Source: Candidatus Uhrbacteria bacterium
GTDB lineage: Bacteria > Patescibacteriota > Patescibacteriia > UBA9934 > GWF2-40-263
Direction: 5' to 3'
Assembly (NCBI GenBank): GCA_016844925.1
Contig: JAERTI010000056.1
Coordinates: 6,978 to 70,977 of the forward strand
DNA length: 64,000 bases
Shown: one piece after another, positions 1 to 64,000 of the stretch
Layout of the letters: the number at the start of each line of letters is the position of its first letter
Numbering within the stretch: the stretch's first letter is position 1
Notes under the pieces: generated by a model
Told to the model about the DNA's origin: nothing
What the model saw: the letters and a program-made list of their open reading frames with translations, nothing else
Databases searched by the model: none
Position numbers and translations under genes: made by a program

Positions 1-1710
1 GCGGAGTACGTCGAGAGCTGGAACAGCGGGATCAACGAGGAGATCTCTCTGCTCGTCAGCGCTCCGGACCCCGTCGAGCTCTTCGGTGTGGTGACATCGA
101 ACTACCGCGTGTCCGTGCAGGATTCCGAGGTGCTGTTCGGCCGCAAGGATGTGTGGGACCCGGCCTGGGTGGCCTACGGCCCCACCGATCACCTGATCGA
201 TGAGGTTCCGTCCCCCATGGAGGCCGAGCGCCTCGAGGCTGCTGACCAGAAGTGGCCGGCAGCGCAGATCTACGCCGCACACGGCGACTACGTGAGTGCG
301 AACCGCTGCGCCCAGAAGCTCTTCGACGAGGGGAGCTACAAGGTGGCGGCCATGACGGCCGTGCTCACCGGCGACACGGAGATGATGACCAAGGCCACGA
401 CCGTCATGGTCGAAGCGCGGTACATCACCAAGACCTTCGACGTCATCCGCTACGCCATCGAGCAAGGCAGGCCCCAGGCGGCGCGGCACATCGTCGACGC
501 CCACGGGTTCGACCTGCTGGAGGTGACCGACGAGTACGCCGTGCGCCAGCTCGCCATCGCGGGCGATGGGTCGCTCCTGCCCCCGTTCATCGAGGCCAAC
601 CTCGAGAGCTGGGAGGCGGGCGGAGACCTGTCGCACCCGCACGGCGCTGAGACCATCGTGGCGGACATCGCCATGCTGGGACGGACGGACAAGGAAGCGG
701 CTCGCGGCTACGCGGCTCGCTATCTGCGTCTGGAGCACGCCAACGTGCTGATCTGGGTTCACTGCGGGGAAGGCTGCTACGCCTCGCCCATGCAGGGGAC
801 GATCGAGCTCTACGAGCTTATCAAGCACGACTCGGAGCTCAAGCAGCTCTACATCGACCGAACGCGGAAGTTCGTGGACGAGGCCTGGCCTGTTCCCGCT
901 CTGGACGAGTACGGTGAGGTCGAGAACCTGCCCGCGCAGGTTATTGCCGGTGAGCACGTGGGGAACATGTACGGCGGCTGGAGCACGGGCATGTGGGGTG
1001 GTGACGACATCTACTACGAAACCTCCCTTCTCTACACGCTCCTGATGAACGTTCATCAGAGTGGCGACGCGGACCTGATCCGACTGTGGACCGAGCTGCT
1101 CACCAGCTTCGGTCAGCGATCGGTGGCGGGGTTCGAGGACTCCACTCTCGCCTTCGAGCGGGAGATGGGTCGCGGGATCCTGGGACAGCCGGTCAACACC
1201 GACGCCCCGGACCTGACGCTCATCGAGCGCTACCTGCTCTCGAACATGCTTGGCAGGCCTGCCCCGGACCTCTCTGGTCTGTGGCAGGAGCTCGAGGATC
1301 CGACGAGCCGTACGCACTCCGACACCATGCATTCCCTGCAGTGGATGGTCAGCATGCTGCTGAAGGGGAGGGTCAACGACTCGGCCCGGACGCAGATCGT
1401 GGATCGCTACAGCCTGAACCTCGCCGAGGATGATTCCGGTGAGGGACGGATTAGCAGTCTGTTCCAGGTGGCGCTGAAGTCCAAGTACGGCAAGTCCTAC
1501 TCCTTGGAGGCGGACCTCGACCGACCCTGGCGTGCTGTGCGCACCAACCAGAGCGCGCTGGACCAGCGGGCGGCGATGGATCTGCCGCAGATCGACCTGT
1601 ACCCGGCCAGCGCCGAGCAGGCTCAGGAGATCCTGGCGCCGCACCTGCAGCGCCTCCAGACGGAGCTGCCCGTGCACTACGCGCGGTACATGGCTAGCCG
1701 CGGCGAGTAG
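1..1710 (+). CDS. hypothetical protein, 5' end outside window; very high GC (GC3-rich)
   Basis: ORF track 88..1710. The in-frame codons 1-87 contain no stop, so the ORF enters the window already open. No recognisable catalytic motif. Confidence 0.6.
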   Translation, partial: AEYVESWNSGINEEISLLVSAPDPVELFGVVTSNYRVSVQDSEVLFGRKDVWDPAWVAYGPTDHLIDEVPSPMEAERLEAADQKWPAAQIYAAHGDYVSANRCAQKLFDEGSYKVAAMTAVLTGDTEMMTKATTVMVEARYITKTFDVIRYAIEQGRPQAARHIVDAHGFDLLEVTDEYAVRQLAIAGDGSLLPPFIEANLESWEAGGDLSHPHGAETIVADIAMLGRTDKEAARGYAARYLRLEHANVLIWVHCGEGCYASPMQGTIELYELIKHDSELKQLYIDRTRKFVDEAWPVPALDEYGEVENLPAQVIAGEHVGNMYGGWSTGMWGGDDIYYETSLLYTLLMNVHQSGDADLIRLWTELLTSFGQRSVAGFEDSTLAFEREMGRGILGQPVNTDAPDLTLIERYLLSNMLGRPAPDLSGLWQELEDPTSRTHSDTMHSLQWMVSMLLKGRVNDSARTQIVDRYSLNLAEDDSGEGRISSLFQVALKSKYGKSYSLEADLDRPWRAVRTNQSALDQRAAMDLPQIDLYPASAEQAQEILAPHLQRLQTELPVHYARYMASRGE

Positions 1711-1724
1711 TCACGAGAAGACGA

Positions 1725-1780
1725 GTGGGCCCGCGCCCACTGACCGATTGCCTCCGGGTGGTCGGTCTTTTCATTTTGTT
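1725..1780 (+). terminator. intrinsic terminator (two GC hairpins followed by a T-run)
   Basis: GTGGGC-CCGC-GCCCAC hairpin at 1725-1740, GACCG...CGGTC hairpin at 1742-1766, then TTTTCATTTTG. Confidence 0.55.
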
Positions 1781-1810
1781 AAATAAAAATCTCCCTGAGG
1801 TCAGGGAGTG
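1781..1810 (-). terminator. terminator hairpin for the minus-strand kinase-like gene, overlapping its stop codon
   Basis: CTCCCTG-agg-CAGGGAG stem with an A-run on the plus strand, which is a T-run on the minus strand. Confidence 0.4.
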
Positions 1811-2382
1811 AGCGAGAGGCGCGTGCGCACCTGCGCGAGCATCATGCTCACGTAGACGTTGAGGGTTCTGAGCGAACCCGAGTTGTCAATGATGAGGTCC
1901 GTGCGAGCAGCGAGGTGTTCTGTGTCTTGCTCGGTCACGGAGGTGTCGAGGTGTATGAGGTTGGTGAAGGTCATTCCACGCTCGCCAGGTTTTTCCTTGC
2001 GACGCTGGATGCGATCCAGTCGTGTGAAGATACCGGCATGAACGTGAACGTGCACGTACGAGAGAATCGTGCGGTTGAGCACGTCGTTATCGGCCAGGAA
2101 GCGTACGCCATCAAGGACGATGAGTTCCGCGCCAGGATCTGAACGAATCTCATCACAGACCATTCTCGCAATACAGTCTGCGCCGTGTAGAGCCTTGAGC
2201 TCTTCTGCAAGACGCACATAGTCATCCCGCGTGGGGTGTGTGACCCCGCGACCGATCAGAATATGCTTGAGCAGGCCTGAGATGCTGATGTGCCAAAAGC
2301 CATATTGCTCTGCCAGGCGTCTGGCGACGGTTGTTTTTCCAGCCCCAATCCTTCCGGAGAGGCCAATGACGATTTGAGGCAT
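1801..2382 (-). CDS. P-loop NTPase, small nucleotide/nucleoside kinase-like protein (dephospho-CoA kinase / AAA_18-like)
   Basis: Walker A GLSGRIGAGKTT at the N-terminus, a DG-x-R motif, and about 190 aa, as in small kinases. Confidence 0.55.
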   Translation of the reverse strand: MPQIVIGLSGRIGAGKTTVARRLAEQYGFWHISISGLLKHILIGRGVTHPTRDDYVRLAEELKALHGADCIARMVCDEIRSDPGAELIVLDGVRFLADNDVLNRTILSYVHVHVHAGIFTRLDRIQRRKEKPGERGMTFTNLIHLDTSVTEQDTEHLAARTDLIIDNSGSLRTLNVYVSMMLAQVRTRLSLTP

Positions 2383-2486
2383 CGTGGCTCTCCTAAGGAT
2401 TGCAGGGAGGTGGTATCATGGATATATCAGAGGTTTTTGTAAAGCTGCAACGTTTTGAAGATTCCTGCGATATAGTTATTGCAAGG

Positions 2487-2516
2487 TCGAAACGTGACGA
2501 ATTCAGGCACGTCACA
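2487..2516 (+). promoter_or_regulatory. ECF-type promoter (GAAAC-N16-CGTC) upstream of the ECF sigma gene; probable autoregulation
   Basis: TCGAAAC at 2487-2493, a 16-nt spacer, then CGTC at 2510-2513. An 8-bp GGCTCGCG/CGCGAGCC hairpin at 2520-2552 lies in the predicted 5' UTR. Confidence 0.45.
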
Positions 2517-2577
2517 CTAGGCTCGCGGCAAACCCCCGAATGTCGCGAGCCTGGGCATAGGCTGATTATAGATTCTT

Positions 2578-3210
2578 ATGGAAAATGAATTGGAGGTGAT
2601 TGCTCATGCACAAAAAGACCCGGAGATGTTTGGGAGATTGTACGATACGTACTATCAGCCCATCTTTGGGTTCATGTATAACAGGACTGGAAACGCAGAA
2701 GTGGCAAAGGACCTCACGAGCGAAACATTCTTCCAGGCCTTGAAAAACTTGCATAAGTACAAACCTCGTGAAGGAAGCAAATTTAAATCATGGCTTTTCG
2801 CCATTGGAGTCGCGCAAGTGGGTAACTACTTCCGTAGCCGCTCAAAGGTGCTGGAAGTGAGTACTGATGAAGCTCCGGAGCTCGTAGATCGCGATGAGTT
2901 TAGACCAGACATTGCCTATCAAATGGGTGAGGATGTCGGCGAACTTAAACAGCAGGTTGAGCTTCTGCATCGCGTGATGAAGCAGTTGAACCAAAAACAA
3001 CAAACCATTCTTACACTCAGATACTTTTCCCACATGACCGTGCCGGAGATTGCCTCTACCATGGACATGAAGCAGGGAACGATTAAGTCACATATACACC
3101 GTGCGATAAAAAAGATGCAGACTCTCATGATTGAGAAGACTGCTGTTACCGAAACTACTGAGGAACAAACAACCCTTAAGACCTATGAAGCGCAACCAGC
3201 AAAACATTGA
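2578..3210 (+). CDS. RNA polymerase ECF sigma factor (sigma-70 family, regions 2 and 4)
   Basis: Region 2 motifs (YQPIFGFMY, ETFFQAL) and region 4 (TILTLRYFSHMTVPEIASTMDMKQGTIKSHIHRAIKKM). About 200 aa. Confidence 0.85.
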   Translation: MENELEVIAHAQKDPEMFGRLYDTYYQPIFGFMYNRTGNAEVAKDLTSETFFQALKNLHKYKPREGSKFKSWLFAIGVAQVGNYFRSRSKVLEVSTDEAPELVDRDEFRPDIAYQMGEDVGELKQQVELLHRVMKQLNQKQQTILTLRYFSHMTVPEIASTMDMKQGTIKSHIHRAIKKMQTLMIEKTAVTETTEEQTTLKTYEAQPAKH

Positions 3211-3616
3211 AGACCTCCTCGAGCGCATGGGATCCCAGGAGCATCCTGGTGACCCCCAGCACCGCTACGAGCTACGTCGTCAGCTTTTGTGTTCACGCTT
3301 CTTTGAGGATTGTAATCGCCAGAGTCGTTGGGATCGTCTCTTCACCTATACAGCACCGCTCGTTGCTGGTGGGATGATGGTGGGCGTTCTCGTGGTATTT
3401 GCTGCAGCTTGGCCACAGGATACGGCAACCATTCAGCAGCAGGTTGCTTCGCAACCAGTTGCAGAGGCTTCTATGGAGCTTGCAGATATCACGGTTGATG
3501 TAACGGAGTTTGTTTCCGACGCAGAGGCTCCTACCGTGCGACTTGCGGATTTCGAGCAGCAGAATCAGGTTCGTTTCGTTCCTATGCAGCGTAGTCAGGT
3601 CGTTCGAACACAGTAG
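3185..3616 (+). CDS. putative anti-sigma factor, single TM helix; overlaps the end of the sigma gene by about 26 nt
   Basis: Lies directly downstream of, and overlapping, the ECF sigma gene. Cytoplasmic N-terminus, TM segment LVAGGMMVGVLVVFAAAW, short extracytoplasmic tail. Start taken at the internal ATG (MKRNQQ); the ORF track start at 3131 is also possible. Confidence 0.5.
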   Translation: MKRNQQNIEDLLERMGSQEHPGDPQHRYELRRQLLCSRFFEDCNRQSRWDRLFTYTAPLVAGGMMVGVLVVFAAAWPQDTATIQQQVASQPVAEASMELADITVDVTEFVSDAEAPTVRLADFEQQNQVRFVPMQRSQVVRTQ

Positions 3617-3705
3617 AATTCATGGACAGTCAAAAGGCTGTTTTTTGTTTCCACAGTCACTGCAACGAAAGCTTGCGTAGTCACATTAGGAGTTGATATA
3701 ATTTA

Positions 3706-4045
3706 AGTGCTCCACGGAACTAATTTGGGCAAACAATTGGCTTAAGGCTTAGAACCGGTTCACCTTGGTGGACCATGAGAGCCTCGCGGTTATCCCCTCG
3801 GGGAGAAGTTATTCAGAACGTCGTATCGGCCCACAAGCTGAACTGATCGTATCTGAGGCGCGCTGTGCTGCGGCACAGGGCCCGACTAGAACCAGCCAAA
3901 TGTAGGGTCGTGGAGTAACAAAAAGCTCCAAAATGAGCGATATTTCAACTCAGTTCTGTGCGCACTCGGTCAACGACCATTTAAGGTCGTCTCCCTCGTG
4001 TGCTCGAACTTCATTGAAATCTCATCTCATTTTGGAGCTTTTTGA
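3706..4045 (+). ncRNA. candidate structured small RNA or palindromic element (class unknown) with its own promoter and a terminator-like 3' end
   Basis: TTGCGT-N18-TATAAT (perfect -10) at 3673-3711. A 19-bp inverted repeat at 3919-3937 / 4026-4044, extended by ATTTCAA/TTGAAAT and AGTTC/GAACT, encloses a roughly 88-nt interior and is followed by TTTTT. Internal CUGUGC-UGCG-GCACAG hairpin. No ORF of 60 aa or more in the region. Confidence 0.3.
3919..4044. repeat. long-range inverted repeat (19 bp arms, about 88 nt spacer) forming an extended imperfect hairpin
   Basis: ACAAAAAGCTCCAAAATGAG at 3918-3937 is the reverse complement of CTCATTTTGGAGCTTTTTG at 4026-4044. Confidence 0.7.
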
Positions 4046-4051
4046 TTCGCC

Positions 4052-4303
4052 TTAGAGTGCGCCTTCTTCGGAGAGGCGTTTTGTTTTGGTTGTTGTTCCA
4101 CGGTTGTAGCCGCCTGGTGTTCCGTCGGATCGGACGACTCGGTGACAGGGGATATCTGGGTCGTAGTTTTTGTTTAAGATGTTTCCGACGGCGCGGTAGG
4201 CCTTGGGTCGACCTGCTGCTTCAGCCACTTCTTTGTAGGTCATGGTTTGGCCTTTTGGAATGTTTCGCACGATCTCGTAGATTACGTCAGAGAAACTGGT
4301 CAT
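4052..4303 (-). CDS. ogt: methylated-DNA-[protein]-cysteine S-methyltransferase (MGMT/Ogt DNA-binding and active-site domain)
   Basis: PCHRVV active-site motif; about 83 aa with the MGMT fold sequence. The start ATG overlaps the stop of the upstream glycosylase gene (ATGA). Confidence 0.8.
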   Translation of the reverse strand: MTSFSDVIYEIVRNIPKGQTMTYKEVAEAAGRPKAYRAVGNILNKNYDPDIPCHRVVRSDGTPGGYNRGTTTKTKRLSEEGAL

Positions 4304-5190
4304 AGGGGCAGGGTTAGGCGCGTCTTTGTTTTTTGGAGAAGGTTGTCTTGGCACAAGCGCTTGATCATATATTCGACCCAAGCTTGATCATGTGTTTTAT
4401 CGAACGTCTTGTCGATGAGTGGTCCTATATTCGAGAGGCTTACTTCGTCCTGTTCACGAACAAGCTTAAGTATCCGACCGCGATAGATGCGGTCTGGGTA
4501 GCGTTTATCCCGATGATGACGTTCTTTGCTCTTAGGGGTCGACCGTTTCGGAATACGCACGCGTCCAGAGAGGAACCGCTCTGCTACGGGACAGTCTCGA
4601 CGTAGTGGACACCGCATACATTCTGGCTTCTTTGTGCAGATCATGGTGGCGAGGTCGAAGATTGCCTGTGGGACTTCATAGAAATGACCCCGGTGGGGGA
4701 GGAATGACTCGGCTTCTTTTGCAATACGGTCGTCGTCTTTGAGATCGCTGTAGGGCTTGGCAAGTAGAATGCGCCCGAGAACACGGCGAATGTTTGTATC
4801 GATGGGCATGGTGCGCTTCTTTTGTGCAAACGCACTGACAGCTGCTGCTGTATAAGGTCCAATGCCTTTGATAGATTTCCACTCAGTTTCAGTTTTTGGG
4901 ACGCCATTTTTTGTGACATGGCGAGCCATGTCACGCAGGGCAAGTGCGCGACGATTATAACCAAGGCCTGCCCAGGCACGGATTACTTCTGCATTAGATG
5001 CTGCAGCGAGCTTCTTCCAGGTGGGGAATTGTTTCAGCCAGGACCGGTAATACTTCTTTACACGATCGACTTGTGTCTGCTGCAGCATGATCTCGCTTAC
5101 CAGGATGCGGTAGGGGTTGCGTGTGCGTCGCCATGGTAGGTCTCGGCCGTGACGGCGATACCAGCGCAAGAGTTTTACGGCTCGTGTCAT
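4300..5190 (-). CDS. mutY: HhH-GPD DNA glycosylase with a 4Fe-4S cluster (MutY/Nth family, A/G-specific adenine glycosylase-like; lacks the C-terminal NUDIX-like domain)
   Basis: LPWRRTRNPYRILVSEIMLQQTQV N-terminus, a GIGPYTA helix-hairpin-helix, and the C-x6-C-x2-C-x5-C ligands CTKKPECMRCPLRRDCP. Confidence 0.8.
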   Translation of the reverse strand: MTRAVKLLRWYRRHGRDLPWRRTRNPYRILVSEIMLQQTQVDRVKKYYRSWLKQFPTWKKLAAASNAEVIRAWAGLGYNRRALALRDMARHVTKNGVPKTETEWKSIKGIGPYTAAAVSAFAQKKRTMPIDTNIRRVLGRILLAKPYSDLKDDDRIAKEAESFLPHRGHFYEVPQAIFDLATMICTKKPECMRCPLRRDCPVAERFLSGRVRIPKRSTPKSKERHHRDKRYPDRIYRGRILKLVREQDEVSLSNIGPLIDKTFDKTHDQAWVEYMIKRLCQDNLLQKTKTRLTLPL

Positions 5191-5774
5191 ACCTCGTCGA
5201 GCACGCCAGCTTCTTGGAGCGCGCGGTAATGATCTGGTTTGTATCGGTGTAAGTATTCGACGACCTTCCCACGGACCGGGCTCGCGTCGAGTCCTATGGA
5301 TGCGGCAAAGCGTGCGATGCGATCGTTGGCTTCTTGTTGCTGATCAGCTGACTCGATGAGAAGTTCAATCTCGGCAACGGCGTAATCAAAGTCACAATGA
5401 TCGAGATCTAGCCGGAAGCCATCACGCAGATAACTTCGACGTGCTTTTTCGATTCGGACAAAGGGTCTATATCCAGCGGCTCTGATTTCATCCGTAAGAT
5501 TGTCGCCTGGGAAACCGAACCATTCCGCAATAGACGTGTCATCTTCAAGTTCCTCGTAGGTTGTTGCAAGTCCCTCCCGATATCCACGTCGACCAATTTT
5601 TAACTCCCACTGTCCATTACGTTGGCGGAGCCACACGTCTCGTTTTCCAAGTGTGAGATCCTCTGAATCATAATAGATGTCGATGTTAATCTTCTCATGA
5701 TCAAGGACGGCGCCTTCAACAAGTTTCTGTTCCTGTTCAGCATCAAGACGAAATTTTTGCTCCACTTCAATCAT
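5187..5774 (-). CDS. CYTH-domain protein (triphosphate tunnel metalloenzyme; class IV adenylate cyclase / thiamine-triphosphatase-like)
   Basis: N-terminal EVEQKF (ExExK) CYTH signature; about 195 aa. Overlaps the glycosylase gene by 4 nt, so probably the same operon. Confidence 0.7.
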   Translation of the reverse strand: MIEVEQKFRLDAEQEQKLVEGAVLDHEKINIDIYYDSEDLTLGKRDVWLRQRNGQWELKIGRRGYREGLATTYEELEDDTSIAEWFGFPGDNLTDEIRAAGYRPFVRIEKARRSYLRDGFRLDLDHCDFDYAVAEIELLIESADQQQEANDRIARFAASIGLDASPVRGKVVEYLHRYKPDHYRALQEAGVLDEV

Positions 5775-5861
5775 AGGTTTTTTGTGTGCGGATAAATGTT
5801 GATTCCCCTTGGGGCCATACTATCGTAAAATAGAGCGTGATAATGAACAACTTGTTTTTCT

Positions 5862-6995
5862 ATGAAGATTGATCAGAATAAGATTCTCATGGGGGTGGTG
5901 ACACTTCTTGCTGCTGCTGTTGTGGTTTTGGGAGTGATGTTAGTTGCACAAGAGGCACCAGAAGAGAGGCAGCAAATATCCGTTGATGATTCTGTTGATC
6001 GGCATGACCATGATGAAGATGAAGACTCGATAGAGATAGAGGAAGAGAAAGATGAGGTTGAGATCCAAGAGGAGGCGCCGGTCTTTTTTTCAACAATGAC
6101 GCATTTGGAAGGTGACTGGGACTTTGTCGAAGAGCGCGAAGAAGGATTTGATCGCCAGGCAGGATATCTGCGCATGGGCATGGATTATGCTGAGCAGTAT
6201 GACGCCATTTTGACGTTTGAGTCTGAGATGCCATTTGCCAGAGCGATGGTGAAGTGGGATGACAATGTCTTTCAGGAGGCGCTAGACCGAGGGATGGGCA
6301 TTGGTACCCATTGTGACACACGGCCAACAGAGCCACGTTCCGTTGAAGAGTTTGCTGCAGATATCGCAGAGCGCAAGGCGCTTGTCGATGCGGTTGTAGA
6401 TTCTTCGGAGAACCTTGGTTGCGCTGGAGCGGGTGGATTGAATGACTGGTATGGAGGAATGGTCGGTGCTGGATTCAATTATATCAATGGTATTGTGGGA
6501 TTTCATTATCTAGCCATGCCTTTACGCGAGAGGCCGGAAGGTTGGGATAACCGCGCGATTACATCGGAGTACTATCACTACACGGCTCCTGAGGAAGATG
6601 ATCTTCGCTACTACCCGTTTCGTGTGAGCAGTGCAAGTTTCACAGAAGATCCTTCTGGAGAGCTTGTGGTAAGTGCTGGTGACATCGGAGAGATTTCCTC
6701 AATTGGGGACTTGGCTTTGGCCGGTGAAACAGGGTGGGGCGCTGACTGTTCGCCTAACTGTGCCATCGACATGGCGGACGTTGATGCGATTGAAGATGCG
6801 ATCAGAAGCTTTGTTGAGACACGTGACACGAGTCGGGTGGCGAAACTTCAAGTGTATATTTCTACACAAAAGTTTTCTGACCCGGGCATAGAGTTATTTT
6901 TTGAGCGCTTGCAGGCTTTGCAAGATGAAGGAGTGATTCAGTGGGCAAGTCAAAAGGAGGTTTATGAAGCCTTCGTTGAGTGGGAGCGTAACTAA
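5862..6995 (+). CDS. hypothetical secreted or membrane-anchored protein with an acidic low-complexity stretch
   Basis: N-terminal hydrophobic anchor (LMGVVTLLAAAVVVLGVMLVA), then DHDEDEDSIEIEEEKDEVEIQEE. No catalytic motif recognised. Confidence 0.6.
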   Translation: MKIDQNKILMGVVTLLAAAVVVLGVMLVAQEAPEERQQISVDDSVDRHDHDEDEDSIEIEEEKDEVEIQEEAPVFFSTMTHLEGDWDFVEEREEGFDRQAGYLRMGMDYAEQYDAILTFESEMPFARAMVKWDDNVFQEALDRGMGIGTHCDTRPTEPRSVEEFAADIAERKALVDAVVDSSENLGCAGAGGLNDWYGGMVGAGFNYINGIVGFHYLAMPLRERPEGWDNRAITSEYYHYTAPEEDDLRYYPFRVSSASFTEDPSGELVVSAGDIGEISSIGDLALAGETGWGADCSPNCAIDMADVDAIEDAIRSFVETRDTSRVAKLQVYISTQKFSDPGIELFFERLQALQDEGVIQWASQKEVYEAFVEWERN

Positions 6996-7033
6996 TTAAA
7001 TTCATCGGAGTTTTTTGCACGTTTGCATTAAGT

Positions 7034-8320
7034 ATGTCAGGAGGACTTTTTAAAAACCGGAAGATGCTAGAGGTAACCGACTTACGTAAGGATGCGTTGT
7101 CGATTATTGAGGCAGGTATGGATGCAGTGCAGACGGATGCGGTTCTTCGAAAAAAGATTTCACGAAAAAATAACAAGCTTGTTGTTGGACGTCGTCAGTA
7201 TCAGTTAGACCGATATCGACGTGTGTTTGTTGTCGGCATTGGAAAGGCTTCACTGGAGGCTGCAGGGGTTCTCGAAGACCTTCTTGGAAACAGAATCACC
7301 GATGGTGTTGTCCTTGATGTGAAACGTGGACCGTTGAAATACCTCAAGAGCGTGAAAGGGAGTCATCCATATCCAAGCTCAGAAAACATTCGTGCTACCG
7401 GAGAGATTGCCGGGATCCTGAAGGGGTTAGACTCTCGAGATTTGCTTATAGCAATCATTTCCGGTGGAGGCTCAGCGCTACTTTGCTGGCCATATAATTT
7501 GGAGTGCGTGGATATCGTTGGGATTACAAAAACACTCATGAAAAAGGGAGCTGAGATTCACGAGTTGAATACGGTACGGAAACATCTTTCAGAGATTCAA
7601 GGAGGTCAATTCGCTCGATTGGCACACCCTGCAACGGTTGTGGGCCTCATCTTTTCTGATGTTCCTGGCGATGACTTATCCATGATCGCATCTGGTCCTA
7701 CGGTCCTTGACCAAACAACGGTGGGAGATGCGGCGCGCATTCTAAAAAAATACAATGTTCTCAAGCACTGCAAGCTCCCTACATGCCAACTAAAAGAAAC
7801 ACCAAAAGATCCCGAGTTGTTTGCTCACGTTCATAATGAATTGATTGTCAGTGGGAGCGATGCGGCCAAGGCAATGAAGCGTCGCAGTCGTGAACTTGGA
7901 TACAAACCACTCATTTTTTCAACCACGCTCGATGGGGAGGCACGTGAGGTGGGTGAGCTTTTAGCTGGACTACCGAAACCAGGACAAGCAGTGATCGCCA
8001 CGGGGGAAACAACGGTAACGGTGCTGCACGATGGCAAGGGTGGTCGTAATCAAGAAGTGGCATTGGGAGCATTAGAGCACGTAAAAGAAGATGGAGTCGT
8101 TGTTTCTTTTGGAAGTGATGGAATTGATAATACCCCTGTGGCAGGAGCGATTGCAGACGCCGTCGTTCGTCGACGTGCTGCTGGCAAAGGCTTGATACCA
8201 GCTGAATATCTTGCCAAGAATCAATCCTATGATTTTTTTCAACAGACAAGATCCTACATACGGACAGGGGTCACAGGAGTGAACGTCTCGGATCTTCTAT
8301 TGTCGATTCGGGCAAAGTAG
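7034..8320 (+). CDS. glycerate kinase (MOFRL / GckA-TtuD family, glycerate 2-kinase)
   Basis: 428 aa with GIGKAS and ISGGGSALL motifs and a C-terminal MOFRL-like region. Confidence 0.7.
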   Translation: MSGGLFKNRKMLEVTDLRKDALSIIEAGMDAVQTDAVLRKKISRKNNKLVVGRRQYQLDRYRRVFVVGIGKASLEAAGVLEDLLGNRITDGVVLDVKRGPLKYLKSVKGSHPYPSSENIRATGEIAGILKGLDSRDLLIAIISGGGSALLCWPYNLECVDIVGITKTLMKKGAEIHELNTVRKHLSEIQGGQFARLAHPATVVGLIFSDVPGDDLSMIASGPTVLDQTTVGDAARILKKYNVLKHCKLPTCQLKETPKDPELFAHVHNELIVSGSDAAKAMKRRSRELGYKPLIFSTTLDGEAREVGELLAGLPKPGQAVIATGETTVTVLHDGKGGRNQEVALGALEHVKEDGVVVSFGSDGIDNTPVAGAIADAVVRRRAAGKGLIPAEYLAKNQSYDFFQQTRSYIRTGVTGVNVSDLLLSIRAK

Positions 8321-8345
8321 CGTATCTTTGCGCCGAATCATTTCT

Positions 8346-9299
8346 ATGCATATAGCCCTTTTAGTCTTCGAGCAAGAGGACGTTAAACTACTTTCTGGTT
8401 CCAAAATGTTCGTGAAGCGTGCGAGGAAAGCCGGTCATCGGGTGAGTATTTTGCGTGAGCGAGAAATTTACGTGGTTTTTAATGGACAGAAAAGGTCTCT
8501 TTATAAAAAAGGAAAACCCATCAAGAAATTTGATGCGGTGGTTGTAAGACCTTCGTTTAAATCAGACCCGTCCATTCACACTTCCCTTATTCGGCAGTTT
8601 GAGCTTGAGGGACAGTTGGTGATCAATCCACACACGGGCGTTCATCGTACAAAGAATAAAATTCGGACACTTCAGCTTTTGCATCACTACGAGATTGCGA
8701 TGCCTAAGACGGTGGTGTTGTTCGGTTCCGATGAGCTTGACCATGTGATGAGTGATTTTAAGTATCCCGTGGTGGTGAAGTCTGCCTATGGAGCTGGTGG
8801 CTCAGGCGTGTTTATTGCTGAGACGAAACGTTCGCTTAAGCCGGTAGTTGAGCATCTGCTGCGAAAGCGAGGAGGAGTTCGTGAGCCTATCAAGATTCAG
8901 GAGTATATTGCTGAGTCAAAGGGGAAAGACTTGCGACTGTTTGTTGTAGGAAAGAATGTTGTTGCGACCATGCAGCGTTCAGCAAAGAAGGGAGATTTTC
9001 GATCGAACTTTCATCAGGGTGGTTCTGTTGAGGGGGTTGAACCGACACAGGAGGAGCGAGAGATGGCTGTTCGTGCAAGCGTCGACCTTGGTCTTGATAT
9101 TTCGGGGGTCGACATTCTTCGAACAAAACGTGGGCCGGTCATTATTGAAGTGAACTCACAGCCAGGCCTTGAGGGGATTACCAAGGCAACAGGTGTTGAT
9201 GTGGCTGGCGCGATCGTGAAGTACGTTGAGCGTCGTGTGAAGCGACGGAAGAAACGCTTGAAGACGGTGAAAGAAAAAAGAAGTGCTGTAGAGGGATAA
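8346..9299 (+). CDS. rimK: RimK-family ATP-grasp ligase (alpha-L-glutamate ligase)
   Basis: ATP-grasp motifs (VVVKSAYGAGGSGVF, EYIAESKGKDLRLFVVG, IEVNSQPGLEG). Start taken at MHIALL; 8328 is also possible. Confidence 0.75.
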   Translation: MHIALLVFEQEDVKLLSGSKMFVKRARKAGHRVSILREREIYVVFNGQKRSLYKKGKPIKKFDAVVVRPSFKSDPSIHTSLIRQFELEGQLVINPHTGVHRTKNKIRTLQLLHHYEIAMPKTVVLFGSDELDHVMSDFKYPVVVKSAYGAGGSGVFIAETKRSLKPVVEHLLRKRGGVREPIKIQEYIAESKGKDLRLFVVGKNVVATMQRSAKKGDFRSNFHQGGSVEGVEPTQEEREMAVRASVDLGLDISGVDILRTKRGPVIIEVNSQPGLEGITKATGVDVAGAIVKYVERRVKRRKKRLKTVKEKRSAVEG

Positions 9300-9796
9300 T
9301 GCGTTTACCAACTCGTAAATCTCAGAAGCTTAAACTCCCTCAAGATGAGGGACCTTTGTATTTGACTAAGGCTGGCATTGAGAAACTTGAACGTCGTCTT
9401 GAGAGGATTGAAACAACAGAACTTCCGCAAGCTATTGAGGATGTTCGTCGTACGGGAGAGTTTGGTGATTTCTCTGAAAATGCGGAATATCAAGAGGCAA
9501 AAGGGAGGATGAGGCGTTTACATAATTCCGTCCTTGTGATAAAGGACAAGCTCAAACGAGCTGTTTTGATCGAAAAAGAAGAGGGGATGCAAGGGGTGCA
9601 GATTGGATCAGTGGTTGTTCTTGAGACTGGGGATGGACAACACAAGACATTTGAGATTGTTGGACCGAGTGAAACCGATCCAACGCGCGGACGCGTTTCG
9701 TATAAATCTCCATTGGGAGCGCGCTTGATAAACCGCGAAGTAGGAGAGTCAGTGGAGATCGGTTTAACAACATACGCCATCGTAGAGATACGCTGA
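9299..9796 (+). CDS. greA: transcription elongation factor GreA
   Basis: N-terminal coiled-coil (LTKAGIEKLERRLERIE, GDFSENAEYQEAKG) and C-terminal FKBP-like domain. TAATG overlap with rimK. Confidence 0.85.
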   Translation: MRLPTRKSQKLKLPQDEGPLYLTKAGIEKLERRLERIETTELPQAIEDVRRTGEFGDFSENAEYQEAKGRMRRLHNSVLVIKDKLKRAVLIEKEEGMQGVQIGSVVVLETGDGQHKTFEIVGPSETDPTRGRVSYKSPLGARLINREVGESVEIGLTTYAIVEIR

Positions 9797-9816
9797 GCGT
9801 GATAGGATAGAGATAC

Positions 9817-11118
9817 ATGCCTAGACAAGAATTAGAAGACAAACAGTTTTACGGACTTGGAATTGCCCCAACACTGCTAGAGCGCCTCGATGCGCTCGGT
9901 TTTGTTCATCCGACTCCAATCCAATTTAAATCAATCCCTATCGCCATGACGGGTGATGATGTGATCGGTATTGCACAGACGGGGACAGGGAAGACGCTCG
10001 CGTTCTCACTCCCACTCCTTCAGCAGATTTCCGCGAAGGGGAAGCGTGGCTTGGTGCTGACACCAACACGTGAGCTCGCCATCCAGGTTGAAGAGACGTT
10101 GCGTAAGGTGGCAGGGCCCTTGGGTCTGCGCACAGCGATTGTTATCGGAGGAACATCGCAGCACCGGCAGGTGAAACAGTTGCGTGCAAAGCCACACGTG
10201 ATTGTGGCTACGCCTGGGCGTTTGATCGACTTGATGGAGCAGAAGCATGCGAAGCTCCAGAACGTGGGTGTGCTTGTGCTTGATGAAGCGGACCGCATGC
10301 TCGACATGGGGTTTGCTCCTCAGTTGAAGAAGATCATGGCTGTAGTGCCGCAGGAGCGTCAGACATTGTTGTTCTCTGCAACCATGCCGGAGCAGATCGC
10401 ACAGATCGCGCGTCAATTTATGAAAAAGCCGCTTCGTGTAGAGGTGGCACCAGCTGGAACATCCGCTGAGAAGGTAGATCAAGAGGTCTACATCGTTCCT
10501 CGTGCAGAGAAGATTGAACTGTTGGAACGGATCTTGCAGGAGTACAAAGGAACGGTATTGGTATTCTCTCGAACAAAATATGGCGCGAAGAATCTTGCGC
10601 GCAAGGTTCGACAGATGGGACATAGTTCAACGGAGATTCATGGGAACCGTTCACAGAACCAGCGTCAGGTGGCACTTGCAGGGTTTGCTTCAGGAAAGTA
10701 TCGCGTAATGGTGGCAACAGATATCGCCGCTCGTGGTATCGATGTAAAGGACATTGAGCTCGTTGTGAACTTTGATTTGCCAGATCAGTTAGAAGATTAT
10801 GTGCACCGTATTGGCCGAACAGGACGTGCGGGCACAACGGGGAAGGCGATTTCATTTGCCTCACCAGAGCAGAAGAAAGATGTGCGTGCGATTGAGAAGT
10901 TGATTAAGAAGCAATTGCCAGTCATGACCGCTGAGGGAGAGCCAGTTGTGCGTGAAAAAGGAAAGGCAAAAGAAACGTACGGCGGTGGTCGAGGAAAGCG
11001 ATCAGGTGGTGGACGACCTCGTGGTAGCAAGGGACGTAAACGTAATTATGGTGGAGGGAGATCAAAGGGACGCTCAGGATCTGGCGGTAAAGGTAAGGGG
11101 CGAAGTAAGAAGCGATAA
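9817..11118 (+). CDS. DEAD-box ATP-dependent RNA helicase with a C-terminal Arg/Gly-rich tail
   Basis: Q motif, AQTGTGKT, PTRELA, DEAD, SAT and HRIGRTGRAG. The last roughly 60 aa are GG/RG/KG-rich. Confidence 0.9.
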   Translation: MPRQELEDKQFYGLGIAPTLLERLDALGFVHPTPIQFKSIPIAMTGDDVIGIAQTGTGKTLAFSLPLLQQISAKGKRGLVLTPTRELAIQVEETLRKVAGPLGLRTAIVIGGTSQHRQVKQLRAKPHVIVATPGRLIDLMEQKHAKLQNVGVLVLDEADRMLDMGFAPQLKKIMAVVPQERQTLLFSATMPEQIAQIARQFMKKPLRVEVAPAGTSAEKVDQEVYIVPRAEKIELLERILQEYKGTVLVFSRTKYGAKNLARKVRQMGHSSTEIHGNRSQNQRQVALAGFASGKYRVMVATDIAARGIDVKDIELVVNFDLPDQLEDYVHRIGRTGRAGTTGKAISFASPEQKKDVRAIEKLIKKQLPVMTAEGEPVVREKGKAKETYGGGRGKRSGGGRPRGSKGRKRNYGGGRSKGRSGSGGKGKGRSKKR

Positions 11119-11120
11119 GT

Positions 11121-11861
11121 ATGCTTACGAAGGCGCAGGAAAAATTGATTAAAAGTCTTCATCGGAAAAAGGGTCGCTTGCAAAGCGGCCTTTGTTTGGT
11201 TGAAGGACGAAAGGTGATTGAGGCAGCGGGTAGAGCGGTGGAGGATGTGTTCACCAAACAAGACTCATTGAATTTCGATAAGCTTGTCACAACGGAGAGT
11301 CCTCAGGATATGGCGGCGACCGCACAGATCCCACGTTTCACAACCGAAGAGGTGCTTTCCAGCGAGACGGTACTGCTTCTCGATGGGGTGCAGGATCCTG
11401 GAAATGTCGGAGCGATCTTTCGTCTGTGTCAGGGCTTTGGCGCAACGTTGGTGATGGTGGAGAGTGCGGATGCAACAAGCCCAAAGGTGATTCGTTCTTC
11501 TGTTGGTTCAATGTTCTCTGTGCCATGGATTAGTATTCCACGATCAAAGGCGAGTGACTTGATTGAGCGTGCCCCTCATGAGGTGTTGCGACTTGAGGCC
11601 TATGTGCCTCCATCTGATCCGTTCTTTGAGAAGAATATTGATAAGAAAGAGGAGGTCTATCGTGGAGAGCTTGGAGATGTTGATCTCTTTACCAAAAAGG
11701 AGCCGATGATGCTTATTGTGGGCTCTGAAGGGAGGGGGATTCAGCTTCCTGTGAAAGCGCCGTCAATGGCTATTGAACACGATAAAGCCTTGGAATCATT
11801 GAATGTTGGACATGCTGTCGGGATTGCATTGCAACATCGATACAGATCTGCAAAAAACTAG
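11121..11861 (+). CDS. SpoU/TrmH-family RNA 2'-O-methyltransferase
   Basis: SPOUT-class motifs (LLLDGVQDPGNVGAIFRLCQGFG, MLIVGSEGRGI). Confidence 0.75.
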   Translation: MLTKAQEKLIKSLHRKKGRLQSGLCLVEGRKVIEAAGRAVEDVFTKQDSLNFDKLVTTESPQDMAATAQIPRFTTEEVLSSETVLLLDGVQDPGNVGAIFRLCQGFGATLVMVESADATSPKVIRSSVGSMFSVPWISIPRSKASDLIERAPHEVLRLEAYVPPSDPFFEKNIDKKEEVYRGELGDVDLFTKKEPMMLIVGSEGRGIQLPVKAPSMAIEHDKALESLNVGHAVGIALQHRYRSAKN

Positions 11862-11902
11862 ATAAGAATTGGGATTTCAGTAATTTGAAGCATTCTTGGA
11901 TA

Positions 11903-11919
11903 ACAAGCATGCTTTTTTG
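11903..11919 (+). terminator. intrinsic terminator after the methyltransferase gene
   Basis: Self-complementary AAGCATGCTT followed by TTTTTTG. Confidence 0.5.
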
Positions 11920-12001
11920 ATTGTTTACACTTGACGTGCTGACACTCATCGCCTAACGTCCAGGCGTCGCTAAGCCATTCGAGGCGACGTGGAGTGTTGA
12001 C

Positions 12002-13489
12002 ATGAGTGACTTCAGGCAGAGAACAGATGGCGAGTCCGTCCAGCAGTGGATGGATCGTCGGGTGGGGCAGGTCTTGTCCGGAGCAGGGGTGGACTTCCAC
12101 TGCACTGCGACGCTGGGGAAGGACTCGGCGCAGACGCGCATCGTCTTCGAGGTCAGTGACAAGCGCCCCAAGGGCGACGTCAAGCTGACCGATGGCGAGC
12201 TGCACGTGAGCTTGGGCAAGGAGCCCGAGAAGATGTTCCCCGAGGACGTCATGAGCTTCTTCGGCAAGGTGGCCCTCAAGGCCCAGGGTCTGGGCTGCAA
12301 GAAGGTGGCCTTCCGGCTGCCGGACAAGGGCATCGACGCGAAGTTCGCGGCCATGGGGGTGCAGACGGCGCTCCTGCGAGCGGACGAGCTGCAGACCAAG
12401 GTCACTGATCTCGGCATCGAGGATGTGACCTTCTTCACGGAGGAGGGCCAGTTCGCGGCCATCAACCGTGGTCTCGAGCTCGCCCGTGCGGCCAACACCA
12501 GCCGGTTCCTGACGGCGATGCCGCCGAACCTGCTGACCGTGGACACGTTCTTCAACCTCGCGCACGCGCACTTCAGCGATCTCGAAGCCGAGTTCCTCGG
12601 TGTGGACGGGCAGCCCGACTCGGTCGAGTACGACAAGATGGGGATGCTCGGTGCGGTCGCAGCCGGCAACGGCGGCAACCGTCGCGTGCTCGCCATCCGG
12701 CTGGATCCGCTGAGCGGACCCACCGAGAAGGTGGTGGCCTACGTGGGCAAGACGCTGGTGTTCGATGCCGGCGGCCTGAACATCAAGGGCACCCACGCGC
12801 GCGGCATGAAGGGCGACATGGGTGGCGGTGCGAGCCTCTTCGGTTCGGCCACCTACCTGGCGATGAACCGTCAGCTGCTCAAGCGCTCGGTCGTCTTCGT
12901 CTGGACCATCACCGAGAACGTGATCGGCCCGGAGGCCTACCGGCCCGACGACGTGCTCACGGCCTTCAACGGCACCACGGTCGAGGTGGACAACACCGAT
13001 GCCGAGGGTCGTCTGGCCCTGGGTGACGCCATGGCCTGGATCTGCACGATCGTGAAGGTCGAGCAGCTCGTGCCCGTGTGCACGCTCACCGGTGCGGCCG
13101 TGGTCGCGCTGGGTTCGTCCGCGACGGCCATGCACCTCAAGGACAGCCGCACGCGGCTCAGCGAGGTGCGTCAGCTGGAGGACCTGTCCTTCCGCTGCGG
13201 CGACTCGATGAACATCCTGCACCACTACCCGGAAGCGGCGGCCGCTCTGGCCTCCAACATCGCGGACGTGAAGAACGCCGGCGGCAGCAACCGCGGCGCC
13301 GGTTCCTCGCAGGGCTTCGCCTTCCTGCTCAACTTCGCCCCCGAGGGCGTGGACGTCATGGAGCTGGACATCGCGGGCAAGTCCGGCAACTTCTCCAACG
13401 GCAGTGGTGTCCAGACGGGCACCTCCCTGCCGGCGGCCGTCTGGTTCACGATCGGACGCGAGAGCAGCTACGAGGCCCCGGTCAAGTAG
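12002..13489 (+). CDS. pepA: leucyl aminopeptidase, M17 family (cytosol aminopeptidase); high-GC island gene
   Basis: NTDAEGRL signature, VGKTLVFDAGGLNIKG, MKGDMGGGA. GC3-rich. The antisense 552-aa ORF is a shadow. Confidence 0.85.
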   Translation: MSDFRQRTDGESVQQWMDRRVGQVLSGAGVDFHCTATLGKDSAQTRIVFEVSDKRPKGDVKLTDGELHVSLGKEPEKMFPEDVMSFFGKVALKAQGLGCKKVAFRLPDKGIDAKFAAMGVQTALLRADELQTKVTDLGIEDVTFFTEEGQFAAINRGLELARAANTSRFLTAMPPNLLTVDTFFNLAHAHFSDLEAEFLGVDGQPDSVEYDKMGMLGAVAAGNGGNRRVLAIRLDPLSGPTEKVVAYVGKTLVFDAGGLNIKGTHARGMKGDMGGGASLFGSATYLAMNRQLLKRSVVFVWTITENVIGPEAYRPDDVLTAFNGTTVEVDNTDAEGRLALGDAMAWICTIVKVEQLVPVCTLTGAAVVALGSSATAMHLKDSRTRLSEVRQLEDLSFRCGDSMNILHHYPEAAAALASNIADVKNAGGSNRGAGSSQGFAFLLNFAPEGVDVMELDIAGKSGNFSNGSGVQTGTSLPAAVWFTIGRESSYEAPVK

Positions 13490-13511
13490 TACGAGTGCCA
13501 AGCAGGCACCT

Positions 13512-13539
13512 CCCATCCTGAGAAACGGGTGGGTTTTTA
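13512..13539 (+). terminator. intrinsic terminator after pepA
   Basis: CCCAUCC-ugagaaac-GGGUGGG stem (7 bp with one G-U pair) followed by TTTTT. Confidence 0.5.
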
Positions 13540-13569
13540 TATTGACAGATTCGTTCTACTGGGAAATAA

Positions 13570-14793
13570 TTGGCCGTTATGAAATATGTATCTCTAATCT
13601 TGTTCGTGCTCCTACTTATGCCGGTGGCACTTGAAGCATCATCGATTGCTGAGCGTGTTGCGGGAAAGATTGTGTTGGATGTTGAGTCCAGTGGGGAGGC
13701 TTGGTATGTAGAGCCTGATAGTCAGGAACGGTATTTTCTTGATCGACCGGATGATGCGTTTGTCATTATGCGTGAGCTTGGTCTTGGAATTACAACGGTT
13801 GATTTGGAAAAGATTCCAAGTAGTGAAGAGTCTTCTGTGGGAGATTACGCGTTGAGGCAGCGGCTCTCTGGAAAAATTCTCTTGCAAGTGGAGTCCAGTG
13901 GAGAAGCTTGGTATGTCTATCCCGTTGATTTGAAGCGTTACTATCTTGGAAGGCCCGCGGATGCGTTTGCGATTATGTCGGAGCTTGGGCTGGGGATCTC
14001 ATCAAGCGACTTGAGTCAGATTTCTGTGGCAGGAGAGGAGGTTGAGTTATCGACAGGGTCAGATGGGTACGTCTATGTCTCTGAACGTATTTCGACAGAT
14101 CGTGGGAGTTTCTCTGCTCGGTATGTGAAGCTTGAGCAAGGGATGTTCACCATGGTGACGGACACCGCTGAGCTGAGTGACTGTGAGTCGGATTGTGATG
14201 CCAAGTATGTTGGTGAGTACGTTGAGGAGAATGGCGGACTGATTGGGATTCATGGGACATATTTTTGCCCGCCGGATTATGGAGAGTGCTCCAGTCGGGT
14301 GAATCAGTTTGATCCACCGGTGTATAACACGGCTGAGGGGGTGATGTTGAATGAGTTTGATCTTGTGCATCAAGGTGGGCCGATGATGGCCGTGGATGTT
14401 GAGGGAAACTATTATTACTATCATCGAGCGGGGGAGTTTGGTGATGGCGTTGAGGATTGGGAACGTGAGCATGGTGTAGAACTTCAGGCGGCCATTGCAC
14501 ATTACCCCTCTCTTGTAGAAGAAGGAGAGAATATTGTGGGCGCAGAGGTGTTACAGTCGTCAATGCATAGCTCAGCTACGCGTGCGGGAATCGGATATGA
14601 TGAGGATTACGTATATCTCGTTGTGGTGACGGAAGCGTCAGTTACTGATCTCGCCTCGGTGTTTGATGCATTGGGTGTCGATTATGCGATGAACCTGGAT
14701 GGGGGAGCGTCGACGGCATTGTATGTGGATGGAAGGTATACGTATGGACCGTCTCGTGAGAATCCGAATGCAATCGTTTTTGTAAGAAATTAG
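13570..14793 (+). CDS. secreted protein: signal peptide, two tandem roughly 60-aa repeats, and a C-terminal phosphodiester glycosidase (DUF2233/NAGPA-like) domain
   Basis: Signal peptide MKYVSLILFVLLLMPVALEA. Repeats GKI[VL]L[DQ]VESSGEAWYV...DAF[VA]IM[RS]ELGLGI occur twice. C-terminal MNLDGGASTALYVDG motif. Confidence 0.6.
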   Translation: MAVMKYVSLILFVLLLMPVALEASSIAERVAGKIVLDVESSGEAWYVEPDSQERYFLDRPDDAFVIMRELGLGITTVDLEKIPSSEESSVGDYALRQRLSGKILLQVESSGEAWYVYPVDLKRYYLGRPADAFAIMSELGLGISSSDLSQISVAGEEVELSTGSDGYVYVSERISTDRGSFSARYVKLEQGMFTMVTDTAELSDCESDCDAKYVGEYVEENGGLIGIHGTYFCPPDYGECSSRVNQFDPPVYNTAEGVMLNEFDLVHQGGPMMAVDVEGNYYYYHRAGEFGDGVEDWEREHGVELQAAIAHYPSLVEEGENIVGAEVLQSSMHSSATRAGIGYDEDYVYLVVVTEASVTDLASVFDALGVDYAMNLDGGASTALYVDGRYTYGPSRENPNAIVFVRN

Positions 14794-14798
14794 TGCGG

Positions 14799-14829
14799 AA
14801 ATCTGCTCTTGCGAGAGCAGATTTTTGTT
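14799..14829 (+). terminator. intrinsic terminator
   Basis: AAATCTGCTCT-tgcg-AGAGCAGATTT followed by a T-run. Confidence 0.7.
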
Positions 14830-14919
14830 TGGGGGCAATGGTGTTGTGTGGTATTTTTCATAAGGACACTCTTAATAAGATGCCTTACGATTCACGGTCT
14901 ATTTAAAGACTGATCCCCT

Positions 14920-15678
14920 ATGACACTCATATACATTCTTCTTGCCACAACGATTATTACATCGTTGTCCCTGACGGGGATTTTTTTGCTCGTGATGCTG
15001 AAAAAACACATTCATAAAGGCATGCTGACACTCGTGGCTTTGTCTGCCGGTGCCATGTTGGGAAACGCTTTTCTGCACTTGCTCCCAGAGGCCATAGAAA
15101 TGACAGAGGGTGGACCGATCGATTTATTCACGGTCATGCTTCTCGTCGTTGCGGCGTTTGTTGCTTCCTTCTTGTTTGAACAGTTTTTCTCCTGGCATCA
15201 CTGTCACGACTCTGGAAGTTGTGAACTCGGTGAGCAGCCCTTCGCTCATCTTGTCTTGTACTCCGATGGCTTACATAACTTTATTGATGGTCTTGTCATT
15301 GCGGCAGCGTTTATGGCAAGTCCTGCCCTTGGAATTTCAACAGCCATTGCCATCGCGCTTCATGAGGTTCCTCAGGAGCTAGGTGATTATGCCGTGCTTG
15401 TTCATGGTGGCTTTAGTAAAATTCGAGCCGCTGTGTATAACGGGATTGCTGCATCTACAGTGATCCTTGGTGGAGTCGTAGGGTACTACCTTGTCGATTC
15501 TGTTGAGTGGGCCGAACCAGTTCTTCTACCGATTGCCGCTGGAGGCTTCCTCTATATCGCCGCAGCAGACTTACTGCCAGAGCTTAAGCACAACGAACGA
15601 AAGAAAACCATTCCTCTCCACATCTTAGTCTTCTTCACAGGACTAGCTATCATGATTGTTGCAGCCATGATGGAGTAG
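14920..15678 (+). CDS. zupT: ZIP-family zinc/metal transporter (ZupT-like)
   Basis: Eight predicted TM helices, HNFIDGL and HEVPQELGD motifs, and a His-rich loop HHCHDSGSCE. Confidence 0.8.
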   Translation: MTLIYILLATTIITSLSLTGIFLLVMLKKHIHKGMLTLVALSAGAMLGNAFLHLLPEAIEMTEGGPIDLFTVMLLVVAAFVASFLFEQFFSWHHCHDSGSCELGEQPFAHLVLYSDGLHNFIDGLVIAAAFMASPALGISTAIAIALHEVPQELGDYAVLVHGGFSKIRAAVYNGIAASTVILGGVVGYYLVDSVEWAEPVLLPIAAGGFLYIAAADLLPELKHNERKKTIPLHILVFFTGLAIMIVAAMME

Positions 15679-15691
15679 TAATCGACGAATC

Positions 15692-15727
15692 AAAAAACCG
15701 ACAGGTTTAAACCAGTCGGTTTTTAAT
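15692..15727. terminator. bidirectional intrinsic terminator between convergent genes
   Basis: AAAAAACCGAC-aggtttaaacca-GTCGGTTTTT. Confidence 0.7.
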
Positions 15728-15741
15728 TTCTAGACGTTTTC

Positions 15742-16182
15742 TTAAAACTGTCGCTGAAGATCCAGTGTCGTTTTTCCGTCTTCATTACGCAAGATGACCG
15801 CCCAGGTCTCACCAGAGCCTGTATAGGTTGCTGTATGTAGATCTTCATTGTCTGTTGGAAGTACGCCCCAGCCACGTGAGATTGAGTACGCACCAGCTTC
15901 CATCTCAGCTTCCATGAACGCCTGTGCGTCATCGATGTTGAGTGCCGTTGAACCAAGAACACCCACAGCAAGGTCGTTATCGATAATGACGTCAATAACC
16001 GTGTCCTCGGGGAGTGAGATGCCTAAGAGAGTCTCGGCTTGTGCGCGGGTGTACGTGCTAGTCTCCGTGGTTGTCGATGTTGTTTCTGTACTGGTTTCCG
16101 TGGTCGTGCTGTCAGAACCAAATAGTGAGAATGCGAAGAAGAGGGCGATAATGACAGCTAGGACAGCGAGAATTTTTTTCAT
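15742..16182 (-). CDS. small secreted protein or lipoprotein with a Thr/Ser-rich linker, unknown function
   Basis: Signal peptide MKKILAVLAVIIALFFAFSLFG, then the linker TTTETSTETTSTTTETST. Confidence 0.55.
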   Translation of the reverse strand: MKKILAVLAVIIALFFAFSLFGSDSTTTETSTETTSTTTETSTYTRAQAETLLGISLPEDTVIDVIIDNDLAVGVLGSTALNIDDAQAFMEAEMEAGAYSISRGWGVLPTDNEDLHTATYTGSGETWAVILRNEDGKTTLDLQRQF

Positions 16183-16186
16183 ACAA

Positions 16187-17092
16187 TTAGAGGTTATCGT
16201 TTATGGATTCAACAGATACGAGCTGTGCTTCGCGATCGTAGTCCTCGCTGTCGGTAATATCTTCACCGTAAGAATAGTTGCCGTAAAAGACGTCTGAGAT
16301 GTCGTCCACAAGCGTCTTCCAGTCGTCGCCGTAGAGCTCTGCAGCGATTTCTTCTGTTTCAATGGCACGAAGGGTTGAGTGTTGCTCTACCGCATAGACC
16401 GTTGGGACGGTTGGGAACTTCACGAGTTTGGTTCCTGGGTGATAGGTTACATTCGATCCCAAAGGAAAGTCTGACATTACGTCTGCCGTGACAATGTGAA
16501 GGTTTGAGTAGTCTTCATACCAGGTAAAGAATACACGTTCATTCGGGAAGGCATGGCGAGACCCTTCATCATCGAGAAAGTAAACCGTTCGGCAAGTATG
16601 CGTGAAGTCTTCCTCGCCGGGGCATTGTGTTTTGACAAGCACCGGCGATACAGCCGTGACCTCATCAGCTGTCCACTCAGTGGCGTCCACTTTGTCTGGA
16701 TCAGTCTCAGTATCTGACTCTCCGTCAGTGGTTTCTATAGGCGCCTCGCTGACAGAGATGATGTTACTTGGGCCGGTTGTCTCCTGGCCGAGCGTGTCAG
16801 TGCATTTGGCACGAATGCTATTTGCTGAGCGCTCTGTCGTAAACGTGTATTCAACAGACCAGACATCGGTCGTATCAATGTAGGTCATTGGACTCTCGTA
16901 GATGCTTGAAACAATCAGGGTACAGCTTTCAACTCCATCAGGGTCCGTGGCCGTGACAGAGAAAATTTCTGGAACGTCGTACGTGGCGGTCAGTGGAGAC
17001 ACGTCACTTACCTCTGGTCCGGAGACATCAGCGAGAGCTGGTGTCAGTGGGAGAAGTAAGAGTGTCAGCGAGAGGAGGAGGTATCTAGTCAT
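16187..17092 (-). CDS. secreted hypothetical protein (acidic; possible Ig-like N-terminal domain)
   Basis: Signal peptide MTRYLLLSLTLLLLPLTPALA. No motif recognised. Confidence 0.55.
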   Translation of the reverse strand: MTRYLLLSLTLLLLPLTPALADVSGPEVSDVSPLTATYDVPEIFSVTATDPDGVESCTLIVSSIYESPMTYIDTTDVWSVEYTFTTERSANSIRAKCTDTLGQETTGPSNIISVSEAPIETTDGESDTETDPDKVDATEWTADEVTAVSPVLVKTQCPGEEDFTHTCRTVYFLDDEGSRHAFPNERVFFTWYEDYSNLHIVTADVMSDFPLGSNVTYHPGTKLVKFPTVPTVYAVEQHSTLRAIETEEIAAELYGDDWKTLVDDISDVFYGNYSYGEDITDSEDYDREAQLVSVESINDNL

Positions 17093-17363
17093 ACTTACGT
17101 GTTGTTATGAGGTGTTTACCTGTGATCAATTGTAGTAATCCCATGATAGCAATAACGGCTGTGAATAAGAACATACCGACATAGATACGAGCGCTCCATG
17201 CGTAGATGGCCCAAATAGCCAGAAATCCTGCGGCGCCAACAAGTGTCACGATGAGGCCAGACTTTCGAGCATAGATGCGATGCTCAGGAGGAATCGGTTT
17301 GCCCTCGGACTTCAACTTGAGATGAAGCCGAGCTTCTTTTTCTACGTTGTGTCGAAATGCCAT
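17085..17363 (-). CDS. small membrane protein (2 TM), unknown function
   Basis: 92 aa with two hydrophobic helices. Overlaps the upstream ORF by 8 nt. Confidence 0.4.
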   Translation of the reverse strand: MAFRHNVEKEARLHLKLKSEGKPIPPEHRIYARKSGLIVTLVGAAGFLAIWAIYAWSARIYVGMFLFTAVIAIMGLLQLITGKHLITTRKYD

Positions 17364-17373
17364 GTGGATCTGT

Positions 17374-17874
17374 TTAAGAGGTTTCGTCTGTTAAGTAAGA
17401 ATCGAAACGGATGCGGTGACAGGTGTAACCATCAGGATTCTTTTGGAGGTAGTCTTGGTGAGAATCCTCAGCAGGTGTGAATACGTTGAGTGGTTCGAGT
17501 GTTGTCACGACGGGATTTTCCCATCGTCCAGAGTCATTTACAAGCTCAATGAATGCTTCGCTTTGAGCACGTTCCTGTTTGTCGGCATAGAAGATGGCTG
17601 ATCGATACTCTTCACCACGATCGTTACCCTGTTGATTTATTGTTGTTGGATCATGGATGCGGAAAAAGAGATCGAGTAGTTGTCGATACGAGACTAGTTC
17701 TGGATCATAGGTTATTTGAACAGCCTCAGCATCCAGGGTGTAGTCTCCTCCCTCAGTGAATGCTCCACCACCCGTATATCCAACGACGGTATCCACAACA
17801 CCTTGTTGCTGACGAATCAACTCTTCCATTCCCCAGAAACATCCACCTGCAAAAACAGCCTGTTTATTTGGCAT
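17374..17874 (-). CDS. msrA: peptide methionine sulfoxide reductase MsrA
   Basis: GGCFWG active-site motif near the N-terminus. Start taken at MPNKQAVFAGGCFWG; the 32 upstream ORF codons overlap the neighbouring high-GC gene and are unlikely to be coding. Confidence 0.85.
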   Translation of the reverse strand: MPNKQAVFAGGCFWGMEELIRQQQGVVDTVVGYTGGGAFTEGGDYTLDAEAVQITYDPELVSYRQLLDLFFRIHDPTTINQQGNDRGEEYRSAIFYADKQERAQSEAFIELVNDSGRWENPVVTTLEPLNVFTPAEDSHQDYLQKNPDGYTCHRIRFDSYLTDETS

Positions 17875-17920
17875 ATGACGTATTGTAACAAAAAAAGAGA
17901 GCCGTGTGGCTCTCGCGTTG

Positions 17921-19276
17921 CTAGCTCGCGCGTTGGGAGCTGAGCAGCATGGTCTCCATGTTTCCTTCACGGAACTGGAGGCCGATCTTGTCCTGCATGT
18001 CCCTCACGATCTCTACCGCGTTGCCGAGGCAGAAGCTGGCGCCCGGGGAGGGGGCCAGGGTGAAGGCGATGGGGGCGTCCGTGGCGATCACGCGGTCGGC
18101 GTCCTTGCGAAGCTCTCCGCTGACCAGGTTCACGGGCTGTCCACGCACGCCACCGGCACCCTTGTCGAGGATGATGTCCTCGGGGCGCAGCGACGGGATG
18201 ACCTTGCGGGCGCGGCGCAGGAACGCGCGCTTGCCCACGTAGGGCCACTCGTAGAGCATGTTCTCCAGGGCGAACTTGGAGATGTCCCAGTCGGCCAGGA
18301 TCTTCATCAGGGCCAAGATGCCGCGGGGGCTCACGAGCCCCACGCGCAGGAACTCCCAGATGGTCGCGTAGTTGTGGCGCTCGAGCATCGGGAGTGGTCG
18401 GGCCGTAGGGCCGAACCGCGTCTCGTCCGGGTTGTAGACCGCAGGGTCGCCGTGGACGGCCGCGAACGGCAGCTTGGGCAGCTGCATGGTGTAGACCTTG
18501 CCCTCGAGCAGGCCACCTGAGCGCACGCTCCGGTAGAAGCTTCCCGCGACGGGGAGCAGAGCGTACTCTTTGTGGTAGCCCAGCGCGTGTGCGTGCAGCA
18601 GCGAGCCGGAGCCCGCGCAGACGCTGACGTAGCGTCCGGTGTGGGCAACTCCATCGGCGGTGCGCACGACGAATCCGTCACGGGACGGTTCGATGCGCTC
18701 GACTTCCAGGTTGTAGAGGACGTCGACGGTGACGCCGTTTCCGCTGGCCTCCTGCGCCAGTTCGATGAACTTGCACGCCAGCTGGTGGTAGTCCACCGCG
18801 CGTCCGTGCGGGGTGTAGAGCGAGACGATGTCCTGCTGAGGGTCACGTCCCTCCATCACCATGGGTTCGACCTTGGTGATGTCATCGGGGCCCAGAAGCC
18901 GGATGTCCGAGAAGTGTTTCCGGAACTCGTCGAAGCGAAGCTTGAGACGGTCGGTCTCGCCATCGACGGCGATGACCTGCTTCTGGATGACCATGGAGCC
19001 GTCGGGCAGGTGGCGGCGGCAGAACCCCTCCAGGAGGTCCGAACCCCACTTGACCCGCAGGGCGCGCTCGAGATCGTAGTTCGTCTCGATCTCGCCGCGG
19101 TGCAGCGTCTGGCTGTTGTTGGTCACGTTGGAGTTGACCTCGCCGGGCTTCTCTCTGCGTTCGATGACCAGGATCCGTTTGGCATCGGTGTGCAAGGCAA
19201 GGAGCCAGGCCTGAGCTGCTCCCGTCACGCCTGCGCCGATGATGATCGCGTCGTACATCTGTTCCTCCTTCGGCAT
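17921..19276 (-). CDS. FAD-dependent oxidoreductase, malate:quinone oxidoreductase (Mqo)-like; high-GC island gene
   Basis: N-terminal dinucleotide-binding YDAIIIGAGVTGAA. VIERREKPGEVNSNVTNNSQTLHRGEIETNYD resembles the Mqo/LhgO family. 451 aa. Plus-strand ORFs across it are shadows. Confidence 0.6.
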   Translation of the reverse strand: MPKEEQMYDAIIIGAGVTGAAQAWLLALHTDAKRILVIERREKPGEVNSNVTNNSQTLHRGEIETNYDLERALRVKWGSDLLEGFCRRHLPDGSMVIQKQVIAVDGETDRLKLRFDEFRKHFSDIRLLGPDDITKVEPMVMEGRDPQQDIVSLYTPHGRAVDYHQLACKFIELAQEASGNGVTVDVLYNLEVERIEPSRDGFVVRTADGVAHTGRYVSVCAGSGSLLHAHALGYHKEYALLPVAGSFYRSVRSGGLLEGKVYTMQLPKLPFAAVHGDPAVYNPDETRFGPTARPLPMLERHNYATIWEFLRVGLVSPRGILALMKILADWDISKFALENMLYEWPYVGKRAFLRRARKVIPSLRPEDIILDKGAGGVRGQPVNLVSGELRKDADRVIATDAPIAFTLAPSPGASFCLGNAVEIVRDMQDKIGLQFREGNMETMLLSSQRAS

Positions 19277-19378
19277 TTCGGCAGGGTTGCCGATGCAGGA
19301 CCGTAGGCGAAAAAGCCTTACTTGTCAATGCTTGTCTGACACGAAGTGCATAAGGTATCATCCTCACGAAACCTATCT

Positions 19379-20377
19379 ATGAGACAAAAAGCCAACAAAA
19401 AATCACCAGAGGAACTGCGCGCAATTCTTGCCGCAGAGACGTTTAAGCGCACGTCGATTTCCTTTTACCGTTATGTGCACATTGAAGATCCAGACACACT
19501 AAGGGATAAACTTTACGACCTTTGGAAGGCCATGGGGGTCCTTGGTCGGATCTATGTGGCTAAGGAGGGGATTAATGCACAGCTGAACGTGCCTGAGCAT
19601 AATTTCGATGCATTCCGTGTTGCAGTGGATCTCTTTCCTGAGTTCAAAGATGTGCCATTTAAGGTGGGGCTTCATGAGGACGCCCCTTCATTTATCAAGC
19701 TGACGATTAAAGTACGAAAGTTTGTTTTGGCCGACGGTCTCGAACCAGGAGAATACGATGTAACGAATGTCGGAACGCATTTGAGCGCGCGTGAGTTTAA
19801 TGAGGCAATGGATGAGGGGGCGATTGTTGTAGACATGCGCAATAACTACGAGAGTGACATTGGTCATTTTGAAGGAGCGCTCTTGCCTGATGTAGAGACT
19901 TTTCGAGAAGAACTTCCTGTGGTCGGTGAAATGCTCAAAGGCTCTGAGGAGAAAAAGATTCTCTTGTATTGCACCGGTGGCATTCGTTGCGAGAAAACAA
20001 GCGCGTATTTGAAAGAGAAGGGGTTTCAAGATGTGAATCAGCTTCATGGGGGGATCATCGACTATAAACATCAGATTGATCGCGAAGGATTGGAATCGAA
20101 GTACAAAGGCAAGAATTATGTCTTTGATGGCCGCAGCGCTGAGCCTGTGACAGATGACGTGCTAGGAACGTGTTATCAGTGCAAGAGTCCTGCGGATACA
20201 CACGTGAACTGCGCGAATACAGTGTGTCACGTTCTGTTTATTCAGTGTGATGACTGTCAGGAGAACATGTCTGGTTCTTGTTCTGATGCTTGTAAGCAAA
20301 TTGCGGAACTCCCTGCTGAGCAGCAGAAACGAAAGCGTGCTGGGGTGAAAAGTGGAACAAAGATGGTAATGCGCTAA
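19379..20377 (+). CDS. trhO: rhodanese-domain tRNA U34 hydroxylase-like protein (TrhO/YceA, UPF0176 family)
   Basis: Rhodanese active-site loop CTGGIRCEK and a Cys-rich C-terminus (CYQCKSPADTHVNCANTVCH). Start taken at MRQKANKK, downstream of a TTGTCT-N18-TATCAT promoter-like site. Confidence 0.7.
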   Translation: MRQKANKKSPEELRAILAAETFKRTSISFYRYVHIEDPDTLRDKLYDLWKAMGVLGRIYVAKEGINAQLNVPEHNFDAFRVAVDLFPEFKDVPFKVGLHEDAPSFIKLTIKVRKFVLADGLEPGEYDVTNVGTHLSAREFNEAMDEGAIVVDMRNNYESDIGHFEGALLPDVETFREELPVVGEMLKGSEEKKILLYCTGGIRCEKTSAYLKEKGFQDVNQLHGGIIDYKHQIDREGLESKYKGKNYVFDGRSAEPVTDDVLGTCYQCKSPADTHVNCANTVCHVLFIQCDDCQENMSGSCSDACKQIAELPAEQQKRKRAGVKSGTKMVMR

Positions 20378-20390
20378 GAACGCATGAATG

Positions 20391-20424
20391 AAAAAAAGAG
20401 ACTTGTGAGCAAGTCTCTTTTTGT
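20391..20424. terminator. bidirectional intrinsic terminator between convergent trhO and glpK
   Basis: AAAAAAAGAGACTTG-tgagc-AAGTCTCTTTTTG. Confidence 0.7.
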
Positions 20425-20432
20425 TTGAGTGT

Positions 20433-21566
20433 TTAGTCGAAGATGAGTTTTGCGACCCCTAAAGCGGTTCCATCGAAGGGATCTTGCTGGACGACTGGAA
20501 TCCCTGAGATTCGCTCCTGCACTTCTTTCATGATCCCGTCGCGAACGACACCCCCGTCGATGACGATCTCTGTAGGAGTGGTGGGAAGCCGCTTGATGTA
20601 CGCGTCCACCTCGTGGGCGATCTCCTCGATGACTCGTCGAAGTTTTCCATCGTCTTCAAGGGCGTCGTCAACCCGACGCCCACAGTCTGCCACCTTCGCC
20701 TCAAGCGCAAAGAGGGAACAGGCTTTTCCTGGCACGAGGGTGGTAAAGAACGGTTCATGTCGCTGGAAAGTATCGCCGATGACCTGTACCAAAAATGCCC
20801 CGGTACCGTAGGTCACTTTCGTTGTAAGTGCATCAGTGCCGGCAGCAAAGAGGCTGGCCTGTTGATCACCTGCGACAGCACGTACTGGAAGATTGGCGCC
20901 AACAACATCCTCTCGAAGCTCGCCGAACAGTGATTGTGATGGGAGAACATGTGGGAGGAGCGATTCGGGTACCTGGAAGATCTCTAGGAGCTCAGAGTCC
21001 CATGCGGCATCGCGGATATTGTAAAGAAGCGTTCGTGAAGCGTTTGTGCAGTCTGTGACGTGGGGTTGGTCTTTGCAGAGATTCCAGAGGATCCATGTGT
21101 CGACGGTGCCGAACAGGGCTGTCTCAGGAACAGAGACGTTGTCTAAAATCCAATGAATCTTTGATGCAGAAAAGTAGGAGTCACTCGTCAGGCCGGTTTT
21201 CTCGTTGATGGTCGCTTCGTGCTCCTGTTTGATCTGCTCGCAGTAAGCTTTTGTTCTTGCATCTTCCCACACGATAGCAGGGTAGACCGGTTCGCCGGTT
21301 ATCTTGTCCCAAATAATCGTCGTCTCACGCTGGTTGGTGATTCCCATGCCAACGATTCGATGAAGGTTGATACCGTCACATACTTCTCTTAAGAGTGTGC
21401 GACTTACCTCGAGGAGTTCCTGCGGATCTTGTTCCACCCAGCCCTCTTCAGGAAAGACCTTCCCGATTTTCTTGTAAACTTTTTTTACGATCTGGTTCTG
21501 CTCATCAAAAAGAAGTGCCTTGATGCCAGTTGTTCCAATATCTAGGACCAGTGAGAGTTTATCCAT
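20433..21566 (-). CDS. glpK: glycerol kinase (FGGY family), compact 377-aa form
   Basis: LDIGTTGIKALLF N-terminus, GITNQRETTIIWDK, GTVDTWILWNL...HVTDCTNASRTLLYNI, and a C-terminal IDGGVVRDG motif. About 120 aa shorter than canonical GlpK. Confidence 0.75.
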   Translation of the reverse strand: MDKLSLVLDIGTTGIKALLFDEQNQIVKKVYKKIGKVFPEEGWVEQDPQELLEVSRTLLREVCDGINLHRIVGMGITNQRETTIIWDKITGEPVYPAIVWEDARTKAYCEQIKQEHEATINEKTGLTSDSYFSASKIHWILDNVSVPETALFGTVDTWILWNLCKDQPHVTDCTNASRTLLYNIRDAAWDSELLEIFQVPESLLPHVLPSQSLFGELREDVVGANLPVRAVAGDQQASLFAAGTDALTTKVTYGTGAFLVQVIGDTFQRHEPFFTTLVPGKACSLFALEAKVADCGRRVDDALEDDGKLRRVIEEIAHEVDAYIKRLPTTPTEIVIDGGVVRDGIMKEVQERISGIPVVQQDPFDGTALGVAKLIFD

Positions 21567-22452
21567 AGATAGCAGATTCCAAGGTCTCTTTCAGGGGTTC
21601 GTTGTGTGTGATGATTCGGTGTAGGGCCATAAGTAGAGGGAAGGTGTCTCGCTCCTTGCCAAGCATTTCCACAACAATCGGCAGCGCACGGCACCCCTCT
21701 TTGTTGCGCTCACAATCAACACCCTGAGCGAGTTGGACGCCAAAAGTTCTGTGTCCCGAGTGCTCACTGAATCCTGTGGCGATGAAGTCTCCAAAGCCTG
21801 CAGGACCAAGGGTCGTTTTATGATCACCACCTAGTTGTTCAATAATATCTAGCATTTCACCCATGGCCTTGCTTGCTAGCCATCCCTTCATATTGTCGCC
21901 CCAGCCAAGACCATGCGCAGCTCCAAGACCCATGGCGTAGATGTTCTTCATGACACCACAAAGGGCCGCGCCGTGTGCGTCCGCCGTCGTTTCAAGGGCG
22001 ATGGAGGTATTCTTAAATAGTTCTGTGAGAGCCTCTCGTGCGTGCTCGCTGGCTGAAGCAGCTACAGCAACACCACCGGCACCTGCCTCAAGCTCTTCGC
22101 CCAAGAGTGGTCCACCGAGAATGGCAAACGGCTGCTCGGGTGGGAGGATGTTCGCGAGTACTTCGTTCATGGTCTGGTGAGAGTCTGTTTCGATGCTTTT
22201 GGCGAGAGAAACAATGACCGTGCCTGGGCTGAGTAGGGGAGCAATGTCCACGATGGCAGGTCGGATGGCGAACGATGGAATACAAAGAAAGAGAACATTC
22301 GCTTTGGGAACAATCGCCTCAAGTGGTTGCTGATCAGCAACACGTTCAGGATTTTTATCCCACATGTCGATCGAGACGTCTTTTTCTTTCAAGACAGTGG
22401 CTATGGCAGAGCCGATTTCACCGGCACCAAGAATGAGAACGTGTTGAGACAT
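21559..22452 (-). CDS. gpsA: NAD(P)H-dependent glycerol-3-phosphate dehydrogenase
   Basis: Rossmann LILGAGEIGSAIA, and a GVMKNIYAMGLGAAHGLGWGDNMKGWL segment like the GpsA signature region. Overlaps glpK by 8 nt. Confidence 0.8.
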   Translation of the reverse strand: MSQHVLILGAGEIGSAIATVLKEKDVSIDMWDKNPERVADQQPLEAIVPKANVLFLCIPSFAIRPAIVDIAPLLSPGTVIVSLAKSIETDSHQTMNEVLANILPPEQPFAILGGPLLGEELEAGAGGVAVAASASEHAREALTELFKNTSIALETTADAHGAALCGVMKNIYAMGLGAAHGLGWGDNMKGWLASKAMGEMLDIIEQLGGDHKTTLGPAGFGDFIATGFSEHSGHRTFGVQLAQGVDCERNKEGCRALPIVVEMLGKERDTFPLLMALHRIITHNEPLKETLESAIYG

Positions 22453-22549
22453 AGGGCGTGTTCATTGAGTAGTATTCCAATTATACCAGCTCACTGTGGG
22501 GGATCTAGGGGGTTGGGGACTAGTAATATTCTGAGAATCTGGTATAACC

Positions 22550-24016
22550 TTGCATTCTATGGCACAAGGAAATGTAGTCGTTCGATTTGATGACGTAACC
22601 TTTGGTTACACAAAGGAAAAGCCTAATCTAAAAGAGGCGAGTTTTTCTGTTCGTGAAGACGTGAAGTATACCCTCATGGGGCAAAATGGTGCAGGGAAAA
22701 GTACCATGTTCAAACTGATCACAGGGGAACTCCAGCCAGACAAAGGGAAGATTCACATCTCGCCAACGGCCTCTATTGCTACGGCCAAGCAGGTCATGGC
22801 ACGGGAGCATCTTACAGAGACGGTGCGTGAATACTTTGCTCATGCGTTTGAGGAGGTACCTTACAATCTCGACAAGCGTGTTCAAGACGCTCTTGAGGTG
22901 GTGAACTTCGCTGTTCCACTTGAGAAGATCGTCGGAGAGCTTTCGGGTGGGCAGCAGGCACGACTGCTCCTTGCGTATGCATTGATTCAAGAGCCAGACA
23001 TTCTTCTTCTTGATGAGCCAACGAACAATCTAGATCGAGACGGGATCGACTACCTGACAGCATTTCTCATCATGTACCCAAAGACGGTGCTTGTTATTTC
23101 TCACGACGCAGACTTTCTCAACAGCTTTACCGAAGGAGTGCTGCATCTGGATGTCTACACAGGAAAGGTTGATAAGTACGATGGAAACTATACAGACGTT
23201 GTTGAGGAGATTAAGGCTCGCGTTGAGCGTGATCGCGCACGGAACGCACAGCTGCTTAAAACCATCCAGGATCGTAAAGACAAGGTAAACTTTTTCTCCA
23301 ACAAGGGAGGAAAGATGCGTAAGCTTGCCAGTAAGTTGCGCGATGAGATTGCTGAGGCAGAAGCGAATATGGTTGGTGTGAAGCGAGATGACAAGACGAT
23401 CAACAACTTCACGATTCCAGCACAGCCATTTAAGGAGGCTATTGTAAAACTCGACGCGGTGAAGGTGATCTTGAATCACGAGCCGCATCGTGCGGAAGTA
23501 AACATTGAACTAAGGCGGAAGCAACACGTGCTTGTGAAGGGGCCCAATGGGATAGGGAAGAGTACGCTCCTTCGGACGCTTGCGGGTGGAACATCGCCTG
23601 AGGCAAAGATCGCTGAGGGGGTAAAGGTGGGTTACTATCGCCAAGACTTCTCAGGACTAGATTTTGACCAGACAGCCTACGAGTCACTCGCCTCGATGAT
23701 GGACATGCCTGACAACGAAGAGATTCGTCGTACAGGCGCGCAGTTCCTCTTAAATGGAGATGTGCTCGCGACAAAGGTCGGAGCGCTCTCAGAGGGGCAA
23801 AAAGGACTACTCTGCTTTGCGCGGTTTGTTCTTCAGCAGCCAGCATTACTCATTTTTGATGAGCCAACCAATCACATTAACTTTAGGCACCTTCCTGTTA
23901 TTGCAAAGGCGATCAATGCCTATGAGGGGTGTGTGCTGATGGTGAGCCACGCGGATGAGTTTGTTCAGCAAATTGAATTTGATAGCACCATCGATTTATC
24001 GAAGTTGATCAAATAG
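22550..24016 (+). CDS. ABC-F family ATP-binding protein (two tandem ABC domains, no TMD; translation-factor/Uup-EttA-like)
   Basis: Two Walker A sites (GQNGAGKST, GPNGIGKST), two LSGGQ-type signature motifs, Walker B DEPTN twice, and an interdomain linker. Confidence 0.85.
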   Translation: MHSMAQGNVVVRFDDVTFGYTKEKPNLKEASFSVREDVKYTLMGQNGAGKSTMFKLITGELQPDKGKIHISPTASIATAKQVMAREHLTETVREYFAHAFEEVPYNLDKRVQDALEVVNFAVPLEKIVGELSGGQQARLLLAYALIQEPDILLLDEPTNNLDRDGIDYLTAFLIMYPKTVLVISHDADFLNSFTEGVLHLDVYTGKVDKYDGNYTDVVEEIKARVERDRARNAQLLKTIQDRKDKVNFFSNKGGKMRKLASKLRDEIAEAEANMVGVKRDDKTINNFTIPAQPFKEAIVKLDAVKVILNHEPHRAEVNIELRRKQHVLVKGPNGIGKSTLLRTLAGGTSPEAKIAEGVKVGYYRQDFSGLDFDQTAYESLASMMDMPDNEEIRRTGAQFLLNGDVLATKVGALSEGQKGLLCFARFVLQQPALLIFDEPTNHINFRHLPVIAKAINAYEGCVLMVSHADEFVQQIEFDSTIDLSKLIK

Positions 24017-24020
24017 AAAT

Positions 24021-24053
24021 AAAATCACCCCTCGTAAGGGGTGATTTTTTATT
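24021..24053. terminator. bidirectional intrinsic terminator
   Basis: AAAATCACCCCT-cgtaa-GGGGTGATTTTTT. Confidence 0.75.
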
Positions 24054-24057
24054 GGGG

Positions 24058-24471
24058 TTAGTACTGGAACCAGTTGGAAGGTTCCTGGCCGTCACCACCT
24101 GAGACGTTTTTCGGTGCCTGACGTGGGGATGGTGTTGTGTCACCGCCGAGTAACGTCAAGATCTGATCAAGTTTACGATTCATTTCAGCAACTTCCTCTT
24201 TCAGGCTAGGGCCTGCTGGTGCCTTGCTAAAAGACGGCCTGTTAGATGAACGCTGGAATGAGAGTCGTCCACGGGAAGGTGTTTTTCCAAATGAACCTTT
24301 TGTTTTGCGAAAACAATCGCTACACAATACAGGTTTCTTCCCGTTTGGTTTAAATGGAACGGTGCAGGGAGAGGCACAGTCGCTGCAGCGAGCCTTGTGA
24401 CTAGCTTTTGTCCCAATAAATCCACTTCTTCCTTTGTACGCACCTCGAGGTTCTCGTTTGAATTTATGCAT
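24058..24471 (-). CDS. basic zinc-ribbon protein (CxxC-x17-CxxC), unknown function
   Basis: CSDCASPC...PVLCSDCF, flanked by Lys/Arg-rich, low-complexity segments. Confidence 0.5.
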   Translation of the reverse strand: MHKFKREPRGAYKGRSGFIGTKASHKARCSDCASPCTVPFKPNGKKPVLCSDCFRKTKGSFGKTPSRGRLSFQRSSNRPSFSKAPAGPSLKEEVAEMNRKLDQILTLLGGDTTPSPRQAPKNVSGGDGQEPSNWFQY

Positions 24472-24556
24472 AGTAACGATTCATGTCAGGTCGCGAAGAC
24501 TAATGGAATCTTTACTCTCTGTCAAGAATTTGTCTGAAGAAATGGCTCTGCAATAA

Positions 24557-25447
24557 CTAGTTTGTGGCTGAAAATGGGATAACATACGAACAACCGTTGC
24601 TTCCAGAGATCGTTGCATAGCCATCAATACTACTCTCACCGGTTGCGTAGAATTCATATTCTACGGGGAATGTGTCGTGCTCATAATCAAGGAGCAGATC
24701 ACCCTGACTGTCTACGGGGATGCCAGCGTCAACAGATGCTCCAGATTGTGCGTAAACATTTACGTTTTCTCCAGCAACGAGGTAGAGGCTCTGGTTTCCG
24801 ATTTGAGCGTGCATGTCACCCGTTGGCTCGCCGGTATCAAGGTCATATTCTGTTGTGAGCTCCATTGATGCTGGGAGATTAGGGAAGGAGGCAACATCAT
24901 CCCCGCAATCAGACTCTGCTTGTTCATGAGTGATGTTCCAGGAACCCTGTGTTAACGGGAACCACTCGTTGTCAGGTAGTTCGGCTTCCATCAGCTCCAT
25001 GTGAAAAGATTGCGTGCCTTGGTCATGGTGCACATACCCATCAATCACATCAGAGTCCACAGCAGTGAATTCAAAGTACGCTGTGGAACCACCTTGAGTT
25101 CTTGGAGTTGTCTGATAAGTGTAGGGGACAGAAAAGGAGCTGTTGTGAAAGAAGAGCTGTTGTCCATCTGCGTGCATGATGACGTAGTTGGCATCAGGAT
25201 CTGAGTAAACATAGGCAGAGCCCAGATTTCCGATATCTAACTTGAACGACCAGGTTCCAGAGAGAGGGACACCTGTAAGAGGGTCTAGATCACTAACGAT
25301 ATCTCCAGGGGAGATATCTGGACCATCGCCTACAGTGTAGGCGGCAAATGCACCGGCTGCGACAAGTATGGCTGCCGTGATAATAACGATAAGTCGGCGT
25401 CTGCTACGAGGGTGATGTTCTTCGGACATAGGATTAAGAAGAGTCAT
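24557..25447 (-). CDS. membrane-anchored extracytoplasmic protein, unknown function
   Basis: Start taken at MTLLNPMSEEHH; the ORF-track N-terminal extension overlaps the csp gene. TM anchor LIVIITAAILVAAGAFAAY. Coordinates accurate to a few nt. Confidence 0.5.
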   Translation of the reverse strand: MTLLNPMSEEHHPRSRRRLIVIITAAILVAAGAFAAYTVGDGPDISPGDIVSDLDPLTGVPLSGTWSFKLDIGNLGSAYVYSDPDANYVIMHADGQQLFFHNSSFSVPYTYQTTPRTQGGSTAYFEFTAVDSDVIDGYVHHDQGTQSFHMELMEAELPDNEWFPLTQGSWNITHEQAESDCGDDVASFPNLPASMELTTEYDLDTGEPTGDMHAQIGNQSLYLVAGENVNVYAQSGASVDAGIPVDSQGDLLLDYEHDTFPVEYEFYATGESSIDGYATISGSNGCSYVIPFSATN

Positions 25448-25553
25448 TAGTTGTGTGTGAGATGAACGGTACCAAGTACTCAGGAAATCACAAGTGGACT
25501 GATGGAATAGATAAAGCAAAACACCCGCTTGCGCGGGTGTTTTGTTTTTGTGC

Positions 25554-25751
25554 TTAGGCGCGCTGTACGTTTGTAGCACGAGGTCCCTTGTCGGAATCCT
25601 CGGTCTCAAACGTGACAGTGTCACCCTCGCGGAGCTCGTCAAACATGACATCAACGAGAGCAGATGTGTGGAAGAACAAGTCCTTCTCCTCACCCTCAAC
25701 GCTGATGAAACCGAACCCCTTGTCAGTCAATCGTGCGATTGTACCAGTCAT
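25554..25751 (-). CDS. csp: cold-shock protein (CspA family)
   Basis: GTIARLTDKGFGFISVEGEEKDLFFH RNP motifs; 65 aa. Confidence 0.9.
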   Translation of the reverse strand: MTGTIARLTDKGFGFISVEGEEKDLFFHTSALVDVMFDELREGDTVTFETEDSDKGPRATNVQRA

Positions 25752-25898
25752 AGGTGTGTCTCATTGTGAATTATCCACAAATTCCGCCTCACGTGGGGAA
25801 TTCGTCGGAACTCCACTCTGAGTACGTTTTGCATGCGCAAGACTACACCAGAATCAGTTTTTTGTCAAGGTCTGATTGTTGGGCATCTTGAGTATGAA

Positions 25899-26282
25899 CT
25901 ATTCCAAGATCCCTCTCTTTTTCATCACCCCCTCTGTCTTTTTAATAATTTCGGCCAAAGAGTGTTCTGTTTTTACAAGATAGAGATCGATGCCGCACTG
26001 TTTGCACGCTTCTCGATCTTCTTCTTGAGCGAGAACGGTAAGAACAATAACAGGCGTGTCTTTAAGAGCTTCGTTTGCACGGATCTCTTTGAGAAAATCA
26101 AAGCCATCTTTGACTGGCATAATGAGATCCAGCAAGACAAGATCGGGTTTTTCAGATTGCAGTAATTTCAATCCTTCATCACCGTTTTCCGCTGTAAGCA
26201 TTTCGTACCCTGCTTTTTCAAAGCCGTACTTGTAAGTCTTTGTGTAGAATTCATCATCTTCGATGAGGAGGATTTTTTTCAT
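25899..26282 (-). CDS. stand-alone response-regulator receiver domain (CheY-like)
   Basis: KILLIEDDE with the acidic pocket, phospho-acceptor LLDLIMP, and a conserved K in VKTEHS. No output domain. Confidence 0.8.
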   Translation of the reverse strand: MKKILLIEDDEFYTKTYKYGFEKAGYEMLTAENGDEGLKLLQSEKPDLVLLDLIMPVKDGFDFLKEIRANEALKDTPVIVLTVLAQEEDREACKQCGIDLYLVKTEHSLAEIIKKTEGVMKKRGILE

Positions 26283-26283
26283 A

Positions 26284-27852
26284 CTAGGCATTAGATTTTT
26301 TAGAAGCTACCGTTGGGAAGGAAAGGAAGAAGGTTGAACCTTTTCCTTCGCCCGGTGATTTGAACCAAAGTTGACCATTGAGTAATCGAACGATCATTTT
26401 TGATATGTAGAGTCCTAAGCCAGAACCACTGGCATAGACCTTTCGTGCATTATCTGCGCGGAAAAATCTTGTAAAGATTTCTTGTTGCTCGTGTTTGCTT
26501 ATGCCAATTCCATTATCTTTGATAGACAGAATAACAACTCCATCTACTTCCTCTAGAGAGATGTCGACTCTTGCACGTTGTTTACGTGAGTAATGAGCGG
26601 CGTTGGTTAAGAGATTTTGAATCACTTGCTCTGTAAGGTTTTTGTCGACACGAATTTGCGAAAGAGTCTCTGATGGTTTTTTGTAGTTGATCTTAATGCG
26701 TTTTTCTTCAAAAAGATGACTCAGTGCCCCGATAGTTTTTTCGACTAAAGACGGGAGGTCAACACGACGAAGTTGTAGATCAATTTTTCCGCCCTCAAGA
26801 CGAGAGATATCCAGCAGTTGGTCAATAAGACCGATCATACGTTCTGTTGAGACCTCGATGTCCGTTAAGAATTCTTGTTGGTGTGTGGTGAGGTGGTCTA
26901 TTCCTTCGCTCTTAAACGTTTCTAGGAGGAGTTTAATGCCTCCAATGGGGGTGCGGAGCTGATGAGAGGCAAGAGAGACAAATTCCGTCTTCATCATGTC
27001 AATTTGTTTCTCTTTTGTGATATCAACGGCAACCCCAATGAGTCCAATAGGTTTGTTGTTTTGTTTGAGAACAAAGTTATGCATCAGGGCTGGAAATGTT
27101 GAACCATCTTTTCTTTTGTGGACGATTTCACCTGAAAGATGACCCTTTTTGAGAAGTGTTTTATTAAAAGTCTCAACAGTAGTCAGTTCAGTTTCCGGGT
27201 GAAAGATTGATAAATGTTTTCCAATAAGTTCCTCTTTTTTGTATCCATGATCCTTCGCCCATGCATTGTTGACGTACGTAATATTCCCCTCGAGGTCGGC
27301 AAAGGCGATCTGTTGTGTGGATTGATCGATAACAAATTTATAACGATTGAGCTCGCCTTCGATTTTCTTTCTTTCGGTTATATCCTGTACATTTCCTATC
27401 GACCTCAGCGCTTTTCCGTTTTTATCGTATTCTGTATCACAACGTTCGTTCACGATACGAATACTGCCGTCGGGGCGAATAATTCGGTGCTCAATGTTAT
27501 AAGGCTGCCTTTTCTTAACAGAAGTCCAGTAAGCCTTATCCACTTTCTTTCTATCATCGGGATGCACTCTCTCTAAGAACGCTTCATAGGTTGCTGCAAA
27601 TTCTTGTGGCTTTAAACCAAAGATTCGATAGATTTCGTCAGTCCAGGTGAGTACGTTTTTTTCGATATCCAAGTGCCAACTTCCAAGATGGGCAATCTCT
27701 TGCGACTTGTTTAAGTTTCGCTCACTTTCTTCTAGTGCCTTTTTGGCTTTCTCGAGCTGGAAATACGCATCTCGAAGTAGGGAAACTTCAATTTCCAGAC
27801 CTTCAATCTTTTCGTGCAATTCGTCCACTTGTTTTTTTGTGTCTTTAGACAT
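26284..27852 (-). CDS. cytoplasmic sensor histidine kinase with an N-terminal coiled coil, tandem PAS domains, HisKA and HATPase_c
   Basis: H-box SHQLRTPI, N/G boxes (NLLTNAAHYS, DNGIGI, GSGLGL), and PAS-like repeats. No TM segment. Confidence 0.85.
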   Translation of the reverse strand: MSKDTKKQVDELHEKIEGLEIEVSLLRDAYFQLEKAKKALEESERNLNKSQEIAHLGSWHLDIEKNVLTWTDEIYRIFGLKPQEFAATYEAFLERVHPDDRKKVDKAYWTSVKKRQPYNIEHRIIRPDGSIRIVNERCDTEYDKNGKALRSIGNVQDITERKKIEGELNRYKFVIDQSTQQIAFADLEGNITYVNNAWAKDHGYKKEELIGKHLSIFHPETELTTVETFNKTLLKKGHLSGEIVHKRKDGSTFPALMHNFVLKQNNKPIGLIGVAVDITKEKQIDMMKTEFVSLASHQLRTPIGGIKLLLETFKSEGIDHLTTHQQEFLTDIEVSTERMIGLIDQLLDISRLEGGKIDLQLRRVDLPSLVEKTIGALSHLFEEKRIKINYKKPSETLSQIRVDKNLTEQVIQNLLTNAAHYSRKQRARVDISLEEVDGVVILSIKDNGIGISKHEQQEIFTRFFRADNARKVYASGSGLGLYISKMIVRLLNGQLWFKSPGEGKGSTFFLSFPTVASKKSNA

Positions 27853-27861
27853 GGGAGTGGA

Positions 27862-28236
27862 TTAGCTGGCAATAACCTTTTTGACTCGGGAGACTAATTC
27901 GTCGCGCTCAAATGGCTTGGTAATATAGTCCATAATACCATGCTGTTTGAGCTTATCGAGACGTTCATCGGAGATTTCAAGAACGGTCAAAAAGATGACT
28001 TTGTACTTCGGTTTGATCTTTGAGATTCGCGAAAACAAATCCCAACCAGACATATCAGGCATCATGATATCCAAAAGAAGAAGATCAAAATTGTTTACAT
28101 CAACTTCTTTCAGTGCCCGGTCGCCACTTGATACGCTGACAACTTCGTACCCTTCATTTTCTAAAATAGTCTTTACTACTTCCAATACGTCTCGCTCGTC
28201 ATCAACATGAAGGATTCGTTTTTTTGCTTTTGGCAT
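27862..28236 (-). CDS. stand-alone response-regulator receiver domain
   Basis: ILHVDDE, LLLLDIMMPDMSG, and a K in ITKP. 124 aa, no output domain. Confidence 0.8.
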   Translation of the reverse strand: MPKAKKRILHVDDERDVLEVVKTILENEGYEVVSVSSGDRALKEVDVNNFDLLLLDIMMPDMSGWDLFSRISKIKPKYKVIFLTVLEISDERLDKLKQHGIMDYITKPFERDELVSRVKKVIAS

Positions 28237-28249
28237 AGGATTACGCTCG

Positions 28250-29710
28250 TTATTTCGTTGGTTTATGTAAGTTCTTTTTTAATGGCAGTGTAAACGTAAA
28301 CGCACTTCCTTTGCCCAGACCAGCACTTTTTGCAGAAATCTTGCCACCATGAGACACGACAAAACCTTTGGCAATGGAAAGACCTAGACCAGTGCCACCG
28401 TACCTTCTTGTTATTTCGCTATCTGCTTGAAAGAAGGGGGTAAACAGTTTTTTCAAGGTTTTTTTATCCATACCGATACCCGTGTCAGTTACCGTTACTC
28501 GTACGTTGTTTTGTGTTCTACTTACATCAACATCAACACGACCGCCCTCAGGGGTAAATTTGACCGAGTTGTCCAGAAGATTGTGCATCACCTCGCTTAT
28601 GCGTTTGGTGTCGATGACGAGCAGAGGGAGGTTTTCGGCATGGCTTAAGGTAATGTCTATCTGTTTATTACGTGCGATTGATTGCATGTCATTAACGGCA
28701 TCTGAAATAATTTGACCCAAATCAGCCTCCTCAAGAATGAGCCTTATCTTTCTTGAACGAATTTTCGTGATAGAGAGTACATCCGAAACAAGATCGTTTA
28801 GATGATCACCATTTCGCGCAATCATTTCTATGGCATTTTTTTGTTTCTTATTCAGTTTTCCATAATCACCACCTAGAAGAAGCTGAGCTTGAGACTTGAT
28901 TGGAATAAGAGGGGTCTTAAGCTCATGTGTTGCCGTGTTTAGGAAGTCATCTTTAAGTTTGTTTAGTTCTTCTAATTTAGTAGCCATATCGTTAAAACTA
29001 GACGCAAGATGACCAATCTCATCCTTTGATTGTATATCGATCTTTGTATCAAGTTTTCCTTTCCCAAACTTCGTGACAGCCTTCTCAAGATTCAGAAGGG
29101 GTTTCACGATACTCCTTGAAACGATGACGGAAATTATGGTCGTAAGAACAAAAAAAGACAGTACGAGTAATAGCGTTAAGATCCTGTTTTGTTCGATGGC
29201 TGCTTGTGTCTGTTCGTAGGTTAACTCTTCCAATGATTGTGCAGCAGAAGAAACAGATTGCGATGTTATCAATAATTGAGAAATAATCCGTTCTTGCAGT
29301 GCCGTTACCAGTCCCAATGTTTCTGCTGAAGCTTGTTCTTCTGTGAGTGTTAATTCGTAGTGATAGTTTTCCACTTCTTTTTGAAAGAGATCGTCAAGGA
29401 GGAGATATTCAGCGCGAATATCTCTAACGAAATCTTGATTTCGATTATCTGTTCCGATTTTATTCAGTAGTAGGAGTCCCGAGTGATGACGTGTGTTCCA
29501 TTGTTCTAGTACACGGTCTTCTCGATGTAGGAGGTACTCATTTAACAGTAGGTTTAACTCAAAGACCGCTGTTTGAATATCAGATGCTAAGACATGTTCC
29601 TTTTCTTGGTCACTAATAATATTCGTTGTTGTAAAGACGGAAACATAAAGAAAGGAAATCAGAACAAGTGATACCAGAGTGTTGATGAAGAGTTTGTATT
29701 GGATCCTCAT
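28250..29710 (-). CDS. membrane sensor histidine kinase (two TM, periplasmic sensor region, HAMP, HisKA, HATPase_c)
   Basis: TM helices near residues 10-30 and 170-195, H-box THELKTPL, and N/G boxes (NLLDNSVKFT, DTGIGM, GGTGLGLSI). Confidence 0.85.
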   Translation of the reverse strand: MRIQYKLFINTLVSLVLISFLYVSVFTTTNIISDQEKEHVLASDIQTAVFELNLLLNEYLLHREDRVLEQWNTRHHSGLLLLNKIGTDNRNQDFVRDIRAEYLLLDDLFQKEVENYHYELTLTEEQASAETLGLVTALQERIISQLLITSQSVSSAAQSLEELTYEQTQAAIEQNRILTLLLVLSFFVLTTIISVIVSRSIVKPLLNLEKAVTKFGKGKLDTKIDIQSKDEIGHLASSFNDMATKLEELNKLKDDFLNTATHELKTPLIPIKSQAQLLLGGDYGKLNKKQKNAIEMIARNGDHLNDLVSDVLSITKIRSRKIRLILEEADLGQIISDAVNDMQSIARNKQIDITLSHAENLPLLVIDTKRISEVMHNLLDNSVKFTPEGGRVDVDVSRTQNNVRVTVTDTGIGMDKKTLKKLFTPFFQADSEITRRYGGTGLGLSIAKGFVVSHGGKISAKSAGLGKGSAFTFTLPLKKNLHKPTK

Positions 29711-29714
29711 GGGC

Positions 29715-30746
29715 TTATCGTATGATCGTAACTGCTTCAGGTTTCACTTCTTCCAAGGCGTGCAGGTAAATATAATCGAGATAATTTGGCATCTGCTCAC
29801 TTTCAACGAGATCGTTGTTGATTGCCCATCGTGCTTCAGCCTCGAGGACTCTGATCAAGGACTGCTCTAAGGTGATATCGAATGTGAACTCTTCCCAAAG
29901 GGTGATCATACTCTCTGTGTCCAGGTTGAGTCTTGTTGCGACAATTTCTTGAGATTCCTCTTTGTGCTGTTTGATGAATTCAGTGGCGGCATCCACCGCC
30001 TGCACAAAACGTTTGACTGCTTCAGGTTCAGATTTAAGGAAGGCATTCGTACTCACAAAGTTAAATGTTTCGTTGTAGATATCCGAGCTCGGTAACCTGA
30101 TAGCCATATCTCCTAAGAGGCTCACTGCATTTGTTCCGTGCGGTTCCCAGATAACAATGGCGTCAACACGTCCCTTGGCTAAAGCGTCTGGCAAATCAGA
30201 AGGGGCGATGTCGATAGCTTCTACCTCGGAGGACAAGATGGCGTTGTTCGTCAAAAAGGCATCTAGAAAAAATTGTCCAGTCGTGCCCATAGGGGTGCCG
30301 ACTTTCTTTCCGCGCAAATCTTCTGCGCTTGTCACCCGGTCATTGCGAGCGATGACTTTTACGTCTTCATAGGAGCTGACAAACGTGCCAAAGACAGAAA
30401 AATCACTTCGCTCAAAACTGTTAAGCATGATGGGGGTAGGGGCGACGGTAGAAATATCAATCCCCTGATTGCCCTCGAGCATTGCCATGAGGCTTTGTCT
30501 TCCTGAGTCAAACTCTTTGATGGTGAGGTCCAGACCGTATTCTTGAAAGTATCCCTTTTCCTCAGAAATCCAGACAGCTGCGGGAAGTAAGCTCGCTTCT
30601 ACTCCGAGCGTTGCCTTCAAGAGAGGTTCTTCTGTAGGGCTTGGTTGTGTTTGTGTTGTCCAGAAGTAACCACTCAGAATAAGAGCGCCGGTAAAGAATG
30701 TGACTGCGCCCCAGAACCAGGGGGGGATGTCATGCTTAATGTTCAT
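29715..30746 (-). CDS. periplasmic substrate-binding protein, NMT1/SsuA/TauA-like, with an N-terminal anchor; first gene of the signalling operon
   Basis: N-terminal TM/signal sequence, then a type 2 periplasmic-binding fold (VGTPMGTTGQFFLD...VDAIVIWEPH). Ends 4 nt before the HK gene. Confidence 0.65.
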   Translation of the reverse strand: MNIKHDIPPWFWGAVTFFTGALILSGYFWTTQTQPSPTEEPLLKATLGVEASLLPAAVWISEEKGYFQEYGLDLTIKEFDSGRQSLMAMLEGNQGIDISTVAPTPIMLNSFERSDFSVFGTFVSSYEDVKVIARNDRVTSAEDLRGKKVGTPMGTTGQFFLDAFLTNNAILSSEVEAIDIAPSDLPDALAKGRVDAIVIWEPHGTNAVSLLGDMAIRLPSSDIYNETFNFVSTNAFLKSEPEAVKRFVQAVDAATEFIKQHKEESQEIVATRLNLDTESMITLWEEFTFDITLEQSLIRVLEAEARWAINNDLVESEQMPNYLDYIYLHALEEVKPEAVTIIR

Positions 30747-30825
30747 AGTTCCTCCTAAATAATTTTCATCATCTCTACGGTCTTCTTACCTGTGACTTGA
30801 TTTAGCAAATTATGAATACTGAGAA

Positions 30826-31167
30826 CTAGTTATCCGACCAGACAGCGAGCTCATTTCCAGCTGGATCTAAAAATTGGAATCGACGTCCGCCGGGAAAGGA
30901 AAAGATGTCTTTTGAAATGGTGGCGTCGGCTGCTTGGATAGTTGCGAGCGCTTGCTCAAGATTGCTGTGGTAAAGCACGACGAGTGGGCCGCCCTTGTGA
31001 ACCTGATCAACTTTTTCAAATCCACCCTCCAGTCCACTGTTTGAGAAAGCTGTATACCCTTCGCCATAGTCCGTAAACGTCCAGCCGAAAACGCTGGTAT
31101 AAAAGTCCTTAACTGATTCAAGATCCGTTGCGTAGAGCTCAATGTATTGGATGTGATTGTCCTTCAT
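30826..31167 (-). CDS. VOC-family (glyoxalase/bleomycin-resistance fold) protein
   Basis: Start taken at MKDNHIQYIELYATD. Paired beta-alpha-beta-beta-beta modules. The upstream ORF codons overlap truB. Confidence 0.55.
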   Translation of the reverse strand: MKDNHIQYIELYATDLESVKDFYTSVFGWTFTDYGEGYTAFSNSGLEGGFEKVDQVHKGGPLVVLYHSNLEQALATIQAADATISKDIFSFPGGRRFQFLDPAGNELAVWSDN

Positions 31168-31198
31168 AAACACAGTATAGCAAGGTGCGGTTGAGGCG

Positions 31199-31951
31199 TC
31201 AGTCGTCAAAACGTTCAGAGTCTTTTTGATGGTAGGTTCCAACGGCTGTACGTCTAAGTTCGAGTAGGAGCGCGCCGCATCCGAGCTTTTGTCCGAGAAG
31301 GTGTGCAAGGGATCGAATGTAGGTTCCGCTGGTAACGTCCAGTGTCACGGTGGCGATGAGAAGCTGTTGCTCTTGAGTCTCGATCGTCTCCCAAGAACGT
31401 CGGGTTGCTTCCTGTCGGAAATCGCCATGAACGAGATTGATCCGTTGGACTACTTGCTCACGAATGTCGCGAAGGGTACGTGAAGAGACGGTTGCGACTG
31501 GGGTGTTGAGCACGGTCATGTGTTTCATGGGGATGTCGATCTCGTTGAGACGACCCTCTCGAGCCCACCAATGCAGTGGTTTACCTTGGATTTTGTACGA
31601 TGAATAAGGAGGAAAGGGGAGCAGGTGCTCGCCCTGGAGCTGCTCGACAGAGGCTTTGATGTGTTCTTCTGTTGTCACTCCGCCGCTCTCAAGTAGTCCG
31701 AGTGAATCGTAGGTATCTGATGACAAGCCAAAGAGAATAGTTGCCTCGTACGTTTTGTTGAGTTTTTGAAAGTCGGGCTTCTTGAAACGATCTTCATCCG
31801 TTAAAAACACAATCACTCCCTCGGCCATTGGGTCGAGACGTCCTGTGTAGGTCATGGGGCTGTTGCTGTACTCACCGTGCTGCCGTTTGATTTCTTCTAT
31901 GCACTGTAGCGGTGTCCAGCCCAAGGGTTTGTAATAGTTGAGGATGGCCAA
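31199..31951 (-). CDS. truB: tRNA pseudouridine(55) synthase TruB
   Basis: GRLDPMAEGV catalytic-Asp motif, and the TruB core with a PUA-less short form. Confidence 0.8.
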   Translation of the reverse strand: MAILNYYKPLGWTPLQCIEEIKRQHGEYSNSPMTYTGRLDPMAEGVIVFLTDEDRFKKPDFQKLNKTYEATILFGLSSDTYDSLGLLESGGVTTEEHIKASVEQLQGEHLLPFPPYSSYKIQGKPLHWWAREGRLNEIDIPMKHMTVLNTPVATVSSRTLRDIREQVVQRINLVHGDFRQEATRRSWETIETQEQQLLIATVTLDVTSGTYIRSLAHLLGQKLGCGALLLELRRTAVGTYHQKDSERFDD

Positions 31952-31960
31952 AAGAAATAG

Positions 31961-32482
31961 TTACGATGTTGGAATGAGGAGGTGGTAGAAAAATGAAACG
32001 AATGGATCAATGTCCGGTCCGTAGACAATGGCCCCACCAAGAGCTCCTGTAATGGTGATGGCAAGAAGTCCTGCTAATGAGAGAATGATGACAAGTGGTC
32101 TGAAGAGAATGATTGCCGTAAGTCGATTGAGGATTTTGTCGATGATACTGGGCAGATGGAACTTGTTCTTTTGTAAGAAGGGTCGAAGCACTGCTGACCA
32201 AAGATACGCTACAGCAAGAATAGAAAAGATCCAGGATGTTGCATTGGCAAATAAGGCATGTGTCTCGACGAGGACCGTCTCGCCTACACGCTCTTCGGCT
32301 ACTTCGCCAGTGGAAAGGGCTAGCCAGGAAGTAATCGTACCGAGAAAGAGAAACGCAAGCTTGATGGAGGTACATGAAGATTTCCATCTAGAGATCCATC
32401 TTTGTGGAACGGCCTCAAGGAGGCTGTAGAAAACCAGCATGGCAATGGGGAAATGGACGACCATGGGGTGAACATCAAACAT
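31961..32482 (-). CDS. polytopic membrane protein (DUF2231-like)
   Basis: HPMVVHFPIA N-terminal motif and four TM helices. Confidence 0.4.
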   Translation of the reverse strand: MFDVHPMVVHFPIAMLVFYSLLEAVPQRWISRWKSSCTSIKLAFLFLGTITSWLALSTGEVAEERVGETVLVETHALFANATSWIFSILAVAYLWSAVLRPFLQKNKFHLPSIIDKILNRLTAIILFRPLVIILSLAGLLAITITGALGGAIVYGPDIDPFVSFFYHLLIPTS

Positions 32483-32484
32483 AG

Positions 32485-33426
32485 CTAGGTGTTTAGGGGT
32501 TTGGTAACGATTGGAATAACTTTATAGAGGTAGAGCATAAAAACAAGGGCAAGGAAAATAGCACCCATGTACTCGTGGAAGAGTTGAAAGGCGAGTTCGT
32601 GCGAAACGTATCCGCCAATAAAGAGAATAATTGCCACTCGAAGGATGTTGAGATAATACAGCGCAATAACACCAACGATGCCTGCGAGAGTAGCTCGTCC
32701 GTATAAAATGTGACGTTCTGAAGAAAGCCAGATGAGAACGATGATGTAAAGGAAAGCAAACGTGACAATTGAGTAGGCGCCAGCGCAGACGGGCCCGATG
32801 TACAAGATGAAGTTGTTTAGTCCAACAGTGAAGTAGTCCAAATTATAGATCGCCTCGTCTGTGACAAGGGGAGTGATCTTTGAGAGTGAGGTGAGAATGG
32901 AGGTTGAGATGGCTTCCCAGTGTAGCTTGATGGTTAGCTGGGCGATGGTATAGCTGAGGTAAAGACCCGCGATGGTGATGGTTTCTTTAAGAAAGTATCT
33001 GATGGCTGTTGCCCCAACGAGGGCGAAGAAGAGAAAAAAGAAGCTGATACTGAATGTTGAAAGAAGCAGGAGGTTGGGAATGATTTCGTGCAGTGTGCCG
33101 AGTTGGTTCACCGGGAAGATGAGGATTGCCAGAGCAAGAAGACTAAAGAGAAAAGATTCCGCTTTCGATATTCGGTAGAGTGGAAGTGTTTTTACAATGT
33201 GCCAACGGTAGAAAATGAAAAGAAGAAAAAGAGGGTAGGGGCTTAAGAGGATCCACCAATCATTGAGGCCATATCTATATCCATGTAGGGCCGAGGTGAT
33301 TGTAGGGTGGACGATGACAATGAGTGTATAGAGGCCAAGGAGCACAAGCACGCGTAAAACAAAACGCCTCCCTCCGGGGGAGGCGTTTTTAAATGCGCTA
33401 CGGATGTGTTTCCAGTGTGTGGTCAT
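32485..33426 (-). CDS. exosortase/archaeosortase-family membrane transpeptidase (putative)
   Basis: About 8 TM helices. Candidate catalytic Cys in YIGPVCAGAYS, downstream NILRVAII (Asn and Arg) and HEYMG. Immediately adjacent to a PEF-CTERM protein. Confidence 0.5.
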   Translation of the reverse strand: MTTHWKHIRSAFKNASPGGRRFVLRVLVLLGLYTLIVIVHPTITSALHGYRYGLNDWWILLSPYPLFLLFIFYRWHIVKTLPLYRISKAESFLFSLLALAILIFPVNQLGTLHEIIPNLLLLSTFSISFFFLFFALVGATAIRYFLKETITIAGLYLSYTIAQLTIKLHWEAISTSILTSLSKITPLVTDEAIYNLDYFTVGLNNFILYIGPVCAGAYSIVTFAFLYIIVLIWLSSERHILYGRATLAGIVGVIALYYLNILRVAIILFIGGYVSHELAFQLFHEYMGAIFLALVFMLYLYKVIPIVTKPLNT

Positions 33427-33428
33427 GT

Positions 33429-35708
33429 TTAGGCGTGTGGCTCGCCGAGGTACTCTGGCATCTTTTGGTGCAGCATGTAGCCAAAGAGGAGAAAGAGAAG
33501 TGTGTAGACGTAGGTGGAGAATTCGGGCACACCGCCAACAGGGACATCTGGATCACCTCCTCCAAACTCAGAAAGGTGTTTTGTCTGGAACGAGCAAGTT
33601 TGAGAGAAGACCGTGCAGGAAACGTTTTCACCATCCAGCTGCAGTCGCGTCCAGTTTCCTTGACTCGCGTCCTTACTGTAGACCATGAGTTCTGTGCCGT
33701 TTGCAACCCCAGGAGTGTTCATCGTGAGGGTAATGGCATTACTTAACTCAACCTTCTTGTCGTCAAAACCGAAGCTCATCTTTCCGGCCGCTGGGACGGG
33801 GAGCGTGGAGACGTTTGGGTTGTTGCCAAGTGTCATGGTGCTGAAGTCTGTCGTTGTCTCTAGATCTCCTACACTCTTGGTTGTCATGATGGTGTTTGCT
33901 GGGATAACGACAGCGACGGTGTCAGAGAGAGATGACGAGTTGGTGTATGCGATGGACTTCTGCAATTGCACGCGACTTGTTGATTCTGTTGTGTCCCCGT
34001 ACCCGCTAACGGGTTCGGCAAGAGCTGAATCCAATACCGTAAAGCTGATATTGTCTCGAGTGGCTTTTACGATGTCTGTGTCTTGTGTGGTGAATGTCAC
34101 CTCTGTTGGTGAACTACTTTTGTTACCGTAGTAGTCGTAGGCCCAGATGTTTGCCGTGTATTCTGTGTTCGGTGAAAGGGTATCAAGGTTTACCAAGATA
34201 TTTCCCTTAAAGTCAGGGTAGGCAAGCAAGGGTCTTGTGGAAGAGCTGATCTCCGTGTCTGTTTCTTGAACACCGGTCGAGCCTTGTTTGATGAAAATTT
34301 TATAGGATTGGAAAAACGTGTCGTTTGATGGGGATCCTAGTTTGAATCCCACAATGTTTTGTCCAATAAATACAGGAGTAAGCGCCCCTGGCGTGCTTGG
34401 AGGTGTACTGTCCGAGAGGGTGGAGAACGTCACACTGGATGCAGCCTTCCTTGAATTTCCTGCGGCATCGTAGGCCCAAATGTTCGCTGTATATTGTGAC
34501 GCTGGAACGAGGCCGCTCAAGGTAACTGAGCTTTGCCCACCATAGCTTATGTGGCTGAGTGCTGGCGCGGTCGTCTTATCAATAACTTCATCCTCATCGC
34601 CCGGCTCTGAGCTACCTTCTTTGTAGTAGATAACATACTCGGCGAAATTTTCATCAGAGGTGGCTGCTCCGAAGTTGAGTGTTACCTCTGAGTAGCTTTG
34701 AGAAGCAAGACTTAAGGAACCTGGTGGGTCTGGTTCTACGACATCTGTACCAGTAAACGAAAAACTTGCTGTCACAGAGATGTCTTTCTGGACGCCAGTC
34801 TCTGTTCGTGGGTTGGTTGTGGAGCCATCGCTCCAGGAGACGAATTCAAAGTCTGTGTCCGCGACGGCGGTGACGGCTGAACCTGATGTGTTATGGCTTA
34901 CCGTTTGGCTCGTACTTCCTGTGATTGACCCGCCGATATCAGCGGTATAGCTGAGGCTGTATGTCGGTGCATAGGTAAGGATCTCTTCGTCGTAGATGCA
35001 CCTGACAGAAGATGCACTCTTTTTCCCATTTCTTCTAACAATGGCTGAGGATGAACTCGAGGTGAGCTTCAGGCCGTAGGCACGGCGTTTGTTCTCGATT
35101 GTTGAGGACCAGTACCGAGCAAGTCTTCCTCGACGCTTCCAAACTTTTTTTCCAGATACGCGCCCTACACCATAAGCACCAAAGTCAAAAGAGTCTTTTG
35201 CTCCGGCGTTTGGAATGATCCAGTTATTAATCCCTACTTCTTTTAATGCTCCACCGGCTGTCGTGGCGCCGCCGGCTTCTGTAACAAGTGTGTCGAGATC
35301 AAATTTTGTCGGTACATGCCATCCCACGGGGCAAATACCTTGATGTACGGCATTTGGTTGGCATGATGGGCTTAGGCTGTTTTTGCAGGAGAGCGCCATG
35401 CCCATGGCTGTGTGCCATTGGTAAAGACCACCATCGTTATCACAGTTTGCGTCACTGTTGTTGTAACAATATTTTTGAAAGGTGCCCCCGTCGGCGTCTG
35501 CTTGGTTTCCGCTTACATCAATGCGCGTGCCGTAGTTGAGGTTCTTGCCAAACCAACATTGCCCACCAATAAGAATCGTGGGGTAGGAGACTCCGCCATA
35601 AGAAACGGCATCTCCACAGGTAAATTCTTCCTGAGCGTTTAGGGATTGTGTGGGCCAGAGCCCAGAAATAAACGTGGCAATGAGTATCAGCGTGCCAATA
35701 CGTTTCAT
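33429..35708 (-). CDS. large surface protein: signal peptide, Fibrobacter-succinogenes-major-paralogous (Fib_succ_major) domain, two or more fibronectin-III-like modules, and a C-terminal PEF-CTERM sorting signal
   Basis: Signal peptide MKRIGTLILIATFISGLW. CWFGKNLNY...GGLYQWHTAMG...CPVGWHVPT matches the Fib_succ_major signature. Repeated ...YTANIWAYD..GN.S... modules. C-terminus GGVPEF-STYVYTLLFLLFGYML-HQK. Confidence 0.7.
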   Translation of the reverse strand: MKRIGTLILIATFISGLWPTQSLNAQEEFTCGDAVSYGGVSYPTILIGGQCWFGKNLNYGTRIDVSGNQADADGGTFQKYCYNNSDANCDNDGGLYQWHTAMGMALSCKNSLSPSCQPNAVHQGICPVGWHVPTKFDLDTLVTEAGGATTAGGALKEVGINNWIIPNAGAKDSFDFGAYGVGRVSGKKVWKRRGRLARYWSSTIENKRRAYGLKLTSSSSSAIVRRNGKKSASSVRCIYDEEILTYAPTYSLSYTADIGGSITGSTSQTVSHNTSGSAVTAVADTDFEFVSWSDGSTTNPRTETGVQKDISVTASFSFTGTDVVEPDPPGSLSLASQSYSEVTLNFGAATSDENFAEYVIYYKEGSSEPGDEDEVIDKTTAPALSHISYGGQSSVTLSGLVPASQYTANIWAYDAAGNSRKAASSVTFSTLSDSTPPSTPGALTPVFIGQNIVGFKLGSPSNDTFFQSYKIFIKQGSTGVQETDTEISSSTRPLLAYPDFKGNILVNLDTLSPNTEYTANIWAYDYYGNKSSSPTEVTFTTQDTDIVKATRDNISFTVLDSALAEPVSGYGDTTESTSRVQLQKSIAYTNSSSLSDTVAVVIPANTIMTTKSVGDLETTTDFSTMTLGNNPNVSTLPVPAAGKMSFGFDDKKVELSNAITLTMNTPGVANGTELMVYSKDASQGNWTRLQLDGENVSCTVFSQTCSFQTKHLSEFGGGDPDVPVGGVPEFSTYVYTLLFLLFGYMLHQKMPEYLGEPHA

Positions 35709-35774
35709 AGGCGATCCTCTGTCAGTTGCAGGTAATGAGTATCGATTGGCGTCATTATAGCATCAGTTTCTCAC

Positions 35775-36170
35775 CTAGATGTGTATAACAAAATCGAGGA
35801 GTATGCCTGCGATAAGCGCGAGGCCTGAGAGGATGAAAATAATCTCGTAATTTAGCTGCGCTTTTGTGGTACTTAATGTTTGGACGATGTGCGAGAGAGC
35901 CTTCTTTTGACTCTGGGAGATGTCTTTGGTGTGTTTCACAGCCTCGATGAGGTGCTCGTCATCAATCAGCGAGGAAAACTGTTTCACCACCTTGTAGCGA
36001 CTCCAGAAGTAGATAATGAATCCGATCGTCCCGGTGTACCAGGCGATCTTTACCCACGTCGGCTCAAAGAAGTTCAGGACGATGATGATGCGATAGGAGA
36101 ACGTCGCCACAAGACCAATCCAAAAGTAGAGGAGTCGTAGGGGCTTAGGATCAGCTTTGATTTTTGTCAT
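35775..36170 (-). CDS. membrane protein (3 TM), unknown function
   Basis: Hydrophobic helices; no motif recognised. Confidence 0.45.
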   Translation of the reverse strand: MTKIKADPKPLRLLYFWIGLVATFSYRIIIVLNFFEPTWVKIAWYTGTIGFIIYFWSRYKVVKQFSSLIDDEHLIEAVKHTKDISQSQKKALSHIVQTLSTTKAQLNYEIIFILSGLALIAGILLDFVIHI

Positions 36171-36214
36171 AGGAGTTTTTCTACGTGAGTCGATCAGTAT
36201 CTGAATGGTGTGAA

Positions 36215-36847
36215 TTACGAATCCAAGTCTTGGATAAACTCTCCACCAATGTACGTTGGTTCCCAGATATAGAGATCGATGAAGGCCTTATAGGTGGCGA
36301 GGATCTCGCGTTGTTTATACTGCGTCTCAAATAGATAGGGTTGCAGCGAAGCAGAGAACCCGACGCTAGATACACCCAATTTCTCGCAGGTCCAGATGGC
36401 GCGGGGGAGGTGGTAGTTTTGTGAGACAAGGATGGCGTTCTCGATGCCCCACAGCTCGTGTGCACGGACACAGGTGTCATAGGTTCGGCGCCCGGCATAG
36501 TCCACGAACACGTCGTCCTCCGGAACATCGTAGGTCGTCACGAGGGTCTCAAACATAACGTCTGGCTCAGAGTAGTCTTCAAAGCGGTTATCGCCAGAGA
36601 CGAGGATCTTATCGACCAGACCTTCGTGATACAGCGTCGATGCTGCTTTGAGGCGATCGTCCAACATGTCTGAGGGGGTGTTCTGATCACGCAGCCCGGC
36701 CCCGAAAACAATGGCGACAGATGCGTGCTCAAGTTGGTGTGTATCTGAATAGACGTTCTCGCTCTGACTCATGGTCTTCCACAAAGGAAACAGGGCAATG
36801 AGTAGCGTGAGTAAAAGTAATCCAATCGAAGCATGTGTAAGTTTCAT
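36215..36847 (-). CDS. DUF218 (YdcF/ElyC/SanA-like) membrane-anchored protein
   Basis: Start taken at MKLTHASIGLLLLTLLIALF. IVFGAGL...ILVSGDNR...YDTCVRA...ILVSQNYHLPRA is a typical DUF218 core. Confidence 0.6.
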   Translation of the reverse strand: MKLTHASIGLLLLTLLIALFPLWKTMSQSENVYSDTHQLEHASVAIVFGAGLRDQNTPSDMLDDRLKAASTLYHEGLVDKILVSGDNRFEDYSEPDVMFETLVTTYDVPEDDVFVDYAGRRTYDTCVRAHELWGIENAILVSQNYHLPRAIWTCEKLGVSSVGFSASLQPYLFETQYKQREILATYKAFIDLYIWEPTYIGGEFIQDLDS

Positions 36848-36944
36848 AGTCAGCCGATCATGCTGTCGCAACAAGATGATGTTTATCAAATCAATTACCC
36901 CCATTATAGCATTGAACTATTTCTGCTAGAATTGGAGTAACACT

Positions 36945-37973
36945 ATGAAATTTTTTATTGGTCTTTTACTCATTCTTATCGCGTCACCGGCAGCGCTTTG
37001 GTTTTCTGAATCACAGCATCGAGTTAAGGACGTGTCTTCTGCCACTGAGGTGGACGCCTCAACTCAGGCGCAGGGATATGTCGTGTTTGAAGGCGAGCCG
37101 GTGCTCTCTGACGCTCCAATGTGTCCTGGACTTGATCAGTCCTGTCTAGCCGTCTCAACAATCGAGGAACAGTATGTGGCAGTGGAGCTTGTGGAGTGTG
37201 GGGTGCTTGATCTAGATGAAGGAGATGTTCTTCTTGAGCAAGTAGAAGATCGATGTGATGCTGACACAGGAAGTTGCGATCCTTGTTATCAAATAGAGAG
37301 AAGAGGCTGGGAAGAGGTTTCCGATACAACCTCCTATGCTGGTCTCCGCGTTGGTGCCTATGAGGTAGCCCTCTCGAATCAGGTTCAGTTTGTTGGAGAC
37401 TTAACGTCTTTTGCCTACGTCACCGCTGAGGGTGAACAGATGTCTGCCCAGCCTGAGGAGGTTCTGGTTGGTGATGTGCGTTTTTCCTATGACTTTTTCC
37501 CTTTGAGTGATTCGTTACTTGTTGTGGGAGAGGCTCAGGGGGGAGTGGTCACTGATGAGGGGGAAAAGACATTTGTTGTCTCATCATTAGGCTATGAGGC
37601 AACCGTGGCGGAATTGGATGCGCGAGATGAGGCGTCTAAGTGGGGGCTACGTGTTCTTTCACTGCTTGTCATGGTCCTAGGCTTCCTTCTGGTCGCATCA
37701 CAGTTCCTTGCACCGATCACAGATCTCGCAAAGATCGCACCGTTCCTAGGATCGCATATCAGCGCATGGATGAGAGGTGTTCTGTACTTGGTCGTGGCCA
37801 TTGCCGCGTCGATGGTCTGGTCGATTATGCTGGCCACCGTCGTGCTGTTAAAGACATTCTGGCCAGCACTTCTTGTGCTTGCTGTGCTGATCGTATTTTT
37901 TGGCAGGCTCGCACCAGAGTCATTTATAAAAGATCTTCGACAGAAGATGAGGGGGGCATCGGGTAACAATTAA
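36945..37973 (+). CDS. membrane protein with an acidic Cys-containing extracytoplasmic domain and three C-terminal TM helices, unknown function
   Basis: Signal/anchor sequence, then a D/E-rich domain with CPGLDQSC and CDADTGSCDPC, and TM helices after residue 225. Confidence 0.5.
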   Translation: MKFFIGLLLILIASPAALWFSESQHRVKDVSSATEVDASTQAQGYVVFEGEPVLSDAPMCPGLDQSCLAVSTIEEQYVAVELVECGVLDLDEGDVLLEQVEDRCDADTGSCDPCYQIERRGWEEVSDTTSYAGLRVGAYEVALSNQVQFVGDLTSFAYVTAEGEQMSAQPEEVLVGDVRFSYDFFPLSDSLLVVGEAQGGVVTDEGEKTFVVSSLGYEATVAELDARDEASKWGLRVLSLLVMVLGFLLVASQFLAPITDLAKIAPFLGSHISAWMRGVLYLVVAIAASMVWSIMLATVVLLKTFWPALLVLAVLIVFFGRLAPESFIKDLRQKMRGASGNN

Positions 37974-37985
37974 CGAAACTGACGT

Positions 37986-38216
37986 ATGAAAAAAGCAACA
38001 TGTAAAGATCTGCGAGGCGCCTGTGATGCAGAGATTCAAGGCGAGACTCCTGAGCAGATGGGGGAAAACTGTAAACAGCACGTGATGGAGATGGTGGGTG
38101 CAGGAGATGTTGATCACCTGACAGCCATTGAAAGCATGAAGCAACTCAGTCCAGAAGAGCAGCAGGCCTGGTATGAAGCGTTCAAGAATGGATTCGAGGC
38201 GCTTGAGAATGTCTAA
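37986..38216 (+). CDS. DUF1059-family small protein
   Basis: 76 aa with the typical DUF1059 signature MKKATCKDLRGACDAEIQGETPEQMGENCKQHVMEMVG. Confidence 0.55.
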   Translation: MKKATCKDLRGACDAEIQGETPEQMGENCKQHVMEMVGAGDVDHLTAIESMKQLSPEEQQAWYEAFKNGFEALENV

Positions 38217-38229
38217 GATGTATACAGTA

Positions 38230-38258
38230 AACACTCTCTACATGGAGAGTGTTTTTTG
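38230..38258 (+). terminator. intrinsic terminator
   Basis: AACACTCTC-tacatg-GAGAGTGTT followed by TTTTT. Confidence 0.75.
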
Positions 38259-38316
38259 TTGAAAAAAGAAAACCTGATTCCCGGTCTGGGATCAGGTGAG
38301 GGGTGTCGTTCAGCTG

Positions 38317-38712
38317 CTAGCCAAACGTGAGCTCGAGCAGGGCGTTTGCGTTGATCTGCTCTTCAAGCTGCCTCCGTGCGCGTCGCAGGGTCGGGAGGAC
38401 ACGTTCGAGATCTCCTCTTGCCAAGGGAACGAGCAGCTCGATCGCTTCCTCCTTCATCTCCGCAAAGCGCTTGTCGCTGACGTCTTGGGAACCCTGCCTT
38501 TCGCAGGCCTCATCGTAGAGATTCGCGAGAACAAGGCTCTCCAGACGCGCCGCGCGGGAGATGAAGACGTCGAGCAGGTGAGTCCTACACATGCCGCCAT
38601 CGATACCCTTGAGCGCCAAGAGTAGGTTCATGTCGTTGTCCCCATCCTGGACAGTCGTTGATCCAGAAGGAGTTCGGTCTTTGTCGGCCATCCTGGCCTC
38701 CGTGCGTACCAT
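38317..38712 (-). CDS. hypothetical protein (helical, acidic), on a small higher-GC segment
   Basis: 131-aa ORF with a GC-rich codon third position and no motif recognised. The real start may be at the internal MADKDR. Confidence 0.4.
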   Translation of the reverse strand: MVRTEARMADKDRTPSGSTTVQDGDNDMNLLLALKGIDGGMCRTHLLDVFISRAARLESLVLANLYDEACERQGSQDVSDKRFAEMKEEAIELLVPLARGDLERVLPTLRRARRQLEEQINANALLELTFG

Positions 38713-38788
38713 GTTGTGTCGTGCGCTTGGGGATTAAAGGTACGTGCGTCACGACGTGCCAATCTAACCAAAAGGCGTAGGGACGTCA

Positions 38789-40696
38789 GTGATTAGGGCT
38801 TTTACTTGCAGCTTTGGCGGATACAAGATTACTATGGGCAAAACAACACCTATGCATTACGGAGAACCCCTCACGAGTAAAACACTCCAGAAACGGTATC
38901 CAAACGTTTACAAAAGTTTTTTTGCCCAAAATGAAGTGGTGGTATCTAGTCAGCAGATGTTATCGCTTATGGCGGGAATGGCTTGGAGAGTTGGGGGTCC
39001 CATCATCACGCAGAAAATCAATCAACGCTGTTACGTTGGTATTTCATCGAAAGGGAAGTCAAAGCAGCTGACGGTAAATAAGAACCTTGCTTATTTTTCA
39101 GACCGAGAGGCATTTGAGGTACCGAAGTACACCACATTGCCCTGGGACAAGGCCTTAGAGACACTCAAAGAGATACTCGAGAAACGATTGGGGCACCCCG
39201 TAGAAGGATTGTCGTTTTCAATCCTTCATGAGATTCCGGAGTCACGGTCATTAGATTCAGGCGTGCCAGTTCTGTTTGTTGTGGCGAGTTTTTTGCATTA
39301 TGGCATTTTGACCGAAGAAGATTTAGCGGAGATCTCAACGCTTCCAAGTGAAGTGATTCAGGCAAAGGCGTGTCGTCTGTCTAAGCTTGTGTTTGAAATC
39401 CATAAGTACGCCTCAAAGCTTAGGCTTCTGTATCAGGCTGGTTCTACATCCGGATACATTGATTATGGATCCTTGATCGCTACAAGTTTTCCGATGCTGT
39501 ATTTTGCTGAGGAGCGAGCTGGGACCGTAGAGAAACCCGTCTTAGACCTCCCGCCCTTAAATGGTTCTGAAAGTTTAGAGAGCCCTCACTTTCACGCATG
39601 GGGATTTCGATTGGATGAGTTGGGAAACATTCATGGAAATTTTCCACTTGATGTCGTTTGGATTTATCCAGGGAGTTACAGAGAGTCAGGAGCGGCAACG
39701 AGGTATACCACAACGGTTGTTGTTCCAAGCTTTGATGACCTACGAGATTATGCGAAGAAACTTTTTTCTCGTATTGAAACGACAGAGGAACACGCGCCTG
39801 CATTCTTGAAAGACATGGATCGCGATGGGGTGTATTGGCAGTATGCTGGGAGGGGGCAGATGGTCTCCAGGCTTCACTTGGTCCGGGATCTGATGCACAT
39901 GTATGAAGATCAATATAGTTCTAGTAAAGCTGCACGTTTTCTTGATTCGCTCAACTCACTCTTTTATGTGAATGGTCCGTTTGAGGAATCACCATCAAAG
40001 AAACTTGAGGCCATGATTGGGATGTTGCGTGAGAAAGCACGCGCTGTAGGAGTGCCTATTGGCATCCGGGCCTACCGCTACGGAAAGATGGATGGAAATA
40101 TCTTGGTCTATTCACCTGCACAGAAGTTTCGTAAAGAGCTCTTTGAGATCATTGAGAACTTGAAGGAACAGTTTGGGAAAGATATTCATGCCGATTTTGT
40201 TTCGTGGCGTGATGGCTGGGGATCTGAAGGAGTCATAACGGAGCAGCTTCTTATGAGGGACATACGTTCTGCGCTCTATCCAAATGGCGCGAAGCAATAC
40301 CTTGTTTGGGATGCCAAAGATGGACTGCAGGAACTTGATGAGTCGAGTATGGAGCAACACAAGCCTGATCTTCTTCTCGATACAATCAAAGGAAAGATCT
40401 ATGTGGGAGGTAAGCCTGTTACGTCAAAAGACATTCCAAGTCAAAAAGGCTCAATAAAAATTCTGACCCATCTTATAGAACATTTAGGGAAGCCTGTGTC
40501 GAATAAAGAACTTCCCGCAAAAACGTATACGTCTTATCGAAATGATCTTCAGGGCAAAATTGTCGGTCCATTGGAGAAATTGATTGAGAAGCGAACAAAA
40601 GGAACGATTGGGTTCACGTTACAGGGGCAGCTCACGGACTTCACTGTCGCGCTCACGCCAAAGCGATTAACCATAGGAATCAAGAAAGAACGGTAA
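38789..40696 (+). CDS. large hypothetical protein with a C-terminal OmpR/PhoB-type winged-helix DNA-binding domain and no receiver domain
   Basis: The C-terminal 100 aa (KIYVGGKPVTSKDIPSQKGSIKILTHLIEHLGKPVSNKELPAKTYTSYRNDLQGKIVGPLEKLI) look like trans_reg_C. The N-terminal 530 aa are unclassified. An alternative start at MGKTTPMHYGEP is possible. Confidence 0.5.
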   Translation: MIRAFTCSFGGYKITMGKTTPMHYGEPLTSKTLQKRYPNVYKSFFAQNEVVVSSQQMLSLMAGMAWRVGGPIITQKINQRCYVGISSKGKSKQLTVNKNLAYFSDREAFEVPKYTTLPWDKALETLKEILEKRLGHPVEGLSFSILHEIPESRSLDSGVPVLFVVASFLHYGILTEEDLAEISTLPSEVIQAKACRLSKLVFEIHKYASKLRLLYQAGSTSGYIDYGSLIATSFPMLYFAEERAGTVEKPVLDLPPLNGSESLESPHFHAWGFRLDELGNIHGNFPLDVVWIYPGSYRESGAATRYTTTVVVPSFDDLRDYAKKLFSRIETTEEHAPAFLKDMDRDGVYWQYAGRGQMVSRLHLVRDLMHMYEDQYSSSKAARFLDSLNSLFYVNGPFEESPSKKLEAMIGMLREKARAVGVPIGIRAYRYGKMDGNILVYSPAQKFRKELFEIIENLKEQFGKDIHADFVSWRDGWGSEGVITEQLLMRDIRSALYPNGAKQYLVWDAKDGLQELDESSMEQHKPDLLLDTIKGKIYVGGKPVTSKDIPSQKGSIKILTHLIEHLGKPVSNKELPAKTYTSYRNDLQGKIVGPLEKLIEKRTKGTIGFTLQGQLTDFTVALTPKRLTIGIKKER

Positions 40697-40781
40697 TCTA
40701 CCGTTCTTTTCATGTTGTTTCAGTAGTTTTCAGAGAAGGGGAATGGCACAGTAGGATTGGCAAAAGCCAAAGGAGAGAGTC

Positions 40782-40970
40782 ATGGCAAAAAAGAAGTGTA
40801 CCGGCTGTGGAACCAGCATCTGGTTTGGTTCCAAGTGCAGCAGCTGCAAGCGACCGAACACGAGCTATTGCTCGGACCACGGTCACTACCTGAACTTCAT
40901 TCGCGGGCGGCAGCGAGGTTGCCCGGAGTGCAGGCAGATGAACGAAGACATCAAGCATGAGTGGGGCTAG
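40782..40970 (+). CDS. small zinc-ribbon protein (four Cys pairs); high GC
   Basis: CTGCGT...CSSCK...CSDHGH...CPEC; 62 aa. A competing 67-aa frame at 40757..40960 has no motif. Confidence 0.45.
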   Translation: MAKKKCTGCGTSIWFGSKCSSCKRPNTSYCSDHGHYLNFIRGRQRGCPECRQMNEDIKHEWG

Positions 40971-40992
40971 GATCCGCTCTGCGCGTCACCTG

Positions 40993-41016
40993 AGCGAGGT
41001 TGCCTCGCTCTTTTTC
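40993..41016 (+). terminator. intrinsic terminator
   Basis: GAGCGAGG-ttgc-CCTCGCTC followed by TTTTT. Confidence 0.7.
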
Positions 41017-41149
41017 TCTGTCTCTTTTATCCTCTTCAGATTTTTTCATAGATCTTCAGTATTTTTCATGGTAGCGGTTTTGTAGTCTACAAGTGTCGAT
41101 AGTGTGAGTGGAATGGTTCTGCTCGCCGTCACGACAACAGGAGTGCGAC

Positions 41150-41554
41150 ATGTTTCCCATCGATCCGTTCGGTCCGCCGCCGATGACGCCCTTGTTCCGC
41201 AGTGAGTGCGGCATGGGAGGGAGTGGAGGCCCCATCAACCCGAACCTCGGTCCCAGCGGCTGGGGCAATGGTGGTGTGGGGCTGCAGCCCGGTTACGACA
41301 TCGGACGACCGCTGAACCTCTACCAGGAGGCCCTGCGCTTCTCTCCGCCGCCGGTCGCGCCGCCGCCGATGGAGCCGATCGTGTTCCAGCGGTACGAGCC
41401 CGAGCCCTACGTGGATCTGTACTGGCGCACCGACCTGGTGCCTGACTGCGGAGATGACCTGTGTCACCTCAGCGACGTGCCCTGCTTCATCGAGACTCCG
41501 AAGATCGAGGTCGCGACCATCGTCGAGCCCTTCGTCTTCAGGGACCTGTTCTAG
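41150..41554 (+). CDS. Pro/Gly-rich hypothetical protein; high GC
   Basis: AGGAGT RBS 5 nt before the ATG (MFPIDPFGPPP). Pro/Gly-rich, with DCGDDLCH near the C-terminus. The antisense ORF is a shadow. Confidence 0.45.
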   Translation: MFPIDPFGPPPMTPLFRSECGMGGSGGPINPNLGPSGWGNGGVGLQPGYDIGRPLNLYQEALRFSPPPVAPPPMEPIVFQRYEPEPYVDLYWRTDLVPDCGDDLCHLSDVPCFIETPKIEVATIVEPFVFRDLF

Positions 41555-41569
41555 AACAGGAGCGCTACT

Positions 41570-41593
41570 GACCTGCCCGCGGCAGGTCTTTTT
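41570..41593 (+). terminator. intrinsic terminator
   Basis: GACCTGCC-cgc-GGCAGGTC followed by TTTTT. Confidence 0.8.
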
Positions 41594-41693
41594 ATGAATC
41601 ATGTTCATAATCATCGAATCGGATTCATCCTAAATCAGTAGCTCAACACATTCATGACTCTGATTTTTTCCGTGCCTGTGTTAGTATCTGGCC

Positions 41694-42875
41694 ATGAAAA
41701 AGATTCTACTTGTATTCCTCTTTGTGGTATTTGCTACGGGAGGGTTTTTGTTCACGTCACGTGACTCACAGGCTGATGAGCCGGTTGTTGAGGAGGTTGT
41801 AGAGGTTGAGCCTGAGGTTCAGGTGGTCGTTGAAGAGTACGTCGTTACGGAAGATGATACATTCACATCCGTGACAGATCATTTCGGCATTCCGTATGCA
41901 GACGCGTTAGCGATTGTAGATACGGCTGAAGACGTTTTTGATTTTACCTCTATCAAGGTTGGCAAGCCGTTCCGACTCGTGTCGGAAGACGGTGTCATGA
42001 GTCGTCTTGAGTATGAGCCGGGAACAGAATATTTTGTTTCCGTGGATTTGTTGTCTGGATTCGTGACGACAAAAGAGGCGATTGCCTATGATATTTCCAT
42101 TGAGCGCGCGGAGGTGACGATTCGTGAGTCTTTGTTTGTCTCAGGGCTCAATGCGGGTCTCTCTGAGGTACTGCTTCTAGACTTTGTTGAGATCTTTGCC
42201 TGGGATGTGGACTTTGCCACGCAGGTTCAAGTCGGAGACACCTACACGATTCTCTATGAGAAGCGTTCTCGAGATGGGGAAGAGGCTGGTGTGGGAGATG
42301 TCCTCTTTGGGAGTTTCACAAATGTGGGAGAGACGTCTGAAGCGTTTAGGTTTGTTGATCCAGAAGGGGAGACAAGCTACTACGATCCAGAAGGTCGTTC
42401 CCTGGCTCGTGAGTTCCTCCGTGCTCCTCTAAGCTATTCACGCATTAGTTCTGGCTACACCAATGCACGTTTTCATCCGGTCGTGAAGAGAAATATGCCT
42501 CATCTGGCCATTGATTACGCGGCACCCTACGGGACCCCCATTGTGGCGGTGGCAGACGGGATGGTCACCTATGCTGGTTGGAATGGGGGATATGGGAATT
42601 ACATCGATATTCGTCACAACAGCGTGTACGAAACGCAGTACGCCCACCTCAGCTCAATGGCTGTTGGTTACGGAGAACGGGTCAAGCAGGGTGAAGTTAT
42701 CGGCTATGTGGGCTCAACAGGTTGGTCAACAGGACCACACCTTCATTACCAAGTAAAAGTGAACGGATCCCTCATGAATCCTCTGGAGGTTGAATTTCCA
42801 AAGGGTGATCCACTGAGCGATGAATTGCTACCGATGTTTGAAGAACAGAAGAAAGAGATTCAGGCGCAGATGTAG
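41694..42875 (+). CDS. M23-family metallopeptidase (LytM/lysostaphin-like) with an N-terminal anchor and acidic linker
   Basis: HLAIDYAAPYGTPIVAVADG (HxxxD) and GSTGWSTGPHLHYQV (HxH); signal/TM sequence at the N-terminus. Confidence 0.85.
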   Translation: MKKILLVFLFVVFATGGFLFTSRDSQADEPVVEEVVEVEPEVQVVVEEYVVTEDDTFTSVTDHFGIPYADALAIVDTAEDVFDFTSIKVGKPFRLVSEDGVMSRLEYEPGTEYFVSVDLLSGFVTTKEAIAYDISIERAEVTIRESLFVSGLNAGLSEVLLLDFVEIFAWDVDFATQVQVGDTYTILYEKRSRDGEEAGVGDVLFGSFTNVGETSEAFRFVDPEGETSYYDPEGRSLAREFLRAPLSYSRISSGYTNARFHPVVKRNMPHLAIDYAAPYGTPIVAVADGMVTYAGWNGGYGNYIDIRHNSVYETQYAHLSSMAVGYGERVKQGEVIGYVGSTGWSTGPHLHYQVKVNGSLMNPLEVEFPKGDPLSDELLPMFEEQKKEIQAQM

Positions 42876-42894
42876 TTAATACACGGATCAGAAT

Positions 42895-42927
42895 AAAAAA
42901 CGACTAGTTTGATACTAGTCGTTTTTG
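42895..42927. terminator. bidirectional intrinsic terminator
   Basis: AAAAACGACTAGT-ttgat-ACTAGTCGTTTTTG. Confidence 0.75.
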
Positions 42928-42972
42928 TTGGGAGAATACTTAAATAGGTCCTTATTTTATGTCGTGAAAAAA

Positions 42973-43614
42973 TTATTGGTTATCGTTGAAATACATGGCG
43001 TCATTCGTCTCTTTCCAGACGGGGAACTTTTCCATGATGCGCGTGAATAGGGGACTCGCTATGTTCGTGTTGAGCCATGTGCGTAGATGGGTATATTCGG
43101 ATTGGTTAAACCAATCCTTGTTCACATGCGCAAATTGCCTGATGAATGGGAAGATCGCTGCGTCTGTGAATGAGAATGCCTGGCCTGAGAGATGGGCTTG
43201 CTGAGAAAGTTGTTCCTCTAATTTTTGCAAAAACACCTCCCCGCGAGCTCTGTAGACTTCCTCTGGTTCAGGGTGTCTTTGTGCGTACTTATAACAATCA
43301 AGATTCTTCTTGAAATCCCCATCATTTTCTGTGATCAATTCCTCATCTTTTGTTGCAAGCCATGACTCCGGGTCACTCTTAGATAAGGCCCAATCCATGA
43401 TGTCCAAACTTTCATCAATCACCTTGCCGTCAGGTAGTATCAAGACCGGCACAGTCCCTTTTGGGCTTGCTTCAAGCATCGATGCCGGTTTATCTCTCAA
43501 TAGAATCTCACGCAGTTCCACTCGCATGCCACTTGCCGCAATGGCGAGTCGTGCCCGCATCGCATATGGACACCGACGAAATGAATAGAGGATTGGGTGC
43601 GTAGTCGTATTCAT
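42973..43614 (-). CDS. glutathione S-transferase family protein
   Basis: Thioredoxin-like N-terminal domain with SFRRCPYAMRARLA and TVPVL, and a helical C-terminal domain. Start taken at the ATG (MNTTTHP); the ORF-track start is TTG. Confidence 0.65.
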   Translation of the reverse strand: MNTTTHPILYSFRRCPYAMRARLAIAASGMRVELREILLRDKPASMLEASPKGTVPVLILPDGKVIDESLDIMDWALSKSDPESWLATKDEELITENDGDFKKNLDCYKYAQRHPEPEEVYRARGEVFLQKLEEQLSQQAHLSGQAFSFTDAAIFPFIRQFAHVNKDWFNQSEYTHLRTWLNTNIASPLFTRIMEKFPVWKETNDAMYFNDNQ

Positions 43615-43651
43615 AATGTAGACGCGTTTCAAAATTGCAAAGATGGTCGAG

Positions 43652-43673
43652 TTGAAGCTGATGATGATTCAGT
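43652..43673 (+). repeat. direct-repeat copy A (TTGAAGCTGATGATGATTCAGT), 3' of the MutS-HNH gene
   Basis: Matches 46769-46791 at 20 of 22 positions. Confidence 0.6.
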
Positions 43674-43685
43674 ATCAGCATTGAA

Positions 43686-46649
43686 TCAGTTATCAACGTC
43701 GAGCTCTAGTCCGGTACTCGTCATTTTGAACCCTTTAATCTCAATCTCTCCCGCGTGTACTTTTTTGTGGCAAGCGTTGCACAATGGCACAAGGTTGTAT
43801 TTGTGATCCTTGTGAAAGTGTTTAATGTAGCCATGCTCATTAGCGTTTTTTTGAGGAGCGATATGATGAATCTCCGAGACGGTATCACGACAGAGGCCAC
43901 AGCTCGTAGCGTAGAGATCCTTATTGTAGTTATTGCTTTGTTTTTTGGTGAGCAATGTTAAATCGTCTTCCTCTTGCGCGATTTGCTGACGAATCTTCGC
44001 TGCTAAGGCGAGGAATTTTTTGTCCATGTGTAACGATTCGGCAAACTCTAAACCATACACACTGCTCCCACTGCCTGTTTGCAATGTTCGGTCAAAAATC
44101 AATTTATCTGCTTTCTCATCATAATGAACATGTAAATGAACACTTACTACTTGCGGCAGTGCCTGTAACAAATCAATTCTTTGCAGTTGGTGTAAGTGGG
44201 TGGTGAACATGAATAACGCACCGATTTCTGAAAGACGTTGAATCGTTGCACTGACGATCGCAAGGGCAGAGAGCGTTTCTGTCCCACGACTTATTTCATC
44301 GCCGAGAATGAGACTTCGTGCCGTAGAGCGATTGAAAATGTTTTTCATTTCCATCATTTCCACCGCAAAAGAAGAAAGCCCCTTTTCAAAATTGTCTCTT
44401 GCAATAATGCGAGTAAACAGCTCTTGGAACAGCGTAAATCTCATTTGCTTGGCCGGAACAAAGAAACCACTTTGAGCCAAAATGATACACACACCCAAAC
44501 TTTTCATGAGCGAAGATTTTCCGCTCGAGTTTATTCCGTACAATAGAACGCCACGCGTGTCTTCGTCGGTCATCTTGGCCATGGTGGATGAAGATGTTGA
44601 CGCATCTTGCAACGACTTATCACCCATCACGACGTCGTTGGGAACATAAATCCCGTTTTCTTCGCGGGCTTCTACGAGAGGATGTCGGACATCCAATAAT
44701 TCCAAATAGGACGTTTCTTCAGGGCTGGTAAGAATTTGCGGGCGAACGAGATTATGAATCAAAGAAGCTTTGATATTAGAAAGTGCCACATCAATTTTTC
44801 CAATCGTTGTGATGAGAGTATTCATCAGATCACAATAGTTTGCATCAAGCTGCTCTAATTCACTGCGGAAGAGATTACGAACTAACGCGGAGATTTGTTT
44901 GTTCAAGAGCGAAATTTTCTCAGAAATTTCTCTGATGATTTCCGCCGTGATTTTTACATTGCCGGTTTGAATCTTTACGGTGAAATCACTCAGTGCATAC
45001 ACGGTGCCGTCAATTGATACATAGCTATCAGACAACGCCTGCTCAATTAAAAAGTACCTACTTTTTGTGATCGAAATATGATGTCCATCTTTCTCGAGAT
45101 GTTTAATCACAACATAATCACGTTCTGGCTTACCCGTTTGTTGTTCAATCAAATGAACAAATGCCGTCCGAATGGTTTCTAATTTTTCCTGAAGTTCATT
45201 TTTTTGTTTGATTAAACGATCGATCTCGTCGTTAAATCCGGCTTGAAAGAAACTTTGACTGATTTCACCTTGTGCGTACTTGCTCGTTTCATCCAAATTG
45301 AAAATGGTTTCTAAATGGAGAACAGCTTTTTCTAGGAGAGGTTGTTGCTCAACGAGTTCTGGGACAACGGATGAGCTTTCAATGCTGCTCAGGTGCTTTA
45401 AGATGCTCTGACTCGCAACCAAGGAATCATAAAGAAAATTGATTTCAAATGGATGCAGACGCGTAAGCTGAATGCGGCGTTTTAGGCGGTCAATATCATA
45501 GATATGCTTTAACTCCTCATCAATGTCCGCATAGATATAAATGAGCGCATCAGAGAGATCATAACGAGCCTCCAGTTCCGTTTGGTCAATGATTGGATTC
45601 GTGATTCGTTCCTTGAACAGGCGACGACCAAAACTGGTACGCGTGTTGTCAAGAAAACTGAGCACCGTCTGCTCGTTTGGATTAGGGGAAATGATGTTGA
45701 GTTGTTCGAGTGGATTGTTTCCTAGATACAGGAAGTTTTTGTCATTGATTTGTTGTGGTGCGGTAATGTTTTTCACCACCTCACGGTCATGCTCAATAAT
45801 AAACTCAAGCAAGATGGCCAACGCCTCAGATGCTAAGGGCTTTTTCTCTAAGTTTAAAAATTCAATCGATGATAAAAACGACTTTATGTCATAGCATTGT
45901 TTAAACAATTCGTTTTGATAGCCAATGGGCAAACGCTTGTTGTCCGTATGAACATTCAACTGTTCTGATAACTCTAAATACTGTCGAACGGTTTCTGGAA
46001 CGACATCTTGGCCTCCACACGTGAGCAGGACTTCATTCGGGTCATGCGATTTAAGCAGCGAAAAAAGCTGGTCTAACGCATACGTAGGGTCTTCCTGGGT
46101 ACTGTGAATTTCAAAAACGGACGTTCTCCCAGTGGTCACATCAATGGATGCGTAACCGACCGAGTAATTGTCTTTATGTTTCTCTACGATTAAAGACGTG
46201 GTGAAATTGTCATCGTTGTTGAGACTGTATTCAAAGTTGACTCCAGGAGACAAAATGTTGTCCAGATAACGCGTGACGTTTGGTGGTACACCCTGCTGTT
46301 TGATAATGACAATGGTGTACTTGTTCTCACGGATAAGTTTTTGCACATAGCGATCAAACGTCGCCGTAGGAAAACCAGCCATGAGTGGGTTCTTAACATT
46401 GTTTTCCAGAATGTTTTTGTTTTTTCGCGTCAACTGAATGTTTAAAATTTCAGCAATCTCTTTTGTTTTACCAATCTGCTTCGTTGCATTATCAACCCCG
46501 TAGATTTCAAAAAAAGATCCGACTTCCATCAGTACGACTGTGTCAGTTCCATACTTTTCTTCGAACAGCTCTTGTAGCTGTAAATAGATGGCGATCAATG
46601 ACTGATTTGTATCGTCAAGTAGCTCTTGAACACGTGCATGTATACCCAT
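43686..46649 (-). CDS. MutS-family protein fused to a C-terminal HNH endonuclease (MutS7-like architecture)
   Basis: N-terminal mismatch-binding domain (LMEVGSFFEIYGVDA), a domain V ABC ATPase (Walker A GINSSGKSS, signature SSFAVEM, Walker B LILGDEISRGT, then TTHLH), and a C-terminal HNH (CGLCRD...HHIAPQ...N...CNACHKKVH). Low GC relative to flanking host genes. Confidence 0.85.
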   Translation of the reverse strand: MGIHARVQELLDDTNQSLIAIYLQLQELFEEKYGTDTVVLMEVGSFFEIYGVDNATKQIGKTKEIAEILNIQLTRKNKNILENNVKNPLMAGFPTATFDRYVQKLIRENKYTIVIIKQQGVPPNVTRYLDNILSPGVNFEYSLNNDDNFTTSLIVEKHKDNYSVGYASIDVTTGRTSVFEIHSTQEDPTYALDQLFSLLKSHDPNEVLLTCGGQDVVPETVRQYLELSEQLNVHTDNKRLPIGYQNELFKQCYDIKSFLSSIEFLNLEKKPLASEALAILLEFIIEHDREVVKNITAPQQINDKNFLYLGNNPLEQLNIISPNPNEQTVLSFLDNTRTSFGRRLFKERITNPIIDQTELEARYDLSDALIYIYADIDEELKHIYDIDRLKRRIQLTRLHPFEINFLYDSLVASQSILKHLSSIESSSVVPELVEQQPLLEKAVLHLETIFNLDETSKYAQGEISQSFFQAGFNDEIDRLIKQKNELQEKLETIRTAFVHLIEQQTGKPERDYVVIKHLEKDGHHISITKSRYFLIEQALSDSYVSIDGTVYALSDFTVKIQTGNVKITAEIIREISEKISLLNKQISALVRNLFRSELEQLDANYCDLMNTLITTIGKIDVALSNIKASLIHNLVRPQILTSPEETSYLELLDVRHPLVEAREENGIYVPNDVVMGDKSLQDASTSSSTMAKMTDEDTRGVLLYGINSSGKSSLMKSLGVCIILAQSGFFVPAKQMRFTLFQELFTRIIARDNFEKGLSSFAVEMMEMKNIFNRSTARSLILGDEISRGTETLSALAIVSATIQRLSEIGALFMFTTHLHQLQRIDLLQALPQVVSVHLHVHYDEKADKLIFDRTLQTGSGSSVYGLEFAESLHMDKKFLALAAKIRQQIAQEEDDLTLLTKKQSNNYNKDLYATSCGLCRDTVSEIHHIAPQKNANEHGYIKHFHKDHKYNLVPLCNACHKKVHAGEIEIKGFKMTSTGLELDVDN

Positions 46650-46693
46650 AACGCCCTACATTTTAGCAACTCTCGCAATAAAATCTAGTAAGA

Positions 46694-46723
46694 CAAAAAA
46701 CCACCATTGCTGGTGATTTTTTC
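46694..46723. terminator. bidirectional intrinsic terminator, separating the upstream minus-strand operon from the MutS-HNH promoter region
   Basis: AAAAAACCACCA-ttgc-TGGTGATTTTTT. Confidence 0.7.
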
Positions 46724-46768
46724 TTGGCTCCCGCTACTGGACGCATTCAGAACAGCGAAATGGTCAGA

Positions 46769-46791
46769 TTTGAAGCCGATGATGGTTCAGT
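46769..46791 (+). repeat. direct-repeat copy B (TTGAAGCCGATGATGGTTCAGT), 5' of the MutS-HNH gene
   Basis: Matches 43652-43673 at 20 of 22 positions. Confidence 0.6.
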
Positions 46792-46800
46792 TTGTTTGAG

Positions 46801-47190
46801 CTACTTTTTGAATCTTTCGACTCGTGTTGAATAGTCAGCATAATCGAAGGTCACTACTGCAATCCAAAACAAGAACAATGCCAATCGAAAGACAAGAACA
46901 TTTCCGACCATCAATACGAGCAGTACATCCAATGTAATAAAGAGCATTCCGATCACAATCATTGAAAAGAACGTTGTAACATGACCCCAGATGAGGGCAT
47001 TTTTTGTTTCGGCATTCTTGTAACTGTAAATGAAGTTTGATGTGATGGGGGCTATGACGATCAGTCCAACAAAAAGAAGTAAGGTATCCAATCTTTCAAC
47101 TGGCATTCGAGCAACTTCGTGTTGCGTGAGTATGTAGAAAGGAATAAGCACCACATGTATTAGAATGTTTTTTGAGACAATCGATTTCAT
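46801..47190 (-). CDS. membrane protein (4 TM), unknown; in the AT-rich element
   Basis: Hydrophobic helices; no motif. Confidence 0.45.
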   Translation of the reverse strand: MKSIVSKNILIHVVLIPFYILTQHEVARMPVERLDTLLLFVGLIVIAPITSNFIYSYKNAETKNALIWGHVTTFFSMIVIGMLFITLDVLLVLMVGNVLVFRLALFLFWIAVVTFDYADYSTRVERFKK

Positions 47191-47205
47191 AAAAGTTTGT
47201 ATTTG

Positions 47206-47415
47206 TTACTTGTTTTTTGGAGTATACGTAATCATTTCCTTTCCGTAATACTCATTCACGGCAGCGGCGGCGGCAACTTTGAGCTGCTCCAGCTCTTTCT
47301 GTGAACTCAAAGGTTCATTGTTCATCATTTTTTCGATCAAAAGAGAGTTCAATTTTGTTTGAAATTGAAGTTCAATGATCGTTTTTCCAATGTCGATGTC
47401 TCCGATTTTGATCAT
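47206..47415 (-). CDS. small hypothetical protein
   Basis: 69-aa ORF, 1 nt from the upstream gene. Confidence 0.35.
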   Translation of the reverse strand: MIKIGDIDIGKTIIELQFQTKLNSLLIEKMMNNEPLSSQKELEQLKVAAAAAVNEYYGKEMITYTPKNK

Positions 47416-47416
47416 A

Positions 47417-47746
47417 CTATCTTGTATTTACCTCCTGTCGCAGGCTTTCGTTTTCTTCCTGCAAAATCCGAATCTGCTCCAAGAGCGAGGAATAGGCTTC
47501 TCCACGGTCATTCAACAACTCTTCAATCACTTGATCATTTGAAGAAACTTCACCTTTTGTCTCGTATACGATCTTACCAAGGTCAATCATCTCGGTAAGC
47601 ACGAAAACAAACGCAGCAACAACAAAAGCTACCAAAATGTAGCTCATAGTATTTTGTTGGATTTGTTGTGCGTGGTATTTGATCCTGTCCGTAATGGTCA
47701 GATCGCCACCCGTTTCGATTTTCAGTTTTTCATCGGGCATACTCAT
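47417..47746 (-). CDS. single-TM coiled-coil protein, unknown
   Basis: TM segment MSYILVAFVVAAFVFVL followed by a coiled-coil tail. Confidence 0.4.
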   Translation of the reverse strand: MSMPDEKLKIETGGDLTITDRIKYHAQQIQQNTMSYILVAFVVAAFVFVLTEMIDLGKIVYETKGEVSSNDQVIEELLNDRGEAYSSLLEQIRILQEENESLRQEVNTR

Positions 47747-47832
47747 TACAATTTTGTCACATCACTTGAATGCGTAAAGTATAGCAAAATAGCAGTTTTT
47801 TCGGTAGTATTACCGTAAATTGACCCAAAGAT

Positions 47833-48966
47833 GTGATCAAAACTGTAACAGACAGCCTGCAACGACAATACGATACGTTCATCGATGAGCCAGATGACTG
47901 GTTTTTCTTTTTGGGCTTGGCCGAGTACATGCAGTATTTGCGTACAACCGAGCTGACAATCCCGCTCATCGAAGGCGTTGAAGAGCAAATGCACCAATTT
48001 GACGATGAGTTCAAGCAGATCCATGCAGCCGTTGAAAAAGAAGCCAAACGAGCTTTTGAGGTCATTCAGGGGCGTATAGCAAAAGCAGGGATCGAAGATG
48101 AAATCATTGAGCGTGAAACAAACGAGTATCACGGTTTTCTTGACGGCACATGGAGCAGCACCGCAAGCCTTGGGCAAAGCCTCTATCGAAACGTGCGAAA
48201 CATCGTGGAAAGACTGCGAAAACTGGATAGAGATGATCTGGTCAAGGAATACTTTGTTCCGTTTGTTCCTGATCCAAAGTTGACTGAAATCTACACAATT
48301 ACACCAAGCCGTGACCGACTTGATGACCTTGAAAAGAAACAAGAGCAATCAAAGAAAACGCAGATTTGGGGTAGCTATTGGCACTTGGAACGTGCCAGAT
48401 GGGCAATCATGGACGGGTTGGACTACATGAACAGGCAGAAAGGAACCTTGCGTGGATCATTGAACCGCATCAATGCGAGTCCTCTGATCCGTGAAATGGC
48501 CGCCATGGAACGACGAGATCCAAATCCGCAACTGCAACGGTTCATCAAAAGAGATTACCTATTTCATGCTCGACGGTTTCACACGTTTGTTTTGAATACT
48601 CTCGCCAAGGTTCCAAAGTATTTGCTCGATGATCAGGAAAACAAAGATGCTGGTAGTGTTCAGCTTGCATACAGCGACGGCACAATCCACATCAGGGGAC
48701 AGTCACTCAGAATTACAAAGCGGCAGCATTCACTCCAAAATCGTCTCATGTTGAAGCTGTTTAGCGATCTGTATGTAAAGTGGGATTTTGAGGATGTTTT
48801 TGATGACCTGTACGAAGAGTCCCGTGGTAAAGATGATTGGAAAAAGCTGTACAAATTGATTGATGCCGTAAACGACAAAGTAGCCGTTGAATCAGATGCC
48901 AAGGAATTGATCCGCAAGAATCGTTACGAGATTTGGATTGATCCTGACTACCTGCCACCGAAGTAG
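47833..48966 (+). CDS. hypothetical protein (377 aa) in the element; possible C-terminal winged-helix domain
   Basis: Long ORF with no motif. The antisense 200-aa ORF is treated as a shadow. Confidence 0.45.
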   Translation: MIKTVTDSLQRQYDTFIDEPDDWFFFLGLAEYMQYLRTTELTIPLIEGVEEQMHQFDDEFKQIHAAVEKEAKRAFEVIQGRIAKAGIEDEIIERETNEYHGFLDGTWSSTASLGQSLYRNVRNIVERLRKLDRDDLVKEYFVPFVPDPKLTEIYTITPSRDRLDDLEKKQEQSKKTQIWGSYWHLERARWAIMDGLDYMNRQKGTLRGSLNRINASPLIREMAAMERRDPNPQLQRFIKRDYLFHARRFHTFVLNTLAKVPKYLLDDQENKDAGSVQLAYSDGTIHIRGQSLRITKRQHSLQNRLMLKLFSDLYVKWDFEDVFDDLYEESRGKDDWKKLYKLIDAVNDKVAVESDAKELIRKNRYEIWIDPDYLPPK

Positions 48967-49149
48967 TCCCAAAAGTCCTACAACATTTCAGAACCTCCAT
49001 TTGAGTATCGTGCCTCTGTAAAGATTCACGGTACTTTTTTGTGTCTGACGACGTAGTAATAAAACAAGAACGAATACCCGTCGATCCGAAGGTCGTCGAG
49101 TTCTTTGCGCTGCTCAACGAACTCGGACAAAAGTACGCTCCCGAACTCT

Positions 49150-49413
49150 ATGAAAATCAAGGACATTCAGATCATCCCAATCAGACCTCGTGATGGACTT
49201 GTCGGCTTTGCCAACGTCACGCTCGAAGACGGCCTCCATCTTGGCTCTATCGGCATTCACAAACGACTGGATGGTAGCGGTTACCGTATCACGTATCCAA
49301 CGAAGAAAGTCGGATCAGTAGATACACATATCTACCACCCAACAACGACGCAAACAAGCAGATTGATCGAGCAAGCCGTTACGCAAAGAGCAGAAGAGTT
49401 GTTCGACCTGTAA
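49150..49413 (+). CDS. spoVG: SpoVG-family protein
   Basis: MKIKDIQIIPIRPRDGLVGFANVTLEDGLHLGSIGIHKRLDGSGYRITYPTKK follows the SpoVG pattern (M.ITDVR....G..KA.A.ITLD..F.V.DI.V.....GLFV.MPS.K). Start at the internal ATG. Confidence 0.6.
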   Translation: MKIKDIQIIPIRPRDGLVGFANVTLEDGLHLGSIGIHKRLDGSGYRITYPTKKVGSVDTHIYHPTTTQTSRLIEQAVTQRAEELFDL

Positions 49414-49445
49414 CGGCAAATCAAAGATGTAACAAAGACGTAACT

Positions 49446-50600
49446 ATGATTGACACCGTTGTAATTATGCTTGACAAAGGCCACTACTTCATCACAGATC
49501 CGCAACGCTTTTCGCCCGCCCTGATGGTTCGAGATGAAGAAAACATTCCCTATACAAAGCATGTAAACAATCCAACAAAGCGGCAGAAAGAGGATGTCTA
49601 CTATCCTCGACTGACTTTGCACTATCGCTCATATGGAAAGAAGTTCGAGCAACCTCTCGCTATTGAGTTTTCTGTACCAAAACTACTGTATGGCAACAAC
49701 CTCGATGAGCTTGAAGATTCAGATTTCAAAACGATTGTCAGCACCCTCAAACGTCGCTGCGATGAGATGGGAGTCAAAATCTGGGTCGGATCGCTCGACA
49801 ACGCACACGTTTCAACAATCCATTTTGGAAAAAACATTGAGTTGAAAGACGGCTATACCAGCACGCTTGCGATTCAAGAAATTGCCAAGCTGCACGGCTC
49901 AACACAGCAAGACCACAACAAGGCGGACTTTCGCAACGAAGGTCATGCGTACCAGATCTACACAAAGAACAGATCAATCGTTCTGTACGACAAAATGGCT
50001 GACATCAACAAGCCTGTCAGCCGAGCCATCGACAAGGACAAGGTAGCTGCCCAGCTTTCACTCTTCGATGTTCTCAAAGAACAAAACAAGCCACCTGAAA
50101 TCCTGCGTATCGAAGTCCGATACACCAACCGACGACTTCTCAAAACCGAGCTTTCAAGGCTCGGCATCAACGTGGAGCTGACATTCCAACAGCTTTTCAG
50201 CAAAGTGATCGCCCAGAAGGTCTTGCAATCACATTGGGAGCGTATCTATGACAAGCGAGTACATTTCGCTCTTTCGATGGAACGTAGGCCGCAAGCTGTT
50301 CTCAAACAGCTTCTACTCACGCACCCAGACATGAAACCGAAACGTGCCATTGAATTGGTTGGCATGTACGTCTTGGCACGTGACAATGCTGGACTGCTTG
50401 GCGTGCGTACAGCTGTGCAATCACTTCGACCAAAAACAAATTGGCATCGCTTCAAAAAGCAGCTCGAAGCATTTGAAGACCCACCGTTTCCGCTTGTTGT
50501 TCACGGCTTCGTGAATGACATCAAAACACAGCTCAAAGACTTCAAATCGCTTCGGTATTCAGTTGCTGTCGATGCCGATGTGCGACATAATCAATCATAA
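49446..50600 (+). CDS. putative replication initiation protein (Rep_trans-like rolling-circle initiator)
   Basis: 384 aa with HAYQIYTKNRSIVLYDK and EILRIEVRY motifs resembling the Rep_trans family. Lies upstream of the recombinase. Assignment is tentative. Confidence 0.35.
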   Translation: MIDTVVIMLDKGHYFITDPQRFSPALMVRDEENIPYTKHVNNPTKRQKEDVYYPRLTLHYRSYGKKFEQPLAIEFSVPKLLYGNNLDELEDSDFKTIVSTLKRRCDEMGVKIWVGSLDNAHVSTIHFGKNIELKDGYTSTLAIQEIAKLHGSTQQDHNKADFRNEGHAYQIYTKNRSIVLYDKMADINKPVSRAIDKDKVAAQLSLFDVLKEQNKPPEILRIEVRYTNRRLLKTELSRLGINVELTFQQLFSKVIAQKVLQSHWERIYDKRVHFALSMERRPQAVLKQLLLTHPDMKPKRAIELVGMYVLARDNAGLLGVRTAVQSLRPKTNWHRFKKQLEAFEDPPFPLVVHGFVNDIKTQLKDFKSLRYSVAVDADVRHNQS

Positions 50601-50612
50601 GAACGTCATACT

Positions 50613-52175
50613 ATGCGTGGAATCATTCTTGCCAGAGTCTCAACCGACGAACAAATGCAAACAGGGCAATCAATCCCTGCTCAACTTGAACGTGCAAGAC
50701 TCTACTCAAACAAAAAATCACTCATCGTTGCAGATGACGACGAGTACCAGTTCGACGAATCATCGCTACTGGATCATCGAAAGAAGTTCGAGGCTGTTCT
50801 CGACAAGATTCGTGCATCCAAAGAACCGATAGCCTTGGTCGTCGAAACTGTTGATCGCTTGCAACGCAGTTTCAAGGAATCCGTTGAACTGGATGCGCTT
50901 CGTAAATCAGGAAAGCTCGAAATCCACTTCATCCGTGAAAACCTTGTCATCCACAAGGATTCAACGGGATCAGAGATTCAACGATGGGATCTTGCCGTAT
51001 TTACGGCCAAGTCCTACGTGTTGAGTATTAGCGACAACGTGAAGCGAACTTTTGAACGAAAGATCCGTGACGGGCAATGGCTCGGCATGGCCTACATCGG
51101 CTACCTCAACGAACGAAGCGATGACGACAAAGAAGGTTTGATCGTACCCGACCCAGAACGTGCCATGTTCATCGTACGAGCCTACGAGCTATACGCAACT
51201 GGCCTTGAATCGCTTGCCAGCGTCCGTGAGAAGCTCATAGATGCAGGTTTCCGCACTCGAAAGGGCAACAAGCCTTCCAAGAGTCAGATTGAACGTATCC
51301 TCAAAAACAAGTTCTACTACGGCATCATGACTGTGAAGGGCAAAGAATACCCACACAAGTACCAGCCGCTCATCTCAAAGGGTTTGTTCGACAAAGTTCA
51401 AGATGTTTTTGCTGGCAAGACCAGTCGACCAAACAAAGTGCTGACCTCTGACAGGTTCATCTTCAAAGGTCTCATTCGCTGCGGTCATCCTGATTGTGGT
51501 TGTACGGTCACGCACGAGCGAAAGAAAAAGAAATACAACATGTACAGCTGCACGAACTCAAAGAAAGTTCATGAAGGACGGAAGTACATCAACGAAGAAG
51601 ATTTCTTGACGCAAATCTACGGCGTATTTGAGGCTCTGACGCTTTCTGACGAGCAAGTCGAGGAAATCACCGAAGAGATCAAGAAATCGCAAGCAGCGAA
51701 GAATCTGTATCACACGAATGCTTTGAAGGGCTTGCGTGAAAAATACGACAGCTACCAAGGCAAGATCGACCGTCTTCTCGACTTATTTGTTGATGGGAGT
51801 ATTACTAAGGCGGATCATGACAGAAAGTTGAAACAGTACAAAGAAGAACAGTATGACATTGAGCGTCAGATCACCGACCACACACAGGCAGACGAAAACT
51901 TCTATTTGTCCGCAACCCAGCTACTAAACGTTGCTCGTCACGCTCGTGTGATCTTTGAGCGTTCGGAACCACAAGAAAAACGCCAACTTCTCAATTTTGT
52001 ATTTCAGAACTTCGTTTTGAACGATCGTGAATTGGTTTACGAAGTCAGAAGTCCAATGAAATCAATCATTTCCTGCAAGGAAGCAGCGTCACACAAACAT
52101 AAAACGACCAGCGTTTCTGCTGATCGTCCTATGTGGCTCGGGGGGAGGGATTCGAACCCTCGACCCATTGGTTAA
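50613..52175 (+). CDS. large serine recombinase/integrase
   Basis: N-terminal resolvase domain with catalytic Ser in GIILARVSTDEQ, a recombinase domain, a zinc ribbon (CGHPDCGC...YSCTNS) and a coiled coil. The last roughly 14 codons (GGRDSNPRPIG) are read from the antisense of the tRNA-Asn 3' half. Confidence 0.85.
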   Translation: MRGIILARVSTDEQMQTGQSIPAQLERARLYSNKKSLIVADDDEYQFDESSLLDHRKKFEAVLDKIRASKEPIALVVETVDRLQRSFKESVELDALRKSGKLEIHFIRENLVIHKDSTGSEIQRWDLAVFTAKSYVLSISDNVKRTFERKIRDGQWLGMAYIGYLNERSDDDKEGLIVPDPERAMFIVRAYELYATGLESLASVREKLIDAGFRTRKGNKPSKSQIERILKNKFYYGIMTVKGKEYPHKYQPLISKGLFDKVQDVFAGKTSRPNKVLTSDRFIFKGLIRCGHPDCGCTVTHERKKKKYNMYSCTNSKKVHEGRKYINEEDFLTQIYGVFEALTLSDEQVEEITEEIKKSQAAKNLYHTNALKGLREKYDSYQGKIDRLLDLFVDGSITKADHDRKLKQYKEEQYDIERQITDHTQADENFYLSATQLLNVARHARVIFERSEPQEKRQLLNFVFQNFVLNDRELVYEVRSPMKSIISCKEAASHKHKTTSVSADRPMWLGGRDSNPRPIG

Positions 52176-52208
52176 CAGCCAATTGCTCTGCCACTGAGCT
52201 ACCCCCGA
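52134..52208 (-). tRNA. tRNA-Asn (anticodon GTT), CCA encoded
   Basis: Manual fold: acceptor TCGGGGG/CCCCCGA, D arm GCTC-AGTGGCA-GAGC, anticodon arm ATTGG-CTGTTAA-CCAAT, variable loop GGGTC, T arm GAGGG-TTCGAAT-CCCTC, discriminator G, then CCA. Confidence 0.85.
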
Positions 52209-52254
52209 ATGTTTCTTTTTTTAAGAACGACAGGAGTATAACAAGGGTTTTGAT

Positions 52255-53406
52255 GTGATGCAAGACCTGTTGGGGAGAAGTGATATACTTAGTTCCATGT
52301 TGAACTTTGCGAAGAAAATTTTGCGATTCCGTGCACTAAAACGGTTGTATGCGCGCCATGAGCGGGCGCTTGTGCCGGCGATGCTTTTGATTGGTGTGGT
52401 CGTTGATGTGGTGACGTTTCGGACCATTGAGGTGAATACGGCGTTTCTTGTTTTGGGAGTGTACGCTGTCTTAGCCGGAGTGATGATCGCTCTGATGCAT
52501 TGGTACGACTCGAGCAAGCGACTTATTGAAAAGCCAACAGGGTTCGGGTATCTGCGACTCATCGCACCGCTCATTGTTCAGTTTACTTTTGGTGCGCTGC
52601 TGAGCGCGTCACTGATCTTCTATTGGTTCTCTGGTGCCTTCACCGTCTCATGGCCGTTCATTCTCGCGATCATCCTTCTCATGGGCGCGAACGATGTATT
52701 TCGAGAGCAATACCTCAAGCCGATCGTTCAGCTGAGTGTGTATTACTTCATTCTTTTCTCCGTGCTCTCGGTGGCCTTTCCGTTCCTGTTCAACTCCTTG
52801 AGTAGCTGGGTCTTTGTCTCCGCCGGGATTGCAAGCTTGGTTCTTGCGCTTGTGTATATCCGACTCTTGTTCCTACTAAGGCCTGACCTGCTGCACATGC
52901 GTCCGCATCCGATGATCCCTGTGGGGGTGATCTTTCTTGTGATGAACGGACTGTATTTTCTAAACATCATTCCTCCGATTCCACTCTCGCTCACCGATGC
53001 AGGGGTCTACCATTCCGTGGAGCGCACAGGATCTACGTACACAGTTCTAGCTGAAGAGGAGAGTTTGATCGATCAAATCCTTCCAGGTGAGACGATTCAC
53101 GCAGTTCCAGGAGAGCGGATCTATGTGTACGCTTCGATCTTTGCGCCGGTCGATCTGAACACGACAGTTGTTCATCATTGGCAGCGTTACATTGAAGGGC
53201 AGGGGTGGGTGAGTGTGAATCGGCTTTCGTACAATATTAGTGGCGGTAGAGCTGATGGTTATAGGGGCTATTCTTATGCAACATCACACTCCCCAGGTAC
53301 CTGGAGAGTGGACGTGGAAACACAGCGAGGGCAAGTGATTGGTCGTGTGCGGTTTGAAATCGAGGAGCCTGATGGTCCTCTGGCTCTCATTGAACACAAA
53401 AAATAA
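52255..53406 (+). CDS. polytopic membrane protein with a C-terminal soluble beta-rich domain (DUF2914-like)
   Basis: About 8 TM helices, then a 120-aa C-terminal domain; no catalytic motif. Confidence 0.45.
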   Translation: MMQDLLGRSDILSSMLNFAKKILRFRALKRLYARHERALVPAMLLIGVVVDVVTFRTIEVNTAFLVLGVYAVLAGVMIALMHWYDSSKRLIEKPTGFGYLRLIAPLIVQFTFGALLSASLIFYWFSGAFTVSWPFILAIILLMGANDVFREQYLKPIVQLSVYYFILFSVLSVAFPFLFNSLSSWVFVSAGIASLVLALVYIRLLFLLRPDLLHMRPHPMIPVGVIFLVMNGLYFLNIIPPIPLSLTDAGVYHSVERTGSTYTVLAEEESLIDQILPGETIHAVPGERIYVYASIFAPVDLNTTVVHHWQRYIEGQGWVSVNRLSYNISGGRADGYRGYSYATSHSPGTWRVDVETQRGQVIGRVRFEIEEPDGPLALIEHKK

Positions 53407-53426
53407 AAAGACTCCCGTGGGGAGTC
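53401..53426 (-). terminator. intrinsic terminator for the minus-strand high-GC gene pair
   Basis: GACTCCC-gtg-GGGAGTC with a plus-strand A-run, which is a T-run on the minus strand. Confidence 0.6.
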
Positions 53427-53446
53427 AGGTGTCGAGCGTGTCTCGA

Positions 53447-54130
53447 CTAGGAGCGGGTACACATGTAGTGGGTGTACCCGTTTTCGATGTGCTTGTAGAG
53501 CGAGGCGCAGGCCAGGAACATGGCTGCGGTACCCGCCAGGTCGATCAGGATCGGCATCATCTTCAGCGTGGCCAGTGGGTTGTCGCCCCAGTAGAGCGGC
53601 CTGGTGCCGAAGACCAGGATCACGATGAACACCACCTCGGCGTACACCTTGTACTTGCCCCACTGGTTGGCACCGCCGGTGTCCAGCTTCAGCCAACGCT
53701 TGACCGGACGGACCAGTGTGAGGGCCAGGGCCAGCAAGGTGATGGCAAAGACGATGCCCTTGTCCACACGCTCCAGACCGACGGTCCAAAGCAGTCCGAT
53801 GAAGCGGATCTTGTCCACCACCGGGTCCAGGGCGCGACCCATGTTGGTCACGCCACGGTGGTTCATCCGCTTCCAGACAGAGAGCTCTTCCTCTCTCTCC
53901 CGGCTCATGACAGGTTCGTCGCTCTGCTGGAACCGCGCGAGCGCGCCGTCCCACCAGTCCGTGAGGAAGCTCAGTGTGAGCACGCCGACGGCGGCCCAGT
54001 CCAGGTCCAGCTGGAACAGTCCGATGCCGATCAGGGCCAGAGCCCCTCCAGCGACTGTGACCCAGCAGGGAGTCGTCCAGTTCAGAGCCTGTCCGATGAC
54101 AGACTCCGAACGGCGCTTCATATCGTTCAT
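53447..54130 (-). CDS. CDP-alcohol phosphatidyltransferase family protein (PgsA/PIPS-like); high GC
   Basis: DWWDGALAR...D motif of CDP-alcohol phosphatidyltransferases and 5-6 TM helices. Start at MNDMKRR. Confidence 0.7.
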   Translation of the reverse strand: MNDMKRRSESVIGQALNWTTPCWVTVAGGALALIGIGLFQLDLDWAAVGVLTLSFLTDWWDGALARFQQSDEPVMSREREEELSVWKRMNHRGVTNMGRALDPVVDKIRFIGLLWTVGLERVDKGIVFAITLLALALTLVRPVKRWLKLDTGGANQWGKYKVYAEVVFIVILVFGTRPLYWGDNPLATLKMMPILIDLAGTAAMFLACASLYKHIENGYTHYMCTRS

Positions 54131-54141
54131 CCTACCTCTCT

Positions 54142-55203
54142 TTACCGCATTGTGCGGAGGTTTCCACCCCAATGGTGGGTGTAGATGACCCAGGCCATGT
54201 CCTCGAGCCAGCTGAGCTGGGTGAGGCGGCCCTGATCACGGAGCACTTCCAGCGGCCCGCCCTGGGGCAGGGGGATTGTGTCCGTGACGATGATCTTGGT
54301 GACGGGGCAGTCATCTGCAGTGAACCGCTCAGCGGCCTTCCCACAGCAGACAGCATGTGTTGCTGCGGCCCAGACGTCATCTGCTCCGTAGCCTCGCAGG
54401 ACCTGACCGAAGTCCATCATCGAGCCGGCCGTAGCGATCTCGTCATCGATCATGGCGACCACTCGACCTTCGACGTCCTCACGTCTTCCGACGATGTCGA
54501 CGATCTTGGTCTTCTTCGCGCTGACTCGTCGCTTCAAGGCGATGATGTCCGGGAAGGTGAGACCGAGCTCCTTCTCGATGGCCTCGCGTGCCGGGTCGTA
54601 ACGCTTGCGAGCGCTGTCGTCCGGGAAGGCGAGGCAGAGCTTCGTGGGGTCCACAGCCATGTCGATCACCTTCTTGAGGAGTCGACGCGTCAGGTAGACG
54701 GGTGTGACGAGGCCAGGCCGGCCCGCCATAGCGATCTGCTCGCTGTGCGGATCTGCGCAGACCCAGCGGTACAGACCCTTGGGTCCGCATGCCGCCTTGG
54801 CCAGCTGCACCAGCATCGGTGGCATGGTGAGCTCCTTGTCACCTTCATCCTTGTCTGAGCGACAGAGGGGGAAGTAGCCGGTGATGACTAGGACCCGAGC
54901 TGCCTTGCGACCACTCATGTACGAGAGGGTCCAGAGCAGGTCCATGACCATCTTGTCCGTGCCGGGGCCCGAACCGATGACCACGCAGTCATGCTCACCG
55001 ATGTGCTTGCTTTCGAGCTGCACGAAGGTCTCGCCGCTGGGGCGCAGGTTGAAGCTCGGAGTGGCGACGTCGACGGGCGTGACACGCTCGCCTTCTCGTG
55101 CTCCTCGTTCTTCGATGTGCCTTGCTACACGCGCGGCAGCAGCCTCGAAGCCGGGGAGAGGGACCAGGGTCAGTCCGCCGTGTTTGTTGAAAGGAGCGTT
55201 CAC
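54142..55203 (-). CDS. ribose-phosphate pyrophosphokinase (PRPP synthetase) family protein; high GC
   Basis: 353 aa with a PRPP-binding-type loop VVAMIDDEIATAGSM, an N-terminal PRS-like domain, and HDCVVIGSG. Confidence 0.6.
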   Translation of the reverse strand: MNAPFNKHGGLTLVPLPGFEAAAARVARHIEERGAREGERVTPVDVATPSFNLRPSGETFVQLESKHIGEHDCVVIGSGPGTDKMVMDLLWTLSYMSGRKAARVLVITGYFPLCRSDKDEGDKELTMPPMLVQLAKAACGPKGLYRWVCADPHSEQIAMAGRPGLVTPVYLTRRLLKKVIDMAVDPTKLCLAFPDDSARKRYDPAREAIEKELGLTFPDIIALKRRVSAKKTKIVDIVGRREDVEGRVVAMIDDEIATAGSMMDFGQVLRGYGADDVWAAATHAVCCGKAAERFTADDCPVTKIIVTDTIPLPQGGPLEVLRDQGRLTQLSWLEDMAWVIYTHHWGGNLRTMR

Positions 55204-55277
55204 GATCGATTCCTCCAGTCCTCAGAATTGAGGAACGTGCAAATCTAACCATAAAACAGCCTCACGTCAAGGCTGTT

Positions 55278-55646
55278 TTATCGTTCTGATCTTGGGTCCC
55301 AGGTGTCTCTAGGCTGCTTCTTTTGATGCGCGTACGCATCATTAATGCTCATTTGTCTCCGCACGTCCTCGAGATCTTTGAGGTCCTGTACGTGTTGCGC
55401 AAGTTTCTCTCGGCGCGCTTTTACGCGAGGGTGCTTACCCGCTTCACCGAGAAGGCGCCCAAAGAGTTTGTTTCGATACTTCCCAGGACGCACCCCCATG
55501 ACATTCAGCGCCTTGCCCGCCGCACCTTTTCCATCTGGATCACGATCGAGGTCTGTGTTGTCGAGTGTGTAGTTAAACTGTTCGACGATCTTATTCCACG
55601 TCTCCTGCTCAATGCGCCGACGTTGTTCGTAAGGAAGGTACCCCAT
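55278..55646 (-). CDS. hypothetical basic protein
   Basis: 122-aa ORF overlapping the metK 3' end by 38 nt. No motif. Could be spurious. Confidence 0.3.
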   Translation of the reverse strand: MGYLPYEQRRRIEQETWNKIVEQFNYTLDNTDLDRDPDGKGAAGKALNVMGVRPGKYRNKLFGRLLGEAGKHPRVKARREKLAQHVQDLKDLEDVRRQMSINDAYAHQKKQPRDTWDPRSER

Positions 55647-56718
55647 AGGCGTCTATTGTATCAGGCTCGTCGATCCGTTCCCAGGGCGCGCTCGCGTGGG
55701 TGAAGTGTCCGCTGGTGCAGTTGGCTTGGTAGATCGGTGTGCGCAGGTCCAGCGTGGCGATGATGGCTTTGGGGCGGAAGTCGAAGTTTTCAAGGAGATG
55801 GTCAAGCGTCCGTCCGTCGCCATCGATGGCGTGCACCATCAGAGGCTCTGCCATGCCGATCGCGTAGGCAACGGAAACGAGACATTCATCAGCAGCGCCG
55901 GAAGCGACAAGTTGCTTTGCGACGTAGCGCGCCATGTAGGCACCTGAGCGGTCTACCTTCGATGGATCTTTTCCAGAGAACGCTCCGCCACCATGGGGAA
56001 TCACACCGCCATAGGTGTCGACCATGATCTTGCGACCGGTGAGTCCTGCATCTGCCTCAAACCCGCCAACAACAAAGCTCCCGGAGGGATTGATGATGAG
56101 ATTGGTTGGGGGAGCGAGTCGGTAGTGGGAGAGGACGGGAATGACGACGTGCGTGACCAACTCAGCGCGAATCTGTTCTTGCGCCACATCTTCATTGTGT
56201 TGAACACTCAAGAGAATGGTTTCAATCAGTCCGTCACGAACGGTTACCTGACTCTTTCCATCAGGACGCAGCCAGGCAAGGGTCTTGTCGCCTCGCACTT
56301 GATCGAGTCGACGTGTCAGAGCATGTGCCACGGCTGTAGCGATCGGGAGGAGTTCTGGTGTTTGGTTGCAAGCATAGCCGTACATGATTCCTTGATCGCC
56401 GGCACCACCATCATCTACTCCTGCAGCGATTTCGGGTGATTGCTGCACGACGTATTCCAGGATGTTGAGTGGGTCCGTGTGGCCGATATCGCGATACACA
56501 CGCTCAGCGATGGCCCGGTGGTTTACTTGTGCTGTTGAAGTAATCTCTCCACCAATGACGAGGGTGCCATGGGAACCAAACGTTTCGACGGCGACACGCG
56601 CAGATGGATCTTGGGCAAGGTGAGCGTCGAGTATCGCATCGGAAATCTGATCACAGACTTTGTCTGGGTGACCGGCGGTAACAGACTCACAAGTATAAAG
56701 AGAAGGGAGGTGACTCAT
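55609..56718 (-). CDS. metK: S-adenosylmethionine synthetase
   Basis: GHPDKVCDQISDA, the GGGAFSGKDPSKVDRS P-loop, and DTYGG. Confidence 0.9.
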   Translation of the reverse strand: MSHLPSLYTCESVTAGHPDKVCDQISDAILDAHLAQDPSARVAVETFGSHGTLVIGGEITSTAQVNHRAIAERVYRDIGHTDPLNILEYVVQQSPEIAAGVDDGGAGDQGIMYGYACNQTPELLPIATAVAHALTRRLDQVRGDKTLAWLRPDGKSQVTVRDGLIETILLSVQHNEDVAQEQIRAELVTHVVIPVLSHYRLAPPTNLIINPSGSFVVGGFEADAGLTGRKIMVDTYGGVIPHGGGAFSGKDPSKVDRSGAYMARYVAKQLVASGAADECLVSVAYAIGMAEPLMVHAIDGDGRTLDHLLENFDFRPKAIIATLDLRTPIYQANCTSGHFTHASAPWERIDEPDTIDAYGVPSLRTTSAH

Positions 56719-56724
56719 AAGGGT

Positions 56725-56910
56725 AAAAATAAAACGACATCTCGCAGGAGATGTTCATAAAGAATTATCTGTCCCACGTAGGGCCACGTAAAACTCTTCG
56801 AGTCACGTGGCGGGGCTGGAAGGCGCACCGTCTTCTTTCGAAAGGTTGCGGGTGGGTCAATGAGCCAGAACTCTCACCACACTCTTGATATTGAATTGTA
56901 GAGAAAGACT
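56725..56910 (-). promoter_or_regulatory. candidate SAM-I-like riboswitch leader of metK with an intrinsic terminator
   Basis: On the minus strand: AUAUCAAGAG (plus 56882-56891), GCAACC (plus 56844-56849), GGUGC (plus 56825-56829) and UUCCAGC (plus 56815-56821). A terminator ACAUCUC-cugc-GAGAUGU plus U-run (plus 56725-56754) ends about 10 nt before the ATG. The P1 pairing could not be reconstructed. Confidence 0.4.
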
Positions 56911-56928
56911 AGCACGGATTTACGTTTG

Positions 56929-56957
56929 TTGACAGTGCGCCGGCTCTCAACTACGCT
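56929..56957 (+). promoter_or_regulatory. sigma-70-like promoter for the downstream high-GC ORF
   Basis: TTGACA at 56929-56934, a 17-nt spacer, TACGCT at 56952-56957, and a GGAGGT RBS at 56975-56980 before the ATG at 56984. Confidence 0.45.
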
Positions 56958-56983
56958 CGTCACCTGGCCAAACTGGAGGTGCC

Positions 56984-57640
56984 ATGCATGTAGAACAGGA
57001 AAAGCTCTCTCGTTTCGACGAGGGATTGCACGAGCTCAGTCCGCTGATGCGACTGGTGCTGACAGATGCGGATCGGATTCTGGCTGCCGTCTGCGATGCG
57101 CCCAAGGACCTCCGTCTGCGTACGCAGATGGCAGATCACGACCGACAGGCCGACGAGCAGGCCATCGCGTTCGCGCTCCGGCAGCTCGGGCTCCACGCTG
57201 AGCATCACGGCATGACGTCGTTCAGCTTCACCAGCCCCATGGGGGAGGTGGGAGGATGGCTGTCGCACGTTCCCGAGTCCGTTCGTCGCATGCAGGCCCG
57301 CGTGTGGATGAGGGGCCTGCTCACCAGGTCCCTGAGAGGCCTGCTGGAGGAGAAGTACCACACTCTCACGCACGGCAAGCTGGGCCTGGGAGATCGTCGG
57401 CGTGTGCACGGTGTAATCCTCACCACACTCCAGGGGGTAGAGCTTCCGTGGTATGGGGGAGGAGATCTCATCTTGAGCTTGCTCAGGGCCATCCTGCCGC
57501 ACTACATTGTTCTGGCAGTGCTGAACGACCAGGATCGAGTCGCAGAGTTGCGACCGCTCATGCATCTGCTGCCCACCCTCCCGGTGCTGGGCCTGATGCA
57601 AGGCAAGGAGGGTCCTATCTGGATCTACGGCGTGCACTAG
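56984..57640 (+). CDS. hypothetical protein; high GC
   Basis: Promoter and RBS on this strand. No motif. The antisense 227-aa ORF is a shadow. Confidence 0.45.
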   Translation: MHVEQEKLSRFDEGLHELSPLMRLVLTDADRILAAVCDAPKDLRLRTQMADHDRQADEQAIAFALRQLGLHAEHHGMTSFSFTSPMGEVGGWLSHVPESVRRMQARVWMRGLLTRSLRGLLEEKYHTLTHGKLGLGDRRRVHGVILTTLQGVELPWYGGGDLILSLLRAILPHYIVLAVLNDQDRVAELRPLMHLLPTLPVLGLMQGKEGPIWIYGVH

Positions 57641-57689
57641 CACGCAACGCGTCCTCTTCAGGGCGCTTTTTTGTTACAATGAGAGCACT

Positions 57690-58328
57690 ATGTGTTTTTC
57701 TGCCACCGCGTCCTTTACCGCCTCAGCCGTACTCTCAGCGGCAGGTGTTGCCTCGATTAAGAAAGCGCCTCGTAAGCGTGATCAGTTCATTGCGGCGATT
57801 CCGCTTCTATTCGGCATCCAACAGTTCTTTGAAGGAATGATCTGGATGTTCCCTGATCATCCGTCTTATTCGATGTTTTTTGTCGTCGGCTTCCTGTTTT
57901 TCGCTGCGGTCGTCTGGCCGTTCTATATCCCGCTGGCCGTTTGGAGCCACGAGCCTGATCCTGAGAGGAAGAAGTCCCTCCGTGTCCTGGTGGTCGTAGG
58001 TGCCATCGGGGCGCTCTACATGTTTACACTTGGTATTCTGCAACCAGTCACTCTTTCGTTTTATGACCAGTCGGTTCACTATTCGATCCCTGATCCAATA
58101 GGGGTCTGGGGAATCCTCATGTATATCATGGTGATTATCTGCTCGTTTCTCCTTTCCACAAAACCGTTCCTCCATTGGTTCGGCCTATCGATTCTGTTTG
58201 CTGCCTGGTTCTCCTGGACGATTTATAACGTGACCTTCACAAGCGTCTGGTGTTTCTTCTCTGCGCTGCTCAGCCTAGCCATCTACTTTTACATTCAACA
58301 GTTGACACCGAAGAAATCCCGTGCGTAA
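57690..58328 (+). CDS. polytopic membrane protein, unknown function
   Basis: Six hydrophobic helices. Confidence 0.5.
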   Translation: MCFSATASFTASAVLSAAGVASIKKAPRKRDQFIAAIPLLFGIQQFFEGMIWMFPDHPSYSMFFVVGFLFFAAVVWPFYIPLAVWSHEPDPERKKSLRVLVVVGAIGALYMFTLGILQPVTLSFYDQSVHYSIPDPIGVWGILMYIMVIICSFLLSTKPFLHWFGLSILFAAWFSWTIYNVTFTSVWCFFSALLSLAIYFYIQQLTPKKSRA

Positions 58329-58373
58329 TCAAGGTGTAGTACAGTAAGCCTCGTAAACCGCGAGGTTTTTTGT

Positions 58374-59630
58374 ATGGATTTATTTGAACACAAACGACAA
58401 CAGAATAAACGCTCACGCGCGCCACTTGCCGAGCGGATGCGCCCTCGTACACTGGACGATTATGTCGGTCAGGCGCATTTGGTGGGAGAGGGAAAAATCC
58501 TCCGTCGACTGATTGACCAGGATAGGATTCCCTCGATGATTTTTTGGGGGCCACCAGGGACAGGCAAGACGACGCTCGCTCATATTATTGCCGGAGCGAC
58601 CGGTTCTCACTTTGTGAAGTTCAGTGCTGTGGAGAATGGGGTCAAGGACGTGCGACGCATTGTGGCTGAGTCAATCGACCGAGAGAAGTACTCTGGAAAG
58701 CGCACTATTTTGTTCATCGACGAGATTCACAGGTTCAACAAGCTTCAACAAGATGCGTTTCTACCCCACGTCGAGGACGGGACGATTGTGCTCATTGGCG
58801 CCACGACGGAGAACCCTTCATTTGAGGTGAACTCCGCGCTCCTTTCGCGCTGTCGGGTGTTTGTGCTGGAGGCGCTCTCAACGGAATCGATCAAGGATCT
58901 CATTGAACGAGCCCTCATGGATCCTCTTGGTGGTCTTGGGACGAAGGGGATCAACATGGACGAGCAGAGCGTCGAATACCTGGCCCACATGGCCAACGGT
59001 GATGCACGTACGGCCCTTAATGCGATCGAGATTGCTACCGAGGCGTTCGAGTCGGGCGGTGACGTGACGATCGACAAGAAGGCTGTTGAAGAAGCTCTGC
59101 AGCGCACGCATCTGCTCTATGATCGGGCGGGGGAGGAGCACTACAACATCATCTCGGCACTCCACAAATCCATGCGTGGTTCAGATGCTGACGCAGCACT
59201 GTACTGGCTCGGTCGCATGCTTGAGGGTGGGGAAGATCCGCTCTACATCGCACGCCGGCTTGTCAGATTTGCTAGTGAGGATATTGGTCTGGCAGACCCG
59301 CGTGCACTCGAACAAGCCGTGGCGGCCTATCAAGCCTGTCACTTTATCGGCATGCCAGAGTGTGGCGTGGTCCTTGCTCAATGCGTGGCTTATCTTGCAC
59401 AAGCCCCAAAATCAAACGCCCTCTACAAGGCCTACAACCGAGTGCAGAAAGATGTGCAGGAGCTGCAGAGTCTTCCTGTGCCGCTCCACCTTCGTAATGC
59501 ACCAACAACGCTGATGAAGAATCTTGGGTACGGTAAGGGGTATAAGTACACACCCGCATTCAACGATCCTGCTCACGCTGACCAGTCTTATCTTCCAGAG
59601 GAGCTGGAGGGGAAGAAGTATTTAGATTGA
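58374..59630 (+). CDS. rarA: replication-associated recombination protein A (AAA+ ATPase, MgsA/WRNIP1 family)
   Basis: Walker A GPPGTGKTT, Walker B ILFIDEIHRFNK, sensor motifs, and a C-terminal MgsA helical domain. Confidence 0.9.
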   Translation: MDLFEHKRQQNKRSRAPLAERMRPRTLDDYVGQAHLVGEGKILRRLIDQDRIPSMIFWGPPGTGKTTLAHIIAGATGSHFVKFSAVENGVKDVRRIVAESIDREKYSGKRTILFIDEIHRFNKLQQDAFLPHVEDGTIVLIGATTENPSFEVNSALLSRCRVFVLEALSTESIKDLIERALMDPLGGLGTKGINMDEQSVEYLAHMANGDARTALNAIEIATEAFESGGDVTIDKKAVEEALQRTHLLYDRAGEEHYNIISALHKSMRGSDADAALYWLGRMLEGGEDPLYIARRLVRFASEDIGLADPRALEQAVAAYQACHFIGMPECGVVLAQCVAYLAQAPKSNALYKAYNRVQKDVQELQSLPVPLHLRNAPTTLMKNLGYGKGYKYTPAFNDPAHADQSYLPEELEGKKYLD

Positions 59631-59642
59631 TTTGGTACAATT

Positions 59643-60044
59643 GTGCTAGCTATGAGCACGACTAACGAGGAGTGGAAGCAAAAACTTACTTCTGAGCAGT
59701 ACCGACTGCTTCGCGAGAAGGGGACGGAGCCGGCGTTCAGCGGCGCGCTTTTGGATCAGCATGAGGATGGAACGTATCACTGCGCTGGTTGTGGAGCCGT
59801 TTTGTTCTCATCAGAGGCGAAGTTTGATTCCGGTTCAGGTTGGCCGAGCTTTGATCGCGCCATGAGTGAGGGAGTCATCGAGTTTGTCGAGGACCGGTCT
59901 CATGCAATGGTGCGCACAGAAATTGTGTGCAAGGCCTGCGGAGGGCATTTGGGTCACGTGTTTGATGATGGACCAAGTGAGACGGGAAAACGGTTCTGTG
60001 TAAATTCAGGATCACTAGACTTTAAACAAGAACAACATGATTGA
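59643..60044 (+). CDS. msrB: peptide methionine sulfoxide reductase MsrB
   Basis: Zn-binding CAGCG...[12 protein letters not shown] and a catalytic Cys in RFCVNS. Confidence 0.85.
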
Positions 60045-60273
60045 GTTGTATCACATGGAGAGGTGCCCGTTCTGTGTAAAGGTTCGACTGAAACTTGAGG
60101 CGCTTGAACTGGATTGGATCTCAAAAACAAGTCCGCCAGGTTCGCCACAGCGAGAGAAGCTCATGGAGATCGGAGGAAAGCAACAAGTCCCATTTCTTGT
60201 CGACTCGGAACATGGCGTGGCCATGTATGAGTCAGATGACATTATCAATTATTTAGAAGAGACTTACGGATAA
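60037..60273 (+). CDS. grx: glutaredoxin
   Basis: CPFC active site, a TVP-like VPFLV motif, and 78 aa. Confidence 0.8.
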
Positions 60274-60274
60274 T

Positions 60275-61273
60275 ATGTCGGTATACATTGCTATTGTTTT
60301 TGTGTGTTTCGCTGGGTTCTTTCTGGCGAGCTACTTGTTTCACAAAAAGCATGAAAAGAAGGAGCATTTCATTTGTCCTTTTAGGGGGCGTTGTTCGGAA
60401 GTGATTCAAAGTGAGTTTTCAAAGTTCATGGGCATGCCAGTGGAGGTGATGGGATTGGTGTATTACGCAGGTCTTGCCATTGGTTATGGTGCGACCATTG
60501 CGTTTCCCTCCGTTTTCGGCTGGCTTATTTTGCCGCTCCTTATCGCCTCAACACTGGCGTTTTTCTTTTCGATGTACCTAACCTTCATTCAGATTGTCTC
60601 CATTAGAAAGTTCTGTACGTGGTGTCTTACCTCAGCAGCGTTCTGCACCATCATTTTTGGTCTCGCCCTCTTTGGTTCGTATGAATTGGTCGAACCGTTT
60701 CTGGTTCAGTTCCGCTCACCGATCTACGCATTTCATGTTCTGTTCATGGGCTTTGGTATTGGTGCAGCCACACTTAACGATGTGCTCTTCTTTAAATTTC
60801 TCAAAGACCTTCGCATTTCTGAGCAAGAGGCTGCTGTTCTAAAAACCGTAAATGAATTCATTTGGTTCGCGATCGGATTCATCCTTCTTACGGGGCTTGC
60901 CTTGTACCTCCCTGAGTTGGGGCCACGCATAGGCTCTTCACAGACACTCATGAAGATGCTCATCTTTTTGGTCATTATCGTGAACGCGGCATTTCTTAAC
61001 CTCACGATCGCTCCAAAGCTTGTAAGGATTTCATTTGGTCAAGAGCATGATCATAAAGCTGGTGAGCTTGTTCGGGCACGAAGACTCGCGTTCCTCCTGG
61101 GGCCAGTCTCTCTTGTTTCTTGGTATAGCGCGTTTGTTGTTGGGGTGATGCCGACCAATGCTGGGTACGCATTTCGAGAAATGCTTACGGTGTACGTAGT
61201 GTTACTTATCGTAGGTATGGTGATTGGATGGATTCACGAGTGCCGACTCTGCGACAGAAAACCTTCTTCGTAG
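60275..61273 (+). CDS. vitamin K epoxide reductase (VKOR)-family protein fused to an additional C-terminal polytopic membrane domain
   Basis: Loop Cys pair CPFRGRC and the in-membrane CTWC (CxxC) active site. An extra roughly 150-aa 4-TM C-terminal region. Confidence 0.65.
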   Translation: MSVYIAIVFVCFAGFFLASYLFHKKHEKKEHFICPFRGRCSEVIQSEFSKFMGMPVEVMGLVYYAGLAIGYGATIAFPSVFGWLILPLLIASTLAFFFSMYLTFIQIVSIRKFCTWCLTSAAFCTIIFGLALFGSYELVEPFLVQFRSPIYAFHVLFMGFGIGAATLNDVLFFKFLKDLRISEQEAAVLKTVNEFIWFAIGFILLTGLALYLPELGPRIGSSQTLMKMLIFLVIIVNAAFLNLTIAPKLVRISFGQEHDHKAGELVRARRLAFLLGPVSLVSWYSAFVVGVMPTNAGYAFREMLTVYVVLLIVGMVIGWIHECRLCDRKPSS

Positions 61274-61343
61274 CCTCAGTCACCACAGTTTTCATTGATT
61301 CTATTGAGCTAAGCGATTACCATTGAGTTATCATTTTTTTGTT

Positions 61344-62120
61344 ATGCAAGAAGCTTTACCACTCGTCCTCCCTGCGTTCATCGCGGGCATTCTCACATTC
61401 TTAGCACCCTGCACCCTTCCGCTTGTCCCGGCCTATCTTGGCTTCATCAGCGGTGCGAGTGCGAAGGATATGCAAGACCCCTCAAAGGTGGGGCAGATTC
61501 GAAAGAAAGTCTTTCTCAATGGCATATTCTACGTTCTCGGTTTCAGTGTCGTGTTTGTGGCATTGGGAATTGTCTTCGGTCTTGGGGGGGTGGCACTGGC
61601 GAAATATCAGACGCTCTTAACCAAGATTGGTGGAGGATTCATTCTCTTCTTTGGTCTCTACCTGCTAGGAGTGCTTGATAAAATTCCCGGTCTCAAAACA
61701 CTGCTCTCTTCAGAACATCGAATGAAACTCCCTCAGTCCCTTGTGCCCGGCACAGGGTCAAGCTCTTTCATCTTTGGTGCGACGTTCGCCTTTGGGTGGA
61801 CGCCTTGTGTGGGGCCGATTCTCGGTTCAATTCTGTTACTCGCTTCTTCCACCACAACGGTTTACCAAGGAGCGTTCCTCTTATCGGTATTCTCTTTGGG
61901 GCTTGCGATTCCGTTTCTGCTTCTTGCTCTGGGAATTGGACACGCATCAAAGACGGTGCACAAGCTCTCAAAAATTCTTCCCTATATTTCTGCCATAGGC
62001 GGAATCTTCTTAATCATTCTTGGAATACTCTTGCTCACGGACTCCCTTGGGGTCTGGCTTGGCTGGTCCTATCAATTGCTAGGAGAATTTGGGTACGAGT
62101 TGATCCTGGATTACCTGTAA
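61344..62120 (+). CDS. ccdA: cytochrome c-type biogenesis protein CcdA (DsbD transmembrane-domain family)
   Basis: LAPCTLPLVP and WTPCVGPILG Cys motifs, and 6 TM helices. Confidence 0.85.
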   Translation: MQEALPLVLPAFIAGILTFLAPCTLPLVPAYLGFISGASAKDMQDPSKVGQIRKKVFLNGIFYVLGFSVVFVALGIVFGLGGVALAKYQTLLTKIGGGFILFFGLYLLGVLDKIPGLKTLLSSEHRMKLPQSLVPGTGSSSFIFGATFAFGWTPCVGPILGSILLLASSTTTVYQGAFLLSVFSLGLAIPFLLLALGIGHASKTVHKLSKILPYISAIGGIFLIILGILLLTDSLGVWLGWSYQLLGEFGYELILDYL

Positions 62121-62130
62121 GAAACATCTT

Positions 62131-62712
62131 ATGAAATCATCAGTAAAGGTGGCTGGCCTGGCCATCGGTAGTTTCGCGCTGCTTCTCTGGGGGATGGGAA
62201 TCTCCTCCGGAACAACAACCGGATCGTCGACAACAGCTTCAACCTCTATGGGGGGTCATGGGGCCACGACCGCAGCGGTCGAGCCAGCGTCGGCAACTGA
62301 CACGACGCCATCGAGAACAGCTGCTCCTGACTTCACGCTGACGACTCTAGACGGCGAGACAATCACTCTGTCTGAGTATCAAGGTGAGAAGCCCGTGATT
62401 CTAGATTTCTGGGCGTCATGGTGCCACAACTGCCAAAGGGCTTTTCCTAAGACGGCACGACTGTATGATGCGTATAGCGATCAGGTTGAGATTATCGGTG
62501 TGAATCTAAAAGAGTCAGCATCGGCGGCCCAGGCGTTCGTTGACCGCACAGGCGCGACGTTCCCTAATGGATTGGATGCTGGGTCCATTTCTGGTAGCTA
62601 CGGTGTTCGATACACGAACACTCACATTCTCATTGACGTCGACGGCAATATTGTTGATATGTTTGCTTCTGACCTCACAGAGGCGCACATCGAGGCGCTT
62701 CTCGGCGCTTAG
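62131..62712 (+). CDS. thioredoxin-fold thiol:disulfide oxidoreductase (TlpA/ResA family), membrane-anchored or lipoprotein
   Basis: WASWCHNC (WCxxC) active site, a signal anchor and a Thr/Ser linker. Confidence 0.85.
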   Translation: MKSSVKVAGLAIGSFALLLWGMGISSGTTTGSSTTASTSMGGHGATTAAVEPASATDTTPSRTAAPDFTLTTLDGETITLSEYQGEKPVILDFWASWCHNCQRAFPKTARLYDAYSDQVEIIGVNLKESASAAQAFVDRTGATFPNGLDAGSISGSYGVRYTNTHILIDVDGNIVDMFASDLTEAHIEALLGA

Positions 62713-62715
62713 CCT

Positions 62716-63093
62716 ATGAAACAAAAACTTACCGCGAAAGAATTATTCCGCATTCTCTCGATCCCTGTTGTTGTGGCATCGCTCTGTTGCCTCTCGCCGA
62801 TAGTGATTGTGCTCCTTGGAATCAGCACGACAGCGGTGGCTGCGTCGCTCTCCGACATTCTCTATTATGAATACCGTTGGTACTTTCGTTTGGCAGGTCT
62901 CCTAGCCCTCTCTCTTAGTCTATGGCTCTTCTTTCGCAGGAAGGGGATCTGCACACTTGATCAGGCTAAGCGTCGACGCAACGAAATCATTAATACGGCC
63001 CTGATCGTCTTCATTGTCTCGATTCTTGCCTACGTTGTGTGGCTCTATGGGGTTGTGGAAATCATCGGGATTTGGTTGGGAATTTGGGGGTAG
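62716..63093 (+). CDS. small membrane protein with an intramembrane Cys-Cys pair (MerT-like motif)
   Basis: TM1 ASLCCLSPIV; 3 TM helices. Confidence 0.45.
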   Translation: MKQKLTAKELFRILSIPVVVASLCCLSPIVIVLLGISTTAVAASLSDILYYEYRWYFRLAGLLALSLSLWLFFRRKGICTLDQAKRRRNEIINTALIVFIVSILAYVVWLYGVVEIIGIWLGIWG

Positions 63094-63129
63094 AAAAAGA
63101 TCTCGACGCTGTGATATACTGCCGCCGCT

Positions 63130-63711
63130 ATGAAAAAGACGTTTTTACTTCTCCTGGGAGCCATTGTGCTCGTCGGTGGTGGCTGTTTCGGAAATGATTC
63201 AGCATCTGTAGACGAGGGTCCAGTTGAGATTGATCGAGATGCTATCTTGTTTGAAGCAAAGCAGCAGGGGCTTATCATGTCTGATGATGAGAGTGCTCAG
63301 ATGGTGGAGGGTGTTTCAGAGGACGCTGGTTCCACACCGGAAGGGATCGAGCAGTACCTCAATCAAGACTTCTCTGAATGGAGTTCTGCGGCTCTGGCAG
63401 ATGTAACAGGTGGCGGAAGTTATGGGATTGCTCACGCGGCATTCATCAGTGGCCAGTACCAACTTGTCGTAGAGATGGGAAACGTCCCTGATCTTGCAGA
63501 AGGGTACTTCTATGAAGGATGGATTGTTCGACGCGGAGCAAACATGTCTGTTATCAGCACAGGTGTTGCTGAGATCGTGGAAGACAAACTTGTGAACGTT
63601 TATATGTCGAACACAAACCTGACCGACCATGATTTCTACGTGCTTACCCTAGAGCCAGACGATGGCGATCCAGCACCGGCAGAACACATCCTTGAAGGAA
63701 CATTGAAATAA
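63130..63711 (+). CDS. lipoprotein, unknown function
   Basis: Lipobox LVGGGC after the signal peptide MKKTFLLLLGAIV. Confidence 0.6.
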   Translation: MKKTFLLLLGAIVLVGGGCFGNDSASVDEGPVEIDRDAILFEAKQQGLIMSDDESAQMVEGVSEDAGSTPEGIEQYLNQDFSEWSSAALADVTGGGSYGIAHAAFISGQYQLVVEMGNVPDLAEGYFYEGWIVRRGANMSVISTGVAEIVEDKLVNVYMSNTNLTDHDFYVLTLEPDDGDPAPAEHILEGTLK

Positions 63712-63742
63712 AAAAACAGACCCTCATAAGGGTCTGTTTTTG
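63712..63742. terminator. bidirectional intrinsic terminator
   Basis: AAAAAACAGACCCT-cataa-GGGTCTGTTTTT. Confidence 0.75.
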
Positions 63743-63743
63743 G

Positions 63744-64000
63744 TTAGGTAATCATGAGGTAGCCAATGCTCATGACGGTCATGTCGACGATCGCGTGATT
63801 CAGCCACACGGGAAGCAGGGAGCCTGAGCGTTGGTAGAGCCAGCACCAGAAGATGCCCATGCCCGCTATGAGGATCGAGATGCCGATGGCCATCCAAAGT
63901 GGTGTGAATTGGGCAAGGACAATCACGTGGTGGGAAGCAAAGGCGATCGAGGAGATGAGGGCAGCCGGGAGAAAGGTGGTTTTGAGGAGCAGGCCGCGGA
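63744..64000 (-). CDS. CPBP-family intramembrane metalloprotease (CAAX protease / Abi), C-terminal part; 5' end outside window
   Basis: Reading frame open to the window edge. Motif 2 AFASHH and motif 3 LNHAIVD. Confidence 0.6.
   Translation of the reverse strand, partial: RGLLLKTTFLPAALISSIAFASHHVIVLAQFTPLWMAIGISILIAGMGIFWCWLYQRSGSLLPVWLNHAIVDMTVMSIGYLMIT

Follow-up and report, generated by a model that had tools for sequence, protein, structure and literature searches.

In the archaeosortase A (ArtA) pathway, a tripartite C-terminal signal is removed from the substrate protein and a lipid anchor takes its place, in a cell that lacks an outer membrane (PMC6098224, PMC7157517). A Cys/Arg/His triad has been inferred for the exosortase/archaeosortase family, and mutagenesis of ArtA has shown that conserved residues of the predicted active site are important (bioRxiv 10.1101/2023.06.07.544157; PMC6098224). 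PEP-CTERM systems typically occur in diderm bacteria, often embedded in EPS loci (10.1101/2023.06.07.544157), and the enzyme paired with the PEF-CTERM signal is archaeosortase C (ArtC), as given in the part of PMC5244752 that cites Haft 2012. Our search of the literature on exosortases and archaeosortases in CPR bacteria or Patescibacteria yielded no relevant work.

CPR bacteria are believed to live attached to host cells, with surface proteins as likely contact points, and the anchoring of these proteins is poorly known. Some CPR bacteria lack fatty-acid synthesis, and no outer membrane is known in these ultra-small cells. Within a 64,000-nucleotide stretch of contig JAERTI010000056.1 from a Candidatus Uhrbacteria bacterium (the window), we describe two adjacent genes that probably encode a cognate enzyme–substrate pair of the exosortase/archaeosortase type in a CPR bacterium. 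The MAGs that carry relatives of the enzyme suggest a host related to Peregrinibacteria. The reading of a cognate pair draws directly on the match of the enzyme to the family, its conserved catalytic triad, the make-up and conservation of a C-terminal tag, and the genomic linkage of that tag to the enzyme.

Both genes lie on the reverse strand. The gene at 33429..35708 encodes a predicted secreted multidomain protein of 759 aa that ends in a VPEF-type sorting tag, and the gene at 32485..33426 a 313-aa membrane protein with eight TM helices, a member of an unnamed subfamily of the exosortase/archaeosortase family. The two ORFs are separated by 2 nt (TAA-AC-ATG), and the sequence-only reading had placed both ORFs and the gap identically. 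Neighbour genes other than tail genes are not kept across the enzyme loci. A DUF2231 gene 2 nt downstream of the enzyme gene and a gene for a 131-aa TM protein upstream of the substrate gene were considered as further parts of the system and rejected, as each is found beside the enzyme in no other locus. Scanning 31-37 kb of the window for promoters and terminators gave signals at chance level.

The 313-aa protein matches the exosortase/archaeosortase signature TIGR04178 (37.3 bits, cutoff 23) and, marginally, Pfam PF09721 Exosortase_EpsH over residues 35-300 (26.2 bits, cutoff 25.7). A word-indexed search with the enzyme returned two relatives only, and exhaustive HMMER searching was needed to recover the family, yielding 822 relatives, 51 of them with E <1e-30. 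From these we considered a close set of 50 relatives, at 22-40% identity and all matching TIGR04178, and a distant set of 81 that includes true XrtE sequences. The sequence-only reading had called the protein exosortase-like, which the family signature and the conserved Cys/Arg/His residues bear out; assignment to a subfamily did not follow, since the enzyme reached the cutoff of none of the named Xrt or Art models. The nearest of these is XrtE (TIGR04162; 21.3 bits, E 1e-4, cutoff 150), which is also the best-scoring named subfamily for all 50 close relatives, and the models for ArtA gave no match to the enzyme. Solved structures yielded neither a sequence match to the query nor a fold match (best Foldseek E 0.6), and neither the enzyme nor the tail was found in viral contigs.

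Two motifs had been singled out from the sequence as candidate catalytic elements, GPVCAGAYS and NILRVAII, and both are present, at residues 211-219 and 260-267, respectively. The former contains Cys214, the predicted catalytic nucleophile (TGC codon at 32785..32787, reverse strand), and the latter Arg263 (32638..32640, reverse strand), within N260-I-L-R263. These two residues are invariant among the 50 close and the 81 distant relatives, as is His284 in the motif LFHEY (32575..32577, reverse strand), and the three are the sole invariant columns of the 81-sequence distant alignment; N260 is invariant in the close set. An AlphaFold2 model of the enzyme (pLDDT 93.9) contains eight long helices, with residues 193-209 forming a small beta-sheet, and hydropathy agrees with eight TM helices, as had been claimed from the sequence. 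Based on loop charges, the N-terminus and the loops at residues 74-91, 138-148 and 234-243 would face the inside, and Cys214, Arg263 and His284 would therefore be positioned in the outer half of the membrane.

The N-terminus of the 759-aa protein resembles a Sec signal peptide (aa 1-25, MKRIGTLILIATFISGLWPTQSLNA; 35634..35708, reverse strand) in having a hydrophobic run (aa 4-18) and a site of the A-x-A type, the predicted boundary falling between MKRIGTLILIATFISGLWPTQSLNA and QEE. The domains that follow, all encoded on the same strand, begin with a FISUMP/Fib_succ_major domain at aa 40-240 (34989..35591), which scores 112.7 bits against TIGR02145 (NCBIfam; cutoff 41.65) and 98.4 bits against PF09603 (Pfam; cutoff 33.9), and continue with an InlB B-repeat-like domain (Flg_new_2) at aa 250-317 (34758..34961; PF18998, 30.6 bits, cutoff 23.6). 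Two FnIII modules occupy aa 327-423 and approximately 436-541 (34086..34730), the bounds of the second being an estimate from sequence; PF00041 matches in two stretches (38.3 bits), in keeping with the earlier description of a Fib_succ_major domain and repeated FnIII-like modules. The FnIII repeat is also visible when the protein is compared with its orthologue at locus L014. The remainder of the body, aa 542-715 (33564..34085), has no Pfam or NCBIfam match and is kept in the L014 orthologue. At that locus, the substrate orthologue (38-43% identical) adjoins an enzyme 42% identical to ours, in reversed gene order. We infer that the ectodomain is a probable adhesin or glycan binder.

The last 44 residues, aa 716-759 (33432..33563, reverse strand), form the sorting tag. 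Its Gly-rich linker, GGGDPDVPVGG, precedes a VPEF motif (33519..33530) that directly abuts the helix STYVYTLLFLLFGYML (33471..33518), and the post-helix segment (33432..33470) consists of HQK and the ten residues MPEYLGEPHA, so that the protein ends ...GGGDPDVPVGGVPEFSTYVYTLLFLLFGYMLHQKMPEYLGEPHA. The basic cluster is confined to HQK, and two of the ten residues after it are Glu; a cluster this weak, followed by such an extension, is atypical of tripartite signals. The sequence-only reading had described the tail as far as HQK and left out the ten residues beyond it. A 95% identical orthologue of the protein (P0004) retains the tail; loss of the PEF tail in orthologues, which that reading had named as a point against itself, was not seen in this one.

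Is the tag a PEF-CTERM signal? It had been called a textbook example, a label that does not hold up. The window tail matched neither TIGR03024, the PEF-CTERM model, nor any other NCBIfam sorting-signal model at E<=10. Among nine queries made from related loci (seven distinct tails and two trimmed versions), two scored 13.2 and 11.9 bits against TIGR03024, under its cutoff of 23, and HMMER filters may hide weaker matches. Whole-substrate models aside, TIGR03024 is the sole curated sorting-domain model touched by any related tail. The weak HQK cluster, the conserved extension after it and a partner enzyme that is not archaeosortase C likewise speak against the label. A bacterium might nevertheless have acquired a true archaeal-type PEF-CTERM/archaeosortase C system. 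Although P-E-F directly abuts the helix in the tag, the conserved post-helix extension is missing from the 25-position PEF-CTERM model, and while TIGR03024 is the closest curated model for the two related tails, they stay below its cutoff. On the enzyme side, 11 of the 50 close relatives give weak matches to the ArtC model TIGR03762, but their best E-value (4.4e-12) compares with 4.2e-16 for XrtE, and the window enzyme has no match to TIGR03762 at E<=1. True XrtE sequences occur among the distant relatives, from which named archaeosortases are absent, and the named carriers are all bacterial, comprising CPR MAGs and a single WOR-3 bin. Taken together, these comparisons render an archaeal-type origin highly improbable.

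Genomic comparison supports the tag as a signal in its own right. Among 23 enzyme loci with at least 3 kb of flanking sequence, from Peregrinibacteria/Peribacteria MAGs and metagenomes, eight contain genes ending in a G-rich-[VI]PEF-x-[TDE]-[YF]-helix-K tail. There are ten such genes, with two each at loci L003 and L025, and eight of the ten tails carry K-x-x-P-x-[YFI] after the helix. The sequence-only reading had spoken of a single-substrate cassette, which is a conjecture given the loci with two tail genes and the roughly 84 kb of this genome that the analysis covered. A tail HMM scores the ten at 57-71 bits and everything else at no more than 9.7 bits. The P, E and F of the motif and the post-helix P are invariant in an alignment of six tails, two of which are the window tail and its 95% orthologue. 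Eight of the ten tail proteins have signal-peptide-like N-termini, and the passengers are mutually unrelated, containing FISUMP/fn3 domains, FG-GAP_2 beta-propeller repeats or no known domain. One tail on unrelated passengers is what characterises sorting signals. When the six-tail alignment was used in a word-indexed protein search, six candidates came up, none of which scored; the tails are too short and too diverse for that index. At locus L002, a 32-residue fragment upstream of P0002 (...FWLQKVKHNIGDEDNIECLNY) was considered as a truncated tail and ruled out: the close relative L005 lacks this ORF and has in its place a gene for a 1054-aa protein on the opposite strand.

In seven of the eight loci, the tail gene directly adjoins the enzyme gene, within 1 kb and in all orientations (P about 6e-5 under uniform placement). 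The pairing exceeds chance, since seven other independent loci have the same tail type next to homologous enzymes. Adjacency is not general, as 15 of the 23 well-flanked loci have no tail gene nearby. This last observation would also fit a C-terminal helix that serves as a permanent membrane anchor, its adjacency to the enzyme being incidental or due to another functional link. The weak basic cluster could be understood in the same way, and the conserved cytoplasmic K-x-x-P-x-aromatic motif could serve retention or interaction. However, permanent anchoring is very unlikely given the invariant PEF at the outer boundary of the helix despite unrelated passengers, the immediate proximity of tail gene and enzyme in seven independent loci irrespective of orientation, and the intact catalytic triad. 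Judged by its sequence conservation, the VPEF tag is a genuine sorting-type signal linked to the enzyme clade, and to this extent the claim of a C-terminal sorting signal stands apart from the PEF-CTERM label attached to it. We would give about even chances that the clade constitutes an undescribed exosortase subfamily with its own signal, consisting of a Gly-rich linker, [VI]PEF-S-[TD]-Y, a helix and K-x-x-P-x-[YFI], and distributed mainly in Peregrinibacteria, Peribacteria and neighbouring CPR lineages.

For a cognate enzyme–substrate pair, we propose the following course of events. The 759-aa protein would be exported by the Sec route via its N-terminal signal peptide, and its C-terminal helix would keep it for a time in the cytoplasmic membrane, with VPEF at the outer face and the K-x-x-P-x-aromatic tail inside. 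Cys214, Arg263 and His284 are predicted to be set in the outer halves of TM6, TM7 and TM8. The enzyme may recognise the VPEF-plus-helix signal, cut at the motif or close to it by way of a thioacyl intermediate and, by analogy with archaeosortase A, transfer the new C-terminus to an acceptor in the envelope. That acceptor would most plausibly be a membrane lipid head group, because no outer membrane is known from CPR cells. In the end state, the FISUMP/InlB-repeat/FnIII ectodomain, as a probable adhesin or glycan binder, would be displayed on the surface, and covalent anchoring of the 759-aa protein is conceivable on the same analogy.

Alternatively, the enzyme could be a maturation protease that cuts the tag and lets the protein be released or shed, with no covalent attachment to the envelope. 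Experiments on the family support endoproteolysis only, plus lipidation in the case of ArtA, and one-step transpeptidation is unsettled for the family (bioRxiv 10.1101/2023.06.07.544157); yet the substrates of ArtA do finish lipid-anchored (PMC6098224, PMC7157517), and the Cys/Arg/His triad has its counterpart in the transpeptidase sortases. Beside the pair there is no conserved gene related to an acceptor, as might be expected of simple release, but the passengers, with their FG-GAP repeats, FnIII modules and InlB repeats, are typical of cell-surface proteins. On balance, we consider release unlikely and favour anchoring of the processed substrate.

What would such a system mean for these bacteria? 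If the reading of an undescribed subfamily with its own signal is correct, CPR bacteria would use an archaeosortase-like, probably lipid-linked C-terminal anchoring alongside classical sortase, the adhesin repertoire so displayed would consist of FG-GAP propellers and FISUMP/FnIII proteins, and the post-helix motif conserved on the cytoplasmic side would give this enzyme family a new recognition element. The system makes a set of surface proteins recognisable in Peregrinibacteria-type genomes, again FISUMP/FnIII proteins and FG-GAP propellers, and suggests that a bacterium with no known outer membrane may anchor proteins by a route akin to the archaeal ArtA pathway. The alignments also provide seeds for models of the enzyme clade and of the VPEF tail, both missing from current annotation libraries. 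The advance is incremental, adding one more exosortase/sorting-signal pair to the many known.

The window enzyme resembles that of the exosortase A/PEP-CTERM system (EpsH, TIGR02602, TIGR03109) in its family signature, its eight TM helices and its match to Pfam EpsH, but it scores 11.7 bits against TIGR02602, whose cutoff is 105.55, and no EPS locus was found around the gene pair. The archaeosortase A/PGF-CTERM system of Haloferax volcanii belongs to the same superfamily and has the same Cys/Arg/His triad; it differs in its PGF motif, its archaeal lipids and its models, which the window enzyme does not match. In its logic, a signal swapped for a lipid anchor in a cell without an outer membrane, the ArtA system is like the one proposed for the window. 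Archaeosortase C/PEF-CTERM (TIGR03762/TIGR03024) has in common with the window tag a P-E-F that directly abuts a TM helix. Unlike PEF-CTERM, the window-type tag has a Gly-rich linker before the motif, and its tails carry a conserved K-x-x-P-x-[YFI] after the helix in place of a terminal Arg/Lys cluster; both models remain below their cutoffs, with no match to the window sequences, and their hosts are methanogen or ANME archaea, whereas the window-type hosts are bacterial. Closest among the named systems is exosortase E/VPEID-CTERM (TIGR04162), the best named model for the window enzyme and its 50 relatives, although the score of the former lies far under the cutoff. Exosortase E is a fusion of approximately 516 residues with a CAAX-type protease (P0003, pepcterm_CAAX matches), a domain that the 313-aa window enzyme does not contain. 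The hosts of the window-type system are CPR bacteria, and its tag reads VPEF-S-T-Y where the XrtE system has VPEID, both signals starting with V-P-E.

Two open reading frames on the minus strand of the window encode a membrane enzyme of 313 aa (32485..33426) and a secreted protein of 759 aa (33429..35708), here termed its substrate. The sequence-only reading had placed both genes at these positions with a 2-nt gap, which the junction TAA-AC-ATG bears out, and the strings on which it relied are present: GPVCAGAYS at enzyme residues 211–219, NILRVAII at 260–267, and GGVPEF-STYVYTLLFLLFGYML-HQK at the substrate's C-terminus, where ten further residues, MPEYLGEPHA, had been omitted. About 84 kb of this genome contain one enzyme gene and one such tail. 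Genes for a DUF2231 membrane protein (31961..32482, minus strand, 2 nt after the enzyme gene) and for a 131-aa two-TM protein (35775..36170, minus strand, preceding the substrate gene) are tightly packed around the pair on the same strand. Neither protein is conserved in any related locus, and no other neighbor in the window, TruB and DUF218 included, is kept beside the enzyme elsewhere.

The enzyme is a member of the exosortase/archaeosortase family, as had been proposed, scoring 37.3 bits with the NCBIfam signature model TIGR04178 (cutoff 23) and 26.2 with Pfam PF09721, just above the threshold of 25.7. It reaches none of the cutoffs for named NCBIfam subfamilies (XrtE, 21.3 versus 150; 8TM_EpsH, 11.7 versus 105.55; XrtX, 12.1 versus 170), and no NCBIfam archaeosortase model matches it. 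A word-indexed protein search returned two relatives only; exhaustive HMMER searching of 1.84 billion representatives yielded 822, nearly all of about 310 aa, with 51 below 1e-30. An alignment of 50 relatives of 22–40% identity keeps C214, G216, N260, R263, A279, F283, and H284 invariant, and in 81 more distant relatives, four of them genuine XrtE (E 7e-116) and none of any other named type, only the Cys, Arg, and His remain invariant. These three form the triad inferred for the family (bioRxiv 10.1101/2023.06.07.544157), and mutagenesis of ArtA has shown that conserved, predicted active-site residues are important (PMC6098224; bioRxiv 10.1101/2023.06.07.544157).

AlphaFold2, run on the 50-sequence alignment, gave a confident model (pLDDT 93.9, pTM 0.83) with eight long helices plus a small beta-sheet (residues 193–209) immediately ahead of the cysteine; comparison by sequence and by fold revealed no similar solved structure. 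Loop charges suggest that the N-terminus and loops 74–91, 138–148, and 234–243 are cytoplasmic. With this topology, all three triad residues would lie in the membrane's outer half: C214 at the start of TM6, R263 within TM7, and H284 within TM8.

The N-terminus of the substrate resembles a signal peptide. A FISUMP/Fib_succ_major domain (112.7 bits) comes next, then an InlB B-repeat and a pair of FnIII modules; a domain of 174 residues that matches no family separates these from the C-terminal tag, which a 95% identical orthologue retains. Judging by domain types only, the ectodomain may serve as an adhesin or glycan-binding module. On an unrelated contig, a 1127-aa homologue of the InlB-repeat region (P0050) ends in ...GVPMPELFGFAFLVLFSTIRRKLKNK, another P-E-hydrophobic, helix, and basic tail of a distinct type.

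Is the tag itself real? We retrieved 31 loci encoding enzyme relatives, 20 from metagenomes and 11 from species-representative genomes (Candidatus Peregrinibacteria, Peribacteria, Magasanikbacteria, Patescibacteria, and one WOR-3 bin), and scanned every ORF end. Ten genes in eight loci, the window included, share a Gly-rich linker, [VI]PEF, any residue, [TDE], [YF], a roughly 15-residue helix, and Lys, followed in eight of the ten by x-x-P-x-[YFI] and a short tail; examples are GGVPEFQDYIYILTILIAVGMMYKVMPKFSIQKK (locus L003), GPVPEFHEYMLIISIGILLYFMAKKLPNISGTPMTKA (L006), LIPEFSTYMLMITFLIGMGMIQKKFKPEIKQTRY (L011), EGVPEFSTIVYLLMLAMFGYFIHRKMPEIQGGGLAT (L014), and GGVPEFSDYLFLLTIIIATGLMVKIVPNINVNPLKT (L025). 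A tail HMM gives these ten 57–71 bits, a circular result since they are its training set, and all other ORF ends in about 390 kb at most 9.7 bits. The passengers differ, with FISUMP/InlB/fn3 in the window and L014, FG-GAP_2 repeats in five genes, and no recognizable domain in three; N-termini resembling signal peptides occur in eight of the ten, and two genes look fragmentary (L003, 6934..7941; L028, 6558..6860). This recurrence establishes the tag as real. A 717-aa protein encoded divergently from an enzyme homologue, 287 nt away (L007, 611..2764, minus strand), ends differently, in a tripartite tail that is closer to the textbook form and contains Cys residues (...SGCGCNSGRMPDGAIWLPIFILLAVLLRRKRLQ), and some members of the enzyme clade may therefore use another signal flavor.

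Tag and enzyme genes are also linked by position. Where at least 3 kb of flank is available, a tail gene is present in 8 of 23 enzyme loci, lying less than 1 kb from the enzyme gene in seven of the eight and in every relative orientation (P ~6e-5 if tail genes were placed uniformly along the flank available). Locus L014 holds a pair orthologous to that of the window (enzyme 42% identical; substrate 38–43% over its full length), with the substrate gene downstream of the enzyme gene rather than upstream. In four related loci the divergent immediate neighbor, 0–18 nt away, encodes a DedA-family (VTT domain) membrane protein (L011, 5309..5974; L027, 786..1538; L029, 1032..1745; L031, 5381..6085; all minus strand); no DedA homologue was found in the window or its extensions. 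Given the link between the DedA family and lipid flipping, these neighbors could conceivably be connected with a lipid acceptor.

The label of a textbook PEF-CTERM did not survive. Submitted alone, the window tail matched no NCBIfam model at E≤10; none of nine related queries (seven distinct tails from related loci and two trimmed versions) passed the TIGR03024 cutoff of 23, the two that scored reaching 13.2 and 11.9 bits; and the partner enzyme is not ArtC by NCBIfam. The earlier interpretation was thus right as to the kind of system and wrong as to the specific label.

The best-supported reading is the following scheme. The substrate would be exported by Sec and held transiently by its C-terminal helix; the Cys214/Arg263/His284 site in the outer leaflet would then recognize and cleave it at the VPEF/helix boundary and transfer it to an envelope acceptor. 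ArtA transfers to lipid in cells lacking an outer membrane (PMC6098224, PMC7157517), and by analogy lipid is our preferred guess for the acceptor. A paper on Peribacteria that does not mention exosortases lists peptidoglycan, S-layer genes, and a sortase A among their features and describes them as lacking fatty-acid synthesis (PMC4736985).

Elsewhere in the window, a large serine recombinase gene (Resolvase, Recombinase, and Zn_ribbon; 520 aa) ends against tRNA-Asn(GTT) (52134..52208, minus strand) within 50613..52208. A Logan contig, from another assembly of this organism, breaks at exactly this point, and an integrated element may have its edge here. The window is strongly mosaic in GC content, at 0.59–0.64 in some 2-kb blocks (1..2000, 12001..14000, 18001..20000, 54001..58000) versus 0.41 in others (26001..30000, 44001..48000), with positive GC skew over almost its entire length. 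One high-GC block (11858..13516) has long ORFs overlapping on both strands without a Pfam match. A SAM-I riboswitch (56762..56894, minus strand; 45.9 bits, just above the Rfam gathering score of 44.4) lies upstream of an S-adenosylmethionine synthetase gene (55609..56718, minus strand).

How does the pair compare with known systems? By curated models it falls outside PEF-CTERM/ArtC, VPEID-CTERM/XrtE, PEP-CTERM/XrtA, and PGF-CTERM/ArtA. Among named enzymes XrtE comes closest, and its signal likewise begins V-P-E, but, unlike the window enzyme, it is fused to a CAAX-type protease. A stand-alone Rce1-like/CAAX-type protease gene (63744..63998, minus strand, and beyond; 10615..11304 in locus L036) is some 30 kb away from the exosortase-like gene, with no evident linkage to it in the window. 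Full-text search of the open-access literature turned up no paper that relates exosortases or archaeosortases to CPR/Patescibacteria. The pair helps to annotate CPR surface proteomes and is of interest for CPR envelope biology. It works like an exosortase/archaeosortase system and belongs to that superfamily, a well-populated class in which it will not surprise a specialist; it is distinguished by the G-rich linker, extended VPEF-S-T-Y motif, weak basic cluster, conserved post-helix Pro motif, and CPR host range.

Follow-up and report, generated by a model that had tools for sequence, protein, structure and literature searches.

A probable integrated element at tRNA-Asn of a Candidatus Uhrbacteria genome whose large serine recombinase gene would be split at its 3' end

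Why does the reading frame of a large recombinase run on into the antisense strand of a tRNA gene, and does this arrangement mark a mobile element whose two ends can be placed? The question arises in a 64,000-nucleotide stretch of a Candidatus Uhrbacteria assembly, here called the window, in which the last 42 nt of an ORF at 50613-52175 (+ strand) lie within the antisense of tRNA-Asn(GTT) at 52134-52208 (− strand). The tRNA gene is intact with an encoded CCA, is the single tRNA found by ARAGORN in the whole window and matches the Rfam tRNA family with 73.6 bits at 52137-52208. The last 14 codons of the ORF, at 52134-52175 (TGG CTC GGG GGG AGG GAT TCG AAC CCT CGA CCC ATT GGT TAA), correspond on the opposite strand to the CCA end, the acceptor strand, the T arm and a portion of the anticodon stem of the tRNA. 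The overlap described in the initial annotation of this DNA is confirmed. Its wider reading, an integrative element at tRNA-Asn, is supported by the att junctions, by a severed integrase tail and by the absence of the element from host relatives. Judged from these sequence features, the span 46725-52139 (~5.4 kb; 5,409 bp integrated) is very probably an integrated mobile element of a large serine recombinase (LSR) family, with attP inside the int ORF and attB at the 3' end of tRNA-Asn.

The ORF encodes a large serine recombinase of the serine-integrase type, with catalytic, Recombinase and zinc-ribbon domains (PF00239 Resolvase, 2.1e-11; PF07508 Recombinase, 3.6e-15; PF13408 Zn_ribbon_recom, 2.2e-6). 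It matches the integrase family phrog_95 at 7.7e-67 and the C-terminal domain of A118 integrase (4kis) at 5e-7, and the catalytic residues R8-V9-S10 (the R8-x-S10 motif) are invariant across 20 LSR homologues. An AF2 model of the relative P0072, with long helices at 346-424, matches full-length LSR cryo-EM structures (the serine integrase-att complexes 9dxd and 9dxh, Bxb1 and phiC31) and also the LSR-DNA crystal structure 4kis, E values across LSR structures reaching down to 7e-19. The overlap with a tRNA is not a matter of chance, because in 52 of the 79 best related genome loci an antisense tRNA or tmRNA has its 3' end at most 70 nt from the end of LSR homology; antisense T-arm peptides such as RDSNP or QDSNL end 38 of 120 LSR homologues.

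Joining position 52138 to 46729 keeps the reading frame and yields a 531-aa ORF ending in WLPLLDAFRTAKWSDLKPMMVQFV and a stop codon, which supports the earlier proposal that attP lies in the 3' end of the int gene. The severed 3' end of that gene, at 46725-46799 (+ strand), encodes W-LPLLDAFRTAKWSDLKPMMVQFV with its stop codon at 46797-46799, and in a search of all six frames of the 64-kb window an HMM of the tail scores 42.2 bits there, with the next best match at 7.5 bits. The native tail LPLLDAFRTAKWSDLKPMMVQFV aligns with the tails of the unsplit homologues P0072, P0111, P0113, P0104 and P0060, and some 40 related loci likewise have such a remnant, 5-11 kb upstream of their LSR and on its strand. 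The window remnant block and its counterpart in the related locus L003 are 83% identical.

The two ends of the element have only TGGCTC in common, as the core of attL at 46725-46730 and of attR at 52134-52139 (both + strand). The left end is at the first of the candidates named in the initial annotation, the terminator region near 46.70 kb, with its exact junction at 46725-46730. A second partial copy of the tRNA-Asn 3' segment, which had been suggested as the att core, was sought in the window by k-mer and repeat searches and no match of at least 14 nt was found, only chance 10-12-mers; its absence rules out a long-repeat att site of the tyrosine-integrase type. Among 23 attL and attR pairs from related loci the identity at positions 4-7 (the T of TGG being position 1) is 0.91, 0.96, 0.96 and 0.83, with its peak at tRNA nt 71-73, and conflicts are seen in the L013 pair at position 6 and in L003 at position 4. 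The crossover dinucleotide would be TC on the + strand, tRNA nt 71-72, at 46729-46730 in attL and 52138-52139 in attR. Since the ends share only TGGCTC, with crossover at tRNA nt 71-72 and the element giving only G73-CCA76, the residues GGRDSNPRPIG, given in the initial annotation as the last of the recombinase, are a host-encoded read-through outside the native enzyme, the true tail lying 5.4 kb off at attL. In the integrated 520-aa product, residues 1-508 are native and the last 12 (LGGRDSNPRPIG) antisense tRNA. The idea that integration rebuilds the tRNA 3' end holds for the element-supplied nt 73-76, but not for the T arm and acceptor, which are neither carried nor rebuilt.

Around the crossover the half-sites are laid out much as in known serine integrases. 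The P' half-site of the former attP (46731-46755, + strand) has a GGACG motif and a T-loop mimic, TTCAGAAC, at 46746-46753, the sole motif of P' type in the window, and the B' half-site (52140-52159, + strand) is made of the tRNA acceptor 3' strand and T arm, in which the T-loop motif TTCGAAC occupies 52151-52157. The P half-site, which with the attR core occupies 52114-52139 (+ strand), has CGTCC and TTCTG in common with the reverse complement of P', a partial dyad symmetry; the B arm and B' show little. TTYAGAAC on P' ends at position 29-30 and TCGAAY on B' at 24-25, and the P' motif is shifted outward from the tRNA T-loop by 5 bp in 16 of the 16 pairs in which both motifs were found, the window pair ending at positions 29 and 24. 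By sequence this geometry agrees with the published LSR rule by which the distal (ZD) motif of attP is 5 bp farther from the centre than that of attB (Rutherford et al. 2013, PMC3783163). The reconstructed attP junction joins GATCGTCCTATGTGGCT to CCCGCTACTGGACGCATTCAGAAC and the reconstructed attB junction joins GGTGATTTTTTCTTGGCT to CGGGGGGAGGGATTCGAACC; recombination of the junctions in silico gives back the 531-aa int ORF and, separately, the tRNA with its terminator.

That terminator can be followed in the host relatives. The B arm of attL at 46695-46724 (− strand) holds a terminator-like site, a hairpin at 46702-46715 between an A run and a T run, which we take for the intrinsic terminator of tRNA-Asn, moved from its original place. 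Its alignment with the terminator next to tRNA-Asn in host relatives L094-L098 scores 12.5, a value that none of 500 shuffles reaches (mean 3.1 +/- 1.55), and the B arms of other family members likewise consist of a hairpin and a T run. In L094-L098, whose flanks are 87-94% identical to those of the window and whose tRNA-Asn is identical at 75 of 75 positions, the homologous terminator directly adjoins the CCA end and the LSR, 384-aa and SpoVG-like genes are absent at tRNA-Asn; the conservation of the element's gene order there, which the initial annotation had named as evidence against mobility, is not what these genomes hold. Its proposed comparison with empty sites stands as to the absence of the element but not as to emptiness, for in the relatives 2.65 kb of additional DNA, with a MazG-like gene and a 610-aa gene, separates the terminator from a MutS-HNH gene. 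Their site is not a clean deletion of the window element, and a search of the interval for a tail remnant or LSR relic gave at most 5 bits. Base composition proved uninformative as a boundary marker because GC in the window ranges from 0.40 to 0.66, and with the element at 0.45 and its flanks at 0.489 and 0.534, AT-richness does not serve as the mark of cargo it had been taken for.

The element belongs to a large family that is known chiefly from MAGs of Patescibacteria and Chlamydiota and whose core genes encode the LSR, a 384-aa putative replication initiator and a small SpoVG-like protein. Its tRNA targets include Asn, Gln, His, Glu, Tyr, Leu, Trp and Asp, and one Chlamydiota subclade targets tmRNA. 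In the loci L003-L005 the LSR is 86% and the 384-aa protein 81% identical to those of the window, and DNA similarity covers 47745-52159 and a separate 92-nt block at 46714-46804 and stops at each of the predicted junctions. The tRNA next to the element in these loci is tRNA-Gln(CTG), and the flanking genes are unrelated to those of the window. A free circular form exists within the family: the ends of the megahit contig L092 overlap by 141 nt, which implies a 9,734-bp circle (9.7 kb). It is identical to the independent JGI contig L093 and has no tRNA, an unsplit LSR (47% LSR identity) whose tail matches the native tail of the window, and a homologue of the 384-aa protein.

Between the att sites the gene content divides into core and local genes. 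The 384-aa protein (49446-50600, + strand) has homologues in 37 related loci in addition to the circular element, and is a probable replication initiator, distantly like inovirus gpII and Rep_trans proteins, on weak remote similarity. Among 23 homologues searched against Pfam, Phage_CRI is matched by one (1e-4) and Rep_trans by two (0.011), all weakly, so that the earlier label of Rep_trans-like finds some echo in single homologues but not in the window protein, which matches neither PF02486 nor PF05144. Its residues Y52 and Y181 are invariant. Its AF2 model (pLDDT 86) has no PDB match, and in Foldseek against BFVD it finds four unnamed viral proteins (E 1e-8 to 6e-7, TM 0.4-0.5) and an Inoviridae sp. 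protein at 8e-5. The protein may act by rolling-circle replication; a search of the element for iterons or a nick site gave no convincing repeats. The 87-aa SpoVG-like protein (49150-49413, + strand), already named as a SpoVG homologue, matches PF04026 at 1.5e-6, just under the gathering score, and with homologues inside 32 related loci it is a core gene of the family. A 377-aa protein (47833-48966, + strand) occurs only in the closest relatives, at 46% identity in L003-L005 with weak matches in L055 and L037; by eye it lacks a Walker A motif, and no family match came from Pfam, PHROG, NCBIfam and PADLOC searches. Three small genes at 46801-47746 (− strand), of 129 aa (~4 TM segments), 69 aa and 109 aa (one TM segment and a coiled coil), have no homologue in any related locus and no significant Pfam, PHROG or PADLOC match, and seem specific to the window element. 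A cargo defence system was considered and dropped on finding no PADLOC matches, and an inovirus was ruled out by the absence of a pI/Zot-type morphogenesis ATPase, for which the element ORFs gave no Pfam or PHROG match. The element holds no recognisable recombination directionality factor (RDF) family, the SpoVG-like protein and small ORFs being candidates only.

Could the mobile unit instead be a larger island, one that begins at the GST/MutS junction near 43.64 kb, ends at the tRNA and counts MutS-HNH among its cargo, as the alternative left end of the initial annotation implied? MutS-HNH (43686-46649) has the highest AT content in the region (GC 0.418) and matches the phage family phrog_8439, of unassigned function, at 2e-66. 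Yet it is a host gene: it is syntenic beside GST in the element-less host relatives at no less than 90% identity (~94% by one comparison), MutS-HNH and GST are both absent from all of the ~90 related LSR loci, and near 43.6 kb there is no tail remnant or P'-type motif, so that the 8.6 kb once allowed for shrink to ~5.4 kb. The larger island is already contradicted by these data and is very improbable. Much the same holds for an assembly chimera, in which two genomes would have been fused at a conserved stretch of tRNA-Asn. In SRR13374099, the source sample, Logan contigs do break inside the tRNA, one ending at 52191 and another starting at 52164, and therefore the join of the window halves depends on another assembly; GC is also higher on the right of the tRNA, at 0.57-0.62 against ~0.47. 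Against this, the tRNA folds across the join with a perfect 7-bp acceptor stem, and single contigs of L094, L095 and L098 hold MutS-HNH and GST on one side of the same tRNA-Asn and DUF2914 on the other (together with MetK in L094 and L095), so that the window flanks belong together and a chimera, too, is contradicted and scarcely to be expected. The Logan break is not a sign of excision either, because it falls in the anticodon and D-arm region (52164-52191) and not in the att core, and it is best explained by k-mers common to other tRNA-Asn genes in the sample.

Taken as a chromosomal resolvase or invertase that is resident and only happens to sit near tRNA genes, the recombinase would find support in its generic Resolvase domain and in nothing more. 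The same gene set stands at different tRNAs with unrelated flanks and is missing from the host relatives, a circular relative exists and the att architecture is typical of serine integrases, which leaves this reading with next to no credence. A more serious rival accepts the integration and holds that the copy is now an immobile relic, its recombinase deprived of the native C-terminal helices and no longer capable of excision. In its favour, the integrated ORF lacks the 23-residue tail, for which two helices are predicted in a relative (pLDDT 73-84); the remnant is only 16/23 identical to the L003 tail, against 86% for the whole protein; and neither an excised circle nor an exact empty site was seen, the exact attB (ATTTTTTCTTGGCTCGGGGGGAGGGATTCG) and exact attP junctions giving 0 matches across two metagenome scans and one viral scan of JGI metagenomes and IMG/VR. 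Those exact-match scans covered collections that probably do not include the source sample, none of the seven element ORFs is disrupted, frame and stop codon persist in the tail remnant and the catalytic residues are conserved, and a relic is on balance unlikely. Under the preferred reading of a mobile LSR element, the window copy may well still be active.

How the integrated state would arise can be outlined for such an element. In the free circle attP would sit inside the int ORF, its centre ~23 codons before the stop, and the enzyme would recombine it with an attB of two halves: a B half-site just downstream of the tRNA gene, usually the terminator, and a B' half-site formed by the acceptor 3' strand and T arm. 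With crossover at tRNA nt 71-72, the T-loop would act as the distal (zinc-ribbon-domain) motif of B', and its P' mimic would be displaced outward by 5 bp, the spacing known from characterised LSR sites. Integration would leave the tRNA intact because the element supplies G73-CCA, and would displace the tRNA terminator by 5.4 kb, strand the last 23 int codons at attL and let int continue into the antisense of the tRNA, so that the product has 520 aa, the final 12 of them foreign.

A full-text literature search returned no description of this element family or of tRNA-targeting LSRs with an internal attP, the paper on DsiB excepted. DsiB, a CcrB-like LSR of ~540 aa in Dehalococcoides ssrA-specific genomic islands, has a 3' end that always overlaps att at the ssrA 3' end and a stop codon outside the island, and its authors suggest that the gene may be whole in the circular form alone (McMurdie et al. 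2011, PMC3146451). It seems the closest precedent: compared by description, both enzymes have their 3' end over an att site in a tRNA-like gene, CcrB is the best NCBIfam match of the window LSR and the Chlamydiota subclade is likewise at tmRNA. In contrast to DsiB with its ssrA target, the window family uses true tRNAs, its core is 6 bp where ssrA islands have a 20-bp direct repeat, and its crossover would fall at the end of the acceptor stem and not in the T-loop. The 384-aa and SpoVG-like proteins of the family core are unlike the DsiA/RecF/ParB/Mom integration module of the ssrA islands, and 46725-52139 has no second serine recombinase, ParB or Mom; among the best 79 genome loci related to the window LSR there is no record from Dehalococcoidia.

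The phage serine integrases (A118/LI, Bxb1, phiC31, SPbeta) have the domain architecture and fold of the window LSR, and likewise short att sites with a central dinucleotide and a distal motif 5 bp closer in attB. In the characterised ones attB lies in protein-coding or intergenic DNA and attP outside the int ORF, unlike the tRNA attB and the attP within int of the window element. Targeting of t(m)RNA genes by serine integrases was described as previously unreported by Mageeney et al. 2020 (PMC7192596), with 14 of 297 such cases, the Dehalococcoides ssrA precedent being overlooked. The mycobacteriophages BPs, Brujita and Charlie have attP in a coding sequence and a tRNA-type attB (Broussard and Hatfull, PMC3694055). 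In their integration-dependent immunity, as here, free and integrated genomes make proteins with different C-termini; there the split gene is the repressor, the integrase a tyrosine enzyme and the removed segment a proven degradation tag, whereas in the window element the split gene is the serine integrase itself. The SSV1-type archaeal fusellovirus integrases also have attP within int and a tRNA gene target, int being partitioned on integration. They are tyrosine recombinases with int left as two large inactivated parts and a long duplicated tRNA segment, in contrast to the serine LSR and 6-bp core of the window. Filamentous phages of the phiRSM type, so far as PMC7192596 recounts them from Askora 2011, are small elements with a serine recombinase and a rolling-circle-type Rep at a tRNA 3' end; the enzymes are small and resolvase-like (S-Core), without the Recombinase and zinc-ribbon domains of the window LSR, and the element is a true inovirus with the morphogenesis ATPase that the window element lacks.

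Overall it is possible, and we put it forward tentatively by analogy, that this clade is widespread, uses the universal tRNA or tmRNA 3' end (CCA end, acceptor strand and T-loop) as one half of attB and keeps attP in its own ORF, the tail swap being an inbuilt sensor of the integration state. Were this so, the free element would make the full-length enzyme with two C-terminal helices and the prophage a tail-swapped enzyme of different stability or directionality. This would resemble integration-dependent immunity with the recombinase as its object, and antisense read-through from the tRNA, now parted from its terminator, might strengthen it. For the insertion of large DNA into genomes, serine integrases are the main tools, and they are generally thought not to use tRNA genes; here a large natural family would read the near-universal T-loop and acceptor end as a half-site, with 86%-identical members switching between tRNA-Asn and tRNA-Gln. 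Such a family would offer pairs of enzymes and att sites for the study of how LSR specificity evolves, and might yield integrases whose targets pre-exist in many genomes. The split int gene provides a testable case of integration-dependent recombinase control, and the family would define a common small mobile element of Patescibacteria and Chlamydiota, both poorly charted for mobile elements.

The 520-aa large serine recombinase (LSR; int, 50613-52175, plus strand), a protein with Resolvase, Recombinase and zinc-ribbon domains and a PHROG 95 'integrase' hit (7.7e-67), runs into the antisense of the window's single tRNA, tRNA-Asn(GTT) (52134-52208, minus strand; Rfam 73.6 bits). Here the initial annotation, that the recombinase ends inside the antisense tRNA, was correct to the base, as the final 14 codons are the tRNA reverse complement and take in the encoded CCA (TGG, Trp508), the acceptor strand, the T arm and part of the anticodon stem. 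The second partial copy of the tRNA-Asn 3' segment that was to be sought in the window did not turn up, there being no repeat of the tRNA region of at least 14 nt elsewhere in the 64 kb, and so the tyrosine-integrase picture of a duplicated tRNA 3' segment marking the far end is inapplicable and was rejected.

The closest relative of the LSR, P0002 (86% identity), is encoded on L003-L005, Candidatus Uhrbacteria and metagenome contigs which share with the window a four-gene core (a 366-aa unknown, an 87-aa SpoVG-like protein, the 384-aa protein and the LSR) in an element adjoining tRNA-Gln(CTG), with neighbouring genes unrelated to those of the window. DNA similarity between the window and L003 covers 47745-52159 together with a detached 92-nt block, 46714-46804 (L003 154-245), which starts TGGCTCCCGCTACTGGACGCATTCAGAAC. 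Placed directly behind 52138, the block extends the int frame as W-LPLLDAFRTAKWSDLKPMMVQFV-stop to give a 531-aa protein, the tail of which aligns with the tails of unsplit relatives. An HMM of unsplit tails gives the severed remnant 42.2 bits, with no other match in a six-frame search of the window above 7.5 bits. The restored frame and the unique tail match place the left end at 46725-46730 and the right end at 52134-52139, with TGGCTC at both, giving an element of 5,409 bp. Since the final 25 residues of an unsplit relative are predicted by AF2 to form two helices (pLDDT 73-84), the tail seems to belong genuinely to the integrase protein. Past the 25-bp half-site the tails share the peptide pattern [FL]RT[ILV][DN]W..[IL]...[LM] with conservative replacements, and the window and L003 remnants are identical at 16 of 23 positions, frame and stop both being kept.

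Across 23 attL/attR pairs, numbered from the T of TGG as position 1, identity peaks at positions 4-7 (0.91, 0.96, 0.96 and 0.83) and declines to either side. On the element arm P' the motif TTYAGAAC has its last base at position 29-30, and on the tRNA arm B' the T-loop TCGAAY has its own at 24-25, an offset of 5 bp in 16/16 pairs where both motifs were found. Rutherford et al. (PMC3783163) showed that the zinc-ribbon-domain motif spans positions 16-24 of the attP half-site and 11-19 of the attB half-site, also a 5-bp shift, and by their spacing the central dinucleotide would be the TC at positions 5-6 (52138-52139 and 46729-46730, tRNA nt 72-71), in agreement with the identity peak. Elements with a P arm of TTG instead of TGG (L074 and others), where the tRNA gene ends CAA at attR and the host TGG stays at attL, confirm that the CCA lies left of the crossover. 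The element thus contributes only G73-CCA76 to tRNA-Asn, and the GGRDSNPRPIG residues are host sequence. Reconstructed attP is partly dyad-symmetric, with CGTCC and TTCTG in either arm. The tRNA-Asn and tRNA-Gln targets of the window and L003-L005 enzymes have the GAGCCA end and T arm GGGTTCGAATCCC in common and differ in the acceptor stem, which fits an enzyme that would recognise the centre and T-loop and be tolerant in between.

To the left of attL the 30-nt B arm (46695-46724, minus strand), a hairpin between A and T runs, looks like a tRNA terminator, and B arms of other loci have the same appearance. Host relatives were those contigs (L094-L098) encoding P0242, a cluster mate of MutS-HNH sharing at least 90% identity with it. 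Their flanks match the window at 87-94% identity, with a reach per side varying by contig, and L094 and L095 each carry GST, MutS-HNH, tRNA-Asn, DUF2914 and MetK, L098 extending to DUF2914. The L094 tRNA-Asn is identical to the window's at 75/75 positions, and the CCA end in host relatives directly adjoins CAAAAAACACCAGTTAAACTGATGTCTTTTGC, which aligns to the window B arm with a score of 12.5 (shuffle mean 3.1 +/- 1.55, reached by 0/500 shuffles). No LSR, 384-aa or SpoVG-like gene lies beside tRNA-Asn in L094, L095, L096 or L098. The site is therefore unoccupied in relatives, though not a clean empty site, given an extra 2.65 kb between the tRNA-Asn terminator and MutS-HNH (L094 7302-9950, also in L095-L098), equivalent to the window gap 46694 to 52133. 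This segment encodes a MazG/PRA-PH-like protein of 117 aa and a 610-aa protein without Pfam match, and no tail remnant was found in it; a second terminator beside MutS, followed by TGGTTCCGC, resembles an att-type junction. The tRNA-Asn/MutS-HNH interval is a variable hot spot.

Could the right junction be an assembly chimera? Logan contigs of the source run SRR13374099 (59,057 and 79,655 bp) do end within tRNA-Asn, at 52164-52191 with a 28-nt overlap, but the host relatives show the same synteny across tRNA-Asn, which argues against a chimera. The break is probably a graph branch at the anticodon/D-arm region, caused by other tRNA-Asn genes in the sample and not by excision. The same relatives settle the extent of the element. 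MutS-HNH (987 aa, 43686-46649, minus strand), initially counted as cargo, is conserved in element-free relatives and, like GST, absent from all related LSR loci, so both are host genes; of the two left ends first proposed, that near 46.70 kb stands and the GST/MutS junction near 43.64 kb falls. MutS-HNH combines all four MutS domains with a C-terminal HNH nuclease. It matches PHROG HNH families and also phrog_8439 (at 2e-66), has the region's lowest GC (0.418) and is presumably comparable to the MutS-plus-HNH fusions of some viruses and organelles.

Core genes travelling with the LSR are the 384-aa protein (37 related loci) and the SpoVG-like gene (32). The window's 384-aa protein has no Pfam match; a few homologues weakly match Phage_CRI (1e-4) and Rep_trans (0.011), and its AF2 model (pLDDT 86) resembles four unnamed BFVD viral proteins (E 1e-8 to 6e-7) and an Inoviridae sp. 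protein (8e-5), with no counterpart in PDB. On these remote likenesses a role as a putative rolling-circle initiator is plausible. An inovirus by the usual marker was rejected, the element having no morphogenesis ATPase. No recognisable family was found for the 377-aa protein or for three small membrane or coiled-coil proteins, the latter unique to the window element and absent from related loci. Three terminator-like hairpins lie in the 5' part of int (50658-50803, minus strand), the best at 50746-50719 and followed by ATTTTTTGTT; with the tRNA terminator displaced, read-through from the tRNA would run antisense across int and, speculatively, could stop there. Elsewhere in the window a SAM-I riboswitch (56762-56894, minus strand; 45.9 bits, just over the gathering score) precedes metK (55609-56718, minus strand). 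Islands of 0.65 GC in a window of about 0.49 (1-2000, 12000-13500, 18000-19300) have long overlapping ORFs on either strand, among them 540-aa and 552-aa ORFs without Pfam match and, in the third, a Mqo/DAO-type oxidoreductase; 26000-30000 has 0.40-0.42 GC and two histidine kinases.

LSR homologues number over 1,700 at E <= 1e-20, those with a named source being mostly from Patescibacteria. Among the best 120, antisense T-arm peptides (RDSNP, QDSNL, ESNP etc.) form the C-terminus in 38, a W/L-x motif with a stop within a few codons, read as a putative start of antisense tRNA, occurs in 63, and 10 end instead in the conserved ...LLDAFRTIDW.... Scanning the genome collection gave 79 loci, from Patescibacteria, Chlamydiota and a few other MAGs, with an antisense tRNA or tmRNA at the LSR end in 52 (Asn 15, Gln 9, His 9, tmRNA 7, Tyr 6, Glu 2, Leu 2, Trp 1, Asp 1) and a same-strand tail-HMM remnant 5-11 kb upstream in about 40. 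Two or three remnants, or an LSR tail that is another element's P' arm (L007, L008, L013, L014, L035, L046, L066, L010, L033), suggest that elements lie in tandem or have integrated one after another where the site was rebuilt. The same junction is seen, at tRNA-Leu and tRNA-Glu, in a pair of unannotated 'Bacteriophage sp.' records (35% identity). A Chlamydiota subclade sits at the tmRNA (ssrA) 3' end (L051, L054, L057, L062, L069, L075, L077) with tails such as WRWRESNSRP, and further Chlamydiota members at a tRNA-Tyr/tRNA-Thr pair. Neither an excised form nor an exact empty site of the window copy was found in JGI metagenomes or IMG/VR. A free circular form does exist in the family: L092 has a 141-nt terminal overlap implying a 9,734-bp circle, and L093, an independent JGI contig, has the identical sequence. 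The circle lacks a tRNA and encodes a homologue of the 384-aa protein and an LSR whose tail, WLPLLVAFRTIDWRALSTEMAQMSFT, is unsplit. Cargo directly upstream of the LSR in these circular or unsplit-tail relatives (L092/L093 3871-7912, also the P0060 contig) is a type III restriction-modification pair (N6_N4_Mtase and ResIII).

Characterised serine integrases have the same fold and att architecture as the window element. Targeting of tRNA genes by S-Ints was previously not known according to Mageeney et al. (PMC7192596), who found 14/297 cases computationally and called for experimental proof. The Dehalococcoides ssrA islands (PMC3146451) are a precedent, in that the 3' end of CcrB-like DsiB always overlaps the att site and its authors considered that the gene might be complete only on the circle, although target, repeat length and accessory genes are not the same in the window element, nor is the inferred crossover. 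Mycobacteriophage integration-dependent immunity (PMC3694055) is the nearest functional analogy for a coding sequence split at attP. Full-text search found no description of this Patescibacteria/Chlamydiota LSR family. The element at tRNA-Asn is real, and the core of its first interpretation holds once extent and mechanism are corrected.

In the tRNA-Gln relative L003 the junctions read TGGT at attL (165-175) and TGGC at attR (7068-7078), and the discriminator base encoded by the tRNA gene seems to have become G73 in place of A73 through integration. At L074, L013, L021, L026 and L068, where the P arm is TTG or similar, the encoded CCA is lost from the integrated tRNA, and these hosts would need CCA addition for that tRNA.

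Follow-up and report, generated by a model that had tools for sequence, protein, structure and literature searches.

The locus examined here raises the question of whether a gene that joins a mismatch sensor to a nuclease travels on mobile DNA or resides permanently in the chromosome that carries it. The original prediction for the window (the whole 64-kb stretch of DNA that was analyzed) described the gene as a MutS-HNH fusion of the MutS7 kind that was carried on an AT-rich insertion, bracketed by a 22-nt direct repeat, and adjacent to serine recombinase and Rep genes. We consider it probable (roughly 0.7) that MutS7 is a long-resident, strongly constrained chromosomal gene of Patescibacteria that is not on an insertion, and that the 5.4-kb element next to it is separate. 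The gene and its domains are located as follows.

43686-46649, minus strand: MutS7-family gene with an ATG start, 987 aa
~46239-46550, minus strand: domain I of MutS7
~45765-46202, minus strand: domain II of MutS7
~44778-45710, minus strand: domain III of MutS7, with a clamp-like insert
~43980-44546, minus strand: ATPase domain V of MutS7
~43752-43901, minus strand: HNH domain of MutS7

Based on Pfam searches with the whole protein, the 987-aa ORF contains MutS_I (E = 1e-10), MutS_II (E = 6e-7; 30.3 bits vs. a cut-off of 25), MutS_III (E = 7e-22), and MutS_V (E = 5e-43), and the HNH match is weak at this level (E = 0.013). When the last 95 aa were searched alone, HNH scored 21.8 bits, above the Pfam gathering score of 21.4; the predicted fusion of a MutS core to a C-terminal HNH was thus recovered by HMM searches. 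Among 16 homologue C-termini, HNH was matched in 11 and the HNH-like DUF968 in 15, and four PHROG HNH families matched residues 900-975 of the window protein (E = 8.5e-5 to 5e-3). The catalytic motifs are invariant in 21 homologues with identities down to 46%; these comprise the mismatch motif F46/E48 (Phe-X-Glu), the Walker A sequence GINSSGKS, D784/E785, H818, and the HNH residues C917, C920, H928, H929, N952, C957, H961, and H965. The F46/E48 motif was also present in all six giant-virus-type homologues examined.

AlphaFold predicted the MutS7 structure with a mean pLDDT of 74.6, and Foldseek identified E. coli MutS as the best match to the model (E = 7e-41, ~890 alignment columns). A beta-rich insert at residues 513-568 lies between long helices and resembles the MutS clamp, and the HNH part of the model is of low confidence (pLDDT 45-70). 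A sequence search of the PDB returned MutS1, MSH, and MutS2 cores and no solved MutS7; there was also no significant HNH match in the PDB, the IscB HNH profile matching at E ~0.8.

The protein scored below the NCBIfam cut-offs for both canonical bacterial families, as had been anticipated: the two MutS1 equivalog models gave 369 vs. 480 bits and 286 vs. 642 bits, and the MutS2 model TIGR01069 gave 107 bits vs. a cut-off of 400. Domain I is present, and no Smr domain was matched in the window protein. We found 916 MutS7 homologues, and nearly all of the 120 listed span at least 99% of the query; among these 120 is a Hydrogenimonas protein named “HNH endonuclease / MutS-related protein,” with 47-48% identity. 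Campylobacterota HNH-MutS proteins (Sulfurimonas, Hydrogenimonas) are co-linear with the window protein over the full length, including HNH, at 45-48% identity. In IMG/VR, 378 contigs encode relatives, many of them labeled as giant-virus MAGs; the 80 relatives kept are co-linear with the window protein at 32-35% identity, full-length identity to giant-virus-type homologues is 33-36%, and the same HNH motif occurs in all six relatives examined. Because the 987-aa protein is co-linear with the HNH-MutS proteins of Campylobacterota and giant viruses, we assign it by sequence to MutS7, a family (HNH-MutS) recognized in Epsilonproteobacteria/Campylobacterota, Mimiviridae-type giant viruses, and octocoral mitochondria (Ogata 2011; Bilewitch & Degnan 2011, PMC3166940).

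The window protein shares with known MutS7 the domain order I, III, V, and C-terminal HNH, as well as the HNH motif C-x2-C...HH...N...C/H-x2-H...H, and its length equals the mean of octocoral MutS7, 987 aa (PMC8438181). Known MutS7 proteins are described as lacking domains II and IV, whereas the window protein has a Pfam domain II and a modeled clamp-like insert; this absence is a description in the literature and not a strict criterion. With canonical MutS1 (E. coli, Thermus aquaticus), MutS7 has in common the overall fold, the Phe-X-Glu motif, and the ABC ATPase motifs, but identity to MutS1 and MSH structures is only 18-22%, and, unlike MutS1, the window protein has its own nuclease, which would imply no MutL/MutH partner. 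MutS2 likewise joins a MutS ATPase core to a C-terminal nuclease; however, it lacks the mismatch-binding domain I and its nuclease is Smr, whereas the window protein has domain I and HNH. Plant-type MSH1, a MutS with a C-terminal GIY-YIG nuclease that is patchy across life (bioRxiv 10.1101/2020.02.13.947598), is by description similar to MutS7 in its tethered C-terminal nuclease, mismatch sensor, and patchy distribution, but the nuclease fold is GIY-YIG rather than HNH and the fusion is of independent origin.

For both MetK and the Rep-like protein encoded next to MutS7, the closest named homologues are all from Patescibacteria, and the host is most likely a bacterium of this group, in which such HNH-MutS proteins are common. 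A “Gammaproteobacteria” label on the nearest reference genomes was judged unreliable, as the named MetK, MutS7, and Rep-like neighbors all belong to Patescibacteria.

Related loci speak against the proposed insertion at 43.65-46.79 kb. MutS7 occupies the same site in five sister contigs (L088-L092), where synteny extends to either side of it and only the downstream copy of the repeat is present; this is an outcome that the original prediction had itself named as refuting. Directly downstream of MutS7 lies the following gene.

42973-43632, minus strand: glutathione S-transferase (GST) gene, Pfam GST_N and GST_C, with a likely ATG at 43614 based on comparison with L088

MutS7 and GST form one unbroken block with 93.8% DNA identity to L088 (blastn), and only the segment from tRNA-Asn to MutS7 differs between the window and L088-L092. 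At the amino-acid level, MutS7 is 96.6% identical to the sister group and the flanking proteins are 92-98% identical; within the species group, identity at four-fold degenerate sites is 0.82 for MutS7 vs. 0.48-0.82 for the flanks. In the window, the tRNA-Asn gene is found upstream of MutS7 and shares its orientation, as in relatives; it also precedes MutS7 in L007, L088-L090, and L092.

Between genera, second codon positions of MutS7 are 96% identical, whereas four-fold sites are only 0.39-0.43 identical, and MutS7 is therefore under strong purifying selection. In Magasanikbacteria, the MutS7 neighborhood comprises RecQ, MsrAB, MutS7, TsaD, and DnaE; this context and the selection on the gene give no support to the view that it is not a housekeeping mismatch-repair gene. 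With four-fold sites near saturation, recent transfer of MutS7 between genera was ruled out. Across the same distance, however, MutS7 is 86-89% identical vs. 62-65% for other shared proteins, and its four-fold sites are slightly less diverged (0.41 vs. 0.31, z ~2.4); given this lower divergence, MutS7 may have undergone older horizontal exchange between genera.

The claim that MutS7 is markedly AT-rich was correct in that its GC content (41.8%) is below that of GST (46.8%), M23 (49.3%), and the window (49.8%), but the deviation is not exceptional and does not indicate a foreign composition. GC is 1.4 SD below the window mean, GC3 is 0.45 vs. a window mean of 0.53 ± 0.10 (0.8 SD below), and native-looking genes at 25.9-29.7 kb are as AT-rich as MutS7 or more so. 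The AT-richness of MutS7 mostly reflects amino-acid composition.

Two features precede the start codon.

46650-46695, minus strand: conserved 5' leader or promoter-like region of MutS7, CTAGATTTTATTG..TTGCTAAAAT..GGCGTTATG
46696-46724, minus strand: hairpin plus T-run directly after the element junction, the hairpin itself at 46702-46715

The leader contains an extended -10-like TGCTAAAAT, and ~42 nt before the MutS7 start codon are conserved in six lineages; we infer that 46650-46695 is a promoter. Homology of the upstream DNA to other genera, as detected by blastn, stops at 46689-46730. The hairpin plus T-run fits the terminator already proposed upstream of MutS7. Its sequence (46696-46724) resembles that following tRNA-Asn in L088, with a score of 26 that was reached by no shuffle. 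In the window as well as in L088 and L006, three lineages in all, (G)GA(G/A)CCA abuts the hairpin at -83 to -91, directly before the MutS7 promoter. Most likely, this was the native terminator that once followed tRNA-Asn, before insertion of the element.

That element, and the tRNA gene at which it is inserted, consist of the following.

46725-52133: strain-specific integrative element of ~5.4 kb, inserted at the 3' end of tRNA-Asn
46725-46793, minus strand: R-right, a full 69-nt copy of sequence R at the far end of the element, ending in ...GCGGGAGCCA and holding the upstream 22-mer
46801-47746, minus strand: three small cargo ORFs (109, 69, and 129 aa) between R-right and the element core
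47833-48966, plus strand: 377-aa element core gene, partly conserved in DNA with L107
49150-49413, plus strand: SpoVG-like gene of the element core, 87 aa (PF04026 in L001, weakly, and in L107)
49446-50600, plus strand: Rep-like protein, 384 aa, recognized solely through homologues
50613-52175, plus strand: large serine recombinase, 520 aa (Pfam Resolvase, Recombinase, and Zn_ribbon_recom; PHROG integrase, E = 8e-67)
52134-52208, minus strand: tRNA-Asn (GTT), the integration target (ARAGORN; Rfam tRNA, 73.6 bits)

The recombinase and Rep genes that had been noticed beside MutS7 are present, the former confirmed by Pfam and PHROG and the latter supported by its homologues: P0293 (40% identity) passes Pfam Phage_CRI with 28.8 vs. 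21.7 bits, and P0330 is a “Replication initiation protein” in UniRef. The 384-aa protein is thus a probable initiator of rolling-circle replication. Searched directly against Pfam and PHROG, the 384-aa, 377-aa, and small element ORFs gave no significant match, and viral contigs contained no relatives of the recombinase or the Rep-like protein. The last 42 nt of the recombinase ORF overlap tRNA-Asn in antisense, an arrangement repeated at tRNA-Gln in L107-L109; no remnant of the tRNA-Asn 3' half was found within the window as a second att site.

These genes had been linked to MutS7, but they belong to a separable unit that occurs elsewhere without it. In L088-L092, an unrelated 2.6-kb segment occupies the position of the element, and an element core with 79% DNA identity resides at tRNA-Gln in an Uhrbacteria MAG (GCA_018673485.1), with other cargo, its own R, and no MutS7 nearby. 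In L107, Vut_1, DUF2441, and a 421-aa ORF take the place of the cargo. From its gene content and these comparisons, we classify 46725-52133 as a large-serine-recombinase integrative element separate from MutS7. In common with other tRNA-targeting elements of this type, it has a recombinase with Resolvase, Recombinase, and Zn-ribbon domains, insertion at a tRNA 3' end, presence or absence among strains, and a conserved core with variable cargo; unlike them, its family is small (5.4-6.9 kb) and pairs the recombinase with rolling-circle Rep-like and SpoVG-like genes and a conserved 69-nt far end.

The repeat around MutS7 is real and non-random. Its copies, TTGAAGCTGATGATGATTCAGT at 43652-43673 and TTGAAGCCGATGATGGTTCAGT at 46770-46791 (one position later than the start of 46769 originally given), are 20/22 identical and sit 13 nt after the MutS7 stop codon and ~90 nt before the start codon. 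A chance match had been raised as a caveat (~0.2 expected); by our calculation, ~0.25 pairs with 20/22 matches are expected in 64 kb, and the flanking repeat is one of two 22-mer pairs with ≤2 mismatches in the whole window. However, similarity extends to ~53 nt (43621-43673 and 46739-46791), with an alignment score of 47 vs. a maximum of 26 in 300 shuffles, and the repeat is therefore not due to chance. Both copies also match a family model that was built independently, and other genomes contain further copies, which leaves coincidence with virtually no probability.

The 22-nt repeat is the core of the 53-69-nt sequence R. R-right is 82.6% identical to the far-end copy of the related L107 element and 82-90% identical to two R copies in L105. 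The downstream copy is as follows.

43621-43673, minus strand: R-left, a partial, degenerate R in the MutS7-GST spacer that holds the downstream 22-mer

R-left is without the terminal ...CAGTAGCGGGAGCCA part; it nevertheless matches an HMM built from the four full R copies only (E = 5e-4 in 1.47 Mb, model positions 3-54), and it is kept in L088-L092, where the element is absent, with one mismatch in the 22-mer.

Two accounts would tie the repeat to the history of MutS7. If MutS7 and its leader were a mobile cassette bounded by direct repeats, inserted upstream of GST with duplication or recombination at R, the tight placement of a highly non-random repeat would be expected; the DNA-level unit conserved between genera is also only the ORF plus 40-80 nt upstream, and a hydrolase gene in L105 likewise lies between two R copies. 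Yet the five sister contigs have MutS7 in place with R-left only, R-right is part of an element found elsewhere without MutS7, seven other MutS7 loci show no flanking repeat, and MutS7 has diverged within the species group as much as its flanks, all of which make such a cassette very improbable. Alternatively, MutS7 could have arrived as cargo of an element that belonged to this family and had entered tRNA-Asn earlier (tandem accretion), after which the core was lost, the gene became fixed, and R-left remained as a scar. R-left has the orientation of a distal junction in which MutS7 lies on the side of the element, as expected with MutS7 inside an old element, and our preferred explanation, residency, leaves its origin unaccounted for; a cargo gene followed by an R remnant recurs in L088 (7765-7810), L007 (9347-9375), and L105; and MutS7 resembles element cargo genes in GC, shows less synonymous divergence between genera than other shared genes, and belongs to a family that is patchy across life. 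Against this, the DNA right after R-right looks host-like (a tRNA-type terminator) rather than like the proximal end of an element, another genus, in which MutS7 is not followed by R, has the same junction of ...CCA, hairpin, and MutS7, and MutS7 occurs across the whole clade and, in other Patescibacteria, in housekeeping surroundings. We regard this history as unlikely. Slightly more doubtful still is the proposal that tRNA-3'-end recombinase/Rep elements carry MutS7 as cargo and that R-left is the scar of its delivery, or re-delivery, to this lineage; if true, cargo-carrying elements would help explain the patchy occurrence of MutS7 in Patescibacteria, Campylobacterota, and, in the end, giant viruses.

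A different function is conceivable, in which MutS7 is an anti-recombination, defense, or selfish nuclease that cuts foreign or heteroduplex DNA rather than repairing replication errors. Its self-contained sensor-nuclease architecture and its position beside an integration hot spot fit this idea, and MutS2 provides a precedent for MutS paralogues outside mismatch repair. However, the Phe-X-Glu mismatch motif is invariant, whereas MutS2 has no domain I; the extreme conservation is unlike that of fast-evolving defense genes; and the RecQ, TsaD, and DnaE neighbors in Magasanikbacteria suggest otherwise. PADLOC, run on MutS7 and all element genes, identified no defense system, with only a 13.7-bit P-loop match to AbiLi, and the suggested defense role found no match there for MutS7. 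We consider a non-repair function quite improbable, and the description of the locus as a mobile or defense MutS-nuclease module does not hold.

MutS7 is most likely a self-contained housekeeping mismatch-repair enzyme. To our knowledge, no MutS7 of any source has been characterized biochemically, so mismatch-dependent nicking and strand choice are what we infer. A MutS7 dimer would recognize a mismatch via the Phe-X-Glu motif of domain I, ATP binding at domain V would convert it to a sliding clamp, and the tethered HNH domain would nick one strand in place of MutL/MutH, after which helicase, exonuclease, polymerase, and ligase would complete repair. As for the locus, we propose that the ancestral order was tRNA-Asn, hairpin, and MutS7, and that tRNA-Asn is a hot spot for a family of elements that encode both a large serine recombinase and a Rep-like protein of the rolling-circle type and recombine with tRNA genes at their 3' end, ...GAGCCA. 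The 5.4-kb element (46725-52133) has come between tRNA-Asn and MutS7 in the strain studied here; the upstream repeat is the conserved 69-nt far end (R) of this element, and the downstream repeat, located between MutS7 and GST, is a partial R-like sequence of older date.

In the literature found, MutS7 is limited to octocoral mitochondria, some giant viruses, and Epsilonproteobacteria, and Patescibacteria are not named as carriers. In contrast to these hosts, the host here belongs to Patescibacteria, and MutS7 is a core chromosomal gene with conserved synteny rather than an obvious transfer; in this group it appears to be widespread and highly conserved. MutS7 is the only MutS type in principle able both to recognize a mismatch and to incise a strand with a single polypeptide. 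One-protein repair would make sense in minimal Patescibacteria genomes. The group also offers a larger pool of bacterial MutS7 for expression and structural work, and a large added clade for analyses of the origin of giant-virus and octocoral MutS7. The compact recombinase/Rep element family, with its 69-nt end and insertion at tRNA 3' ends, may be of interest for the mobile DNA of uncultured bacteria.

Other readings of R were tried and rejected. As a structured RNA, it has a consensus fold of -2 kcal/mol and almost no covariation, and Rfam gave no match other than tRNA; as the end of a small plus-strand ORF (peptide ...AFRTAKWS[DE]LKPM...), it lacks a start codon and is closely preceded by stops in the frame. 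Viral contigs scanned with the 18-nt R core returned chance matches only. Metagenome contigs gave 12 matches to the 22-mer, of which 11 were chance and only L105 was informative. In L105, two R copies bracket a hydrolase gene, and the sequence after R(a) matches the DNA just downstream of tRNA-Asn in L088 over 67 nt (score 94 vs. a shuffle maximum of 22).

The ORF on the minus strand at 43686-46649 encodes a protein of 987 aa, hereafter MutS7. Pfam identified MutS_I, MutS_II, MutS_III and MutS_V domains above their cut-offs; the HNH match was weak with the whole protein as query, and the last 95 residues alone passed the HNH gathering score (21.8 versus 21.4 bits). Among the C-termini of homologues, HNH was matched in 11 of 16 and the HNH-like DUF968 in 15 of 16, and four PHROG HNH families matched residues 900-975 of MutS7. 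Together, the MutS_I, MutS_III and MutS_V matches, HNH in the C-terminal 95 residues and the PHROG HNH matches support the original prediction of a MutS-HNH fusion. MutS7 did not reach the NCBIfam cut-offs of MutS1 or MutS2, in agreement with the accompanying claim that it is neither. The AlphaFold model (mean pLDDT 74.6) is good in the core and poor in the HNH part, and its best structural match is E. coli MutS (E 7e-41).

A search of 5.8 billion proteins identified 916 homologues; of the 120 listed, nearly all have a length of ~985 aa and at least 99% query coverage. The listed homologues form three groups: the closest share 82-89% identity with MutS7, the second consists of many Patescibacteria (Magasanikbacteria, Nomurabacteria, Kerfeldbacteria) at 50-57% identity, and the third consists of Hydrogenimonas and Sulfurimonas proteins at 45-48%, annotated as "HNH endonuclease / MutS-related protein." Relatives are also encoded on 378 IMG/VR contigs, many carrying a giant-virus MAG label; the 80 that were kept are co-linear with MutS7 at 32-35% identity, and the same HNH motif was found in all six examined.

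As published, MutS7 comprises domains I, III and V together with an HNH at the C-terminus and is known from the mitochondria of octocorals, from giant viruses and from Epsilonproteobacteria (PMC3166940, PMC8438181, bioRxiv 10.1101/2024.07.17.603841). The predicted architecture of the 987-aa protein fits this definition, an assignment based on domains, motifs and similarity; it departs slightly in two respects, a detectable domain II and a clamp-like insert predicted in the model. The family is already known; the present analysis broadens its host range and makes its status as a resident gene clearer. The MutS7 papers located in our literature search do not mention Patescibacteria, and a more targeted search for MutS-HNH proteins in this group listed a single, unrelated paper; Patescibacteria MutS7 proteins are already annotated as mismatch-repair proteins in database records.

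In an alignment of 21 sequences, the mismatch-binding residues F46 and E48, the Walker A motif (GINSSGKS), D784/E785 and H818, and the HNH residues C917, C920, H928, H929, N952, C957, H961 and H965 are all invariant, showing that the motifs predicted to bind mismatches, hydrolyze ATP and carry out HNH catalysis are all conserved. In the mechanism that we propose, a MutS-type dimer would recognize a mismatch, ATP would convert the mismatch-bound protein to a clamp, and the tethered HNH would nick one strand in place of MutL/MutH.

MutS7 is not carried on an insertion. Protein P0121, in the same 90%-identity cluster as MutS7, is encoded on 15 contigs, from which we fetched five loci (sister contigs L088 to L092); in all five, synteny with the window extends to both sides. 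The shared genes run in the order MetK, PRPP synthase, CDP-alcohol transferase, DUF2914, tRNA-Asn, a variable segment, MutS7, GST and M23, followed further on by DUF218 and Fib_succ. Using blastn, we identified an unbroken block of 93.8% identity from 46699 to 42948 that contains MutS7, the spacer and GST, with homology uninterrupted at the downstream repeat and absent at ~46700-52094. The downstream 22-mer is kept with one mismatch on the sister contigs, and no copy of the upstream 22-mer was found on them. Amino acid identity with the sisters is 96.6% for MutS7 and 92-98% for flanking genes, and at four-fold degenerate sites the respective identities are 0.82 and 0.48-0.82. The original prediction had placed the gene on an insertion, and its presence at the same site in all five sisters, unbroken to GST, overturns that claim; it is a result that the original prediction had itself listed as refuting. 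The proposal of a mobile or defense-related MutS-nuclease module is likewise not supported, as MutS7 is resident in these loci and matched no known defense system in a search of defense-system models.

The predicted AT-richness holds for overall composition, with 41.8% GC in MutS7 versus 49.8% in the window and less AT-rich neighbors; it does not set the gene apart, because its GC3 of 0.45 is near that of the window (0.53 +/- 0.10) and genes at 25.9-29.7 kb are as AT-rich or more so. The GC shortfall lies chiefly in codon positions 1 and 2. MutS7 is shown to be under strong purifying selection, as identity at second codon positions is 96% while synonymous sites are close to saturation. Comparing window 46650-46695 with its equivalents in L088, L006, L007, L093 and L094, we found ~42 nt before the start codon conserved across genera and the flanks beyond unrelated; the conserved stretch holds TGCTAAAAT, similar to an extended -10 element.

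Many Magasanikbacteria contigs place MutS7 between RecQ-MsrAB and TsaD-DnaE; in one such locus (L110, 4543-15586), the conserved block reads RecQ, fused MsrA-MsrB, MutS7, TsaD, DnaE. In L007, MsrB is found just upstream of tRNA-Asn and MutS7, and this shared proximity of MsrB hints at an old synteny. Gene content differs slightly between the window and sister L088: a TMEM43-like gene (36945-37973) occurs only in the window, and a glyoxalase/bleomycin-resistance gene between GST and M23 (corresponding to window 42886-42947) only in L088.

The variable segment between tRNA-Asn and MutS7 is an integrative element, a side finding of the MutS7 analysis together with its 69-nt end. Its features are as follows.

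50613-52175: large serine recombinase (Resolvase, Recombinase and Zn_ribbon domains; PHROG integrase, E 8e-67)
Rep-like protein of 384 aa: one family member passes Pfam Phage_CRI, and another is a UniRef "Replication initiation protein"
SpoVG-like gene and 377-aa gene: element core
Three small ORFs: on the strand opposite to the core genes

A serine-recombinase gene and a Rep-like gene do lie beside MutS7, as predicted, the latter being supported through homologues. The Rep-like protein shares 81% identity with a Candidatus Uhrbacteria protein, and the element core (47745-52159) has 79% DNA identity to an element in Uhrbacteria MAG GCA_018673485.1 that adjoins tRNA-Gln and carries other cargo genes; no MutS7 lies beside it in the 15.5-kb locus fetched. 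In both, the 3' end of the recombinase ORF enters the tRNA antisense. The window recombinase stop codon falls in the anticodon loop of tRNA-Asn (52134-52208), and the last 14 codons of the ORF are tRNA-Asn sequence; L107 (the GCA_018673485.1 locus), L108 and L109 show the same overlap, there with tRNA-Gln. These elements (window 46725-52133; L107 157-7096) belong to a compact Patescibacteria family in which a large serine recombinase is accompanied by rolling-circle Rep-like and SpoVG-like genes, a ~370-aa gene and variable cargo, and which inserts at tRNA-Asn or tRNA-Gln, at the 3' end (...GAGCCA). Rep-like homologues number several hundred, many on 2-10 kb contigs.

The 22-mers at 43652-43673 and 46770-46791 are identical at 20 of 22 positions, as predicted, and are one of two such pairs in the whole window. 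They form the core of a ~53-nt similarity that scored 47 versus a maximum of 26 in 300 shuffles, and the repeat is therefore real. The other pair (13684-13709 and 13891-13916; 26 nt, 24 of 26 identical, 207 nt apart) lies within ORF 13570-14793 and is probably an internal protein repeat. Window 46714-46804, which contains the upstream repeat and a hairpin, has an 82.6% copy at the far end of the Uhrbacteria element, and two further copies, at 82-90% identity, lie on L105, a metagenome contig retrieved by its match to the 22-mer pattern. The copies of this repeat, R, are as follows.

Window 46725-46793: full copy (R-right)
Window 43621-43673: partial copy (R-left)
L105 1548-1616: full copy
L105 2315-2383: full copy
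L107 168-236: full copy

Each of the four full copies has a length of exactly 69 nt (AAACTGA...GGAGCCA), starts a few bases past an ORF stop codon, and is followed by a hairpin whose stem varies between copies. The two L105 copies bracket a serine-hydrolase gene. After the L105 copy R(a) come GAGCCA, a hairpin and then ACCCAAGTGGG; this downstream sequence matches that of the L088 tRNA-Asn over 67 nt (score 94, shuffle maximum 22). We conclude that R is the arm of the distal junction contributed by the element, with crossover taking place where the tRNA ends in ...GAGCCA at its 3' side. The hairpins after R are then native terminators of the various target tRNAs. On this basis, tRNA-Asn, its own hairpin and the MutS7 promoter would once have been adjacent in the window strain; the attP junction of the element circle would read R...GAGCCA joined to CATAGGACG, and the empty site would read tRNA-Asn, hairpin, MutS7. 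In the window, L088 and L006 (a different genus), a junction of (G)GA(G/A)CCA with a hairpin precedes the MutS7 start codon by 83-91 nt; L088 and L007 also retain partial remnants of R in the interval from tRNA-Asn to MutS7. The shared junction and the remnants indicate that tRNA-Asn is a repeatedly used insertion site, with MutS7 on its host side. Upstream of MutS7, L006 retains 41 nt from the 3' half of tRNA-Asn (3995-4035) and a truncated tRNA-like fragment (~9420-9470), debris typical of an integration hot spot.

R-left, found downstream of MutS7 in every species-group member, is where a remnant would be expected if MutS7 were former cargo of an older element. Against a model from the four full copies only, it matched at E 5e-4 over positions 3-54, in the same orientation as R-right and with the junction end missing. 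MutS7 is also 86-89% identical between genera, whereas other shared proteins are 62-65% identical in global alignments (63-67% by tblastn, bar one 46% match), and it is slightly less diverged at between-genera four-fold sites (0.41 versus 0.31, z ~2.4). We nevertheless consider former cargo unlikely, as the DNA right after R-right resembles host DNA, the hairpin junction is common to L006, and the contexts of MutS7 elsewhere, as in Magasanikbacteria, are housekeeping ones; residence on the host side of tRNA-Asn is the reading that we prefer.

The nearest references, L002 (CAYFMS010000002.1) and L005 (OZ246405.1, a 1.23-Mb chromosome), are titled "uncultured Gammaproteobacteria." The named neighbors of the window MetK, of MutS7 (that of L002 and L005 included) and of the window Rep-like protein are all Patescibacteria; this label looks wrong, and we regard the host as a Patescibacteria bacterium. 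Two window ORFs (88-1710 and 17921-19276) have a GC3 of 0.88, versus a genome mean of ~0.53, and may have been acquired recently from a high-GC donor; one is an FAD oxidoreductase resembling malate:quinone oxidoreductase.
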